From: Jimgerdemannia flammicorona
Taxonomy: Eukaryota
Assembly (NCBI GenBank): GCA_003990765.1
Contig: RBNJ01000011.1
Span: forward strand, 1 to 64,000
Length of the DNA stretch: 64,000 nucleotides
Reading direction: 5' to 3'
A program made the position numbers and the translations under genes. This document shows, piece after piece, positions 1 through 64,000 of this stretch (positions are counted from its first letter, which is position 1; every line of letters starts with the position of its first letter). The notes under the pieces were generated by a model. The model did no database searches. It was not told the origin of the DNA and worked only from the letters and a program-made list of their open reading frames with translations.

Positions 1-164
1 GCAAAGAGATAGCAAAGGAACTAGTAAGCCTGCGGGCAGATACACTTCGAACTCACCCACCCTCCCCTGCAACTTCAAGAAGACTCTGCGAGAGTCAGAA
101 CAGTCAAGTTTTCAAGATACAGAAATCCGACGTACTTTCAAGAGTAAGCGTCCGCTACGTTACA
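1..164 (+). repeat. 3' part of a Gypsy family A LTR, truncated by the window start (3' or solo LTR)
   Basis: Matches the end of LTR 39694-40160 and ends ...GTTACA. It is followed by ATGG rather than the PBS, so it is not a 5' LTR. Confidence 0.9.
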
Positions 165-1231
165 ATGGATTGCTCAAATTTGAAATATGTATAAAATTTA
201 AAGTTAACTCATATACTGTAGATAAATTCATAGACAATAGTAGTATAATATTAAAGTTACTAAAATCTTGATAAACTGGAAAATCAAGAATAGACTTATT
301 ATTCTGATATCATATAAGTATATTATATATCTTATAGATATATTGAGTCAATCTTGAGATAGATTTATACTTTAGATTACAATATGAGCAAAAAAGCTTC
401 ATATTAGTATTAAGTTTAAAGTAGAGAAGAATTTAAAAAATAATATAAATTTTAATAGTAAGTTTGTAATTATGAAATATACTGACCTAAAATAGAATTT
501 TTTATCTGATTAACTTAGTACTTTTGCCCTTAATATGCTTACTTGGTATATTTGCTTAATATATAATTATTTAACATACTTATTTAGTATACTTATTTAC
601 TTAATATATATTTGTTTAATATACTTATATTTTATCATATTAACTAAACTCATTATATTATCATATTAACTAAACAAAAATAAGTAAGCTTTATATTTAC
701 TTATTAGACTTTCTAATAACATCTGTATATATATATCTATTATAAATATTATAGATATAAAAGAGATCTTTATTTGAAAAATTATATCTTTTCTTACCCT
801 CCCCCTATTACAATCTCTTTATATCTAAAGATAACAGATTATATTCTAGGATAAACAAAATATATCCCAGTATAAATAATAAGTACTAAGCTATAAACAA
901 TATATATTAAGCTGTGAATAAATTATATTAGTTGCAACAGATAATAAATAGGCTGCAGACTATAAAGATATACAAAACCAAAGAGCAGACTATAGATAGA
1001 TTATACTAAACCATAAAGGTGTATAAAACCAAATAGACTACATTATATCTAGATAAGGTCAATATTAGTAAGTTTATGGTTTTCAACTTCAATAAGAGGA
1101 TAGCTAAATGACAAAAGACTATATAAGATCAAGGTGAAGATAGAGTTGGTGAACAAGATAGAGGTAGTGAATAAGGTAGAAATAATGAATAATTCAAACT
1201 TATAATTTAGGACAACAAGATATTTCCATAT

Positions 1232-1325
1232 AGTGAGGTACTTTTAGATGATGAGATACTTCTAGATAATAAGGTACTTTTAGACAACAAGATGCTTCTG
1301 GATAATGAGGTACTTCAGGATGATG
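1232..1325. repeat. Degenerate 18-bp tandem repeat (~5 units, GAGGTACTTCTAGATGAT-like)
   Basis: Units gaggtacttttagatgat / gagatacttctagataat / aaggtacttttagacaac / aagatgcttctggataat / gaggtacttcaggatgat are read directly. Confidence 0.6.
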
Positions 1326-2869
1326 ATGTAGAGGCTTATTTGATCAGATATATAGGACAGATGGTTAAACAAGATAGAAAAAGAAATAGATAAGTTGTTT
1401 TTAGAAATAAGTTCATAAAATATAGTTTGTATATTATAGCTTATTTATAAATATAAATTGAATTTTCTTATCATAATTTAGCAAATCTATAGGTATTAGC
1501 AACTTCTGTCAGAAATATAAGATTAATGAAGTGATCTGGAAGCTTACAGTAGATATACTTCTTCATCATCTTTTTCTTGAAGATCTTTTCCCAAAGTATA
1601 ATAATGATCTGAAAATATATATTATTATTAAAACTTTGAAGGACATGGGTTTAAAGGCCAAAGACAGAGATGGGTCAATTTATACTATAGTGAGTGTTTC
1701 ATTTATATTCTGTTTATATATTTATTTGGTAATTCACAAACTCAACCATTTTCATTTTTATTAAAAAAAAAATAGCTACATCATCAAATTATAGTCTACT
1801 ATTCTTATATTTGTGAAGTCTTTGACAAAAAGTTCAATTAAATCTTCTCTGATATAGATCAGTTGGAATTTATAGCTCCAAAAGATCTTGTTCATACTCA
1901 CTAATAAGTAGTATAATATTTGTAAGTTCAGAATAATTTTATTTATCTGAAAGATGATAAAGATAAGCTCAGCAAGTTATTCTATAGCAACTATATAAAA
2001 CAACTACTCTATTTTATATTTTTCAAATAGAAATCTCAGTTTTTGAATATATTTCAAAAAGACAAATATATTAACCATTATATAGTTGCTATTATTTATA
2101 TATTTGTAAGTATATTTTCAAGTTTATGAATTTATATTTACCAGTATATACTTATTCAACATACTTATCTCTTTATATAATTATAGTTAGATTATATTAT
2201 CTGGCCTGATATCTTACTAAGAACTTTCAATAAAAGAGAGTATAAGAAAATATATATGAAATAACTTTGAATGATCAATAAGATTCAAAACTATATCAAT
2301 CTACTTGAGATTAAAAAAAAGTTCATGACCTATATAAAGATATTAACTCAAATAAAGACAATAAGATGATCAATATCCTCAATATTTTTCTTTTGTTAAA
2401 TAAGAATATATAGTAAAAGAGAGAGAAAGAGAGACACTTTATTGAAGTTATATAGGTTGTATATTTTATATATTACTAATGAATAATATAAATCTGATAA
2501 AATGGCATAAGTCATATATTGATATATCAAGTTACTATCCCAACACTTCTGCTCAATAAGATATATAACTCAAAAAGAATACAAACTAGAATAAAAAGCA
2601 ATATAATATATATAAAAACTAAAACTATATATAATCCAGAATTACTATTATAAAATCCTATATTTAAAGAATTTTCATAGATTGAAAAGTATTCCAAAAT
2701 ATACTCAAAATATCTAAAATATCTACAAAAATCCACTCATAGATAAGAGATATAGTAAGAATACAAAATGTAGATATAAATAATATAAATGTAATAAGAA
2801 AGACTTTTGAGAGTCTGAATAATATTCTGTAATTAACTATTAGACTGGCATATTGTTTATAAGATCTAT

Positions 2870-5523
2870 TTCTTTAATATATAGCTCAAGCTTCAGCTTT
2901 GGAAGAACTTTTATAAGTAAATCAGCAATTATGTACTTTATAGAGATATATTTTAAGTATATAGTATCATTTTCTATATATTCCTATATAAAATAATATT
3001 ATATATTAATATATTTTATTCTACCATAATATACTGAGTTCTTGACAAGTGTAATTATAGACTGATTATTCTGATATAGTATAGTACTCTATTTTTGAGT
3101 AAATCTAAGTTCTTTTAACAGTTTATAGAGTTAAACAGCTTCTTTTATTACTAATAATAATATCTGATACTCTGTCTATATTGATGATATTGCTATAGAT
3201 AATTGCTTATATATTTGCTATAAGATAATAGATCCTTAGTTACTAATATGAAAGAGATATCTAGTTATAGATTAGCAGTCATTCAAATTATCTATCCAAT
3301 TGATATTATATATACTCAATAGCTGAATACTATTTTTTTTATTATTTCTTCCACTATTACTATTACTCAATATAAGTATATAGTATAGTATACTCTTAAG
3401 ATATCTAATATTCTCTTAATAGTGCTTTAATGTGAATTATTATAATAGAAGGAATACTGCACTACCTTATTTATAATATATAATATATTGAGTCTTATTC
3501 CTAATATGAGATATATAAGAGAACTAACTACTTATCAATAGGGTATATCTTTAGTACTGTTTTTGGCTGACATATTATTGTTATCCTCAGAAATAGTGTC
3601 CAGCTTCCTTAACTTCATAGAAGTATTTATAAAAGTGCTGATAGACTTGTATTTATTTATATTAAAATATTTGAGAATTATTTGAGTATATATTACTTAT
3701 AAGAGATATATAACTTATGTATTTCTATTATATATGATGGATATCTCTAAAAGGAATAATATGTTGTCCATATCTATTATTCTAAATTCTCAGCATAGAG
3801 TTTCTTTAACTCTGTTAAGCCTATTCTTACTAGTAATAATAATTATATTATTAATCTAAATACTGATGAAAACTATACTACCATCATCATAGTATTAGAT
3901 ATATATATAATTATCTGCTTCATAGCAGGTAAATATATTATTAAGAAGATATTTATTAATTCTTTTATTCTATAATTATACTACTTGTTTGATACTATAT
4001 AGTCTCTTATGTAGTTTATATATAAACTCATTCTTATCATCATCATAGAGTTTATATTCTTATAGTTGATAGATATATAGTTTGATATCTATATTATTAT
4101 TCAGAAACACTATCTTAATATCCATTTGATAGATTTCCAGGTCATAAAGCATACTGATTTTAAGGAGTATTCTAAGTAATATAAGCTTAAATACTGATAA
4201 AAATATCTTATTGTAATCTATACCATAATTCTGTGAGTATCTCTTAGTAATAAAATAAGCTTTATATCACTCTATATTTCCATCAGTATTGTACTTTATT
4301 CTATAGACTTACTTGGATCTAATCATTTGGCAATTTGGCAGAAGAGATATAAGATCTCATATATTATTTTTGATGAGTAATTTATACTTCTCATCTATTG
4401 TGTATTCTTATTTTTTACTATCTAAGGATTATGTGACTTCATTATATATATTTGACTTATCAGTAGATATCATAATATATATATATATATATGCTTCAGC
4501 ATAGCTCACATAGTCTATATATTACTATTATTTAGAGTTTACTGATATATCCTAATAATTTCCTAAATCAGAATGAGTTTTTTTAGTGAATATTGAAATA
4601 TTTTTACTTATTCTTTATAAAGAATCTCTTATCACTGGAGAGTTCATCTTCATCTTTAATCTCTATTATTCTTGGCTTAGGCTTAGATATATATAGTAGT
4701 TAAAAATAATTTTAATTAATTACTAGAGAGGTTGGCAATGATTATTATACTTGTACTAGCTAAAATGTAAATATAGATACATATATTGACTGATACATCT
4801 ATGTAGAATTCTTGATTTTCTTTTTCTCTGAACTGTATGTTATATGAAATAATAATATATTACTTATATAGATCTCAGAGTCTATGCACCTTACTAGAAT
4901 ATCTAAGAAATATATACTTGCCAGCTTTTAGCTTAAATTTATATCAATTAACATTACTTTTATCAAGAATATATATCTTATATCTAAATATATATAGATG
5001 TAATACATTAGGCTTAGATCTGCTCTATAATTCTTTAGAGCTGAGATTATCATTCTTATACTTATTATTGTTGCTAACTTCTTTGCTTAATACTTGAGAT
5101 ATATATCAATTGTATATATATTACTATATTGATGACTTTAGCCCAATAGGAGTACTTCAGTCTAGCTATATTAATCATCATATAAGTCATTTTTATAACT
5201 ATATAATTAAATTGCTCAGCTATACCATTCTGCTAAGATATATAAAAAGCTATTATTTGATATTAGGTACTATATTTTTTCAGAAATTACCTGAATATAT
5301 CATTAATATATTTGCATCTATTATCTGATCATATAGCATGTATTCTATATTCTATTTCATTCTCAGTAATTACTTTGAATACTTTGAATTTCTTTAGTAC
5401 TTTACTCTTTATTAATAGGAAGTATATATATATCTTATATATATAATTATTAATAAATATAATGAAATACTTCTTTCTAAAGTATAATAGTATATATATT
5501 AGCTTACAAATATATATATATAT
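2870..5523 (-). pseudogene. Decayed Ty1/Copia pol: integrase core, RT and RNase H
   Basis: Minus-strand translation gives decayed Copia motifs: KYFIIFINNY..IYFL..KSKVLKKFK and AI*SDN (IN); E*YKAYFITKRYSQNYGIDY and LEIYQMDIKIVFL (RT, cf. YKARLVAKGYSQ and QMDVKTAFL); YQNNQSII.LVKN..YYGRIKYINI*YYF and IIADLLIKVL (RNase H, cf. RTKHIDIRYHF). Domain order is IN-RT-RH. Left boundary approximate. Confidence 0.8.
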
Positions 5524-5989
5524 TGTAATGTAGTAGATGCTTACTCTTGAAAGTACATCGGATTTCTGTATCTTGAAGACTTGACTGTTCTGACTCTCAC
5601 AGAGTCTCTTGAAGTTGCAGGGGAGAGTGGGTGAGTTTGAGGTGTATCTGCCCACAGGCTTACTAGTTCCTTTGCTATCTCTTTGCTTTGAACTATTTCG
5701 ATCTGAGGTTTATTCACTTGAAGATACTGGGTTATTTATACAAGTTTGCTAGCTATGAGATGGTTACTAGGTTACATGGCTAAGTTATGAGTCATTTAAC
5801 ACTTTGCGAAATGTTTAGCAAGTTGCGAAATGCTATACTATATCGGGAAGCTCGATCTTGTACTTTGCGAAATATTTAGCAAGTTGCGAAATCGAGGACT
5901 ATTAACTATGTGGCTATACTACTTTGGGACTAGTGCAATCAAGTGTCTATTCTCTATTTCCTTCTTCCAAATCTGGCTATACCATCACA
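5524..5989 (-). repeat. 3' LTR, family A copy 1
   Basis: Direct repeat of 11756-12221, preceded on the minus strand by the purine tract TAGGAGGAAGT (5990-6000). Confidence 0.95.
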
Positions 5990-6026
5990 ACTTCCTCCTA
6001 AATAGATGATCTCATCCATAAAGCAT

Positions 6027-6488
6027 CTATTCAAACTCCCAAGCTTCAATGGTCTGTATGGTCTTGTATTGTGCAATTTGTTGTATTACTGTTTCCCAAT
6101 GGTGTCGTCTGACTCAGTCGAAGTCTGAGGGGGTCACTCCTCGCAGGTGGACTAGTGCTGATTCATCCTCTCAGAACAGCTTGTGGATTCTCTTAGCGAT
6201 GGTGATTTGAGAATAGGAGAGCTGACATTCTGCGATCCAATTTTCTTTGGTCATTTCTGGGTCTTGGTTGAGTACTTGGCCAAGTTTGAAGTACTCTTGG
6301 AATTCGTTTCGATGCTGATAGGCCTTGAAGTGTGAGATCTGAGAGAGATGAGTCTGTACGATGCTTTGGATACTGTCATAAGACTCCTCTATGGTCGGAG
6401 GCTCGGTGGTGCACCATTGCCTCTCGATGGCTCTTTGGGTAGTACTAGTGATCTTGAGTGCCATCACAGTACTTTTGTTACTAGCCAT
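6027..6488 (-). pseudogene. Accessory ORF3 (153 aa, unknown function) between integrase and PPT
   Basis: MASNKST...AKRIHKLF*EDESALVHLRGVTPSDFD*VRRHH...WEFE*. Internal TGA stops sit at CGA-compatible positions, and start and terminal TAG are the same in all three copies. Confidence 0.75.
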
Positions 6489-7671
6489 GATATTTCTTGA
6501 GTTGGTTTCGATGAATAGTGGTGGAGATTATTGTGCCTGAGAGTTTTCGTAGCCAAAAGGTGGTTCCTTTTATATCTTGCATGAGGTAAGGTCCTTCCCA
6601 CTTGGGCTCTAGTTTTCGTGACCATGAAGCTTCAACCATATTCTGATACACCAGGACTTTGTCTCCTATATTGATAATCTCTAAGAGTTTGTGGGTCTTT
6701 TCCACATTCCTCCATTGTAGTGTCTGCACCTTCGTTATGTAATCCTCAGCCTTCTTCCGAATCTGATATAGTCTCCATATTTCTATATCTACATGTTTCC
6801 ATACAGCATCTCCATTGGATAACAAGGTTCCCTGAGAACATTCTTCTCCGAACAGTATTTCTCGAGGGGTAAAGTGAGTGCTTTGTGATCGGATATCCCA
6901 GAGAGCAGATAATGCTATTGGTAGATAGTGATCCCAGTTCTCATAGTTATCGCAGATCTTGGCAATAACATTCTTGAGGGTTTTGTTGGTCCTTTCTACT
7001 TGTCTGTTTCCTTGAGGGTGATATGCTGTAGTCCAAATATGCTGGATCTTGTACTTCTTGTAGAGAACTTCGAAGAACTGGTTCATGAATTCGGTTCCTC
7101 TATCTGTAGTTACTTGTGTTGGGGTCTTGAACTGGCAGATGATTTCCTTGTGGAAGAAATTGGCAATTGACTGTACATTGGCTTCCATAAGGGGTCCTGC
7201 TTCTATCCATTTTGTAAAAAGGTCTATGATGACAATGATATATCAGTTGCCAGTCAAAGTCAAGGGTAGAGGGCCAATTACATCCATTGCAATATGGGTG
7301 AATGATACTGGTTCTATGTGTGCTGATCCTGGGGCTTGATTTCGTTAGTCTTGTTTCTGTTTCTGGCATTTGTCACAGGTCTTGATGAATTGTCTGATAT
7401 CTTCCTCCATCCCTGGCCACTATATTGTTCTTCTTGCCTTGTCGAATGTATTTGTTCCTCCTAGATGGCCAAGTTCGTGTACTGATTTCATCACTTGCTC
7501 CTTCTTGTGTTCTGGTATGACTAGTAGTTTTCCTTTCTTTAGTGTTTCTCCATCGGTTTCGAATTGTTTCCATGTTCTGTTGATAATCATTTGTGTCCAT
7601 TCTTCCAGATGTTGGGGCATCTTTCACTGTCCCAAGTATGTGATAATTCCATAGTAGAGCTCCTTATTCAT
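6481..7671 (-). pseudogene. Integrase ORF (HHCC, DDE, GPY), separate from RT/RNase H
   Basis: HELGHLGG...CDKCQ, TDRGTEF, AYHPQGNRQVERTNKTL and KLEPKWEGPY. It starts at MNKE, overlapping the RNase H stop. Confidence 0.85.
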
Positions 7672-10600
7672 GGTGATTTTGTAGGGGTGGGGTCCTTCGG
7701 GGTGTCCATGAGAGGACATCTGTATTGGCATTGGTTCTTCCAGAGTGATGTACGATAGTTACATCATAAGCTTGCAACTTCATTATCTATCTGGCATAGA
7801 TTCCTTTGGGTTGTCCAGTTGTCAGTAGCCAGGTAAGAGCTGAGTGGTCCATTTAGATGGTGAAGTGTCTTCCAACCAAGTAGTAGTAGAACTTTTCTAC
7901 AGCCCAGATGACCATGAGGCATTCCAACTTGTAGGATTCATATTCTTTTTCAGCTCCTCGGGTTCCGCGGCTGAGGTATGCAATGACATACTCCACTTTA
8001 TCTTTCTTTTGAGCTAGGACTGCTCCTAGTCCTTGTGCACTTGCATCAGTCTGTAGGATGAACTCTTGAGTCCAGTCAGGCCTTCTGAGGATGGGTGCCT
8101 GGGTCAGTCTGACCTTGAGTTTGTCAAATGCTTTTTGTTCTCTGCCAGTCCACTGGAACTTGGTATCCTTCTTGTTAAGTTCGTAGATTGGTGCCGCAAT
8201 ATTAGAAAATCCTCTAATGAATCTGCGATAATAGGAGGCGAGTCCCATGAAGGCTTGGGCTTCCGTAACAGTGGTGGGTCTTGGGTATGCTGCCACTGCT
8301 TGTATCTTGAGGGGGTCCATGTGTGTTCCATCTCAGTTGATGATGTGGCTGAGATAGGAGATCTCGATTTCTGCGAACTTGCACTTCTTAGGTTTGATGT
8401 AAAGGCCATGTTGTCTTAGTCTCTCTATTATTTGCTGTATGTGCTGCAGATGTTCCTCAGGTGTCTTGCTATAGATAATTACATCATCGATGTAGACCAT
8501 CATCCATCTTCCCATGTCATAGTGGAAGATTTTGTTCATTATTCGCTGGAAACTTGCTGGTGCGTTGCACATTCCGAATGGCATTTGTAGGTAGACGTAG
8601 GTTCCGTCTGGAGTGATGAAAGCTGACTTTTCACTTGCCATATCTGTGAGTCCGATTTGGTGGAATCCTGAGTATAAGTCCAAGGTGCTGTAGTACTATG
8701 CTTCGTCTCTTAGTATTATGAGAATGTCATTGATGAGGGGCAGTAGTTGGCAATCCTTCTTGGTAACCATATTGAGTTTTCTGTAGTTGACACAGAGTCT
8801 TGGAGCGAATTCTCCAGGCTTGTTACCTTTTTTCGGGGCTAGTACAACAGGTGAGGACCAGGGGCTGCTTACTTCTTTAATGATGCCGGCTTCCTCCATC
8901 TGCTTGATTTCTTCTCTGAGCCATTCTTGGTAGGCTGGCAGGACAGGTCTTGCCTTTTGATAAATTGGTTCAGTGTCTCCAGTGTCTACCTCGTGATAGT
9001 AGTGTGGAGTCTTTCCCTTGATATCCTTGAAATCTGTGGCAAGGATGTCCTTGAATTCGTGGAGTATTTTCTTGAGTTCCTCTCTGAGTGGGAATTCGTC
9101 TCCAATGGTGTAACTGTGCTTGCTCGTGTTTTCCTCCTTCCTATACTCGAGTTTGGTGATCTTGGTGCTGGTGAATACTCCTCTTCCCATCGATTCAAAT
9201 CCTTTCTTTCCTCTTTTCATCTCCTCCAGATTCTTGACTTCTATAATCCTTGGCTGTAGGATCAGAAAGATCAACATTTGTGCCAATCAGTCCTTCTTGA
9301 CTGGGAATGGGATTGTAGGATTGTGGTTCCTAGCAATGAGTAGAATTTCTCCGGAGTAGTCTGAATTGATGACTCTTCCTTCAATTGTAATTTCGCTTCT
9401 AGCCAGGCTGCTTCTTGTCTTGAGAATCCCAACATGATCCTTTGGGATGGTCATCTCCAATCTAGTTGCAAGTAGGGTGGTTGTCTGGGGTTCCAGTATG
9501 GTCTCTTCTACTATAGCGATGTCCATTCTAGCTGTGTTTTCTGACTTATATTCTGGCAAGACTGCATCGGGGTGGATCTTTCAAATCTTGACCTTGATTT
9601 CTTCTTCATCATCGCTGTCCTCTAAGAGAGCTGGTGGTTCGTCATCTTCCTCCTTCTCTTCTTCCCTGATCTGTTTTTCAAGAGCTTTCTGTCTTCTTTC
9701 CTAGTAGATCTTCCTGATTCCGATGGTGCACTGGTAGCAGTCATTGACATGCTCCATGCAGTACATCTTGATCCTGTGAGGACAGACTCCTTGTGGTGCA
9801 TACCCTTCTACCATCTTCTTGCACTATTCTTCTTCACTCATCCATCCGACTTTCTTCTTTGGAGTAGTCGCCATATAAGCTTCCTCTTGCTCGCTCTCTT
9901 CTTCCTCCATGTCAGGCAGGACTCCTTTGTAGACATTAATGGGAATTCATATCTTCTGTCCCCGGTAGGTGATCTGCATCTTCTGGGCATTGAGATCAAT
10001 TACTGCCTTGGCTTTGTGAAGCCATTGATTGCTGATAAGAATATCATAGTTGGTGGCATTGGTTATGATTACATCTACTGGGATGGTTGCTCCTCCAATC
10101 TTGATGGGAACATCTCGGATCTTTCCCAGAGGTGTGGCTCTTATGCCATTGGCTGTGATGAATACTAGCTTAGTTGCTTCTTCCACATCCCAACCTAGGC
10201 AGTCTGCTGCCTTCTTGCTGAGGAGACATCCTCCTGCTCCTGTATCAATGATAGCTTCAAAGATTTTATCTTTGATTTGGCATGTTGCATATGCAGATGT
10301 TTTGCGATTGTCCTCACTTTCTTCTCCTGAGTCTTCTTGAGCATTATTGGCCTCGGTTATCTTCCATCCTTGTTCCTTAGTTGTTTTGGCAAGTCCAAAC
10401 CTCATTTGCTGTCTGAATGTTGGGATTTCTGCAAGCTGACCAAAGGTTGCATTGTCTTTTGTTGGCTGAGGTCCTTGAAGATATCATACTTGAAGGTCTT
10501 AGTCTTGCGAAGCTTCTTCTCTTTTTCTCCTTCACTGGCTGGAGTGGTTCCTCGGATGATATCTTGAACTGCTTACTCCAGCTCGATATCTTGGTCCATC

Positions 10601-11653
10601 TCTTCGGCCTGGCTTTCTGTGGCAGTTTCCATCTGCTTTTCCACTGGATTCTTCTTGGGTCTTCCTGGTAGTCTCTTGTAGGGTTCTTTGCGAGCATCCT
10701 TCTTGGTGGTCTGAGCTGGATAGGCCTCCCATTCTTCTTTGTCAGAATCTCTGATCTCCTTGAAGGTACATAATTGTATTGGCCTGCTCCTTGTTTCGTG
10801 TGGCATTGCTTGGTTGAGCCTTGCGCTTGGTTTCGCTCATGCATTCATAGGAGTAGTGGCCTTCTTCTCCACAAGTATAGCAGGTACCTTTCTTCTTGTC
10901 TGAGGTGGCAGTGAACTTCTGGACAGAGTGGCGGTCTCTTTCTCAAATTTCCTTTACCACATCTCCCAGGTGGGCAGTCATTTCAGCAAACCTTTTGGCG
11001 AGTTCCTCCATAGGGTCACTATTCTTTTGCTGCTCTGTAGCTTTTGGCTGAGGTGTATTCCAATTGATCATTGTGGTAGGGATCACGCTGGTTGCCTTGG
11101 GTGTCTCGATTCTGACTCCTGTGACCCTTTCCATTGTATGGTCTTGTGGATGTCTGGCTATCCAGTATCACTGAGCATAGGTGACCTTCTGTGGTAGATC
11201 CAGAATCACTGGTGATGAGTAGATGGCCATGGCTATTTCTGGATAGACTCCTTTCATAAAGGTTGCTTCAGCTACTTGATCTCGGATAGCAGCAGCATAA
11301 TCTGCAAGGATTATCTGATATCGAATTCTGGTATAGAATGTGTTTGGATCCTCACTCATTCCTTGGCATATTGTATTGAGCTGATCCTTCAGGGCTTGCT
11401 TGATCTCATCTGTGTAATATGTGTTTCAGAGCCAGGTCTTCTGTGCTGTCAGTATAGCATCAGCATCATTTCCTGCATGGGTTACAGCTGTGAATGCTGC
11501 TCTGGCAGGGCCTCGTAGACTAAAGGGCATGAGGGCTACTTGCTGTGCTGCTGTCAGGGTCCTTATAGTGGCATACTGCTCGAAATCATCAATGAAGGTA
11601 ATGATTGATTCATCTGAAGTATATCCGTGGAATACTGGTGATCTCATATCCAT
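7664..11653 (-). pseudogene. gag-protease-dUTPase-RT-RNase H polyprotein (disrupted), family A copy 1
   Basis: CYTCGEEGHYSYEC knuckle, IIDTGAG protease, dUTPase motifs, SPWSSP/LCVNYRKLN/MPFG/YIDD (RT) and LQTDAS (RNase H). Confidence 0.9.
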
Positions 11654-11755
11654 CTTGTCTGAGTATTGGGGCTCAGTTTGGGTAGTGGCAGTTGTTCATT
11701 GTTCAGCTTGAAAGTGAGGGATTCATCTTAAATCACCAGCCAATGGGCACCAAGT

Positions 11756-12221
11756 TGTAATATAGCAGACGCTTACTCTTGAAAGTACGTCGGATTTCTG
11801 TATCTTGAAGACTTGACTGTTCTGACTCTCACAGAGTCTCTTGAAGTTGCAGGGGAGGGTGGGTGAGTTCGAGGTGTATCTGCCCACAGGCTTACTAGTT
11901 CCTTTGCTATCTCTTTGCTTTGAACTATTTCGATCTGAGGTTTATTCACTCGAAGATATTGGGTTATTTATACAAGTTTGCTAGCTATGAGATGGTTACT
12001 GGGTTACGTAGCTAAGTTATGAGTCATTTAACACTTTGCGAAATGTTTAGCAAGTTGCAAAATGCTATACTATATTAGGAAGCTCAATCTTGCACTTTGC
12101 GAAATATTTAGCAAGTTGCGAAATCGAGGACTGTTAACTATGTGGCTATACTACTTTGGGACTGGTACGATCAAGTGTCTATTCCCTATTTCCTTCTTCC
12201 AAATCTGGCTATACTGTCACA
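11756..12221 (-). repeat. 5' LTR, family A copy 1, followed by PBS TGGTGCCCATTGG
   Basis: Repeat of 5524-5989. The PBS begins 3 nt inside the LTR end. Confidence 0.95.
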
Positions 12222-13930
12222 ATATAAGATTAAGAATTCCAGATATATATTTTAACCATTCTTCAAATAGTTACTGAAATGCTTTATTTATTATATAATT
12301 CTTATAGAAGAAATTATCTCTGGGATATATATTCAGTAGTAATCTGCTAATAGATTTACTCCTTATCATATATTTAAGACTTATATTGCTGATATATCCT
12401 AAATATTAATATCATATATTAGATATATTAGATATAATTGATATATATATAGAGGCTTTTATACTATTTAGTATTCTATTGATTATGTAAAAATTACTGT
12501 ATTTTGAAACTATTATTATCTCATTATCATGTAAATCATATATGGTTGTGCTTTATATATATATATCTTTATTGCTGTAGAATATCATTTTTTCTATCAA
12601 AAAGAGATTTTTACTAATTTCCGAGATATATAGTATATCTAGAAATATATCAGCAGATTCTGCAATATTGCTATAGAGATGTATTTTAATATTTCTCTTT
12701 TCTTGAGTATTGATGATATTGTTGTCTTCTAGTTTAATAGGTATAGAGTATTTGAAAGGCTCATATATAGAGAACTATTCTCTATATAGTATTATATATT
12801 ATATGGTTCCAGAATCTATTAACTAGAAATTGTTATCATCAGCTATATTTGTAAATTTACTACTGAATATATGGCTTATATCATTATCACTTTTTATTGA
12901 GTAAAAAGTATTTTACTATTAATCAGAATTTATAGATAATAAATTGCTGGATTTGGTAGATTTTATTATTGAACTATAATCTATATATATATATTACTTA
13001 TATAAAGAACATATCACTACTTTTATTAGTTTCAGCAGTATTAGTATTATTATATTTCTCTTTGCTATAATAACACTTTTTACTATCTCTATATTGCCAA
13101 TGTTGGCTACTATATTATTACTTATTTTTACTACTCTTCTTATCATTTTTCCAATGATAATAATTGTACTTCTTATATCTATACTTGCTATAGTATTCAC
13201 AGTAATCATTTTACTTAGTTGATTAGCTAGACTGGTTATTATTATATTATTGAGCTTGGGTTTGAGTTTATTAGTCTTATTATTTGTACTTTTGACCTCA
13301 TTTGGTACTACATCTGCATAACCTGTAGAATACATTTTTATTATCATCAGTAATACTATTTCTTTAGTACATTTCCTCATTCATGAGGCTCATTATTATA
13401 TGAGCATAATTTATGAGTTTGCTACTCTCTTGTATGATCACCACTATGATACATATAATACCTCTTAGAGATTCCTTATAAAAGCTAGGAATTTATCTTT
13501 ATCACTTATATATTATATTGATATACTTAGAGAATTCACTTGATTTACCAGATTATTGATATAACTGGCATATTTGTAGATAATCTCATTTGGCTTCATT
13601 TATAGATTAAATAGTTGAGATTTCAGATAGAATTAATTTGATATAGATATTTGTATATGATGATTGCATAAAGTCTTCCATATCTTATGAGTGATTACTA
13701 TATACATTATAAGCTTTATTTGAGAGTTGGATAATGTGAATATGATCTTGCATAATACTCAATAGTTATTTGTACTATCATAATCTTGAATCAGTACTTA
13801 TGGTTTTATATACTCTACTAAGCTGTATTTATTAAGAAGATTCATCATATAGAATATCCAGATCATGTAATCTTTCTTATTGAAAATTTGTTTGGTAAGC
13901 ATTATTATAGAGTCTTCTTGAATTCTTAGT
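12222..13930 (-). pseudogene. Decayed Ty1/Copia gag, protease and integrase N-terminus (continuation of 2870-5523)
   Basis: FNKKDYMIWIFYMMNLL (Copia gag N-terminal F.G.NY..W...M motif), *LIDSGTI*YI (W.IDSGAT.HM protease) and ILNLIY just before the insertion point. Right boundary approximate. Confidence 0.7.
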
Positions 13931-13949
13931 AAAGACTGCTATTATTGCC

Positions 13950-16766
13950 TATATTAAGTTAGAATTGAGAGTAGGGATCTAGTCTCATAGTTGGTCAACT
14001 GAGTTCTCAAGTAGGTATTCTTTTATTCTGGAGTTCTTTCATGAGTCCTTGAGGTTTCAGCTTAAGCTGATTCTTGATATTCTTATACTTGCTAGAGTGA
14101 TCTATAGTCTACTTCCCAGCATCCTTGTGTGTACTCTAGCAACTTATTACTCAATACTTCAATTGTCCATTCTAATGACTTATCTTTGAAGCTCTGAGAA
14201 TATTCTATTAAGAAAGATGGTTGAGACCAGGGCTAGTTGGACTGCAGATTGCAAGTTTGCCTTAATAATCTGAGCTTAAATCTAATAATAGAAGCTTTTT
14301 GGAGTTTTATTGATAGCTTGACTTATATAAATCAAAGCTTCTTATGCTTCCTATTAGTACTCAAGTCTATTGAACTGGGTACAGAGCTAGATCTTATAGA
14401 TATTATATCTATCTATATAGTCTTCATTTTCTTGAAGATTATTGGCTTATTTTATTTCATAGATATTTTTTCCAACTTGCTTTACTTGATTGTACTTCTA
14501 TAGAGTAGAATCTCTCAGAAGTAATTCTATGCTTCTGAGCTTTCTCTGGATATCTCAGTACTTGGCTACTACTTGTACTTCAATTTCTTTAAGGAATTCC
14601 TCAACATCTTCACTATCTATACTATGGAATTTCTGAAGATAGCTGCCTCTTTCTCCACTACCTTACTAGTTACATAGTTTGGTAGGTAATTTTCTGAGTC
14701 CCCTTTCCCCTATTATTACTCTCTCTACCTCAGATTAGTTTGCTATACCTGTATAGACATATGTAGTAGAAGGAGGGCAATAGTGATGAATTGTCTCTTT
14801 ATCAGTATCAGATCAGTATCTTCTCTACTTTTTTGTAGTCTCTGGTACCTTTGACTATGTCTAGAGTATATCTATTTTAGTGCAGTGTCTTCTTCCTTTT
14901 ACCATCACCAATAAGGTACTATCTTGGTATATCATGAGCTATATAGGGAGTTGGCCAATCTTGGGTATCAAGTACTCAGTGTAGGTTACCTGCAGGTTCT
15001 TGGTACCTATGGTGGGGCCCTCTGGCTTTAGTGAGCTTCTTGGCAAGCACAGTTCTGATGTAGGTGAATTCTTTTTGGGTGTTATTGGGATAGGAGAGGA
15101 GATGGCCATTATAGATAGAAGGAAGGGCAATAATGGTGAACCAATAGAGTAGTAGTCATCAGGGCTGGGGCAGGTGCTGCTTCAGTGGGGCCTTTTGATT
15201 GATATGATATAGTTAGATAGTAAGTATCACTCTTGGCTTCTTTTAGTAATTTGGCAAATTGGGTCCTGGTCATTAGAGGGAGTTAGGAGGCTCAAGGCTA
15301 CCTATTTCAGGTATTTTAACTATACTTAACTAGAACCAAGAGCTGATATAGCAATATAATTGAGACCTATAGGCTTGAGTAGTAGAGTATTGGGAATCTC
15401 CTCCTGCCTTATATATAAGTTCTTTACTTATCTCAATTGAGAGAACTAGGCTCTACTCACTGTATTATACTTTTATGAGAGTTTTTCTTTACCTATTATT
15501 CTCTTTGAGGTGGCAGAGGCTATTATATTCAGCTCAGACATAGTCTTGTATATATTAGGGTCTCAGGTATGTACTTTTGGTCATTAGTATATGGCTGGAT
15601 TCCCCCTGGTAGTAGGGAGAGTATGGTGCACAGAATGAGATATAGACTAACATAGGCCCTGCTGTGCCTAGCATGATCAAGCTGCTGGACAATAGCTAGC
15701 CTAGGTTAATAGGGGAGCAGTGCTTGATGGGTAGTGGGAGAGGGTTTTGGCCTATATAGTCTAGGTTCTCTTCTAATAAAAATCTGTAGGACATTGAGTT
15801 CATTAAAAAAAAAAAAAAAAAATTTCTAAAGATAGCTTATATCTGATTCATCTTCACTATCTGAGTCTGGTTCTGAAGTAGAGTTCCTTAATGATCCTTA
15901 GGATAGAGATGGTAAAGATGCCTGATGAACTAGTAGTACTAATAAGAGATAGTATCTTAGTGAGAGTATAGAGAGTCTGGCCCTTTTAATTAAAGCTGGG
16001 ATAAAGGTTTTGATAGTAGTAGTTCTCTAATTAAGTAATGATAATTACTAAATATTGAGATACTGAGAGGACTAGAGCTTCTTGTCTCTTGAGAATAGTA
16101 TTAGGGTGTGAAGGACCAGGGTACTGAGGTTCTAGTAATTGGAATAAAACTGATATAGCTAATGTTCAGTTTGTTTGCCCTTTGCTATTATAAAGCAGTA
16201 GGGTTCTGTTTATCTTGCCAAGAGTATATGTTATTGTCTGAGTAGTAATAGAGATTGAATTTATCTCTTGAGTGATCTGGTTAACTTCTCTAACCATTGT
16301 CTTCCTCTTATTCTAGAAGGTAAGAATGATAGTCTTCTTCTTCTTCAGATGTTTCAAAATATACTTAATTTAGTAGGATGGCTTAAGTGATGATAGTAGT
16401 AATATAGTTACTTCTATCTAAATCTCTTCTATAGATTAGAGTCTGATATTCTTCAGAAAAATCTTCTTGTTCTGGACCTTAGATTTAGATAGACTTAGAT
16501 TGTCCTCTAAGTTGTCTTCTTTCTCTTGAGATTAAACTGTAATCTGGATTACTTCTTTCTTCTGACTTAGTTTCTTAACTACTGGTTCTGAATAGAGTGA
16601 GGGCAGTTTTGATAATAGTGTAGGCTTTTCTTTCTAACATAGGCTATTGTTGATCCTGATTTTGCTACTAGCTAGTTTCTCCTAAATTTTTCACTATAGA
16701 TGGCTGCTGAGTTCTTGAGCTAAATTATCAAGTCTTTAGAAAACTTTCCCAATTGAACTCTCAAAA
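13950..16766 (-). mobile_element. Decayed 5' part of another Ty3/Gypsy element (PBS and gag), interrupted by the retroposon at 14645-15820
   Basis: LQKFHSIDSEDVEEFLKEIE (Ty3-type gag motif, ~14560-14640). The decayed PBS TGAGAGTTCAATTGGGA (16747-16763) reconstructs with 41281-41297 to TGGGGGCTCAACCGGGA, tRNA-Pro type. Boundaries approximate. Confidence 0.55.
14645..15820 (+). mobile_element. Non-autonomous poly(A) retroposon (~1.17 kb), copy 1 (older)
   Basis: AATAAA plus poly(A) tail and a 17-bp TSD AATTTCT(G/A)AAGATAGCT (14628-14644 and 15821-15837). Colinear with 21263-22442. Confidence 0.85.
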
Positions 16767-17940
16767 TATAGTATATAATTTATATATCTGGTTTGCTGAT
16801 ATATATGACTCAATATATTACTAAATATCTATATACTATTTATCTCCTTATCTTTAGAAATATTCTGACTCAATATTTACTTTAACTACTGTTTGATTTG
16901 TTCACTGAAGTTTATATTATGTTAAAGTTATATATCTTAAGTTATTAATTATATAACTAATTATTTAGAATGATGAAAAGTTAGTAATCATTCATATAGT
17001 TTCTGGTAATCATTTTTATAAGTTCTCTATATCTCTTGATAGTCTAGTTTATCCTTGGATCCTTTTTTTAGTTTTTGAATCTGATTTCTCTGGTGCTTTT
17101 AACTAACTAACTTATATCTTAAAGAGATCTTAATTCTATATCTTAAATATAGTAGTCTTGACTTATATCTTGAGTTTTATGACAATTTTCCATTATGACT
17201 TTAACTGACTGACTTATATTTTAAAGTAGTCTTGATTCTATATCTGTAGTCTTATATCTTGAGTTTTGGTTTCAATCTTGATTTCCATAGTAAGAGAAAT
17301 TCTTCAACTCAAATTTTGAGTAATCATTACTCTAGTTATCTTATTTTTTAAAATTATTTCATCTCTTAAAGGTAGTGTATTTCTTTATAAAACTTCTTTT
17401 TACTTAAACTTAAACTGACTGAGGTTTATTCACTATAGATCAGTGAGTATTTATATAGTATAACATAGCAGATGCTTACTCTTGAAAGTATGTCAGATTT
17501 CTATATCTTGAAAACTTGACTGTTCTGACTCTCATGGAATCTCTTGAAGTTGTAGGGGAGGGTGAGTGAGTTTGAAGTATATCTGCCCACAGGCTTACTA
17601 GTTCCTTTGCTATCTCTTTGCTTTGAACTATTTCAATCTGATGTTTATTTACTCGAAGATACTGGGTTATTTATATAAGTTTGCTAGCTATGAGATGGTT
17701 ACTGGGTTATGTGGCTAAGTTATGAGTTATTTAACACTTTGTGAAATATTTTACCAGTTGCAAAATGCTATACTATATTGAGAAATATTTAGCAAGTAGT
17801 GAAATTGAGGACTGCTAACTATGTGGCTATACTACTTTGGGACTGGGTGTGATCAAGTGTCTGTTCCCTATTTCCTTCTTCCAAATCTGGCTATACCATC
17901 ACAACTTCCTCCTGAATAGATAATCTCATCCCTGAAGCAT

Positions 17941-18402
17941 CTATTCAAACTTCCAGGCTTCAATGGTCTGTATGGTCTTGTACTGTACAATTTGTTGCAT
18001 TACTGTTTTCCAATGATGTTGACTGACTCAGTCGAAGTCTGAGGGAGTCACTCCTCACAGGTGGGCTAGTGCCGGTTCATTCTCTTGGAATAGCTTGTAG
18101 ATTCTCTTAGCAATGGTGATCTGAGAATAGGAGAGCTGGTATTCCACAATCCAATTTTCTTTGGTCATTTCTGGGTCTTAGTTGAGTACTTGGCCAAGTT
18201 TGAAGTACTCTTGAAATTCGTTTCAATGCTGATAGGTCTTGAAGTGTAAGATCCAAGAGAGATGAGTCTGTATGATACTTTGGATACTGTCATAAGACTC
18301 CTCTATAGTCAGAGGCTCAGTGGTGCACCATTGTCTCTCAATGGCTCTTTGGGCAGTATTAGTAATTTTGAGTGCCATTGCAGTACTTCTGTTATTGGCC
18401 AT
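17941..18402 (-). pseudogene. Accessory ORF3, copy 2
   Basis: 462 bp, colinear with 6027-6488. Its ATG overlaps the integrase end (TAT CAT GGC CAA TAA). Confidence 0.7.
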
Positions 18403-19584
18403 GATATTTCTTAAGTCAGTTTCAGTAAATGGTAGTGGGGATTATTGTATCTGAGGGCCTTTGTAGCCAAAAAGTAGTCCCTTTTATATCTTGTACCAGG
18501 TAAGGTCCTTTCCACTTGGGCTCCAGTTTTTGTGACCAAGAAGTTTCTACTATGTTCTGGTACACTAGGACTTCGTCTCCTATCTTGATAATCTCCAGAG
18601 GCTTGTGGACCTTTTCTGTATTGCTCCATTGTAGTGCCTGTGCCTTGATTATGTAATCCTCTACCTTTTTTCTAATTTGATGCAATCTCCATATCTCCAT
18701 ATCCACATGCTTCCAGACTGTGTCATTATTTGCTAACAAACTTCCACTAGAACTTTCTTCTCCGAATAGCATCTTCCGGGGGTAAAGTGGGTACTTTGTA
18801 ATCTGATATCCTAGAGAGTGGATAATGCTATTGGCAGATAGTGATCCCAGTTTTCATAGTTATCACAGATATTAGCAATAACATTCTTGAGGGTCTTATT
18901 GGTCCTTTCTACTTGTCCATTTCCTTGTGGGTGATAGGCTGTGGTCTAAATGTGCTAGATCTTGTACTTCTTGTAGAGAACCTCAAAGAGCTGGTTCACA
19001 AATTCTGTTCCTCTATCTGTAGTTACTTGTGTTGGGGTCTTGAACTGGCAGATGATTTCCTTGTAGAAGAAATCGGTAATTGACTGTGTATTGGCTTCCT
19101 TAAGGGGTCCTGCTTCTATCCACTTCATAAAAAGGTCTATGATGACAATGATATATCAGTTACCAGTCAGGGTCAAGGGTAGAGGGCTGATTACATCTAT
19201 TGCTATGTGGGCAAATGGTACTGGTTCTATGCATGCTGATCCTAAGGCCTGATTTCGTTGGTCTTGTTTCTATTTCTGACATTTGTCACAGGTTCTGATG
19301 AATTGTTTGATATCTTCTTCTATTCCTGGCCACCATATTGTTCTTCTTGCCTTATCATATGTATTCGTTCCTCTTAGATGGCCAAGTTTGTGTACCGATT
19401 TCATCACTTGCTCCTTCTTGTGTTCTGGTATGACTAGTAGTTTTCCTTTCTTCAGTGTTTCTCCATCAGTTTCGAATTGTTTCTATGTTCTGTTGATAAT
19501 CATTTGTGTCCATTCTTCCAGATGTTGGGATATCTTTCACTGTCTTAGGTATGTGATAATTCTATAGTAGAGCTTCTTATTCAT
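18392..19584 (-). pseudogene. Integrase ORF, copy 2
   Basis: Colinear with copy 1, includes KLEPKWKGPY, and its ATG lies in CATGAATAA. Confidence 0.85.
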
Positions 19585-22500
19585 GATTGATTTGTTGGTT
19601 GGAGGTAGTTCAGGGTGTCTGTGAGAGGGCATCTGCATTGGCATTGGTTCTTCCAGAGTGGTGTACAATGATTACATCATAAGCTTGCAACTTCATTATC
19701 TATCTGGCATAGATTCCTTTAGGTTGTCCAGTTGTTAGTAGTCAGGTGAGAGCTGAGTGGTCCATTTGGATGGTGAAGTGTCTTCCAGCCAAGTAGTAGT
19801 GGAACTTTTCTATGGCCCAGATGACTGCGAGACATTCCAACTTATAGGATTTGTATTCTTTTTCAGCTTCTTGGGTTCCGTGACTGAGGTATGTGATGAT
19901 ATACTCCACTTTATCTTTCTTTTGAGCTAGGACTGCTCCTAGTTCTTGTGCACTTGCATCAGTCTGTAGGATGAATTCTTAAGTCCAGTCAGGTCTTCTG
20001 AGGATGAGTGCCTGGGTCAGTCTGACCTTGAGTTCATCAAATGCTTTTTGTTGTCTGCCAGTCTACTAGAACTTAGTATTCTTCTTGTTAAGTTCATAGA
20101 TTGGTCCAGCAATATTAGAAAATCCTCTAATAAATCTGCGATAATAGGAGGTAAGTCCCATGAAGACTTGGGCTTCCATAACAGTGGTGGATCTTAGGTA
20201 TGCTGCCACTGCTTATATCTTGAGGGGGTCCGTATGTGTTCCATCTTAGTTGATGATGTAGCTGAGATAGGAGATCTCGATTTCTATAAATTTGCATTTT
20301 TTGGGCTTGATGTATAGATCATGCTTTCAGTCTTTCCATTATCTGCCAGATGTGCTGCAGGTATTCTTCTGGTATCTGGCTGTAGATGATTACATCATCA
20401 ACATAGACCATCATCTATCTTCCCATGTCATAGCAGAAGATTTTGTTCATCATTCACTGGAAACTTACTGGTACATTGTACATTCCAAATGGCATTTGTA
20501 GGTAGATGTAGGTTCCATCTGGGGTGATGAAAGCTGACTTTTCACTTACCATGTCTGTGAGTCTGATTTGGTGGAATCCTGAGTATAAGTCCAGAGTGCT
20601 ATAGTACTATGCTTTATCTCCCAGTGTTATGAGAATGTCATTGATGAGGGGCAGTGGTTGGTAATCCTTTTTGTAACCATGTTGAGCTTTCTGTAGTCAA
20701 CACAGAGTCTTGGGGCAAATTCTCCAGGCTTGCTGCCCTTTTTTGGGGCTAGTACAACAGGTGAGAACCAGAGGCTGCTGGCTTCTTTAATGATACTAGC
20801 TTCTTCTATCTGCTTGATTTCTTCTCTGAGCCATTCTTGGTAGGCTGGTGGGACAGGTCTTGCCTTCTGATAAATTGGTTCAGTGTTTCCAGTATCGACT
20901 TCATGATAGTAGTGTGGGGTCTTTCCTTTGATATCCTTGAAATTTGTGGTAAGGACATCTTTGAATTTGTGGAGTATTTTCTTGAGTTCTTTCTTGAGTA
21001 AAAATTCATTTCTGATGGTGTAGCTGTGCTTACTTGTGTTTTCCTCCTTCTTATGCTCGAGTTTGGTGATCTTGGTGCTGGCAAATACTCCTCTTTCTGT
21101 GGATCCAAATCCTTTCTTTCCTCTTTTCGTTTCCTCCAGCTTCTTAACTTCTATGATCTTTGGTTGTAGGATCAGAAAGATCAACATTTGCGCCAATTGG
21201 TCCTTCTTCTTGACTGGAAATGGGATTGTAGGATTGTGATTCCTAGCAATGAGTAGAATTTCCAGCTCCTTTCTCCACTACCTTACCGGTCACAAGGTTT
21301 GGTAGGTGATCTTCTGAGTCCCCTTTCCCCTATTATTACCCCCTCTACCTTGGGTTGGTTTGCTGTGCCTGCAGAGGCATGGTGGGAGGAGGGCAATGGT
21401 GATGAGTTACCCCTTTATCAGTGTCAGATTGGTGCTTCCTCCACTTTTTTGCAGATTCTGGTGCCTTTGGCTGCATCTGGGGTGTACCCATTTTGGTGCG
21501 GTGCCTTCTTCCTTTTGCCATCGCCAACAAGGTGTTGTCTCAGTGTGTCTCGGGCTATGTAGGGAGTCGGCCGACCTTGGGCGTCAAGTGCTCAGTGTAG
21601 GTTACCTGCAGGTCTTCGATGCCTGTGGTGGGGCCCTCTGGCTTTGGCGAGCTTCCCAGTGAGTGCAGTTCTGGTGTAGGTGACTGCTTTTCAGGTGTTG
21701 TCAGGATGGGAGGGGAGATGGCCATCACAGATAGGCAGAAGGGCAATTATGGTGGACCAGTAGGGTGCCAGGCTGGGGGCAGTCATCAGGGCTGGGGCAG
21801 GTGCTGCTTCGGTGGGGCCTTTTGATTGGTGTGGCATGGTTAGGTAGTAGGTGTCACTATCGGCTTCCTTTGGTGGTCAGCGGGGTTGGGCCCCAGTCGT
21901 CAGGGGGGGTCAGGAGGCCTGAGGCTACCCATTTCAGGTGTCTTGGCTGCACTCAATGGGAACCGGAAGCTGACATGGCAACATGATCGAGGCCCGCAGG
22001 CTTGAGTAGTGGGGTATTGGGGGTTTCCTCCTGCCTCACGTGTAAGTCCTTTACTCACCTCAACTGAGAGAACCAGGCCCTATCCACTGTGTTGTACTTT
22101 GATGAGGGTTTTTTATTTGCCTGTCATTCTCTTTGGGGTGGCAGGGGCTATTCTATTTGGCTCGGGCATGGCCTTGTACATATGTTGGGTTCTCAGGTGT
22201 GCGCTTTTGGTCATCGGTGTATGGTTGGGTTTCCCCTGGTGGTAGGGAGAGCATGGTGCATAGAAAGAGGTATGGGCCAACATAGGCCCTGCTGTGCCTG
22301 GCATGGTCGAGCTGCTGGATAATAGCTAGCCTAAGTTAATGGGGGGGCAGTGCTTGGTGGGTGGTGGGGGAGGGTTTTGGCCTATATAGTCTAGGTTCCC
22401 TTCCAATAAAATTCCATGGGACATGAGTCCATTAAAAAAAAAAATGAGTAGAATTTCTCCAGTATAGTCTGAATCAATGACTTCTCTTTCAATTGTGATT

Positions 22501-24761
22501 TTGCTTCTAGCCAGGCTGCTTCTTATCTTGAGAATCCTGATATGATCCTTTGGAATGGTCATCTTCAGTCCAGTTGCAAGTAGGGTAGTTGTCAGGAGTT
22601 CTAGTATAGTCTTTTCTACTGTAGCAATGTCCATTCTGGCTACATTTTCTGACTTGTATTCTGGCAAGACTGCATCAGGGTGGATCTTTTGAATCTTGAC
22701 CTTGATTTCTTCTTCATCATTACTGTCCTCCAGGAGGGCTGGTGGTTTGTCATCTTCCTCCTTCTCTTCTTCCCTGATCTGTTTTTCAAGAACTTTCTGC
22801 CTTCTTTCCTGGTGGATCTTCTTGATTCCAATAGTGCACTGGTAGCAATTATTGACATACTCCATACAGTACATCTTGATCCCATGAGGACAGACTCCTT
22901 GTGGGGCATAACCTTCTGTGATCTTCTTGCACCATTCTTCTTTACTTATCCATCCAACTTTCTTCTTCTTTGGAGTAGTCACCATATAAGCTTCCTCTTG
23001 CTTGCTCTCTTCTTCCTCCATGTTGGGCAGGACTCCTTTGTTGACATTGATGGGAATTTGTATCTTCTGTCCCTGGTAGGTGATCTGCATCTTCTGGGCA
23101 TTGAGATCAATTACTGCCCTGACTTTGTGAAGCCATTGATTGCTGATGAGGATGTCATAGTTGGTAGCATTGGTTATAATTACATCTACTGAGATGGTTG
23201 CTCCTCCAATCTTAATGAGAACATCTCAGATCTTTCCCAGAGATGTGGCTCTTGTGCTATTGGCTGTGACGAATACCAGCTTAGTTGCTTCTTCCACATC
23301 CCAACCTAGGCAGTCCACTGCCTTTTTGCTGAGGAGACATTCTCCTACTCCCATATCGATGATGGCTTCAAAGATTCTATCTTTGATTTGGCATGTTGCA
23401 TAAGCAGAGGTTTTGTGATTGTCCTCACTTTCTTCTCCTGAGTCCTCTTGAATGTTATTGGCCTCAGTTATCTTCCATTCTTGTTCCTTAGTTGTTTTGG
23501 CAAGTTCAAACCTCATTTGCTGTCTGAATGTTGGGATTTCTATAAGCTGACCAAAGGTTGCATTGACCTTTTGTTGACTGAGGTCCTTGAAGATATCATA
23601 CTTGAAGGTCTTGGTCTTGTGAAGCTTCTTTTCTTTTTCTCCTTCACTGGCTGGAGTGGTTTCTTGGATGATATCTTGAACTGCTTGCTCCAGCTCTATA
23701 TCTTGGTCCATCTCTTCAGCTTGACTTTCTGTGGCAGTTTCCATCTGCTTTTCCACTGGATTCTTCTTGGGTCTTTCTGATGGTCTCTTGTAGGGTTCTT
23801 TGTGAACATCCTTCTTAGTGGTCTGAGCAGGATAGACCTCCCATTCCTCTTCATTAAATTCTCCAATTTCTTCAAAGATTATTGTATTGGCCTGTTCCTT
23901 ATTTCTAGTAGCATTGCTTGGTTGGGCCTTGTACTTAGTTTTACTCATACATTTATATGAGTAGTGGCCTTCTTCTCTACAGCTGTAGCAGGTATCTTTC
24001 TTCTTGTCTGAGGTGGTGGCAAACTTCTGAACAGAGTGGTAGTCTCTTCCTCGAATTTCCTTTACCACATCTCCCAGGTGGGCAGTTATTTCGGCAAACC
24101 TTTTGGCAAGTTCCTCCATAGGGTCACTGTTCTTTTGCTGCTCTGTAGCTTTTGGCTGAGGTGTGTTTTGATTGATCATCATGGTAAGAATCACACTGGT
24201 TGCTTTGGGTGCTTCAATTTTGACTCCCATGACTCTTTCTATTGTATGGTCTTGTAGATGTCTGGCTATCCAGTATTGCTGAGTATAGGTGACCTTCTGT
24301 AGCAGATCCAGAATCACTGGTGATGAGTGGATGGCCATAGCTATCTCTGGGTAGACTCCTTTCATAAAGGTTGCTTTGGCTACTTGGTCTTGGATAGCAT
24401 CAGCATAATCTGCAAGGATTATCTAATATTGGATTCTGGTGTAGAATGTGTTTGGATCTTCACTCATTCCTTGGCATATTGTATTGAGCTGATCCTTCAG
24501 AGCTTGCTTGATCTCATCTATATAGTAGGTGGTTCAAAGCCAGGTCTTCTATACTGTCAGTGTAGCATCGGCATCATTTCCCGCATGGTTTATAGCTGTG
24601 AATGCTGCTCTTGCAGGCCCTTGTAGGCTAAAGGGCATAAGGGCTACTTGCTGTGCTGCTATCAGGGTCCTTACAGCAGCATACTACTTGAAATCGTCAA
24701 TGAAGGTAATGATTGATTCATCTGAGATATATTTGTGGAATACTGGCAGTCTCATATCCAT
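19577..24761 (-). pseudogene. gag-PR-dUTPase-RT-RNase H, copy 2 (interrupted at 21263-22442)
   Basis: ORF 23226-24365 runs uninterrupted from gag through the zinc knuckle into protease. GFGST (dUTPase motif 5) and RT motifs follow. Confidence 0.9.
21263..22442 (+). mobile_element. Non-autonomous poly(A) retroposon (~1.18 kb), copy 2
   Basis: Perfect 15-bp TSD AATGAGTAGAATTTC (21248-21262 and 22443-22457), AATAAA at 22405-22410 and a poly(A) tail. No recognisable protein domain. Confidence 0.9.
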
Positions 24762-25519
24762 CTTTTCTGAGTATTGGGGCTCAGTTTGTATGGTTGTTCG
24801 GGTAGTGGCGGTTGTTTGTTGTTCAGCTTGAAAGTGAGAGATTCATCTTGAATCATCAGCCAATGGGCACCAAGTTGTAATATAGCAGATGCTTACTCTT
24901 GAAAGTATATCAGATTTCTGTATCTTAAAAACTTGACTGTTCTGACTCTTGCAGAGTCTCTTGAAGTTGAAGGAGAGGGTGGGTGAGTTTGAAGTGTATC
25001 TGCCTGCAGGCTTACTAGTTCCTTTACTATCTCTTTGCTTTGAACTATTTTGATCTGATGTTTATTTACTTGAAGATACTGGGTTATTTATACAAGTTTT
25101 CTAGCTATGAGATAGTTACTGGGTTATGTGGCTAAGTTATGAGTCATTTAACACTTTGCGAAATATTTTACCAGTTGCAAAATGCTCTACTATATCAAGA
25201 AGCTTGATCTCACACTTTGTGAAATATTTAGCAAGTGGCAAAATCGAGGACTGCTAACTATGTAGCTATACTACTTTGGGACTGGGTGCGATCAAGTGTC
25301 TGTTCCCTATTTCCTTCTTCCAAATCTGGCTATACCATCATAATAGTTTTTAGGCTATATATAAGGTTAGATAATTGGTTATAACCCACAATTATTAGAA
25401 GATACTATTTAGCATACTTTTGAAATTCAGATGACTAATTGAATAAGGCTAATTTTATATTTGTGATAAATTTGACTAGTTAATATATAGTTACTATTTA
25501 TATAACAAACTAACTTACT

Positions 25520-26307
25520 CAATTTGACTAATAGAGCTATTCTTATATGTATATTCTAAAATTTAATATAATTGAAATTATATCATCCTTATCCTCTTCC
25601 TCATTTTTCTCAAGAAGTCTGGCCAAATCTTTTTCTGCATCCTCTATAATTGTACTGAGAATAATAATAGACTCTAAGAGTGAAGAAAGGAAGTTATTGA
25701 TATTATCTTTCAGTAGAATGAATAAGTTGCCATCATTTTTTAAGTTGTTTGGAGAGTGATATCATTATTGATAATATCACCAAAGAGTATATACATAGTC
25801 ACTCTGCTCTTGAAGTCTTTAGTCAATAGTATTGTCATCTATAAAGTAGAGAATATCTGTAAAATTCTGGAGATAGTGAACTCTCAATAGTGGATCTTAA
25901 AATAGTATAATCAGATTATAAATAAATTGATCTGGATTGTTCTCTAGGATGAAGTTTCAAAGATCTTAAACTTTATTACTCTTGACTATAATAGTAGATT
26001 GGGCCTCTTTTATAACTATTTCTTTGAGGTAGTCTGCATGGTGACTTATCAGTTCTTAAATATCTGAGACTTTGATATATTCTAGATTAAGAATGGCTCA
26101 GAGTATATACCTGAAGATCTAATAGACTCTTTTAGTTAATTTCTGTTTATACTCATTTATATATATGGTATCTATAATTTCTTAAGAGCTGGCTTGTGTA
26201 AATTCTTGATAGAGGTGATATTCTATCTTATATTCTTACTATATTCAAAGATATTTAGTAGTAGTGATAATTCTTGTCTCTATTTCTCAGCAGTTGAGAG
26301 TATAGTG
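25520..26307 (-). pseudogene. Decayed ORF containing a motif similar to Gypsy ORF3; probably continues at 32221-32560 beyond the L1 insertion
   Basis: TKRVY*IFRYIL*AILNLEYIKVSDI*ELISHH (26038-26136) aligns without gaps to ORF3 AKRIHKLFREDESALVHLRGVTPSDFDRVRRHH. Confidence 0.4.
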
Positions 26308-26429
26308 ATAGAGATCTCTCACACGACTTTCTCCAGTAACATTCAGATTACACAATCTTTTGGCAACACTTTCGACACAGTTTCTGGAGACAAGCTACTA
26401 GTATCATAGCGACCAATGAGCATCCAGAG

Positions 26430-28434
26430 GTGTATACTAGGCAGGGTGGCCCTGGAGCATTTGAATGGCAGCAAGTGGGGAGAGACCCCAGCTTGGGGGG
26501 AAGTATGAGGGGCCTGCTGGTGGGAGGCCATGGTGGAGGAGGGGGTGGCGCTGGGGGTCAAGGGTCTGGTAGGGTGAGTTTTGCGGAGAAGGTGAAGGGG
26601 GATCAGCAGGGAGCTGGACTAGAGAGCTGGCTGAGAGGAGGGAAGGTACTGGTGAAGGCTTCCAGGCAGCAACCTCTTGGGGGTACCTCTCTGGAGGGCC
26701 ATAGGGATGGAGCTGGGGGGGTAGCAGCTGGGGCGGGGACTGCTGAGGGGGGTGTGATGGGTGATCTGGAAAAAAATCTAGATGGGACTGCTGATGGTGA
26801 GCTGAGCGGTGGGAAGGGCATAAGGCCTGGGGACCTGGCGAATGGTGTAATAGAACTGGTAGTGGCTCCATTACTCAAGAAGTCGATCTCAGTATTTGCA
26901 GTCACATTGTGTTTCCGGGGCTTAGCGGTGATGGCAAAAATAGTGTTGGGGCTTATCACTAAGCAGGTGGCAGGAGCGGCTTCAGTGAAGTTTCTGAAGG
27001 GACTGGAGGGGGTAGAGGTGGGTTTTGAGAAGGTTGAACCACTGGAGGAGGCACTGAAGATTGGGTTGGTGGTTGGGGAGATGTGTGTTCTGATGGCGAG
27101 GTGTTTGAAATGGGATCCAAGGGTGGTCCAACTGCTAGTGAAAGGAGTATCCATGGTGATGGTGATGGAGATGAGGAAGAGAGTAGAGGATATTATGGCA
27201 GAGTATGGAGAGGTGGTGGATATCAGATTCAGGGTCTGGGAAGGGACCACACTCAGGACTAGAGATGTGGATGTGAGGATTCGGCTGGCTGAGAAAGAGG
27301 CTACTGGAAAGATGAGGGACTGGCCCGGTGATGGTTTGGGGAGCGTTCCTGTGCAAGGTGACGTGGGTAAAAGGAAGTGAAGAGGAGGAGGAAGATTTAT
27401 TAGAAGTGCTGGAGGAGCTGGATGGGGCTGTGGAATGGCGAGCTAAGGCCTGGAAGACTTTCGAGGAGTCAACACACCTGGAGGTGGTGGATGGAAAGAG
27501 GATTCGAGTGGACAAGGTGCAGTGGGAAAGGGCTCAGGGGCAGAAGAGGCAGAAGAATCTGCTGGCTAAGCTGGGGGGTGGACCACAGAAGGATACGAGC
27601 ATGAAGACAGGTGCAGAAGGGGCTGGAGCGAGTGTCTGGGCTGGTGAGAGGAGTGGGAATGATGGGGCAAAGACAGAGAAGACTACAGAGGTGAAGATTA
27701 GCGACCCATATGCTGACGGCACCTTGGAGGTTTGGGATGAAGTCTGGGAGAACTCCCCCACCCCTTTCCCTCTTATCAGATGTGGCCCAGCTTCCAGGAA
27801 CAAGTCTGGGGAGGACATGATGATGCTGGGGACCCAGTAGGTGAAATTCAGTATTCTGGAGGTGATGGATGGGGACCAAGTAGTGGCGGCCGGAGAGGAG
27901 GAACTGGTGGATGTCCCAGAGATGTGGGATGAGGATGTGAGTGTGGGAGCTGACACCACAATGCTGGATGGAGGGAGGCCGGCGACCCCTGGTGGGAAGG
28001 AGGTGGGAAACCTACTTTGGATGTGCCGGATGATGAATAACCTGGTGGCAGAAGAGCTGGGGGAGGTGGACTTGCATGGGATGGGTGATGAGCACTGGAC
28101 AAGAATTTTGCAGGGGGAAGGAGTGGTGATGGTGCTGAAGGTAGAAATTCTCGTAGTGTATCTGGTGGAGGAAGGGTATGAGGTGGACAAGGAGAGGGAG
28201 GCAGAGTTGGCGGTTGTTGTGGGGGAGAAGGCTGAGTACTGTTGGAATAGGTATCATGGGTTGCAGCTTTGGCAGGAGGCTTGCATTGAGTACAGAGAGG
28301 AGTTTGAGGAAAAGGCAGATGAGGAGATGAATGAGCTGTTGGCTGGACTGGAGGCTCGGAGGGCTGAAGAGGAGGAGGTGATGGCTGAACATAATCTGGA
28401 CATACCACAGGAGGTGATGGGTATGGAGCAGTAG
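26430..28434 (+). pseudogene. ORF1 of the L1/Tx1-like element (frameshifted, with stop)
   Basis: Gly-rich N-terminus with SFAEKVK, an RRM-like segment (YGEVVDIRF...RTRDVDVRIRL) and an acidic C-terminus, directly upstream of the EN-RT ORF. Start approximate. Confidence 0.65.
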
Positions 28435-28464
28435 GGATTGATTGAGAACAAACTGTATTTCATC

Positions 28465-31400
28465 ATGAATAGTACAACCAACATTTTTTCTTTGAATGTG
28501 AATAGGCTTAGGGGCACAGTTAGATGCAGGAACATTTTTCTTTGGTTAAAGGGATTGGAGGCCGATCTCTTCCTCTTGCAGGATATCAAGTGCGAGGATA
28601 ACTCTGATAGGATGAAATGGACTAAGGAATGGGGTGGCATGGCAATTTGGAACAACAAGGTTGGGATTCTGATTCAGAAGGGCAGAGGGGAGATAAGGAA
28701 TGTGAGGAGCTGGGGGGAGAGACTGGTCTGGGGTGAGTGGATTTGTGCAGGTTGGGAGCCAGTTACAGTTGGCTCCTGTTACTGCCCTGCTGTGCGGGGG
28801 GAGCAGGTGGATTGGGTAAAAGGGCTCCTGGAGAGTGGAATCCTTGCTAAAGCTGGGTTGGATATGCTTGGAGGAGATTTCAATATGGTTCAGGATATAT
28901 GGCTGGATAGAACTGATGGAGGATGGGGTGCTGAGAGTAGGAGTGGGGGACTGGCGATGTGGGAGGAGGTTGAAAGGCTAGGAGTACTGATGGATGCTGG
29001 TAGGGAGTACTGGGGGGACAGGAGAGTATATACGCATTGGGCTGGAGGTCTGGAGACAAGGATTAACTGGATTCTGATGGCCGACTATTGGGGCTGCAAT
29101 GTTTGGAAGATGCTAGAGGTAGAATGGTATCTGTGGTCAGATCACTGGGGCCTTTTGGGACAGGGATGTTTTGGGGGAAGTGGTGATGGGCCTGGACATT
29201 GGTGCCTCAATTCCTCCTTGTTGGATGATGAGTCCTGGTGGGAGGAGTGGGCAAACAACATTCAGCTAAAGGTGGTGAATTGGCAGCAGGAAGGGGCTGC
29301 AATTGGGGTTCGGTAGATGAGGATGAAAGAGATGGCCAGGATGTATTGGAGTGAGGCTGGCAGAGTGGCTGGGAAGCAGTGAAGGCAGAAAGTGCATTGG
29401 GCTTCTACTAGATTGGTTGGGTTCCTGGAGGAGTGGGCGAGACTGACAGTAGTGGAGAGAGAAGAGGATTGGAGAATAATGAGGGTGAAGATGGAGGTTG
29501 GGGAACTACAACAGGTACTGTGGGAAGAGGAAGAGTCAAGGGTGCAAGGCCTGGTGGTACAGCTTCATTGGCAGGGGCTGAAGGAAGGGGAGAGACCTTC
29601 CAAGTTTCTCACGAGGATACTTCGAGCGTGAAGGGTACAGCAGCGGTGGGAAGGGGTACTTGACTCTGATGGAGTACTAGTATATGGTGTACAGGACATT
29701 CTTGGAATGCTGAAGGCACGATAGAGTAGATTGTGGAGTGAGGAGGAGGGTGGGGCGGATGCTATGGCCATTGACCAGACATTAGAAGATTGGCACCCAC
29801 CACAAGCTGAAGGACTAGGTGACCTGGTGATACCTATAAAGGAGGATGAGATCCACCAGGTTCTTGCTGCGACAGCCTCAGGTATGGCGCCTGGGGAGGA
29901 TGGCCTCCCCTGGGACTTCTGGAAGCAAATGGTTGGAGTCCCAGGCATGTTGGGGGAGTTGACAGCACTGTGTGACTCTATATTGCAGTCAGGGAGATAG
30001 GTGGGGGAGCAGGATCTTGGGCTGGTGACGCTGCTTTATAAGAACAAGGGAAGGCGAGAGAATTGGAAGAACTGGTGGCCAATTATGTTGCTGGACATGG
30101 ACAGAAAGTTGGTGACTAAGGTAGTGGTCGCAAGACTACAGAAGATAGCCCAGCAAATTGTGAGTGTTGAGCAGAGGGGCTTCATAGGGGGTCGGCTTAT
30201 TAGAGATGGCATGGCCTGGGTATATGGAGTTATTGAAGGTGCTCGAGCCTGTGGACTAGATGGGCATCTTGTCTTCTTGGACCAGGAGAAGGCCTATGAC
30301 TGGGTGCAGCAAGTCTGGCTGGCAAAAGTATTAGATAGAATTGGAGTTCAAGTCCCATTTCGGTTGGCAATGGTCAGCCTACTGGAAAGGAGTAGGGCTG
30401 CACTCATGTGTAATGGACATAGAGGGGTAGCATTCCCTCTGGGTAGGGGAGTACCCCAGGGGGACCCACTGTCCCCCATTTTGTATACTCTTTCCTTGGA
30501 ACCTCTAATGGACTGAATTCGGCAGAGGATTGTGGGGCTCTCTATCTATGGAGTTGGCTGGAAGGTTGGAGCCTTTGCAGATGATATTGTGGTTGGTTTG
30601 GGAGTGACTGCGGATGTCGAGGAGCTCAAGAAGACAGTGGAGTGGTATGAGGAGAACTCTGGGGTGAAGCTGAATTGGCACAAGTGTGAAACAATAGTAC
30701 TGGGCAACAGCCTGGTGGGTGGAGAAGTTATTGGAACAATTGTCCCCACTGGAGAGGCAGTGCAGTACTTGGGCATCTATTTGTTGGTCTATGGGTCTGT
30801 TTTGCCCAGGCTGTGGTGGGAGCAGAGGATTGGAATTTGGAAGGAGGACCTGTGGGGTTGGGGGGGTAGACACTTCTCTCTGGCAGGAAGGATCTCAATT
30901 TTGAATGTATACTGGCTGCTGAAGCTGTGGTATTTGGCTTATCATCTGGACTTCCCAGCCTGGGTGGTGAAGAGATTGGTGAAGGTGATCAAGGGATGGA
31001 TTTGGGCTGGCAGATGAAGTCAGATTGGTTGGGAGACTTTGTTCCTACTGGTGGCAAGAAGTGGTCTTGGGCTGGTGGACTTCCCCAAGAGACTACACTG
31101 CTTGAGAGCATGGTGGCTGAGGAGGGCAGTGGAGTTGTGTGGAGGGGGCTGGGTTCCTCTGCTACAGAAGGTATGGGAGAGGTGGACATCGCCACGAGGC
31201 TTGACTGGTGATCTTCTTTCATTTGTTGGGCTTCAGAACACTGTGCAACTGAGATATAAAGGCTTCTGGTGGGGATAGCCAAGGGGGCACACCGCATTGG
31301 TATTTGCTGGTGAGGAGATGAGGGGGAGAGGGCTTGGGGCCTGGCGATGTGGAGATGGGATGGCATTCTTCTGGGAGGCATACCTTTATTTGAGTTCAAC

Positions 31401-31961
31401 ATTAGTGATGGCATCAAATGCCAAAGGGGACCAGGCCAGGATCTGTGACCTAGTGGTTGGCAAGGAGTTAGAATTGGTGAGGAGTGGGACTGGCATGGGG
31501 TCTGGACCTGGAATGCTGCAGTGAAAAATTGGATGCTGCCAAAGTACTGGGTGGTCTGGTGGCGCAAGCTGAGGAGGAATGTGATACTTAACTTCTGCTC
31601 AGAACACCTTATTGTAGGGAGCTGCTTTGACTGCAAGGAGTGCCATAATGTAGGGCAGGAAGGGGGATTTGTACAGATGCTGGAACATTGGCTAGGGGAG
31701 TGTGAGATGTTGGGAGACTTTTGGCAGGCCATTGGGGACCACTTGGAGGTAAGGCGTACAGGTGATGATGTATGGAGGAGGTGGGAGGACCTGAGGGATC
31801 GATTGATAGGAGGGGTAGGGGAGAAGTGGATTACTTTAGGCTGGGCATTGGCTATTTGGATTGGGCTGCCAGTCACTGGCTATTTGTATTTGAGGAGGAG
31901 AGGCAACAGAGCTTGGAGAGCTAGTTATCATGGTGGCAGTGCCTTATGGAGGATATCTTGA
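28465..31961 (+). pseudogene. ORF2: AP endonuclease, reverse transcriptase and C-terminal Cys/His domain
   Basis: SLNVNRL, LLQD, GGDFN and SDH (APE); APGEDGLP, QRGF, LDQEKAYD, GVPQGDPLSP, FADD and YLG (RT); CFDC..C...HWLGEC. Several premature stops. Confidence 0.9.
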
Positions 31962-33950
31962 CAGGCTGGTGGCTTGGTTGGGGGCTGCAGGAGAGTTGGA
32001 GGCACCACTTGGTGGTGAAAATCTGTGGTCAGAGTGGTGGGAGAGTTGGAGTTGTTGGTGAGAGGGTGGTCTTTATATATGAAGAGGTGGGGAGGGGCCC
32101 CCCAATGGGGATTGGATAGTGGGTGGTAATATTGTATACTTATTCATAGACTGGTAATAAAGATGGAGTCCAAGGGACTATAAAAAAAAAATAAAAAAAA
32201 TAAAAAAAATAGAGATCTCTTATGTAGATATTTAGACTTGGAGTCCTTCTTATATGTAACCTTATTGCCCTCTTGATATTGGAGAATATTTATTCTTAAA
32301 TAGATAGATCAGAATGACTCCTTGATCTTACTATTTAATAGATAATAGATATTTTGTTTTATAGTAAGTCTTTTATTTATAATTTGATATTTTGTACTTC
32401 TTCTCTTAATACTTCTTTTATATCTTAAGAGTCTTCTTCTTTGGTCTAGAGGATAGGGTCATCTGATTTGGGATAGTATACTATTAGATTTATTATAAGT
32501 CATTATGAGTTCAGATAGAAATCATCTTCTGATCAAGATGAGTTACAGTTGATTTATAACTTATAACTAGTAGCTTGTAAAGTCAAGACAGTCTTCTGAA
32601 TTCTGATGTCACTGATTTTGAAGATATTATCATAATAGTTATATTCAAATAATATCTATATTACTATCAGATATAAATATAAAATTCCTAAAAATATTAT
32701 AGATAGTATTCAATTACTATCAATTCCTATTATAATAGTATATTAGATTTTAAATATATTTGATATAACTGACTCTATAAAAAAGATTATCTTTGATAAT
32801 ATTGTATTTTTGTTAGTAATAAAATTAGATTCTTATGAGTATGGTGAACTTTTTGTAACATATTTTCAAAATGGGGCTAATATTACCTCATACTACTTTT
32901 AGTAAATAAGTAATTATTCAGATAAGCTTTCTAAGAAATATTTTAATAATATTCACCCATGGACAATATTTAAGTCAATGTAATCTTTATAATTATTCTA
33001 TATAGAAAAGTCAAGGAAGTTAAAAAAATAGTATTTATTATTCTAATATATTAATTATAAATTCTACTAAAATACTAAGTTTCACTTTAATATTAGTCTA
33101 TTTATTATTAGGTTTTCTAGTATAATATAACTCTGTAATTATATAAAAAGATATCTAAAATATTAAATTATAGAGTCAGAATTTTAAGTTACCATTAAGT
33201 AGTAGAGATATTAAGATATCAGTTATTAAAAATATTTAGACATACTTGGATATATAATTATATAACTAATTTTGTGAGTAGCAAAATTGAAGTGATCTAT
33301 TTTATATAATATATATAGATATTATTTATTTCTAGTATAATATATCTCTGTAGATATATAGAAGAATATCTAGAATATCAAAATACAGAGCCAGAATTTT
33401 CAATTACCATTTGGTAGTAAAGATATTAGCTATTAAAAATGTTAGAGTATATTTAGATATATAATTATATGTATATATATTGTGACAATATAGCCAGATT
33501 CGGAAGAAGGAAATAGGGAATAGACACTTGATCGCACCCAGTCTCAAAGTAGTATAGCTACATAGTTAATAGTCCTCGATTTTGCAACTTGCTAAATATT
33601 TCACAAAGTGCAAGATTGAGCTTCCTGATATAGTATAGCATTTCGCAACTGGCGAAATATTTCGTAAAGTGTTAAATAACTCATAATTTAGCCATGTAAC
33701 CCAGTAACCATCTTATAGCTAGCAAACTTGTATAAATAACCCAGTATCTTTGAGTGAATAAACCTCAGATCAAAATAGTTCAAAGCAAAGAGATAGCAAA
33801 GGAACTAGTAAGCCTGTGGGCAGATATACTTCGAACTCACCCACCCTCCCCTGTAACTTCAAGAGACTCTGTGAGAGTCAGAACAGTCAAGTCTTCAAGA
33901 TACAGAAATCCGACATACTTTCAAGAGTAAGCATCTGTTACATTACAACT

Positions 33951-33968
33951 TGGTGCCCATTGGCTGAT
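33951..33968 (+). promoter_or_regulatory. Primer-binding site candidate TGGTGCCCATTGGCTG
   Basis: Starts with TGG 3 nt after the 5' LTR in all three copies. The priming tRNA is not assigned. Confidence 0.7.
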
Positions 33969-34061
33969 GATTCAAGATGAATCCCTCACTTTCAAGCTGA
34001 ACAATGAACAACTGCCACTATCCGAACAACTATACAAACTGAGCCCCAATACCTAGACAAG

Positions 34062-37000
34062 ATAGATATAAGACCACCAGTATTCCATGGATATACCTCA
34101 GATGAATCAATCATCACCTTCATTGATGATTTTGAGCAGTATGCCACTGTAAGGACCCTGACAGCAGCACAGCAAGTAACCCTCATGCCCTTCAGCCTAC
34201 GAGGCCCTGCCAGAGCAGCATTTACAGCCGCAACCCATGCAGGAAATGATGCCAATACTATACTGATAGCACAGAAGACCTGGCTCCAAAATACATATTA
34301 CACAGATGAGATCAAGCAAGCTCTGAAGGATCAGCTCAACACAACATACTAAGGAATGAGCAAGGATCCAAATACATTCTATACCAGAATTCAATATCAG
34401 ATAATCCTTACAGATTATACTGCTGCTATCTGAGATCAAGTAGCCGAAGCAATCTTCATGAAAGGAGTCCATCCAGAAATAGCCATGGCCATCTGCTCAT
34501 CACCAGTAATTCTGGATCTGCCACAGAAGGTCATCTATACTCAGCAATACTGGATAGCCAGACATCCACAAGACCATACAATGGAAAGGATCACAGGAGT
34601 CAGAATCGAGGTACTTAAGGCAACCAGTATGATCTCTACCACAATGATCAATTGGAACACATCTCAGCCAAAAGCTATAGAGCAGCAGAAGAACAGTGAC
34701 CCTATGGAGGAACTCATCAAAAGATTTGCTGAAATGACTGCCCACCTGGGAGACATGGTAAAGGAAATTCGAGGAAGAGACTGCTGCCCTGTCCAGAAGT
34801 TTGCCACCACCTCAGATAAGAAGAAAGGCACCTGCTATACTTGTGGAGAAGAAGGCCACTACTTCTATAAATGCATGAGTAAAACCAAGTACAAGGCTCA
34901 ACCAAGCAATGTCATACAAAATAAGGAACAGGCCAATACAATTACCTTCGAGGACATCAGAGACTCTGATGAAAAAGAATGAGAGGCCTATCCTGCTCAG
35001 ACCACCAGGAAGACCCAAGAAGAACTCAGTGGAAAAGTAGATGGAAACTACTACAGAAAGCCAAGCTGAAGAGATAGACCAAGATACAGAGCTAGAGCAA
35101 GCAGTTCAAGATATCATCTGAGAAACTACTCTAGCCAGTGAAGGAGAAAAAGAAAAGAAGCTTCGCAAGACCAAGACCTTTAAGTATGATATCTTCAAGG
35201 ACCTCAGTCAACAAAAGGTCAATGCAACCTTTGGTCAGCTTACAGAAATCCCAACATTCAGACAGCAAATGAGGTTTGGACTTGCCAAAACAACTAAGGA
35301 ACAAGGATGGAAGATAACTGAGACCAATAATGCTCAAGAGGACTCAGGAGAAGAAAGTGAGAACAATCGCAAAACCTCTACATATGCAACATGCCAAATC
35401 GAAGATAGAATCTTCGAGGCCATTATTGATATGGGAGCAGGAGGATGTCTCCTCAGTAAGAAGGCAGCAGACCACCTAGGTTGGGATGTGAAAGAAGCAA
35501 CTAAGCTGGTGTTTGTCACAGCCGATGGCACAAGAGCTACACCTCTGGGAAAGATCCGAGATGTTCCTATTAAGATTGGAGGAGCAACCATCTCAGTAGA
35601 TGTAATCGTAACCAATGCCACCAACTATGACATCCTCATCGGCAATCAATGGCTTCACAAAGCCAAGGCAGTAATTGATCTCAATGCCCAGAAGATGCAG
35701 ATCACCTACCAGGGACAGAAGATATGAATTCCCATCAATGTCAACAAAGGAGTCCTGCCCAACATGGAGGAAGAAGAGAGCGAGCAAGAGGAAGCTTATA
35801 TGGTGACTACTCCAAAGAAGAAGAAAGTTGGGTGGATGAGTAAAGAAGAATGGTGCAAGAAGATGGCAGAAGGCTATGCACCACAAGAAGTCTGTCCTCA
35901 TGGGATCAAGATGTACTACATGGAGCATATCAATGATTGCTACCAGTGCACCATTGGAATCAGGAAAATCCACCAGGCAAGAAGACAGAAAGCTCTTGAA
36001 AAACAGATCAGAGAAGACAAGAAGGAGGAAGATGACGAACCACCAGTCCTCCTGGAGGACAGTGATGATGAAGAAGAAATCAAGATCAGGATTCGAAAGA
36101 TCCACCCTGATGTAGTCTTGCCAGAATACAAGTCAGAAAATGCAGCTGAAATGGACATCACTACAGTAGAAGAGACCATACTGGAACCCCAGACAACTAC
36201 TCTACTTGCAACTAGATTGGAGATGACTATCCCAAAGGATCATATCGGGATTCTCAAGACAAGAAGTAGTCTAGCTAGAAGTGAAATTACAATTGAAGGA
36301 GGAGTTATTGATTCAGACTACACCAGAGAAATTCTACTCATTGCTAGGAATTACAATCCTACAATTCCATTTCCAGTCAAGAAGAAGGACCAATTGGCAC
36401 AAATGTTGATCTTTCTAATCCTACAACCAAAGATCATAGAAGTTAAGAAGCTGGAGGAAACAAGAAGAGGAAAGAAAGGATTTGGATCCACAGGAAGAGG
36501 AGTATTCGCCAATACCAAGATCACCAAACTTGAGCATAAGAAGGAGGAAAATACAAGCAAGCATAGCTACACCATCAGAAATGAATTTCCACTCAAGAAA
36601 GAACTCAAGAAAATACTCCACGAATTCGAGGACATCCTTGCCACAGATTTCAAGGATATTAAGGGAAAGACCCCATACTACTATTATGAGGTAGATACTG
36701 GAGACACTGAACCAATTTATCAGAAGGCAAGACCTGTCCTGCCAGCCTACTGAGAATGGCTCAGAGAAGAAATCAAGCAGATGGAAGAAGCTGGCATCAT
36801 TAAAGAAGCCAGCAGCCCCTGGTCCTCACCTGTTGTACTAGCCCCAAAAAAAGGAAGCAAGCCTGGAGAATTCGCCCCAAGACTCTGTGTCAACTATAGA
36901 AAACTCAACATGGTTACCAAGAAGGATTGCCAACCACTGCCCCTCATCAATGACATCCTCATAACACTGGGAGATGAAGCACAGTACTACAGCACCTTGG

Positions 37001-38016
37001 ACTTATACTCAGGATTCCACCAAATCGAACTCACAGATATGGCAAGTGAAAAGTCAGCTTTCATCACTCCAGACGGAACCTATGTCTACCTATGAATGCC
37101 ATTTGGAATGTGCAATGCACCAGCAAGCTTCCAGCGAATGATAAACAAAATCTTCTGCTATGACATAGGAAGATGGATGATGGTCTATGTCAATGATATA
37201 ATCATCTACAGCAAGACACCTGAGGAACATCTGCAGCACATACAGCAGATAATGGAGAGACTAAGATAACATGGCCTTTACATCAAACTCAAGAAGTACA
37301 AGTTCACAGAAATCAAGATCTCCTATCTCGGCCATATTATCAACTGAGATGGAACACACATGGACACCCTCAAAATACAAGCAGTGGCAGCATACCCAAG
37401 ACCCACCACTGTTATAGAAGCCCAAGCCTTCATGGGACTTGCCTCCTATTATCGCAGATTTATTAGAGGATTTTCTAATATTGCAGGACCAATCTATGAA
37501 CTTAACAAGAAGGATACCAAGTTCCAGTGGACTGGCAAACAACAAAAAGCATTTGATGAACTTAAGGTTAGACTGACCCAGGCACCCATCCTCAGAAGAC
37601 CTGACTGGACTCAAGAATTCATCCTACAGACTGACACAAGCGCACAAGGACTAGGAGCAGTCCTAGCTCAAAAGAAAGATAAAGTGGAGTATGTCATTGT
37701 ATACCTCAGCCACGGAACCCGAGAAGCTGAAAAAGAATATGAATCCTATAAGTTGGAATGCCTCACAGTCATCTGGGCCATAGAAAAGTTCTACTACTAC
37801 TTGGCTGGAAGACACTTCACCATCCAAATGGACCACTCAGCTCTTACCTGGCTACTGACAACTGGACAACCCAAAGGAATCTATGCCAGATGGATAATGA
37901 AGTTGCAAGCTTATGATGTAACCATTGTACATCACTCTGGAAGAACCAATGCCAATGTAGATGTACTCTCACAGACACCTCGAAGGACCCCACCCCTACA
38001 AAATTGCCATGAATAA
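34062..38016 (+). pseudogene. gag-PR-dUTPase-RT-RNase H, copy 3
   Basis: ORFs starting at 35269, 35764, 36781 and 37360 are all in one frame. dUTPase shows GILKTRSSLA, GGVIDSDY, LAQMLI and RGKKGFGSTG. A small deletion near 35010 shifts gag. Confidence 0.9.
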
Positions 38017-39206
38017 GGAGCTCTACTATGGAATTATCACATACCTGGGACAGCGAAAGATGCCCCAACATCTGGAAGAATGGACACAAATGATTATCAA
38101 CAGAACATGGAAACAATTCGAAACTGATGGAGAAACACTGAAGAAAGGAGAACTACTAGTCATACCAGAATACAAGAAGGAGCAAGTGATGAAATCAGTA
38201 CATGAACTCGGCCACCTAGGAGGAATGAATACATATGATAAGGCAAGGAGAACAATATGGTGGCCAGGGATGGAGGAAGATATCAGACAATTCATCAAGA
38301 CCTGCGACAAATGCCAGAAACAGAAACAAGACCAACAAAATCAAGCCCCAGAATCAGCACACATAGAACCAGTACCATTCGCCCACATTGCAATAGACAT
38401 AATTGGCCCCCTACCCTTGACCTTAACTAGCAACTGATACATCATCATCATTGTAGACCTTTTTACAAAATGGATAGAAGCAGGACCCCTTATGGAAGCC
38501 AATGCACAGTCAATTGCTGATTTCTTCCACAAGGAAATCATCTGCCAGTTCAAGACCCCAACACAAGTAACTATAGATAGAGGAACAGAATTTGTAAACC
38601 AGTTCTTCAAAGTTCTCTACAAGAAGTACAAGATCCAGTATATTCAGACTACAGCATATCACCCTCAAGAAAACAGACAAGTAGAAAGGACCAACAAAAC
38701 CCTCAAGAATGTTATTGCCAAGATCTGTGATATGTAACTACGAGAGCTGGGATCACTATCTACCAATAGCATTATCTGCTCTCCGAGATATCCAATCACA
38801 AAGTACTCACTTTACTCCTCAAGAAATGCTGTTCAGAGAAGAATGTTCCCAGGGAACCCTGTCATCCAATGGAGATGCCGTATGGAAACATGTGGACATG
38901 GAAATATAGAGACTACACCAAATCAGGAAGAAGGCTGAGGATTACATAATGAAGGTGCAGACACTATAACAGAGGAATGCAGAAAAGACCCACAAATCCT
39001 TGGAGATTATCAAGATAGGAGACAAAGTCCTGGTGTATCAGAATATGGTCAAAGCTTCATGGTCACGAAAACTGGAGCCCAAGTGGGAAGGACCTTACCT
39101 TGTGCAAGATATAAAAGAAACCACCTTTTGGCTACGAAAACCATCAGGCACAATAATCCCCACCACCATTCATCGAAACTGACTCAAGAAATATCATGGC
39201 CAGTAA
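38009..39206 (+). pseudogene. Integrase ORF, copy 3
   Basis: ATG at 38009 lies in the +1 frame relative to RNase H (stop 38014-38016). HHCC, DDE core and GPY motifs are present. Confidence 0.85.
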
Positions 39207-39656
39207 CAAAAGTACTACAATGGCACTCAAGATCACTAGTGCTGCCCAAAGAGCCATCGAGAGACAATGGTGCACCACTGAGCCTCCAACCATAGAGGAG
39301 TCTTATGACAGTATCCAAAGCATCATGCAGACTCATCTCCTTGGATCCCACACTTCAAGGCCTATCAGCATTGGAATGAATTCCAAGAGTACTTCAAACT
39401 CAGCCAAGTACTCAACCAAGACCCAGAAATGACCAAAGAAAATTGGATCATAGAATGCCAGCTCTCCTATTCCCAGATCACCATTGCCAAAAGAATCCAC
39501 AAGCTATTCTGAGAGGATGAATCAGCATTAGTCCACCTGTGAGGAGTGACTCCCTCAGACTTCGACTGAGTCAGGTGACACTATTGGGAAACAGTGATGT
39601 AATAAATCGCACAATACAAGACTATACAGACCATTGAAGCTTAGAAGTTTGAATAG
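39196..39656 (+). pseudogene. Accessory ORF3, copy 3 (1-bp deletion)
   Basis: MASNKSTTMALKITS..., colinear with copies 1 and 2. Confidence 0.7.
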
Positions 39657-39943
39657 ATGCTTTAGGGATGAGATCATCTATTCAGGAGGAAGTTGTGATG
39701 GTATAGCCAGATTCAGAAGAAGGAAATAGGGAATAGACACTTGATCGCACCCAGTCCCAAAGTAGTATAGCCACATAGTTAACAGTCCTTGATTTCGCAA
39801 CTTGCTAAATATTTCGCAAAGTACAAGATCGAGCTTCCCAATATAGTATAGCATTTCGCAACTGGCGAAATATTTCGCAAAGTATTAAATGACTCATAAC
39901 TTAGCCACATAACCCAGTAACCATCTTATAGCTAGCAAACTTG

Positions 39944-39975
39944 TATAAATAACCCAGTATCTTCAAGTGAATAAA
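39944..39975 (+). promoter_or_regulatory. LTR TATA box (TATAAA, 39944) and poly(A) signal (AATAAA, 39970)
   Basis: Motifs read directly and present in most family A LTRs. The upstream U3 region has a duplicated TTTCGCAAC..AAATATTTCGCAAAGT motif. Confidence 0.5.
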
Positions 39976-40190
39976 CCTCAGATCAAAATAGTTCAAAGCA
40001 AAGAGATAGCAAAGGAACTAGTAAGCCTATGGGTAGATACACTTCGAACTCACCCACCCTCCCCTGTAACTTCAAGAGACTCTGCGAGAGTCAGAACAGT
40101 CAAGTCTTCAAGATACAGAAATCTGACGTACTTTCAAGAGTAAGCATCTGCTATGTTACAATATATAGAGTGAGTTAAAAAGTGAAGAGA

Positions 40191-40710
40191 AATTAATATA
40201 TATAGAAGTAAAATTAATATACTCTAATATTATTTCTTCAGATATTATATATATTTAGTAAAATATAACTCTATAATTATATAGAGAAATATCTAATATA
40301 TTTTACTATAGAGCTCAAAATATATAATTACCAATAGATTGCAGAGAAATTAACTATTGAAATAATATTTAAAAAAGGAAAATTTTAAAATATAATGATC
40401 TTATTGATAGATAGTATTTCATACTAACCAAATTTTAGAAATCTAGAGATTATATTCTAGTAATATATTTTAGAGAAATTAAACTTTATTACTAGAATAA
40501 TTAATATATAGAAGTAAAATTAATATACTCTAATTAATATTATTTCTTTAAATATTATATATATTTAGCAAAATAATAACTCTGTAATTATATAAAGAAA
40601 TATCTAATATTTAATATTATAGAGTTCAAAAAATATAATTACTAATAGATTATAGAGAAATTAACTATTAAAATAATATTTTATAAAGTAAAATTTCAAA
40701 ATATAATAAA
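40191..40710. repeat. AT-rich tandem duplication (~310-bp period)
   Basis: aattaatata..gaagtaaaattaatatactctaat... occurs at ~40191 and ~40499, with related units near 33125-33460. Confidence 0.55.
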
Positions 40711-40979
40711 CTGTTTGGATCTTATTCATAGATAGTATAATGGTGATCTTAGAATAATAACATCATTACAGAAGACAGTCTTTCCTTACAAGCCATCAGA
40801 TCAGAGCACAAGAAGATCATATAGTATAACTCACTCAGGCTATAAGATGAGCAATACTATATAGAGATCATAATATTATATAAAAGAATTATTATATAGA
40901 AATTATATATTTTTGGAGATTATCATGCTATATAAGATTATAATATATAAATCACATACTTTTAGAGATCACTATCACC

Positions 40980-41067
40980 TAGTACTTCTAATAAGTCAAT
41001 TTAATCTGGATTGGATTCAGATTGATTCAGATTGAATTCCATCCAGATTGACTCATTCAGAGCACTA
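40980..41067. mobile_element. 88-bp hAT-type MITE
   Basis: Termini TAGT(A)CT...GAGCACTA and an 8-bp TSD CT(A/G)TCACC (40972-40979 and 41068-41075). Confidence 0.75.
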
Positions 41068-44000
41068 CTGTCACCCAAGAAGAAAAACATACAAATCACT
41101 ACTTATACCCAAGAACTCATTCCAATAAGAAAATTGCTCACAGATATTTAACTTTGACTATTATACCACTAAATATCAAGAACATTTTATTACTTTTAAC
41201 AAAGTAACTGAGGGCTTAAGCCAAACTATGCTAACCCCCAACCTTGTAATTTATCTCTATTGAGTCAGGCATATTACATTTAGAGACTCAACTAGAAAGA
41301 TTTCAAATTGATATAACTTTTTAGCTTATAAGAACCCATAGTCAAACTGGATATATTTGATATAATACTAATCTCTACTACTACAGAAGAACCAGTCATC
41401 ACTAACATTTGGATAGAAAGAGAAGTAATTACTTCAAGACTTACCAACTACTCAATATCAGAGAAATCCCAACCAGAAGTCAGTATAGTACAGAATCTCC
41501 AGCCAGTACTAACAGACTTATTATAGGATCAATCAGACCAACCAGATTACACAGACAGCTCTGCCAGAGTTTTTGATGAGCTTGGACAATAGTTTGAAGA
41601 CCTTATTGCATAAGTCTGAGTTCTTGTAGAAGACCTACTAATTTTGTCCATTGATTCTCTACTACTAGCTACTATAAAATAGGAAGATCAAGAAATAGCT
41701 CCATTAAGGATACCCAGATCTATTCTATCTCACTCAAGATCTCCAACACCATTCTTAAGATATCCAAGTATCCTGAACTCCAGTAATAACACAGAAAGTA
41801 AATTAGAATCAGAATTAGATTTAGTACCAAGATTAGAACCAGAACTAGAATTAGAAGACAGTGATAACAAAATGGCTACCCCATTGCCAACCTTTGTAGG
41901 ATACTCTGAAGAAGATCCAAGAAAATTCCTTAATAGAATAGAAGAAATTACAGCTCTGAAAAATCTTACTTCTGAAAGAAAAATCACTATCTATAAGACC
42001 CAACTCAGAGAACCAGCCAAAGGAATTTTTACCTAAGTATATAATGATCCAAACTCAGACCTTGGAGCAGTCATTATTGCAGTAATAACTTAGCTAGTAG
42101 AGTATCAAGCTATGATCCACTGACTTATTGAGAAGTATACAGAAAATGGGATTTACTATAAAGCTTAAGAATCTATTATAGAGATAAAGATGAATCTTAA
42201 AGAATTACCCAGAGCATTCTTCATAAGAATTCAGAAGAGAATGTATGTAGCTAGGTTCAATACCACTATATAAAATACCCCAGAGATAAGAGTGAATAAA
42301 TCTCAGTCTAAAAAGTTCAAAAGCAAAAGACAAATCTATCTGCCATACTTTGAAAAGAACTTTAAAGCCACTACTAAGAGATTGTAAGCTTACTTTCCAC
42401 TTTGGTCTACTTTTTGATATAAAGAATAAGTCTGCTATATTTTTGGTTTACTTATCAGATAAGTCTGAAGAATTCAAAGAAGTCCACCTCTTATTACAAA
42501 GTCAGTCTTTAGATATAACTTTGCAGTGAACTTATTTATACAAATTAAGTTAGTTTTGATATAACTTTACTAAGAGAAGAATCTGCTATTCCCAGAGAGC
42601 TCTATAGGAATCTTACCACAAGCCAATCTATCTGATATAACCTTATAGTAGAGCTAGTCTATGATATAACTCTATATAAATAAAGTCAGTCTTTGATATA
42701 ACTTGTTAAAAATCTATATTATCTGAGTTATTTCTCAGAAGTCTACTAATTTAAGAAGAATTTACATCATCTACTATTTTTGAGTTCTCTGCTAACCTAG
42801 TTATCTAAGTTACTCAAGTTATCTAAGTTATCAAATAGTGCTCTGAACGAGTCAATCTGGATGGAATTTGGATGGATTTGAATCCCATCTGGATCAACTT
42901 GGATTGGATTCGAATCCCATCTGGATCAACTTGGATGGGATTCGAATCCCATCCAGATGGATTTGAATCAACCATTGTTTTGATTTCTAAATTGGATAAT
43001 TAAATGTTTATATCAATAACTCAATGAACAATCATCCAAATTTGATGATCTTGGTGTCATTTGAAAGCCCTTAATAAGGCCTATCTAATGATATCAAGAA
43101 CATTGAAATCCAATCATACGTTGCTGAGTTATGAAGGAAACCATCTGAATTGCTGATTTTGGAAATTTCATCAAATAGAATGTTTTCCTTAATATATCGG
43201 CAATGCGTAATCCGATTTTAATGTTCTTGATATCATTAGAAAGGCCTTATTAAGGGCCTTCAAATGACACTAAGAGAATCAAATTTGGATGATTATTCAT
43301 TGAGTTATTGATATAAACATTTAATTGTCCAATTTGGATTTTTTTTTTATTATAAAACGAGTAGATAATAGCAGAAGAGGTTTGAGTGAGATGTGATACT
43401 GTTACGGCGGATATGAAGGTCGGCAGTAAAAGGTCAAACAGTTATGAAAAGCTTATGTGAATTTTCACGACGGAACAGAAAGCGGAATAAAGTGTTTTCC
43501 GAAGCAAGGTGCAATAGATCTGCAACCCGCCCACGGCACCGCAGTTGCGATGGTCTTTATTCAATTTGAGAAACAAAGTTCGGATAAACAAAGACACGGA
43601 TCTAACCCCGGAATTCCGGAATCGGACAGGTGCATAAGTACCCGAGCCTTGCCCCGATCCAAACAAAGGTCTGAATCGGGCTTTGTCGATCTACACACGT
43701 GACAGGCCATTAAAAACCCGATATAGAAACAATCGGGAAAAGGTACCGGTCACGTGATCTAATGTTACACAATCAGTAAACAATGCCAAAAACGGAACTA
43801 GACCAATGATGCAACATGTGTCGTCACGTGATTGTCACTTATAGGTTTAAAAACCTAAAAATTGTCGGCACCCGAAGGCGCAGGCGTCAGGCCTAGAGCC
43901 TCGTGACCGGAGCGGAGTAGAGCCTCGGCACCGGAGCGAGCAAAGCGAGCAGAGGTAGACAGGCGTCACAGAGCATAGGTATGCAGGTGTCAGGCCTAGA

Positions 44001-44074
44001 GCCTCGCGCCGGAGGTTGTCCGGCAATTTTTCGCGTTTTTAAACATCGCACGGCACATACAAGCGGTGCGGCCT

Positions 44075-46081
44075 TCAAGGAGGAATTAAAGCGAAGCTGG
44101 TGTTTGAGACAGCATTAAGAACGGTAAAACCATTCTTCCGGGCGATGATCGGTCGTCGGGCAGTCGCAGGGAAACCAAAATGAAGCAAAGCGGTACGTAG
44201 AGTCTTGTCGGGCTGTTGATGTAGCCATCGGGCCGTGTCGTATTGGATGACAAGCAACGGGGGAGGAAAAGCGGAGTGGGGGATGGGGGGGTGGGAAATA
44301 AGAGGAGGGGTGAGAAGTGAAGTTCGGACCTCAAGCCAATCAACCAAACTCAATTAAGCGGTTACAACATCAACAGGGTATCCTTTCCTGTGAACCAGGA
44401 ACTCAGCCAAAGACCAACACTCATCAAGCCAATCACGGCGAGAAGAGCAGAGAAGCGAAAGGCGGCGGGCCTCATTTACGATGCATAGACGGAGTGTCTT
44501 CCTAGGATGATTGCTCAACCAGTCAACAAACTGAGTACTACGCGGGAACTTGGCAAAGTGGCCTGTGTGGAACAGTGCGACTCGGATTTCCAGGTCTAAG
44601 TAATGGCACGGTCCAGTGGACAAGACTTCCCATTCGATACGATGGTGCGGAGGGTACACGGCAGCAAAGATCGAGGCCAAGTCCATAATCGCGGGCGTAA
44701 AGACGATAAGATCATCAATATACCGGTGGAACTTTAGCCCAGCAGCGACGGCTCGGCTAAGCAGATGATCGGGCGCTTGCAAGGCGCGCAACTCATGAGC
44801 GAAACCAACAAGATTGGCAAGATCCAGAGCACAATTAGTGCCCATAGCAATACCAGTCACAGAGCAGAAGGAACCGATGGTGGATGTAAACGTCATACGA
44901 GTCATGACTATGTGGACAAGGCCGAGAATGGCTTCAAGCGGCAAAGAGCCAGGGGGAAAGGCCACCGTCGACAAAAAGGTGAGGCAGTCAATGCACTTAT
45001 CTAATGTGATCCTGGTGTAGAAGGCGGCGAAATCTCCAGTAGCAACGTATGAGCAATCTGACACATCAAGGTAATCCGATCGAACCAATTGAAGCAGTTC
45101 GAGCGTATCACGTAAAGGTGAATAACGGGAGTAACCCACATTATGGCGCAGATGGGCCGACCACAGACGGAGAAAGCGAGATAGGAAACGCGAAATCTCG
45201 GTCGTAGGAGAGTTAAACGCACCAACGATAGGGCGCCATGCCACGTGAGCTCCTTTGTGTACCTTGGGCAGAGCATGAAACACGGGTAGCTTACAATTGA
45301 TGGGCTCCATGAGGTGTTCCCAAATCGGCATACAATTATGATTACCGATGCAGAACTCGAGTAGACCAAGAAGGTCTAGCCTCACTGATTCCTTAACGTT
45401 ATCAATCGTAGAGGGATCATACACATACGCAGGATCGTGAAGGAGAGACCGAAGACCGTCGAGATATAGAGCGCACGGTATAACGGTGAACCCCAGATTT
45501 TTGTCAGTAAGACAGACAGTGAAGTCGTCATGAGTATGGATGCCTTTAAGAAGGCGGCGGAACTTCTTCGGTACAAGCACGCCGGACACATTCGTCGTGG
45601 GTCGGACAGCTTGATTCAAAGCGGCACTCATATGGAGCATAATTTGCATATTTTCCATACAATGCGGCGGTCACCATTTAGATGGCACCCAGGCAGAGAT
45701 CTCCAGGACGTCGTCAGGATTACCCATAGAGGTCCAGAAGGTGGCAAGGTCGAGACGCCGTTGGAACGACGACAACGAAATCGGGTCGATGGTGCTGTTC
45801 ATCGATGCCGACCCGGGGAGAACGAACTTAGGGCCAAAGTTCAGCATATACGTGAGCTCGGGGGTAAGCCAAGGCAGAGGTATATTGGTAACAAAGCCCT
45901 CCTTGGTAAACATCCGAAACCGAGGGACGAAAAACTGACTTAAGCAAGAACCGGGAAGAGAAGACACGAAGGCAAAATCTTCAATTGGTGTCGAGGCCGC
46001 TACCCCACGTGGAATGGGGACATCAGGGCCAAACCACACTGCCAGGAAGTCGTATAAGACTTCCGGGCTGGGGACCTCTAG
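44075..46081 (-). pseudogene. PLE reverse transcriptase ORF2 (arm A; two in-frame stops)
   Basis: PLE motifs LNFGPKF, TDKNLG, FHALPKVHK..WRPIV...SPT, GDFAAFYTRI, GIAMGTNCA.DLANL, RYIDDL, YLDLEI, WLSNHP and GYP. Confidence 0.88.
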
Positions 46082-47238
46082 TTTTTCGACGCTAGAGGGC
46101 AGGCATCACCGGCGTTATGCCAGATGACATGATGTTTAGCGGCAGTACACTTGTTGCACTGCGGCACAAATGCCCTGGCGGTGCTCTTAGACGAGCGGCT
46201 CGAAGTCGACGAGCGGCTGGTCCCGGTAGAAGCAGAAGAAGCAGACGGGGAAGGCGAAGCCTTACGTGCTCGCTTGACCCCTTTTACAGAACCCTCGGTC
46301 ACAGCCGGGGCTAGGGGGCAAGGACCTCGGTGGGCCTTTGTAGGCACACCAAGGCGTCCAGAACAGCTATGGCAGTTCGGCGCAACAGAAGCCGAGGTCA
46401 CCTTCACCTCCTTCACCTTTCCCGCAGCCCCCGCAGGCGCGGCAGTAGAGGGTAGGGGGGTGGGGACACTCTTTTTCGGTCGGGCGGAACCGGCGGCAGC
46501 AGAAGCAAATGTGCGTTTGGCACCTGGAGTAACAATCTCGGGGCGCTTCCCAAGCTCCTCAACTGCGGCTTTGCGGGCGGCAGCGGAAATCCCATCTTGC
46601 AGGGAGGAGGACACAGAGGCTATCGGGCAGACAGCAGCGGCAGCGGCTTTGGCAGCGGCGGTGGCGGCGAGACGGTGAGACTGATGCACGACAACGTCAA
46701 AACCACGGAACAAGAACAAGTTTGTCTTAGCTCTGTCAGTGGCAGCAAGGGTAGCGATATTCTTGGCTACCCCAAGAGTGATATCGACCGATACACCAAA
46801 AAATTGATGGGCATTGGAAGAACCACCCATGGCCTTGTCGATTTTAGCATGCTGGTCCTTAGTATGCTGGGCGGCAGCTTCCTGATCAGAAATGGCAGCC
46901 TCGATCGCGGCAGTGGCACGGTGCTTAGCTTCTGCCAAAGCAGTAGTAAGGGCGGCATCATGCTGTTCCTCAGGTAGGAGGGCGATGGCAGCAGCTACCT
47001 TCTTGGAAGGAGTAAACCTCCAATCGGCAACTTGGGCCCATAGGAAATCGGCACAGCATTCTTTCGCGGCGGCGACCTCAAGGGCGGAGAGCACTCCGGT
47101 GCAAGCAGCACGGAAGTAGGTAGGGACCTCGGCAGACGTGGCAGCAACGTAGGCTGCAAGGTTGTCGAACTCTGCCAAATCGGCGAAGGAAGCTTTGGGG
47201 ATGGCAGCATCGCCATCTATATTCATATTATCTATCAT
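46078..47238 (-). CDS. PLE ORF1, 386 aa (Ala-rich helical N-terminus, two CxxC..H..C motifs), open frame
   Basis: Uninterrupted ORF starting 6 nt after the pLTR end. It is colinear in arm B and in the decayed copy. Confidence 0.75.
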   Translation of the reverse strand: MIDNMNIDGDAAIPKASFADLAEFDNLAAYVAATSAEVPTYFRAACTGVLSALEVAAAKECCADFLWAQVADWRFTPSKKVAAAIALLPEEQHDAALTTALAEAKHRATAAIEAAISDQEAAAQHTKDQHAKIDKAMGGSSNAHQFFGVSVDITLGVAKNIATLAATDRAKTNLFLFRGFDVVVHQSHRLAATAAAKAAAAAVCPIASVSSSLQDGISAAARKAAVEELGKRPEIVTPGAKRTFASAAAGSARPKKSVPTPLPSTAAPAGAAGKVKEVKVTSASVAPNCHSCSGRLGVPTKAHRGPCPLAPAVTEGSVKGVKRARKASPSPSASSASTGTSRSSTSSRSSKSTARAFVPQCNKCTAAKHHVIWHNAGDACPLASKN

Positions 47239-47956
47239 GTTGTGTATTATAAAACGAGTAGATAATAGCGGAAGAGGTTTGAGCGAGATGTGATACTGTT
47301 ACGGTGGATATGAAGGTCAGCAGTAAAAGGTCAAACAGTTATGAAAAGCTTATGTGAATTTTCATGACGGAACAGAAAGTGGAATAAAGTGTTTTCCGAA
47401 GCAAGGTGCAATAGATCTGCAACCCGCCCACGGCACCGCAGTTTGCGATGGTCTTTATTCAATTTGAGAAACAAAGTTCGGATAAACAAAGACACGGATC
47501 TAACCCCGGAATTCCGGAATTGGACAGGTGCATAAGTACCCGAGCCTTGCCCCGATCCAAACAAAGGTCTGAATCGGGCTTCGTTGATCTATACACGTGA
47601 CGGGCCATTAAAAACCCGATATATAAACAATCGGAAAAAGGTACCGGTCACATGATCTAATGTTACACAATCAGTAAACAATGCCAAAAACGGAACTAGA
47701 CCAATGACGCAACACGTGTCGTCACGTGATTGTCACTTATAGGTTTAAAAACGCGAAAAATCGCCGGACAACCTCTGGCGCGAGGCTCTAGGCCTGACGC
47801 CTGCGTACCTACGCTCTGTGACACCTGTCTACCTCCACTCGCTTCGCTCGCTCTGGTGTCGAGGCTCTACTCCGCTCTGGTCATGAGGCTCTAGGCCTGA
47901 CGCCTGCGCCTTCGGGTGCCGACGATTTTTAGGTTTTTAAACCTATAAGTGACAAT

Positions 47957-48091
47957 CACGTGACGACACGTGTTGCGTCATTGGTCTAGTTCCATTTTTG
48001 GCATTGTTTACTGATTGTGTAACATTAGATCACGTGACCGGTACCTTTTCCCGATTGTTTCTATATCGGGTTTTTAATGGCCTGTCACGTG
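47957..48091 (+). promoter_or_regulatory. Cluster of four CACGTG E-boxes with CCAAT and TGTTTAC motifs in the pLTR (putative promoter)
   Basis: CACGTG at 47957, 47967, 48031 and 48086, ATTGG at ~47980 and TGTTTAC at 48005. The cluster recurs in the other pLTR copies. Confidence 0.5.
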
Positions 48092-48446
48092 TGTAGATCG
48101 ACGAAGCCCGATTCAGACCTTTGTTTGGATCGGGGCAAGGCTCGGGTACTTATGCACCTGTCCGATTCCGGAATTCCGGGGTTAGATCCGTGTCTTTGTT
48201 TATCCGAACTTTGTTTCTCAAATTGAATAAAGACCATCGCAAACTGCGGTGCCGTGGGCGGGTTGCAGATCTATTGCACCTTGCTTCGGAAAACACTTTA
48301 TTCCGCTTTCTGTTCTGTCGTGAAAATTCACATAAGCTTTTCATAACTGTTTGACCTTTTACTGCCGACCTTCATATCCGCCGTAACAGTATCACATCTC
48401 GCTCAAACCTCTTCCGCTATTATCTACTCGTTTTATAATACACAAC

Positions 48447-49607
48447 ATGACAGATAATATGAATATAGATGGCGATGCTGCCATCCCCAAAGCTTCCTTC
48501 GCCGATTTGGCGGAGTTCGACAACCTTGCAGCCTACATTGCTGCCGTGTCTGCTGAGGTCCCTACCTACTTCTGTGCTGCTTGCACCGGAGTGCTCTCCA
48601 CCCTTGAGGTCGCCGCCGTGAAAGAACGCCATGCTGATTTCCTACGGGCCCAAGTTGCCGATTGGAGGTTTACTCCTTCCAAGAAGGTAGCTGCTGCCAT
48701 CGCCCTCCTACCTGAGAAATAGCGTGATACCGCCCTTACTACTGCTTCGGCAGAAGCTAAGCGCCGCGCCACTGCCGTGATCGAGGCTGCCGTTTCTGAT
48801 CAGGAAGCTGCCGCCCAGCATGCTAAGGACCAGTGTGCTAAAATCGACAAGGCCATGGGTGGTTCTTCCGATGCCCATCAATTTTTTGGTGTATCGGTTG
48901 ATATCACTCTTAGGGTAGCCAAGAATATCGCTACCCTTGCTGCCACCGACAGAGCTAAGACAAACTTGTTCTTGTTCCATGGTTTTGACATTGTCGTGCG
49001 TCAGTCTCGCCGTCTCGCTGCCGCCGCCGCTGCCAAAGCCACTGCTGCTGCCATCCGCCCGATAGCCCCTGCGTCCTCCTCCCTGCAAGATGGGATTTCC
49101 GCCGCCGCCCGCAAAGCCGTAGTTGAGGAGCTTGGGAAGCGCCCCGAGATTGTTACTCCGGGTGCCAAACGCACATTTGCTTCTGCTGCCGCCGGTTCCG
49201 CCCGACCGAAAAAGAGTGTCCCCACCCCCCTACTCTCTACCGCCGCGCCTGCGGGGGCTGCGGGAAAGGTGAAGGAGGTGAAGGTGACCTTGGCTTCTGT
49301 TGTGCCGAACTGCCGTAGCTGTTCTGGACACCTTGGTGTGCCTACAAAGGCCCACCGAGGTCCTTGCCCCCTAGCCCCAGCTGTGACTGAGGGTTCTGTA
49401 AAAGGGGTCAAGCGAGCACGTAAGGCTTCGCCTTCCCCGTCTGCTTCTTCTGCTTCTACCGGGACCAGCCGCTCGTCGACTTCGAGCCGCTCATCTAAGA
49501 GCGCCGCCAGGGCATTTGTGCCGCAGTGCAACAAGTGTACTGCCGCTAAACGTCATGTCGTCTGGCATAACGCCGATGATGCCTGCCCTCTAGCGTCGAA
49601 AAACTAG
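48447..49607 (+). pseudogene. PLE ORF1 (arm B; premature TAG at 48720-48722)
   Basis: Colinear with 46078-47238. Confidence 0.8.
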
Positions 49608-51610
49608 AGGTCCCCAGCCCAGAAGTCTTATACGACTTCCTGGCAGCGTGGTTTGGCCCTGATGTCCCCATTCTACGTGGGGTAGCGGCCTCAACACCAA
49701 TTGAGGATTTTGCCTTCGTGTCTTCTCTTCCCGGTTCTCGCTTAAGTCAGTTTTTCGTCCCTTGGTTTCGGATGTTTACCGAGGAGGGCTTTGTTACCGA
49801 TATACCTCCGCCTTGGCTTACCCCCGAGCTCATGTATATGCTGAACTTTGGCCCTAAGTTTGTTCTCCCCGGGTCGGCATTGATGAACAGCACCATCGAC
49901 CCGATTTCGTTGTCATCGTTCCAATGGCGTCTCGACCTTGCCACCTTCTGGACCTCTATGGGTAATCCTGACGACGTCCCGGAGATCTCTGCCTGGGTGC
50001 CATCTAAATGGTGACCGCCGCATTGTATGGAAAATATGCAAATTATGCTCCATATGAGTACCGCTTTGAATCAAGCTGTCCGACCCACGACAAATGTGTC
50101 CGGTGCGCTTGTACCGAAGAAGTTCCGCCGCCTTCTTAAAGGCGTCCGTACTCATGACGACTTCACTGTCTGTCTTACCGACAAAAATCTGGGGTTCGCC
50201 ATTATACCGCGCGCTCTATATCTCGACGGTCTTCGGTCTCTCCTTCACGATCCTGCGTACGTGTATGATCCCTCTATGATTGATAACGTTAAGGAATCAG
50301 TGAGGCTAGACCTTCTTGGTCTACTCGAGTTCTGCATCGGCGATCATAATTGTATGCCGATTTGGGAACACCTCATGGAGCCCATCGATTGTAAGCTACC
50401 CGTGTTTCATGCTCTGCCCAAGGTACACAAAGGAGCTCGCGTGGCATGGCACCCTATCGTTGGTGCGTTTAACTCTCCTACGACCGAGATTTCGCGTTTC
50501 CTATCTCGCTTTCTCCATCTGTGGTCGGCCCATCTGCGCCATAATGTGGGTTACTCCCGTTATTCACCTTTACGTGATACGCTCGAACTGCTTCAATTGG
50601 TTCGATCGGATTACCTTGACATGTCAGATTGCTCATACGTTGCTACTGGAGATTTCGCCGCCTTCTACACCAGGATCACATTAGATGAGTGCATCGACTG
50701 CCTCACCTTTTTGTCGATGGTGGCCTTCCCCCCTGGCTCTTTGCCACTTGAAGCCGTTCTCGGCCTTATCCGCATAGTCATGACTCGTATGACGTTTACA
50801 TCCGCCATCAGTTCCTTCCGCTCCGTGACTGGTATTGCTATGGGCACTAATTGTGCTCCGGATCTTGCCAATCTTGTTGGTTTCGCTCATGAGTTGCACG
50901 CCTCGCAAGCGCCCGATCATCTGCTTAGCCGAGCCGTCGCTGCCGGGCTAAAGTTCCGCCGGTATATTGATGATCTTATCATCTTTACGCCCGCGATTAT
51001 GGACTTGGCCTTGATCTTTGCTGCCGTGTACCCTCTGCACCATCGTATCGAATGGGAAGTCTTGTCCGCCGGACCGTGCCATTACTTAGACCTGGAAATC
51101 CGAGTCACACCGTTCCGCACAGGCCACTTTGCCAAGTTCCCGCGTAGTACTCAGTTTGTCGACTGGTTGAGCAATCATCCTAGGAAGACACTCTGTCTAT
51201 GCATTGTAAATGAGGCCCGCCACCTTTCGCTTCTCTGCTCTTCTCGCCGTGATTGGCTTGATGAGTGTCGGTCTTTGGCCGAGTTCCTGGTTCACAGGAA
51301 AGGATACCCTGTTGATGTTGTAACCGCTCAATTGAGTTTGGTTGATTGGCTTGAGGTCCGAACTTCACTTCTCACCCCTCCTCTTATTTCCCACCCCCCC
51401 ATCCCCCACTCCGCTTTTCCTCCCCTGTTGCTTGTCGTCCAATATGACACGGCCCGATGGCTACATCAACAGCCCGACAAGACTCTACATACCGCTTTGC
51501 TTCGTTTTGGTTTCCCTGTGACTGCCTGACAACCGATCATCGCCCGAAAGAATGGTTTTACCATTCTTAATGCTGTCTCAAACACCAGCTTCGCTTTAAG
51601 TCCTCCTTGA
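49604..51610 (+). pseudogene. PLE reverse transcriptase ORF2 (arm B)
   Basis: Same motifs as arm A. In-frame TGA at 50012-50014 and 51527-51529; no GIY-YIG motif seen. Confidence 0.88.
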
Positions 51611-53227
51611 AGGCCGCACCGCTTGTACGTGCCGTGCGATGTTTAAAAACGCGAAAAATTGCCGGACAACCTCCGGCGCGAGGCTCTAGGCCTGACACCT
51701 GCGTACCTACACTCCATGACGCCTGTCTACCTCCGCTCGCTTCGCTCGCTCCGGTGCCGAGGCTCTACTCCGCTCCAGTCGCGAGGCTCTAGGCCTGACG
51801 CCTGCGCCTTCGGATGCTGACGATTTTTAGGTTTTTAAACCTATAAGTGACAATCATGTGACGACACGTGTTGCGTCATTGGTCTAGTTCCGTTTTTGGC
51901 ATTGTTTACTGATTGTGTAACATTAGATCACGTGACCGGTACCTTTTCCCGATTGTTTCTATATCGGGTTTTTAATGGCCCGTCACGTGTGTAGATCGAC
52001 GAAGCCCGATTCAGACCTTTGTTTGGATCGGGGCAAGGCTCGGGTACTTATGCACCTGTCCGATTCCGGAATTCCGGGGTTAGATCCATGTCTTTGTTTA
52101 TCCGAACTTTGTTTCTCAAATTGAATAAAGACCATCGCAAACTGCGGTGCCATGGGCGGGTTGCAGATCTATTGCACCTTGCTTCGGAAAATACTTTATT
52201 CCACTTTCTGTTCTGTCATGAAAATTCACATAAGCTTTTCATAACTGTTTGACCTTTTACTGCCGACCTTCATATCCGCCGTAACAGTATCACATCTCGC
52301 TCAAACCTCTTCCGCTATTATCTACTCGTTTTATAATAAAAAAAAAAACAATGGTTGATTCGAATCAATCCAGATTAAATTGACTCATTAGGAGCACTAT
52401 TATCAAGTTATCCAATATTCCCAGAGAGTCTGCCAATTCAGAAGAATCTATGTCAAACTAAGTTATCTACCAAAACTAAGTTATCTGAGTTATTAAATCA
52501 AATTTCCCACTAAATACAAAATACTACTAAGATCATTATACTGAAATCATATAAGGAAACTACCAAATTATCAGACTGATCTATATGAGGAACTCACTTA
52601 TACTATATAAGAGATTATTATATAAAAATTATATACTTTTAGAAGATTATGTACTACTACTTAAGAAAGAAACTACTAAATTAGTAAATCACTATATTAT
52701 ACTAAATCACCACTATATCTAAGAACTATTCCAATAAAGAAATTGACATACAAATATATAACTATATTCAGATTTAACTATTATACTACTAAATACTAAG
52801 TACCTTAAGAATTATAAAATATTTTATTGCTTTTTAACAAAATAACTAGAGGCTCAAGTCAAACTATATCAATTCTCAACTTTGTAATTTGTCTCTATTG
52901 AGCTAAGTATATTATTCTAGTGTCAAATATTATAGAGCTAGATATTATAATTTTTAAATATATAATATAAAGTTATTAATATTATTTTTATAAGCAAATT
53001 CTATAAGCTTATAATAATCAATAGCAAAATTTACATCTTTGCAAATTATATGATATTGTATTCAAATAATGCAACATTATATAAAAGAATGCTAGAAGCT
53101 ATATACAATCTTTAATATTACTTCAATATAGTCTTTTAATATAGTAAATACTGCTTATATTTAATTACTAGTATAAAAATTATTTTTCATATCTTAATAA
53201 TGATTTCAGTCTTAATAATCTGTTTTT

Positions 53228-53390
53228 AGAAATTGAAACATCAACTAATGATAGTTTAACTGATAATATTATTCTAGAAGTCAATATACCTATTAATAAT
53301 AATATTTCAGAAATCAATATACCAACTATCAATATAAGTATAGAAATCAATATATTAACTATTGATAACAATACTATGAAAATTAATCAA
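53228..53390. repeat. Degenerate ~33-bp tandem repeat (AGAAATCAATATACC...)
   Basis: Three to four units beginning agaa(a/g)tcaatata at 33-bp spacing. Confidence 0.5.
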
Positions 53391-53814
53391 TAATATAAGT
53401 CTGAAATATATTATATCAAATAAAATATAAAACTAGAGATTGATATATCTAATAGTAATATATTTTTGACAAATCTCTATAATTGAAAATCTTTAACTCA
53501 ATTAAATCAGTAGTATGGTATTCTTTATTTGTTTAGATTTATTATCTATAATATATTGATAATAGTTTTAGAGAGTAGATTATTATAATATAAAGTCAAG
53601 AGATTATTTAAAGAAGATTTCTTACTATTCTTTAAATATTCACAATAATTAAATAAATATTCTCTTTGGTAATATAACTTTCTTCTCCTTATCTTTATTA
53701 TAAATATTATTATCTATCTTTTCTTCTATTTTCTTTAGATATAGTGCTTAAATTATCTTTATATTATATACTTATAAAAGGACTATAGAGAAGCTTAATG
53801 AGATAGTAGTATAT

Positions 53815-54842
53815 TATAATGTGCCTGACTCAATGGAGGTAAATTATAAGATTGGGAGTTGGTGTAGTTTGACTTGAGCCCCTAGTTACTTTATTAAAAG
53901 TAATAAAATATTCTTAGTATTTAGTGGTACATATAATAGTCAAAGCTGGATATCTGTGAGTAATTTGTGTATCAATTTCCTAATTGGGATAGTTCTCTGG
54001 GTATAGTAGTAATTTGTGTAAATGGGTTTCCTTCTTGGATCAATTTGAGAATTAGTAGAATTCATATATAGTATGATGATCTCCAAAAGTATATGATTTC
54101 TGGTATGATGATCTTAGCAGATCTTTTTATATAGATTTGATGAATAACTCAATTTGGTGTAGATTTACTGAAATAGTAGCTTACTGGGAATTATACTGGT
54201 AGTGGGTTCTTCAAATTGGGCTTACTGGGAACAATAACTCAGATATTACAGATTCTTCTTAACTGACAGCTTCAACTGGGAATATGAATAGCTGACAGCT
54301 TTGGAAAGAGTCTCTTGTCAAAGTTACATCAAAGACTAACTTTGTTTATATAACAGATCACTGTGAAGTTATATCAGAAACTGGCTTAAGTAAGGCAGCT
54401 TTCTTTTAGGCTTTCTGAGAATGTAAAGAATAACTTGGAAATGGCAGCAAAGTTCTTCCTTGAACTTTGATAGCAAACTTGGATTCTTTAGGCTTATCTG
54501 GTAAGTATATCAATAGTGTAGCTTATTTCTTAAGTAGCAGGTTCTTCAGGCTTAGTCTGGTAAGCATACTAATAATTTCAAAGGCAGCAAAGTTCTTCAC
54601 TTAAACTTGGTAGCAAAATCAGCTTTATATTAGAAAGTGGACCAGAGTGGAGAAATAAGCTCACAATCTCATAGTAGTGGCTATAGAGTTTCTTTTGAAG
54701 TATGGTAGGCAGACTTGTTTTTTACTTCAATTTCAGTTTATATAGTTGTAGTTACTACAGATTACTATATTGCTAACTATAGATTGCTAACTATAGTACA
54801 TAAGTATTCCTTGAGGGTACAGTGTATCTTAAGAGTATAATA
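53815..54842 (-). repeat. Gypsy family B LTR, inverted, truncated at the MITE
   Basis: Reverse complement matches 58785-59696, including the LTR end (CAGGCACATTA[C>T]A). Confidence 0.7.
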
Positions 54843-55266
54843 TAGTCCTCCAAAATGAGTTGAATCAATTCGAATTGAATCAAATTGAGGGTTAAATGAG
54901 TCAAATCGAATTGGGGATTTTTCAATTCAAATCAATTCAAATCAAATCAAAAGTCAAATCAAATTGAGGGTCTGATTCAAACCCTAAATTTCAAAATGCA
55001 ATAACTCAGCGTAAACCCATTCAAATCTAACATACTTTAGCTTGTTAGAATCACATTAATACGGTGAATCTAACAAGCTAAAATACGTTAAATTTGGATG
55101 AGTTTTCGTCGAGTTATTACATTTTGAAAATTAAGATTTGAATCGAACTTCAAATCAAATTGGACCTTTGATTTGATTCAAATCGAATTGAATTGGACCC
55201 TTGATTCGATCGAATTGAATCGAGTTTGGGCCAAATTCAATTTAATTCAATTTATTGGGAGCACTA
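54843..55266. mobile_element. hAT-type MITE (related termini), no matching TSD
   Basis: TAGTCCTC...GAGCACTA termini, many AATCGAATT/GATTCAAAT subrepeats and an internal hairpin at ~54995-55125. Confidence 0.65.
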
Positions 55267-55324
55267 GACCAGGTTCTCCTTCCTCATCAAGAACCCCTGC
55301 CTCATCTGGCTATTAGCTATCACA

Positions 55325-55750
55325 TTTCTTTTTTTTTTTCCTAATTCTCCATCATACTCTTATCAACAGTTACTCCCCTAGCCACAGCACCCCCAATATC
55401 TATGCCCACATCCCCACCTGAGTACCACTCTCCCTTCTGATACTAGTTTTGTCCTTCCCTTCAGCAGTACCAGCCCTAGTTCTAGCTGGCCATTCACTCA
55501 CCTTTATCTTGTCTGCAAAGCTAGAGGGGCCAGACTCTCCCTCAGTTCCTCCTGATACCAGTCCTTCTCCAGAGCCTTCTCTATCCTTCAACCCTCCAAA
55601 AGCCCCCATCTCCAGTCTATAACCTCTCCCCACATTCTGCCAGCCAAATACCCTGAGTCTACCTGATCCAGTACACTCATCAGAACTCTTGCTGGATGAC
55701 ATTTTTATAGTACCTTTTCTCTAAGTTGTATCGAAAACCATTACTTGAAG
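55325..55750 (-). mobile_element. Short poly(A)-tailed 5' fragment of an L1/Tx1-like element
   Basis: FGWQNVGR...SSFADKIK resembles L1 ORF1 FEWQQVGR...VSFAEKVK. The 5' UTR TTTCGATACAAC..GAGAAAAGGTACTA resembles 26369-26400. T-run at 55325-55339. Confidence 0.55.
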
Positions 55751-55759
55751 TTGGTATAA

Positions 55760-58700
55760 CATGAATTATATAGGAGAAAGGTATGATTACCTAAAGATAT
55801 TTGAAAAGGAGTATATTTAAGAACTCTTGGACAATAGAGTCACCTGACCCTCTACTAGTCCTTGGGCCAGTTCTATACTTATTGTATCAAAGAAAGGAGG
55901 ATGAAGACTCTGTATAGATTACAGAAAACTCAATTCAGTAACTGAAAAGAATATCTATCCTTTGCTTAGAATTGATGACCTTTTGGACCAATTATAAGAT
56001 ACCAGATACTTCAGCAGTATAGACCTTTTGCAGGATTCTATAAGATCCCTATAGACCCAAAAGACATTCAGAAGACAGTCTTTCTTGCTCTAGAAAAACT
56101 GTTTAAATACCTCTGAATACCCTTTGGACTTTGCAATATACCTCCCACCTTCTAGAAAATGATGAATTCAGTCTATATCTCTCTGATCCACTACTGCCTA
56201 ATTGTATATATGGATAATTCAAACATCTATTCAGTAAATTTCAAGAAACATCTATACTATCTAGAAGAATTCTTTAAGCTCACTCACAAAAACCACCTAA
56301 GACTCAATACTAAGAAATGCTACTTTGGGAAACAGAAACTTGAATTCCTTAAATTTATAGTTTTGAAAGAAGAAATCCATACAGACCCAAAGAAAACTGA
56401 GAAGATCAACAATTGGCCAGTATCCAAGACTCCAAAGGAAATACTATACTTTCTAATACTAGTATTCTTCTACAGAAGGTTTATTAAGGACTTTGCCTAA
56501 ATTGCTATCCCAATTTGAATCTTTCTCAAGAAAGAAATATCTTATAAATAGACAGAATCACAAGAACTAGCCTTCAAAGAACTCAAGCACTACATAACTA
56601 TAGCACCAATCCTTGTATACCCCAATCTACAGAAGCCATTCATCTTATATATAGATACTTTCAAGAATAGCCTGAGAGTCATCTTAGCTCAAGAAGGATC
56701 TGATCAATAGTATCATGTGATAGCTTATATAAGTCAAGCTACCAATTAGTAGTAAATAAATTATGGCAGCACTAAATTGGAATGTCTTGCAGTCATATGA
56801 GCAGTTACTCTGTTCAAGCATTACTTTATCAGAAAAAGATTCACTCTGATAACAGATCATATAGCTATTCAACTATAAGAAACCTATCAGAATCCTAGCC
56901 TGCTGGATTCTTATCCTCTAGGATTACAAAATCACCATCATTTATAAAGCAGAGAAAGCTTACAATAATATTGATGTACTTTCTCATCAACTCTAATAAA
57001 CCAGAAGAAAGGTGTCTCAAGGAACTATACTCTAAAGGAAGCTTCTCTAACCATCAAGATACAAGAAGACCTCATCTGAAAAGAACATCAGAAAGTCTAT
57101 TAAGGACAGACAAATATAGAAGAAAAGCTATGAACAATATATCAACATTAGCTCAATCTCAGAAGACAAGTCCAGGATATACTCAAGAAATATGATATCT
57201 ATCAGAAGTACTAAGAAAGAAAGAACCACCAAGCACTATTATAACCAATTATACCACTAGACAATATCTTTCAAAAATGAGTAGATATAATTGGACCTCT
57301 ATCAGTACACTAAGAAGAAACAAGTATATTCTTATATTTGTAGAATATCTGACCAAGTGGCCTGAGGCTTTTTCTATAGAAATTACAGATGTCTTAACTA
57401 TTGTAGACCTTCTCCATAGACTCACTCTCAGATATAAACTCTCAGAAGAACTTATCTCTGACTGAGGTACAGAATTCATCAACAACATAATTATAAGTTA
57501 TGCCTGAATTCACAAGATCTATCTCAAATAGACTATATCATATTACTCTTAGACCAATGGTATAATAGAAAAAATAAACTAAACTATAAAGAAAGAACTT
57601 GTCTAAGTCAATTCTACCAACTGAGATCTCTGCTTATCTGAGATCTTATGGGAAATCTGGAACACCCCTGCTGCCTTTATCAAATAAAAGTCATTCAAAA
57701 TGATATTTATCAAGAAAACTAGAACTGCTGACTATGAGAATCTCAGAGACCTCCTCAAGAAGGCAGAACTGTTACATAATCAAACATAAGTTCAGATTAT
57801 CAAAGTTTAGGAAAGACAAAAGAAGTACTATGATCAAAAGTAAAAGGATTAGGAGATCAAGATTATAGATCAAGTACTAGTTTGGAAAAGTATAATTGAA
57901 ACAAATTTTGCTGCCAAACAAGAGCCCAAATGAAAAAGATCTTATCTTATATACAATATCAGAGGAACTAGTATCTATTTAAGAAGTATAAATAGACAAA
58001 CTCTCAGGACACCAGTACACATCAATTACCTCAAGATATATATCTCTCTCTACTATAAACTAGACAATTGACCAGTATCTCCAGACCCTTATCCTGAGTT
58101 CATTCTAATCTCTCTCAGTTCTCCTTCTACAATTCTGATAAGTCAATGGAAACCCCCTCCAGCAAATCCAGATTCATCAGAAGAATCTCATCCTGATCAG
58201 ATATTTACTGCAAGTCTACCAGCTACAGGTCTACTATATAATTAGAGAACAATTGCAGAACCTTCTAGCAGCAGACCTAACCTACATCAGGAACTCCACT
58301 GGCTTCACTCAGAAAAACAACATTGCTGTAGACAGATTGTATATAATCTATAAACAAAACATTCTAGCACTGATATAGGCCCAATTCTCTCTAAATGATA
58401 TACAAAATATGAATTCCACTACCTACTAAAGTATCATCAACTATATTGAGATCCTGTTCTCAGAGAAAGAAGAAGAATCTGTCAAGTGGAGTAACTCTGA
58501 TCTAAATGAAGATACTGGTTCAGATATTGATGCTGAAGATACTTATGTATATTAAAATAATGACTAAAGTATAGTCTGAGAATAGACTATCTTTTAGTGG
58601 AAGTTGATATAATGAGTAACAGAATTGTACTGCCAAAAATTATAAATTAGCTATATATCATATTTAGTATACTAAGCAACTAAGACTGCTTTACTATGTT

Positions 58701-59696
58701 AACTTATATAATTAGCCAGAGATATCAGAAACAGTATGTTTATCTATACCAAGTAGATATGTATACTATACTAAGTGGGTATACTATACTGAGTGGATAT
58801 ACTATATCATCTAGGAATACTTATTATAGATAGTAATCTATAGTTAGCAATATAGTAACTAGATAGCAACCAGAACTATATAAAATATTCCAGAGACAAG
58901 AGTGAATAAACTTTAGTCTGAAAAGTTGAAGTAAACTAAAAAAAACCTTTAAAGATTGATTGATATACTTGCTAGATAAGTCTAAAGAAATCTGTCAAGT
59001 TCAAGAAAGAACTTTGCTATCTTTTGAAGAATTTACTATTTAAGGAAAAGCTATTATTGTTAAGGAAGTCTGCTATATTTTATCCACTATCTGGCCACAA
59101 AGTCTGTCTGTTAACACAACTTTACAGTAAACTCATTTGCATAAATAAAGTCAGTCTTTAATATAACTTTACTAAGAAGAAGAAAATCTGAGTTATTATT
59201 CAAGAATCCAACTGATTCAGGAAGAATTCATACTATCTAAGTTATCTACCATTCTTAGAAGAACTGCTAAGTTATTATTCTCAGTAAGTCTGATTCAGAC
59301 CAAAACTAAGTTATCTACCAAATCAAGTTATCTACCAGAAATTACATACTTTTGGTAATTACTACCACTTAAGGAGAAAACTACTAAATTGCCAGATTAT
59401 CATACATAAGGAACTCACTGTACTACATAGAGATCATTATGCTATATAAGATATTGTCATGCTGAAATTACATATTTTGGAGAATACTTATATTATATAT
59501 AAAATTACTGCTATATCTAGAGAACTATCTCAATAAGGAAATTGATATACAAATTGACTGCTGTATTCAGATTAACTATTATATTACTAAATACTAAGAA
59601 TATTTTATTACTTTTGACAAAGTAACTAGAGGCTCAAGCTAAACTACATTAACCCTCAACCTTATAATTTGTCTCCATTGAGCCAGGTATATTACA
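55760..59696 (+). mobile_element. 3' half of a decayed Gypsy family B element: RT, RNase H, separate integrase, ORF3 and 3' LTR (58608-59696)
   Basis: [50 protein letters not shown] and a decayed HHCC. The LTR ends ...GGTATATTACA. Confidence 0.8.
58040..58555 (+). pseudogene. ORF3 homologue of Gypsy family B (171 codons, decayed)
   Basis: QVYYII[G]EQLQN...NNIAVDRLYIIYKQNILALI*AQFSLNDIQNM parallels ORF3 QEYFKLGQVLNQ...IAKRIHKLFREDESALVHL.GVTPSDFDRV, and the position after integrase is the same. Confidence 0.55.
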
Positions 59697-60208
59697 ATAT
59701 AATATATATTTTCTAATTAGAGAAGATTATTTTTATAACTATTTAAATAAATTATATAATTGATATAATTATCTGCAAAATTATATAATAGTATTTAGGG
59801 TCTGAAAGAAATATATGTATTAGTAAAATATAATAAAAAGATCTCATAGTCAAAACTATTTTTCTACTAAGATATCTATTATAAAATTATATATATATAT
59901 ATATTAGTCAATATAGAGTATTATATTATATTTAAAATATAAATATATATATATAGTAATATATAGCTATACCTTAGTAGTAATGATATATATTTATTAT
60001 TCTAATATTTGATATCTAGAGTGATCTAGCAGCTAATATTTCTAGATATACTAGAATAGAATCAATTACTTATAATTGAATATCTTTGTTCATTGAGTCT
60101 AGAATTGTAATAAATAGTCTATTCCTTATATTGTAATCAGATATAGGCAAATTTGTCTATAAAAAATTTAATTTAAAATTTTTAAATTTTTTTTTTTAAT
60201 ATAATATA

Positions 60209-63200
60209 TTTTTTTTTATTATTATTAAATATATAAATAATAGAGGAAAATGTTATATTGAGATATAATACTGATATGGTAGATATAAAGATCAGCAGTA
60301 AGAGTCAAGTAGATAGAAATAAAAAAGCTTATATAAAATTTTATAATAGAGTAAGAAAGTAGAATAAAGTATTTTCTGAAGCAAGATATAATTGATCTGT
60401 AACCCACTATTGACACCACAGTCTGTGATAGTCTTTATTCAAATTTGATAATAAGGTTTGATTATAAGAAACATAGATCTAATCTCAGAATTCTGGAATC
60501 AGAATAGTGTATAAGTTCCTAAATCATTACTCAATCCAAACAAAAGTCTGAATTGGTCAATATTAATCTATGCATGTGACAGATCATTAAAAACTCAATA
60601 TAGAAATGATCAGAAAAAGGTACTAGTTATGTGATCAAATATTATATATATATAAATAATACCAAAAACAGAACTAGACCAATGATAGTTATGTAATTGT
60701 CACTTATAGAGTTTAAAACCTAAAAATCATTAGCACCTAAAGATACAGGCATAAGGCCTAGAGTCTTATAACTAGAGCAGAGTAGAGTCTTGATACTGGA
60801 GCAAGTAAAGTAAGCAGAGATAGACAGGTATTATAGAGTATAGATATACAGGTGTCAGGCCTAGAGCCTCACATTGGAGGTTGTCTAGCAATTTTTTTGC
60901 ATTTTTAAACATTGCACAGCATATATGGACAGTACAGTCTTCAAAGAGAACTTAGAGTAAAACTAGTATTTGAGATAGTATTAAGAACAGTAAAACCATT
61001 CTTTTAGATAATGATTGGTCATCAGATAGTTGCAGAGAAATCAAAATGAAGTAAAGTAGTATATAGAGTCTTGTCAGGCTATTGATATAGCCATTAGGCT
61101 GTATTATATTAGATAACAAGCAATAGAGAAGGAAAAGTGGAGTAGGGAATAGAGGGGTGGGAAATAAGGAGAGGGGTTAAAAGTAAAGTTCAAATCTCAA
61201 ACTAGTCAATCAAACTCAATTGAGTGATTATAATATCAACAGGGTATCCTTTTCTGTAAACCAGGAATTTGGCTAGAGACTAATACTCATTAAGTTAATT
61301 ATGGTAAAATGAGTAAAGTAGTAATAGGTGGTAGATCTCATTTACAATATATAGATATAGTATCTTTCTAGGGTAATTGCTCAATCAGTTGACAAGCTGA
61401 GTACTTTATGAAAATTTGGTAAAATGACCTATGCAGAATGGTGTGACTCAGATTTTTAGGTCCAAGTAATGATACAGCCCAGCAGATAAGACTTTCTATT
61501 CAATATGATAGTATGGAGAGTATATAGCACTGAAGATCAAGATTAAGTCTATAATTGTAGATGTAAAGATAATTAAGTCATTGATAAACCAGCTGAACTT
61601 TAGCCTAGCAGCTATGACTCAACTAAGTAGATAATTAGGTATTTGTAAGGTATATAATTTATAAGTGAAACCAATGATATTAGTAAGATCTAAAGTATAA
61701 TTGGTACCTATAGTAATGTCAGTAATGAGTGAAAGGAACTAATAGCAGATGTAAATATCATATGAGTCATGACTATGTAAATAAGGCCTAGAATGGCTTC
61801 AAGCAGCAGAGAGCTAGAGAGAAATACTATGGTCAACAGAAAGATGAGATAGTTGATGCACTCATCTAGTGTGATCCTGATATAGAATATAGCAAAATTC
61901 CCAGTAGTGATGAGACAGCAATCAGATACATCCAAGTAATCTAATTGAACTAATTGTAAAAGTTTGAGCATATTATACAGAGGTAAATATCATAAATAAT
62001 CCACATTATAGTATAGATAGACTAACTACAAATAGAGAAAGTAAGATAGAAAATATGAAATCTCAATTATAGGAGAGTTACATAAATACTCTAATGATAG
62101 AGTATCATACTATGTAAGCTCTTTTGTATACCTTGGGTAGAGTATAAAACACAGGTAGCTTATAATCATTAGGTTCTATAAGGTGATCCCAGATCAGCAT
62201 ACAACTTGAATTTCTGATACAGAACTCCAATAGACTCAATAGATCTAACCTCACTGATTCCTTAATATTATCAATTATAGAGAAATAATTCACATATACA
62301 GGATTGTGAAAGAGAGACTAAAGACCATCAAGATACAGAGTATATAAAATAATAATAAACTTCAGATTTTTGTTAGTAAGATAAACAGTAAAGTCATCAT
62401 AAGTATAGACATCTTTAAGAAGACATCAAAACTTCTTCAGTATAAGTATACTAGATATATTTGTTATAGGTCAGATAGCTTGATTCAACATAGCACTAAT
62501 ATGATGTATAATTTGTATATTTTCTATATAGTATAGTAGTTACCATTTAGATGATACCCAGGTAGAGATCTCTGAAATATCATCAGAATTACCTATAGAG
62601 GTCTAGAAGATGACAAGGTCAAGACACTGTTGGAATGACAATAATAAAATTAGATTGATGGTACTATTCATCAATATCAACTCAGAGAGAATAAACTTTG
62701 AGCCAAAGTTCAGCATATACATGAGCTTGGGGATAAGCTAAGATAGAGGTATATTAGTAACAAAGCTCTCCTCAGTAAACATCTAAAACTGAGGAATGAA
62801 AAACTGACTTAAGTGGGAGCTGAGAAGAGTAGATACATATAAAGACAAAATCCTGAATTGGTATCAAGACTGCTACTCTATATAGAATGGGGACATTGGG
62901 GCCAAACCATGCTAATATAAGACATCCAGGCTGGGGATCTCTATTTTTTTGAAGCTAGAGGATAGATATTATCAGCATTATACTAGATGATATAATATTT
63001 AGTAGCAGTATATTTATTGTATTGTGGTACAAATACCCTAGTGGTGCTCTTAGATGAGTAGCTCAAAGTTGATGAGTAGCTGGTTCTAGTAAAAGTAGAA
63101 AAAACAGATAGGAAAAGAGAAGTTCTTTATACTCTCTTGGTCTCTTTTATAGAACCCACTGACTTAGTAGGGGCTAGGGGGCAAGGATCTCAATGGATCT

Positions 63201-64000
63201 TTATAGACATACTAAGGCATCCAGAACAGTTGTAGCAGTTCAGTATAGTAGAGGCTAAAGTTATACACACCACCTTTATCTTTTCTATAGCCTTTGCAGA
63301 TATGGCAGTCAAGAGTTGGATATTGAAGATACTCTTTTTCAGCTAAGTGGAATCAGTAGCAGTAGAAGCAAATGTACATTTGGTACCTAGAGTAACAATC
63401 TCAAAATACTTCCCAAGCTTTCAACTAGGACTTTATGGGTAATAGTGGTAATCTCTTTTTGAAGAGATGAAGATGTAGAGACTGTTGAGTAGACTACAGC
63501 AGTAGCAGCTTTAGCAGTAGTGATAGTAGCAAGATAGTGAGATTGATACATAATAATATCAAAATTATGAAACAGAAACAAGTTTGTCTTGATTCAGTCA
63601 GTGGCAGTGAGGGTGATAATATTCTTACTAGCCTTTTGGGCAGTATTAGTAGGAAGCCCAAAAAAGGTGAGTGCTTCTAAGATACTTCTATGACTTTGTC
63701 AATTTTAGCATACTGGTCCTTAGCATGCTGAGCAGTAGTATTATTATCAGTTGTGGCAGTCTTGATTGTAGCTTTGGCATGGCACTTGATTTCTATAGAT
63801 GCAGTAGTAAGGGTGGCATCATACTATTTCTCTGGAAGGAGGGCAATTATAGTAGCAATCTTCTTAGAAGGGGTAAACTTTCAATTAGCAAGTTGGGCCT
63901 ACAGAAAGTCAGCATGGTACTCATATGTGATAGTCACTTTAAGGGCATGAAGTACTCTAGTATAAGTAGCATAGAAGATAGTGGGGACCTCAATGGAAGA
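60209..64000 (-). mobile_element. Third, heavily decayed copy of the Penelope-like element (runs off the window)
   Basis: Colinear with 43339-47130 (pLTR, RT, ORF1), e.g. IDNIKESVRLDLL..LEFCI and KLPVFYTLPKVYK, with pervasive C>T/G>A changes. Confidence 0.9.

Follow-up and report, generated by a model that had tools for sequence, protein, structure and literature searches.

In the textbook view, LTR retrotransposons and retroviruses cut their integrase from a Pol polyprotein, with product ratios set by gag/pol frameshifting, readthrough or degradation. The stretch of DNA analyzed here (64,000 nt, hereafter the window) holds three decayed, LTR-bearing Ty3/Gypsy-type copies (c1, c2 and c3) in which the frame encoding RNase H ends at a stop codon and the integrase lies in another frame. 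This raises the question of whether the split is a product of decay or a feature of the lineage and, in the latter case, of how the integrase would be translated. We find that the split is very probably a real and selected feature of the lineage, and from the sequence of the junctions we consider it somewhat probable that the integrase is translated by reinitiation.

The copy c3 lies on the forward strand between a 5' LTR (33480..33948) and a 3' LTR (39693..40161), each of about 470 nt with TG...CA termini; their ends are approximate, as given by the alignment of the two LTRs and a direct repeat (D4, 93%), and a purine tract precedes the 3' LTR. Over 300 nt the LTR pair is 93% identical in c3 and 96% in c1. 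The gag part with its CCHC knuckle (34008..34982) contains three decay stops and a zf-CCHC match under the Pfam cut-off (E 0.003). It is followed by the PR-dUTPase-RT-RNase H frame (35122..38016, closing at the TAA 38014-38016), the junction CATGAATAAG (38008..38017), and the integrase ORF (38009..39206, stop TAA at 39204-39206) with an H2C2 zinc domain, an rve core and a GPY-type C-terminus. The last ORF, ORF3 (39196..39656, about 150 codons), has no family assigned and is broken by a 1-nt deletion and stops. The two other copies lie on the reverse strand, c1 at about 5517-12165 with its junction at 7658..7672, and c2 at about 17452-25345, including a foreign insert of 1195 nt, with its junction at 19571..19585.

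Pfam finds an aspartyl protease (PR), a dUTPase, RVT_1 (5.4e-29) and RT_RNaseH_2 (1.4e-31) in one frame, and Integrase_H2C2 (6.8e-19) with rve (1.5e-9) in the other. The dUTPase (PF00692, 7.4e-23) occupies residues 333-458 of the pol frame, between PR and RT, and the closest relatives of the RT-RNase H region are Gypsy-type Pol proteins that likewise carry a dUTPase. As expected of Ty3/Gypsy elements, LTRs surround the coding region and the domain order is PR-RT-RNase H-IN; the single-ORF Pol of that group is not found, the integrase of the three copies, like that of 12 related loci, standing behind a stop and in another frame. The missing RNase H-integrase fusion is a departure from the usual mode of expression, not from Ty3/Gypsy phylogeny.

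The string CATGAATAAG is present in all three copies. Here the pol frame reads CAT GAA TAA and stops, and the integrase frame, +1 relative to pol and open from 37961 in c3, reads ATG AAT AAG, its ATG (38009-38011) lying 5 bases upstream of the TAA. The split is found where the initial annotation had put it, with the A of the ATG at 38009, 7671 and 19584. The 15-mer CATGAATAAGGAGCT occurs three times in the window, at 38008-38022 (+), 7658-7672 (-) and 19571-19585 (-, one mismatch); its mean count in shuffled windows is 0.33, and none of 100 shuffles reached three. A three-way alignment of the copies contains zero indels near the junction and agrees with the earlier claim about c2, whose linker directly upstream differs at many positions, yet retains CATGAATAAG and the frame offset.

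The frames are intact in none of the three copies. Each has accumulated many private stops by C>T/G>A decay, together with some private indels, and nearly all stops are restricted to one or two copies, the others reading CGA, CAA, CAG or TGG. Five internal stops are found in the pol frame of c3 and four in the integrase of c1; the integrase of c3 has decay stops at 38435, 38907, 38967 and 39180 and is broken near 38731 by a private insertion of 4 nt, which are missing from related contigs. Another private 4-nt insertion lies close to the end of gag in c1. The TGA at 38435 is common to all three copies and may go back to a defect of their own master, although relatives have R at this position and decay of CGA sites is close to saturation. 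Two other readings of these lesions were rejected. A variant genetic code, suggested by in-frame TGA and TAA in pol, is at odds with stops private to single copies and with a related locus that has none in 1001 codons, and a second +1 shift of the Euplotes type at the 38735 stop in the integrase is the private 4-nt insertion of c3. Gag and pol are also out of frame in c3, but this offset is no true frame shift, because it results from a private 38-nt deletion. The absence of a gag/pol frameshift, as previously proposed, is borne out by c2, whose frame stays open over 341 codons between gag and PR, and by the single gag-pol frame of the relatives.

A relative from a metagenome, L001, has an integrase 82% identical to that of the window family. 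Its gag-pol frame is unbroken for at least 1001 codons up to the edge of the locus and ends at the same CATGAATAA; the pol frame terminates in ...NADALSRMPRRTQPPYNHHE-TAA with the same CATGAATAAGGAG, and the integrase follows in +1 with a single internal stop. Between the window and L001, pS is 0.53-0.70 and dN/dS is 0.089 for RT-RNase H (402 codons) and 0.102 for the integrase (391 codons), values which indicate that purifying selection on the integrase equals that on RT. The split is thus not the result of post-insertion decay, since L001 combines an unbroken frame with the same junction and dN/dS is low for both regions; free integrases starting at the same Met agree with this. A further integrase, P0126, is intact over 433 aa at 74% identity. 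Contigs from two sequencing runs, a soil metagenome and one coded organism (shares 0.11 and 0.08), contain relatives along the whole stretch; only two to three of them span the junction, and the sole difference nearby is a compensating +1/-1 pair. The sequencing runs listed for the window sequence include no RNA run. Younger copies with a continuous RNase H-integrase frame, which the initial annotation had named as the finding that would speak against a lineage trait, were sought in L001, the related loci, the run contigs and the longer integrase proteins, and none came to light.

In the DNA of all 12 split loci, the distance between the A of the integrase ATG and the first base of the pol stop lies in the range -5 to +8 nt. 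The junctions of the relatives include ATGA, TAATG, ATGAATAA/G and other forms; written as RNA, the window and L001 have AUGAAUAA, and the relatives AUGAAUAG, AUGA, UAAUG, AUGGAUCUAG, AUGAACACUGA and UGAucAUG, with AUGA or UAAUG in L003, L004, L005, L009, L010 and L017. The integrase frame is +1 to pol in the window, L001, L006 and L008, and -1 in L002, L003, L004, L005, L009, L010, L011 and L017. Both relations occur at 37-43% integrase identity, so that sequence and frame vary and the closeness of stop and ATG is kept. Among loci with an identifiable RNase H motif, the two frames differ in 9/9 with integrase identity of at least 37%, and are the same in 29/30 with identity of 35% or less. 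The motif match in L048 looks like chance in GC-rich sequence and was discarded.

A similar division is seen among proteins. Dozens of stand-alone integrases of about 410 aa (40-48% identity) start at the same aligned Met. The integrase relatives number 189, with lengths of 218-695 aa; 78 of the 120 listed have lengths of 380-470 aa, and 70 of these 78 begin with MN, MD or ME. In a hand-chosen alignment of 24 integrases, all 24 have Met at the column of the window ATG and 22 start there. Among proteins of 696-2000 aa, the best integrase match, fused to RT, has only 33% identity. Conversely, the closest gag-PR-dUTPase-RT-RNase H proteins end 2-30 residues past RNase H and have no integrase; 29 of the 120 RT-RNase H relatives listed have no more than 45 aa beyond the ADALSR motif, all of the nearest dUTPase-bearing matches being among them, and the C-termini ...NHE (P0007) and ...DHE (P0012) resemble the ...CHE of the window. 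Most stand-alone proteins are automatic gene calls on short metagenome contigs, and callers cut at any stop; it is therefore their intactness and common start, rather than the calls themselves, that carry the argument. The names 'integrase' and 'transposase InsO' are seen among the integrase relatives. A FastTree phylogeny places the window in a clade of 8 rows (7 split, 1 unclear), with a further group of 27 rows (21 split, 6 unclear); the remaining 85 rows comprise 73 fused, 10 unclear and 2 split. The nearest named relatives of the window are of Mucoromycota type, the background of the window genome is 21-28% GC, and Rotifera supply most members of an Atlas cluster of 407-aa stand-alone integrases. 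The lineage is wide and old, and the window copies are old, dead members of it.

A third conserved ORF, ORF3, overlaps the end of the integrase in what appears from its position to be a manner like that of the RNase H/integrase junction. In the window its ATG lies inside CAT GGC CAG TAA, where the integrase ends, and ORF3 likewise begins within the end of the integrase in L001, L002, L003, L005 and L008. The start is 17-68 nt ahead of the integrase stop in the relatives, a looser geometry than that of the RNase H/integrase junction, and Pfam searches with ORF3 of four loci gave no match except one at chance level (E 0.084).

The layout, its conservation, the selection on the integrase and the stop/start geometry are observed directly in these loci. 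A three-cistron Gypsy lineage using termination-reinitiation is the best overall explanation for them, and a fairly probable one. The full-length RNA would carry gag-PR-dUTPase-RT-RNase H as a single frame with no gag/pol shift, then a free-standing integrase of about 400 aa whose AUG lies on or adjoins the stop of the first cistron, and then ORF3. Ribosomes terminating at the pol stop would be partly retained and would restart at the integrase AUG, so that integrase would be a free protein, bearing a Met of its own and less abundant than Gag-RT; ORF3 would probably be reached likewise from the integrase stop. Reinitiation is the most likely mechanism, and an effect on protein ratios would follow from it. 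Reinitiation after a 4-kb ORF usually requires a cis element or a trans factor. Pseudoknot-free minimum free energy folds of 120 nt around nine junctions had z-scores between -1.97 and +2.33 without a helix in common, and inspection of the window and L001 by eye revealed no UGGGA motif of the calicivirus type. That the window family has neither an identified cis element or trans factor nor a stable predicted structure upstream of its junction counts against reinitiation, and so does the looser start of ORF3. The wider proposal seems to us evenly balanced: a deep Ty3/Gypsy clade with no single Pol polyprotein would read gag-PR-RT-RH, IN and ORF3 by serial termination-reinitiation from genomic RNA, with restart efficiency, not a gag/pol frameshift, setting the integrase per particle. 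This clade would include dUTPase- and NUDIX-bearing forms and be abundant in soil metagenomes, with named members of Mucoromycota type and possibly from rotifers.

The integrase could instead be a gene of its own that is read, like retroviral env, from a spliced or subgenomic mRNA, the second of the two routes suggested in the initial annotation. Spliced messages serve to express downstream ORFs in retroviruses and in some LTR elements, among them the ORF3s of rotifer elements (PMC5408684), and both the lack of a cis structure in the folds and the long, variable ORF3 overlaps are compatible with this route. However, it gives no reason for a stop so close to the ATG in every split locus, and no conserved acceptor-like AG was seen, the upstream CAG of the window being CGG in L001. 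We regard it as a serious though rather unlikely alternative; the stop/start geometry favours coupling, as far as such geometry can indicate a mechanism.

A programmed +1 frameshift at GAA-TAA-G, yielding a Pol-integrase fusion in which the ATG is incidental, is improbable. Shift sites of this kind, +1 at a stop codon, are known from Ty1, Ty3, antizyme and Euplotes, and in the window family reading GAA, skipping T and reading AAG does lead into the integrase frame. The sister lineages, however, would require the opposite shift (-1 in eight loci), no slippery motif common to the split loci was found, and the aligned Met or ATG of 24/24 homologues and 12/12 split loci would be superfluous for a fusion.

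That the offset is an inherited defect of one integrase-defective master mobilised in trans, the working form having a continuous Pol, is highly improbable and largely refuted already: the heavy decay of the copies and their common stop at 38435 would fit it, and three copies alone cannot separate a master defect from a family trait, but the same junction recurs in near-intact L001 after near-saturated synonymous change with an integrase dN/dS of 0.10, P0126 is intact, the search among longer proteins gave no fused integrase of more than 33% identity, and the run contigs differ near the junction only by a compensating pair.

A whole lineage thus keeps its integrase as a cistron of its own, under strong selection and with the type of overlap through which RNA viruses bring about restart. 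Should reinitiation be confirmed, this would be a new expression strategy for LTR retroelements, with compact natural restart signals working after a 4-kb ORF in a eukaryote, and it would account for the output of automatic annotation, which in soil metagenomes and in the genomes of fungi yields orphan genes called 'integrase' or 'transposase InsO' and 'Pol' proteins lacking an integrase by the thousand. If serial, it would be the first case of stop-restart demonstrated in a lineage of LTR retroelements, in parallel with the polycistronic strategy of caulimoviruses. For annotators of transposable elements, such a junction should not be scored as frameshifted or dead.

Searches of full-text articles outside subscription journals and Repbase reports brought up no LTR retrotransposon described as having its integrase coupled by stop and start. 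The order gag, PR, RT, RH, IN, the LTRs and a +1 change at a defined site are shared with canonical Ty3/Gypsy elements and with the frameshifting of Ty1 and Ty3. Unlike in Ty1 and Ty3, the frame changes here between RNase H and integrase rather than gag and pol, and it is the start codon that is conserved, not the frame relation. The dUTPase-bearing Gypsy elements, namely Juno, Vesta and TelKA of bdelloid rotifers and basidiomycete elements, share with the window family the position of the dUTPase, which lies between PR and RT, the GPY-type end of the integrase and additional ORF3s after pol (PMC5408684). That paper gives pol as PR-RT-RH-IN and in its available portion mentions no split, whereas the named relatives of the window are of Mucoromycota type.

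Stop/restart is best compared with RNA viruses: Cryphonectria hypovirus 1 (UAAUG), Helminthosporium victoriae virus 190S (AUGA), caliciviruses and influenza B M2 (PMC10275272 and PMC2699510). As in the relatives described here, the AUG overlaps or abuts the upstream stop, in UAAUG and AUGA forms, after a long upstream ORF. The viral systems depend on mapped upstream elements (TURBS, a pseudoknot), of which the folds here show none; the template here is a retrotransposon RNA, the product an integrase, and the overlap in the window is 8 nt (AUGAAUAA). SART1 is the sole retrotransposon named in the accessible part of the reinitiation review (PMC10275272), and it too is a retroelement with overlapping stop-start codons (UAAUG) for its second ORF; it differs in being a non-LTR element, in having the junction between ORF1 and ORF2 rather than RNase H and integrase, and in requiring a downstream structure.

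In the Caulimoviridae, the ends of ORFs closely abut or overlap. These viruses lack an integrase and rely on a transactivator that they encode themselves, TAV; our elements showed no TAV-like domain, Pfam giving no match on ORF3. Like the lineage described here, they are reverse-transcribing relatives of Ty3/Gypsy elements with a polycistronic layout, and their consecutive ORFs, for instance in cauliflower mosaic virus, are read by reinitiation (PMC10275272).

A single Ty3/Gypsy LTR element is present in the window as three copies: c3 (about 33480-40161, forward strand, from repeat and LTR alignment), c1 (about 5517-12165, reverse strand, from repeat alignment) and c2 (about 17452-25345, reverse strand, carrying a 1195-nt foreign insert). 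They are 88-91% identical to one another and have a GC content of 41-47%, against 21-28% between the repeats; over 300 nt the LTR pairs are 96% (c1) and 93% (c3) identical. Using Pfam, we located the aspartyl protease, dUTPase (7.4e-23), RVT_1 and RT_RNaseH domains of c3 in one frame (35122-38016), Integrase_H2C2 (6.8e-19) and rve in the frame next to it, and a weak CCHC knuckle in gag. As the initial annotation held, gag and pol belong to a single frame, since 341 codons are open in c2 from the gag knuckle into the protease. RNase H and integrase meet at CATGAATAAGGAGCT, matched exactly in c3 (38008-38022, forward strand) and c1 (7658-7672, reverse strand) and with one mismatch in c2 (19571-19585, reverse strand), three occurrences compared with a mean of 0.33 in shuffled sequence. 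At this point the pol frame of c3 reads CAT GAA TAA, its TAA lying at 38014-38016, and the integrase frame starts at 38009 with ATG AAT AAG. The overlapping stop and start codons reported earlier, and their coordinates, are thereby confirmed. The further claim that c2 has a different linker but the same junction and offset also stands: near the junction the copies lack indels relative to one another, and the c2 linker just upstream is far more diverged than the rest, with the ten junction bases unchanged.

None of the three copies is intact. The pol frame of c3 contains five internal stops and the c1 integrase four; c3 alone has lost 38 nt between gag and pol and carries an insertion of 4 nt in integrase, and a 4-nt insertion near the end of gag is private to c1. 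Nearly all stops occur in only one or two copies, the others reading CGA, CAA, CAG or TGG, and transitions make up 786 of the 851 private differences, with 520 of the 786 being C>T or G>A, a combination that shows ordinary post-insertion decay. A variant genetic code was ruled out on the same grounds. The observed/expected CpG ratio is 0.15-0.31 in the internal regions of the copies versus 0.45 in L001, a related locus on a metagenome contig. Judged from the other copies, the C>T changes lie mostly outside CpG; a methylation-linked or RIP-like process could account for the transition-dominated decay. One integrase TGA (38435-38437) is common to the three copies and replaced by Arg in relatives, which would mean either that CGA became TGA three times independently, the site being near saturation, or that their common master already had the stop. 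The insert of c2 (alignment columns 3013-4207) is 78-85% alike to window 14766-15794, between c1 and c2 (repeats D13 and D18); it probably belongs to a different repeat family or is a solo LTR. The window also contains a 51% GC block at 26000-32000, with a very strong GC skew of +0.40 to +0.48, long ORFs on both strands and surroundings of 21-28% GC. A further repeat occupies 43545-52140 and 60688-63419; it has two 4.2-kb inverted arms (I1), 96% alike and 166 nt apart, and a third copy 71-78% alike. Both arms contain two ORFs, one RT-like (438-504 aa, YIDD-type) and one Ala-rich (about 400 aa), and the repeat may be a DIRS-like or other non-Gypsy retroelement.

Considering that three copies are insufficient to decide between decay and design, the comparison was extended to relatives outside the window. 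Querying with the RT-RNase H region gave 1564 protein relatives, the best 120 of which were examined; the closest among the matches listed share 45-50% identity. The near relatives include proteins named from Rhizophagus irregularis and Rhizopus delemar, seven with a dUTPase (P0007, P0008, P0009, P0011, P0017, P0030 and P0086) and two (P0012 and P0014) with a NUDIX domain in its place. In these last two, the MutT-like domain is N-terminal and precedes the protease, P0014 being annotated in one source as "8-oxo-dGTP pyrophosphatase MutT/predicted aspartyl protease". It appears that these elements took up another nucleotide-sanitising enzyme instead of dUTPase. All these near relatives have gag, protease, RT and RNase H domains, lack the integrase domain and terminate 2-30 residues past the ADALSR motif at the end of RNase H, with similar last residues (P0007 YNHE, P0012 SDHE, window NCHE). 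Classified by motif, the 120 comprise 29 split proteins ending at most 45 residues past RNase H, 70 with a fused integrase, 16 of other form and 5 lacking the motif. A FastTree of the RT-RNase H region placed the window in a starred clade of eight rows (seven split, one unclear), next to a group of 27 (21 split, six unclear), the other 85 rows being 73 fused, 10 unclear and two split; it is a quick midpoint-rooted tree with weak deep branches, and the split may have arisen once or several times.

The complementary search, using the c1 integrase with its stops read as X, gave 189 relatives (218-695 aa). P0126 is an intact integrase of 433 aa with 74% identity to the query, and dozens of others of about 410 aa share 40-48% identity over 99-100% of it. 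Integrases of 380-470 aa make up 78 of the 120 listed, and 70 of these 78 begin with MN, MD or ME. Met-Asn, Met-Asp and Met-Glu are N-termini acetylated by NatB, and such starts would fit a protein that retains its own initiator Met. In an alignment of 24 integrases, hand-picked for full coverage, the Met column of the window is invariant, 22 start exactly there, and the motif is MNxELYY. The best integrase match in proteins of 696-2000 aa has only 33% identity, implying that fused integrases are all distant. Named members of the wider split group come from Rhizophagus and Rhizopus; among Atlas clusters of stand-alone integrases, the nearest consists mostly of Mucoromycota and the second mostly of Rotifera. 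A Mucoromycota-type soil fungus would be a plausible host.

Searching metagenome-contig DNA yielded 462 relatives, of which 80 loci were kept. The integrase of L001 is 82% identical to that of the window; its gag-pol frame can be read without a stop for 1001 codons from the locus edge and ends in NADALSRMPRRTQPPYNHHE-TAA, on a junction (CATGAATAAGGAG) identical to the window's, and the integrase follows in the +1 frame with one internal stop. Synonymous change separating the window from L001 is nearly saturated (pS 0.53-0.70), and dN/dS comes to 0.089 over 402 codons of RT-RNase H and 0.102 over 391 codons of integrase, similar values which indicate that purifying selection acted equally on integrase and RT while both lineages carried the junction. 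Related contigs from a soil metagenome run (1155 pieces) and from a run on one organism lack the 4-nt integrase insertion of c3, and around the junction they differ only by a +1/-1 pair that compensates; with two to three contigs spanning the junction, the check is a weak one. A continuous RNase H-integrase frame in younger or consensus copies, the check set by the initial annotation, was looked for, and none was found for the window's lineage in L001, the frame-surveyed loci, the run contigs or the longer proteins. The shared junction, the integrase dN/dS and the free-standing integrases with aligned Met bear out the view that the split is not post-insertion decay, and it is very probably a selected trait of the lineage.

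In split relatives with 37-43% integrase identity the junction sequence varies while its geometry is constant: it is CATGAATAG in L006, ATGAACACTGA in L008, ATGGATCTAG in L002, ATGA in L003, L009, L010 and L017, TAATG in L004 and L005, and TGAtcATG in L011. Measured from the A of the integrase ATG, the pol stop begins at -5 to +8 nt in all 12 split loci, with both +1 and -1 frame relations. A frame survey found the RNase H motif in 39 of the 80 loci, the other 41 mostly missing upstream sequence; motif and integrase differ in frame in nine of nine loci with at least 37% integrase identity and share one in 29 of 30 with at most 35%, L048 being the exception through an apparently chance motif match. 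At a distance of 5-40 nt before the integrase ATG, many split loci have a CCCCACCCC-like tract rich in C and A (window 37985-38005; also L002, L004, L008, L010 and L011), which encodes a Pro/Thr-rich linker and could also be a cis signal.

A start codon that is conserved and stays with the preceding stop in either frame relation is the signature of termination-reinitiation, and on this sequence pattern we lean towards integrase being translated in that way: ribosomes terminating at the pol stop would restart at the integrase AUG. Counting against it, folds of 120 nt around nine junctions (z -1.97 to +2.33) revealed no shared helix or upstream structure. A separate spliced or subgenomic RNA for integrase is a less likely source, giving no reason for stop and start to stay together. 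Frameshifting at the junction is improbable, as sister lineages would need opposite shifts and the ATG would serve no purpose. An inherited defect of the copies' master is scarcely credible.

Termination-reinitiation may extend further downstream. The window family (39196-39656, forward strand) and L001 (4184-4645) have in common a conserved ORF3 in the +1 frame, about 150 codons long, with its ATG within the last integrase codons (CAT GGC CAG TAA in c3). ORFs of 135-230 or more codons in the +1 frame start 17-68 nt before the integrase stop in L002 (4232-4639), L003 (4229-4921), L005 (from 1678) and L008 (from 2998). They have in common a motif like EFQxYFxLGQ, and a Pfam search of ORF3 gave no match. 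This overlap fits a serially coupled three-cistron RNA, with a looser geometry than that of the RNase H/integrase junction.

By its LTRs, domain order and RT and integrase families the element is a member of Ty3/Gypsy, and we group it with the dUTPase-bearing Gypsy elements of rotifers and basidiomycetes, as presented in the accessible part of PMC5408684. It departs from the usual Ty3/Gypsy plan, where integrase is cut from Pol, in having a separate integrase ORF. No LTR retrotransposon with a stop/start-coupled integrase was found in the accessible parts of the open full-text literature; an earlier description is possible, for instance in Repbase notes, subscription journals or supplements, which lie outside it. 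The proposed mode of expression would resemble that of cistrons read by stop-restart in RNA viruses, SART1 and polycistronic caulimoviruses; according to the accessible parts of PMC10275272 and PMC2699510, overlaps of the UAAUG and AUGA type occur in Cryphonectria hypovirus 1, Helminthosporium victoriae virus 190S and SART1.

Follow-up and report, generated by a model that had tools for sequence, protein, structure and literature searches.

The window analysed here, the whole 64,000-nt stretch of Jimgerdemannia flammicorona DNA at positions 1-64,000 of contig RBNJ01000011.1 (GCA_003990765.1, forward strand), contains two copies of a Penelope-like element (PLE) arranged head to head within a palindromic MITE (Table 1). 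The arms at 43545-47759 and 47926-52140 are 96% complementary, and the whole-arm alignment of 4420 columns contains 178 differences, of which 175 are transitions and at least 139 lie at CpG. As an earlier note on this DNA had recognised, a T-run on the left and an A-run on the right form the outer ends of the dimer. That note had also described two complete copies inverted around a ~180-bp spacer; the inversion holds, but nt 1-190 of the 5' terminal repeat are missing from the left copy, and the supposed spacer is the interior of the hairpin that opens the terminal repeat and is part of the right copy. Likewise, the arms do meet at 47743-47752, where GTTTAAAAAC is mirrored by GTTTTTAAAC at 47933-47942 with 180 bp separating them, but this 10-bp match, read earlier as a microhomology, is the outer portion of an imperfect inverted repeat of 20-21 bp found in every full terminal repeat. 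Both copies are dead, carrying stops in ORF2 of each arm and also in ORF1 of the right arm.

Table 1 Features of the head-to-head dimer and its surroundings in the window
Feature	Position	Strand	Remarks
Host palindromic MITE, left part	42986..43338	.	self-inverted, 85%; ends CCAATTTGGA at insertion point
Left (short) arm poly(A), read as T10	43339..43348	-	without A/T microhomology to target
Left-arm 3' terminal repeat (pLTR, 698 bp)	43348..44044	-	has its own hairpin copy
Left-arm ORF2	44075..46087	-	Penelope-like RT and thumb, without GIY-YIG; interrupted by stops
Left-arm ORF1	46078..47238	-	386 aa, open
Left-arm partial 5' terminal repeat	47245..47752	-	repeat nt 191-698
Centre	47743..47942	+	200-nt imperfect rod hairpin = terminal-repeat nt 1-200; palindrome axis
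Centre closing stem	within 47743..47942	+	GTTTAAAAAC...GTTTTTAAAC; proposed snap-back primer
Right (long) arm complete 5' terminal repeat	47743..48440	+	
Right-arm ORF1	48447..49607	+	one premature stop
Candidate -1 frameshift signal between ORF1 and ORF2	49598..49643	+	heptamer, then stem-loop
Right-arm ORF2	49598..51610	+	DKN, RT motifs (GIAMG, YIDD), thumb; two internal stops
Right-arm 3' terminal repeat	51641..52338	+	
Right (long) arm poly(A), A11	52338..52348	+	final four A's coincide with target AAAA
Host MITE, remaining part	52349..52420	.	CAATGGTTGATTCGAATC...
Older decayed arm, same family	60209..64000	-	73% identical; head-to-head centre just past window end

The identification as an endonuclease-less (EN-less) PLE was borne out by the proteins and repeats. 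The reverse transcriptase (RT) has the PLE-type DKN/DKG, RT core and thumb (motifs TDKNLG, GIAMG and RRYIDD), and the 698-bp direct repeats with an inverted partial copy correspond to the direct and inverted pseudo-LTRs of PLEs. In Pfam, the RT gave a match to RVT_1 below the cut-off (E 2e-4); 2612 relatives were found, including RT+GIY-YIG proteins, and its atlas neighbours at 0.94-0.97 carry PF26215/PF28514. No GIY-YIG match was obtained in Pfam and no GIY-YIG-like motif was seen in the six frames of the right arm; since only 30 bp separate the end of ORF2 from the 3' repeat, there is no room for an endonuclease. In a FastTree phylogeny with long branches, built without named Coprina/Athena references, the RT lies outside the clade holding all rows with a C-terminal EN, in a 5-row EN-less clade (SH 99) where a protein of the fungus Racocetra fulgida is the nearest named relative. 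A DIRS/Ngaro element or LTR retrotransposon was rejected because no tyrosine recombinase, integrase or RNase H was detected with Pfam in ORF1 or in either RT frame. The arm holds no further long ORF besides antisense frames of ORF1.

The N-terminal two thirds of the ORF1 protein are predicted to be helical in a low-confidence, single-sequence fold (mean pLDDT 43), and two Cys/His knuckle-like motifs lie close to its C-terminus. It matched no Pfam family, and none of 8000 scored candidates (212-678 aa) proved homologous; atlas scores were <0.9, and a comparison with a profile of the N-terminal parts of long EN-less relatives gave nothing significant. A conserved CxC upstream of the RT was not recognised at the regex level. 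An Rfam scan to E 5, which would miss a divergent ribozyme, found no hammerhead family and only sub-threshold miRNA-like matches to MITE-side repeats, and the conserved hammerhead core CTGANGA...GAAA is absent from the repeat. A candidate -1 frameshift may join ORF1 and ORF2: the heptamer is A_AAA_AAC, a type that we take to be a -1 slippery site, in 8 of the 10 arms inspected and G_AAA_AAC in both window arms, and a GGAAGTC/GACTTCC stem-loop lies downstream.

The earlier note had treated the palindrome as an unusual event at this locus, which the rest of the genome contradicts. The centre pattern has 66 exact matches in the genome and none for the reversed control, so the palindrome is not due to chance, and the centre position is identical at 39 of the 40 scored loci. 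The palindrome is therefore real and is the normal insertion form of the family, not a one-off accident of repair. At 29 of the 33 centres with both sides seen, the inverted copy is a whole second element; repeat-only arms are found twice on the long and twice on the short side, and a repeat-only mini-palindrome at none of the 33. Classical 5'-truncated monomers were considered and set aside: most of 16 breakpoints adjoin a LINE 5' end, another tail or a split centre, those without such an assignment being at loci L046, L134, L135 and L139. Movement of the whole palindrome as DNA was also rejected, because the centre form varies within subfamilies, the tails differ and the four repeats per locus are nearly identical in transversions. 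In a second family, whose RT is 36% identical over 108 residues, a hairpin with a 15-bp stem occupies the same place and all three centres lie at it. The 22 distant loci (24-28%) from a metagenome scan include none that is head to head.

The centre of the palindrome lies in the stem of the 200-nt hairpin (z -5.6), which folds with the cDNA 3' end fully paired, in keeping with the proposal in the earlier note that the junction forms through the element's own inverted repeat. Transversion-variable sites number 1 of 190 in the hairpin, compared with 43 of 508 elsewhere in the repeat (p 1e-5) and 68 of 1830 in ORF2 (p 0.02). At 13 of the 66 centres, a copied CT form is present on both sides while the corresponding 3' repeats keep the normal form (the opposite form occurs once among the centres listed), so the junction is remade at each insertion, the CT form being what a slightly shorter primer end would be expected to give.

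Both arms of a dimer derive from one template lineage, since the sister arm is the nearest relative by transversions in 17 of 18 dimers and the two arms carry matching subfamily tags, of which there are at least eight, at all of 32 loci. Transversions per kb range from 0.45 to 6.6 within dimers, against a minimum of 4.6 and a median of 13.9 between loci (612 pairs). Private transversions common to both arms fall at third codon positions in 34 of 51 cases, versus 33 of 84 (p 0.003), a bias that points to the template lineage rather than later conversion as their source. Apparent arm-specific haplotypes in L090 and L093, which might suggest two templates, are probably alignment artefacts at an indel-variable tag (repeat nt 590-605), and these two are not among the loci whose tags were read directly. 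A four-repeat pattern test on transversions was uninformative (6 arm-wise, 6 position-wise, 1 cross).

At the target, the empty site that had been proposed from the MITE palindrome was borne out by 29 other copies of the MITE: 28 have AATC directly after the left junction, and AATCAAAACAATGG is read in 24. Thus, the window insertion lost AATC without duplication (4-8 bp, 8 if the four target A's are counted). Insertions of the family sit in MITE, Gypsy, LINE, (TA)n and its own copies. The 13 two-ended dimers, from which L154 and L157 were left out because of misassigned left ends, comprise three with deletions, two with duplications of 0.3-0.7 kb (L081, about 715 bp; L092, about 312-319 bp) and eight with unmatched flanks; the short-arm ends of both duplication-bearing dimers are nearly tail-less, with AATA microhomology. 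The internal position noted earlier was confirmed, flanks being internal repeats and TTAGGGTTAGGG, which we take to be the host telomeric repeat, having no match in 189 loci of this fragmented assembly, where telomeric copies are possible. A cruciform-forming MITE as the cause was rejected, as apart from the window only one of the listed ends (L086) lies in this MITE.

These footprints support a model in which DNA ends that already existed served as primers, not one in which an endonuclease cuts in trans; the earlier note would have deduced such an endonuclease from routine target-site duplications (TSDs) in other copies. Such a nuclease could come from the L1-like LINEs of the window, where an ORF at 28435-29316 is presumably LINE endonuclease-like from its motifs; no TSD of 7-20 bp was found at any of the 13 two-ended dimers, whose junction repeats are ≤3 bp (control pairs up to 6). 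Equally, the arms might have been homogenised after insertion, against which the codon bias of the shared private variants speaks, or the structure might be an amplification or assembly artefact, as the many dimers terminating at contig ends could suggest; the arms differ by at least 4%, mostly in CpG transitions, unlike a chimera or collapsed repeat. Removal of the window dimer restores the empty site exactly as in the MITE copies. Taken together, explanations of this group are very unlikely.

Both dimer ends stop at TTTTATAAT(A), followed by an A-rich tail or flank. With the ambiguous L087 and untyped ends left out, A-microhomology occurs at 10 of 11 long-arm junctions (p 0.02 against 0.58) and 8 of 14 short-arm junctions, a difference that falls short of significance (p 0.08), as does that between tail lengths when pooled (p 0.07). 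Within pairs, the short-arm tail is no longer than the long-arm tail in 12 of 16 (p 0.04) and longer in four, among them L031, whose long arm has no tail. Tail interruptions are always T or TAAT and mostly unmirrored between the two ends, being different in L033, L083, L084, L086, L088, L132 and L152, partly common in L047 and identical only in L035, both ends of which are contig ends. The short-arm tail of L132 contains the re-initiation duplication GTTTTATAAT. In another reading, a free linear palindrome would be synthesised away from the chromosome, primed by oligo(dT) or by itself, snapped back and unrolled, and later be captured at breaks, its A tails serving in end joining; this would account for one template lineage, the fixed centre, the deletions, the lack of TSDs and the unmatched flanks at 8 of 13 dimers. 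We consider this quite unlikely in view of the excess pairing with target T's at long-arm junctions; long exact duplications and stuttered tails are also easier to obtain with target priming, and no primer source is evident.

In the insertions of this family, the hairpin centre is fixed, each locus derives from a single template lineage, poly(A) is present on either outer end, and the target geometry is not fixed. We favour, with belief and doubt evenly balanced, the reading that this two-ORF endonuclease-less PLE inserts by default as a 9-kb head-to-head palindrome produced from one template via fold-back. An existing chromosomal 3' end (a break, gap or stalled fork) would anneal to the poly(A) RNA by means of a few T's and prime reverse transcription; the RT would copy the 3' repeat, ORF2 and ORF1, and the 5' repeat would be regenerated from the 3' repeat via a template jump. 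At nt 1, the cDNA would fold on the 200-nt hairpin, self-prime the second strand and copy the whole arm back, and the new 3' end, lying beside the start point, would join the chromosome again, the offset being variable and microhomology optional. Rejoining downstream would leave a deletion, as in the window, rejoining upstream a long duplication and rejoining elsewhere unmatched flanks, and replication or repair would unroll the 4.4-kb stem into the palindrome. The right arm of the window would be the first strand.

The earlier note had preferred priming from both 3' ends of a break with annealing of the two cDNAs, naming fold-back as the alternative. In a programmed version, which we regard as possible but somewhat improbable, both ends would prime on poly(A) of two RNAs from one source or of one RNA read twice, and the hairpin would pair the cDNAs antiparallel; in a variant, two RNAs would pair first through the hairpin as a dimerisation signal, which its conservation as a whole would suit, and each cDNA would template the second strand of the other. 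Tail lengths and stutter patterns that are independent at the two ends, the re-initiation duplication in L132 and repeat-only arms on either side, which would arise directly, favour two-ended priming; moreover, in the excerpted texts, in vitro extension by a Penelope protein takes place on both target strands (PMC11167929) and L1 ends whose extension used different templates can end up joined in opposite orientation (PMC11702581). Nevertheless, fold-back fits somewhat better because the arms share one template lineage, because the centre is a self-priming hairpin and, to a lesser degree, because excess T/poly(A) pairing is confined to the whole-hairpin arm. With a hairpin near-invariant across the tags, two-ended priming must add strict cis pairing to explain that no locus mixes tags and that sister arms are nearest relatives; the 0.3-0.7 kb duplications demand two 3' ends staggered equally far, short-arm junctions lack excess poly(A) pairing, and, if one RNA were read twice, the short arms should have the longer tails, opposite to the observed trend.

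Fold-back has difficulties of its own. If the second tail were purely copied from the first, the two should have their interruptions in common, which are mostly unmirrored; the short tail is the longer one in 4 of 16 pairs; and one 3' repeat of L032 shares 7-9 transversions with other loci. Post-insertion flipping of the spacer could scramble the long and short labels on which the asymmetry between arms depends. L079 and L167, where the whole-hairpin arm is a terminal repeat alone and the opposite arm is long, need later repeat-to-repeat recombination under fold-back. Something must also stop snap-back at the first hairpin pass, as no repeat-only mini-palindrome was seen, and second-strand synthesis must halt at the target, as no inverted flank copy (at most 2 bp) was found at the dimers. 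A broader reading, in which we place somewhat less than half of our belief, is that a distinct nuclease-free pathway operates in two or more fungal PLE families that are deeply diverged: one 3' end would prime on poly(A), a terminal hairpin dedicated to turning and under stronger constraint than the RT would turn synthesis, and a giant stem-loop would be laid into one strand, its end rejoining at a free offset. The dimer would be the insertion unit, and each event would delete, duplicate (hundreds of bp) or rearrange host DNA.

In parvovirus rolling-hairpin replication, the 3' end of a ~200-nt imperfect terminal palindrome primes copying of the whole unit to give a head-to-head dimer; the likeness is one of mechanism only, the present system being RT-based, without nickase or resolution site, and ending in the chromosome. 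Endonuclease-independent insertion is known for L1. Twin priming and fold-back of L1 also yield inverted products through a second primer or cDNA self-annealing, with target deletions and duplications, but as described in the excerpted text of PMC11702581 these are sporadic outcomes with variable junctions, twin priming leaving one poly(A) and a TSD, whereas inversion is programmed and the rule here. Closer are the EN+ Penelope/Poseidon units of Adineta vaga (e.g. Pen2a_Av, Pen2_Av and Pen3a), which, in the excerpts of PMC3846280 and PMC8557442, have an ORF between two direct pLTRs, an adjacent head-to-head inverted copy overlapping the direct pLTR by a short stretch, and, at the 5' end of the pLTR, palindromes of 18-38 bp, with self-priming proposed for the inverted junction. 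The present family differs in having two ORFs and no GIY-YIG, a whole second element (at 29 of the 33 centres) instead of a truncated inverted pLTR, a junction fixed to the 200-nt rod, both ends stopping at the same base with poly(A) instead of a one-sided 30-40 bp tail extension, and no 8-10 bp TSD. According to the excerpt of PMC3846280, that organisation is not shared by EN-deficient fungal and protist PLEs.

Among EN-less PLEs, Coprina and Athena/Terminons share an RT without endonuclease, an upstream helical ORF and priming on pre-existing DNA ends (excerpts of PMC8557442 and PMC13159263), but the present family was not found at telomeres, its 3' end is poly(A) rather than a reverse-complement telomeric repeat, no hammerhead was found in it, and it forms palindromic dimers, not polarised terminal arrays. 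PLE-X of Chara and Selaginella is likewise EN-less and inserts internally and evenly genome-wide; in the excerpt of PMC8557442, it belongs to Chlamys, carries CxC and hammerheads, neither of which was recognised here, and is not described as forming palindromic dimers. Thus, the head-to-head layout is known for nuclease-bearing Penelopes, and its nuclease-less, interstitial, full-length form is new; in the literature searched, exclusive of most subscription papers, Repbase and supplements, head-to-head dimers of full length are not described for EN-less fungal PLEs. Because the inverted layout is tied to a single hairpin in a family that lacks a nuclease, it is not produced by the nuclease.

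How PLE inverted structures form and how EN-less PLEs enter chromosome interiors are stated to be open questions in the excerpts of PMC8557442 and PMC3846280. The 9-kb dimer form suggests a route into chromosome interiors for nuclease-less PLEs, and the family offers dozens of datable footprints together with one defined cis element (200 nt) that can be mutated, so that a telomerase-related RT would allow a direct test between fold-back and two-ended priming. It also repeatedly gives rise to 9-kb palindromes, to deletions and to long duplications within a repeat-rich genome. In addition, tandem repeat extensions were observed at three loci (L040, L080 and L096).

The Penelope-like element in the window forms a head-to-head dimer whose inverted arms are 96% complementary, each ordered terminal repeat, ORF1, ORF2, terminal repeat and poly(A), and the T-run on the left and A-run on the right reported earlier are both present (Table). 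The earlier note had described two complete inverted copies; the inverted pair stands, and completeness does not, because the 5' repeat of the left arm begins only from repeat nt 191. In the whole-arm alignment, 178 of 4420 columns differ, 175 of them by transitions, mostly at CpG; judged from these differences, the arms started out the same and have since decayed separately, a history that speaks against a collapsed repeat or a chimera arising in amplification. CpG decay is strong (window G+C, 39%; genome, 231 Mb), and stop codons are present in both arms. Among 29 other copies of the host MITE, AATC comes next after the left junction in 28 and AATCAAAACAATGG is found in 24, so the empty site deduced from the MITE is right, with 4 bp lost (at most 8 counting target A's) and no duplication. 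At least 1407 candidates for the host MITE family occur genome-wide, and the outer ends of this MITE consist of varying arrays built from GGATTCGAATCC-type palindromic units.

Features of the window and related loci (positions are of the window unless a contig is named; L-numbers, genomic loci; C-numbers, contigs)
Feature	Position or locus	Remark
Dimer	43339-52348
Inverted arms	43545-47759 / 47926-52140
698-bp terminal repeat copies	47743-48440, 51641-52338, 43348-44044
T10	43339-43348	left end
A11	52338-52348	right end
GTTTAAAAAC	47743-47752	mirror copy at 47933-47942
Indel-variable tag	~48332-48347	repeat nt 590-605
Host MITE outer ends	42855-42986
Decayed relative	60186-64000	continued in L190 (C11:64001-65255)
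L1-like LINE type	26.3-32.2 kb
Decayed Gypsy-type LTR elements	5517-25345, 33478-40167
LINE 5' ends at element	L041, L042, L043, L048, L082, L087, L133, L136, L140, L141, L143
Second family	C270, C304, C1033, C1134, C2003	L033:9050-10000, L187-L189

The element behaves as an EN-less PLE, as had been proposed: ORF2, which stops 30 bp ahead of the 3' repeat, is a Penelope-like RT, and neither Pfam nor a six-frame motif search found GIY-YIG. In a FastTree analysis of 150 RT cores, this RT lies outside the clade containing every row with a C-terminal GIY-YIG and groups (SH 99) with four short-C-terminus proteins, none showing a GIY-YIG and two being fragments; one of them comes from Racocetra fulgida, which makes a glomeromycotan-type fungus the probable host. 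Pfam and a homologue search recognised no relatives of ORF1. Of 10 arms inspected, 8 have A_AAA_AAC and a stem-loop where ORF2 overlaps ORF1 in the -1 frame; we take this to be a candidate frameshift signal. A hammerhead was not found by an Rfam scan or a core-motif search of the repeat, and the telomeric repeat TTAGGGTTAGGG was absent from the 189 loci searched.

Forty loci out of 312 candidates were scored, and 39 of them gave a full-length match to a 501-bp query across the centre, the palindrome axis; the centre pattern had 66 matches in the genome versus 0 for its reversed control. The dimer is thus the family rule and not the one-off repair event first suggested. Of 59 centres examined, 33 offered a two-sided view: both arms reached ORF1 in 29, one arm was reduced to repeat and tail in 4, and both were reduced to repeats in none. 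Three loci (L040, L080, L096) have tandem-extended arms. Apparent truncated monomers mostly adjoin a LINE 5' end, with 4 of 16 breakpoints left over. The window dimer is real, ordinary for its family and unusual for its class. The 5' ends of an L1-like LINE often interrupt or adjoin the G+C-rich element, which suggests a target preference.

A programmed hairpin forms the centre: repeat nt 1-200 fold as a rod (z -5.6; 0/200 shuffles) whose 3' end, in the cDNA sense, is wholly paired and poised for extension into nt 201. Across 36 arms, transversion-variable sites number 1/190 in the hairpin, which is also the part highest in G+C, versus 43/508 in the rest of the repeat (p 1e-5), 73/1150 in ORF1 and 68/1830 in ORF2 (hairpin versus ORF2, p 0.02). 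Within the stem, GCG faces CT as a mismatch; 52 of 66 centres retain it, 13 have CT on both sides and one has a shortened form, while at L032 both sides of the centre read GCG. The decayed relative, an older member of this family (73% identical, with a stuttered T-run end), has a CT/CT centre just beyond the window, and its second arm stops after ~330 bp, other sequence following. Since loci with altered centres have normal 3' repeats, and CT/CT centres have subfamily tags in common with ordinary ones, the junction is remade at every insertion. The dimer structure, its recurrence, the hairpin, the shared lineage and the footprints are observed directly. Single priming with snap-back is the mechanism we favour, with evenly balanced confidence, and we infer all its enzymatic steps: one primer end would start cDNA, which would snap back on the hairpin as folded and return the new 3' end to the neighbourhood of the primer site, where rejoining at a free offset would give a deletion, a long duplication or a distant join.

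A second EN-less PLE family, with 696-aa open frames and 36% RT identity to the first family over 108 residues, has RT genes paired on opposite strands at a spacing of 5.0 kb on five contigs. No blastn match links its centres to the repeat of the first family. All three centres examined lie at a stem of 13-15 bp that closes a hairpin of 181 nt at the repeat start (108 nt in one deleted copy; z -4.8), and in both families the stem pairs an A-run with a T-run. On C270 this family begins ~60 bp past a first-family dimer; a clear poly(A) was not seen at its 3' end in L033.

The two arms of a dimer share one template lineage. By transversions, the sister arm is the nearest relative in 17 of 18 dimers (exception, L090), with 0.45-6.6 per kb within dimers (window, 0.46) and a minimum of 4.6 and median of 13.9 between loci. 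Of the locus-private transversions, 34/51 of those found in both arms are third-position changes versus 33/84 of those in one arm only (p 0.003; ORF1 phase corrected by one base), indicating inheritance from a replicating lineage, not later conversion. The tag, of at least 8 types and read by eye, agrees between arms at all 32 distinct loci readable in both; transcription may start, or the template jump may occur, at its site. The four repeats of one locus are mostly 0-3 transversions apart in 490 bp (up to 7-9 at L032, L080 and L090), and each cycle therefore probably rebuilds the 5' repeat from the 3' one; at L032, with one divergent 3' repeat, a mixed template or conversion is possible. Snap-back explains the sister arms without extra assumption, whereas priming from two ends followed by cDNA annealing, the earlier note's main model, would require strict cis pairing and ends staggered by hundreds of bases; it better accounts for independent tails and repeat-only arms, and we regard it as a tentative alternative.

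Thirteen dimers could be assessed on both flanks (two others were dropped as misassigned). In these, junctions match directly over at most 3 bp, not above 210 control pairs, and inversely over at most 2 bp; the absence of a short TSD, first claimed for the window dimer, thus holds in all 13. Read from repeated targets, the footprints include deletions at the window dimer (4-8 bp), L084 (10 bp) and L090 (~164 bp), and direct duplications up to both junctions of ~312-319 bp at L092 (against three uninterrupted copies) and ~715 bp at L081, while at eight loci the flanks are unmatched over the 0.3-2 kb examined. Targets comprise Gypsy, LINE, MITE, (TA)n and the element itself, and the host MITE, which the earlier note had suggested as a possible break site, recurs only once (L086). 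This footprint is not that of a nuclease with fixed stagger; a nuclease acting in trans and an artefact fit more poorly than single or two-ended priming and are, even jointly, very improbable. Capture of a free palindrome, likewise a poorer fit than either priming model, is improbable. The host repeat CCCTCTGAACAAGCCAC..., at or near insertion ends at L034, L048, L079, L084 and L150, is possibly favoured as a target.

At empty sites that were readable (scored by eye), an A lies beside the flank at 10/11 ends of the long arm, which has the whole hairpin (p 0.02 versus a null of 0.58), and at 8/14 short-arm ends (p 1.0), the difference between arms having p 0.08. Ends without a tail (L031, L081, L092, L163) are joined via AATA or ATA microhomology. 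Of 16 pairs, 12 have a short-arm tail that does not exceed the long-arm one in length (p 0.04; pooled test, p 0.07); contig ends cut three pairs. The only interruptions of the poly(A) tails (e.g. L047, L084, L132, L163) are T or TAAT, the bases in which the element itself terminates, and they may resemble repeated re-initiation or telomerase-style slippage. The interruptions are unlike between ends in seven pairs, which is evidence against simple tail copying, and partly alike in one. The L132 tail contains a re-initiation copy of GTTTTATAAT. Four ends (L045, L092, L131, L163) border (TA)n tracts, to which the 3' end UAUAAUA of the element could anneal.

The layout is already known, since the cited passages on EN+ Penelopes describe head-to-head inverted pLTRs and junction palindromes with self-priming as the cause (PMC3846280, PMC8557442). 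In the portions cited, EN-deficient fungal PLEs are said to be without it (PMC3846280), EN-less PLEs are generally terminal, with the internal insertion route of PLE-X remaining to be seen (PMC8557442), and Coprina-1_Alen is telomeric (PMC13159263). Passages elsewhere report extension of both strands by Poseidon protein in vitro (PMC11167929) and sporadic L1 fold-backs (PMC11702581). No description of the dimer form in an EN-less PLE appeared in the open-access papers searched. The element has the head-to-head layout in common with EN+ Penelopes but none of the nuclease, TSD and tail features of EN+ clades; it is EN-less like Coprina and Athena but shows neither their telomere nor their hammerhead features.

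Several decayed Gypsy-type LTR elements, direct and inverted and ~90% alike, also lie in the window; from motifs, we presume their frames to be protease, dUTPase-like, RT and integrase-like. Metagenome loci L191-L212 carry distant PLE-like RT genes, mostly on 3.1-3.9 kb contigs with repeated ends that appear to be circular or tandem units; L208/L209 form an exact tandem of 3196 bp.
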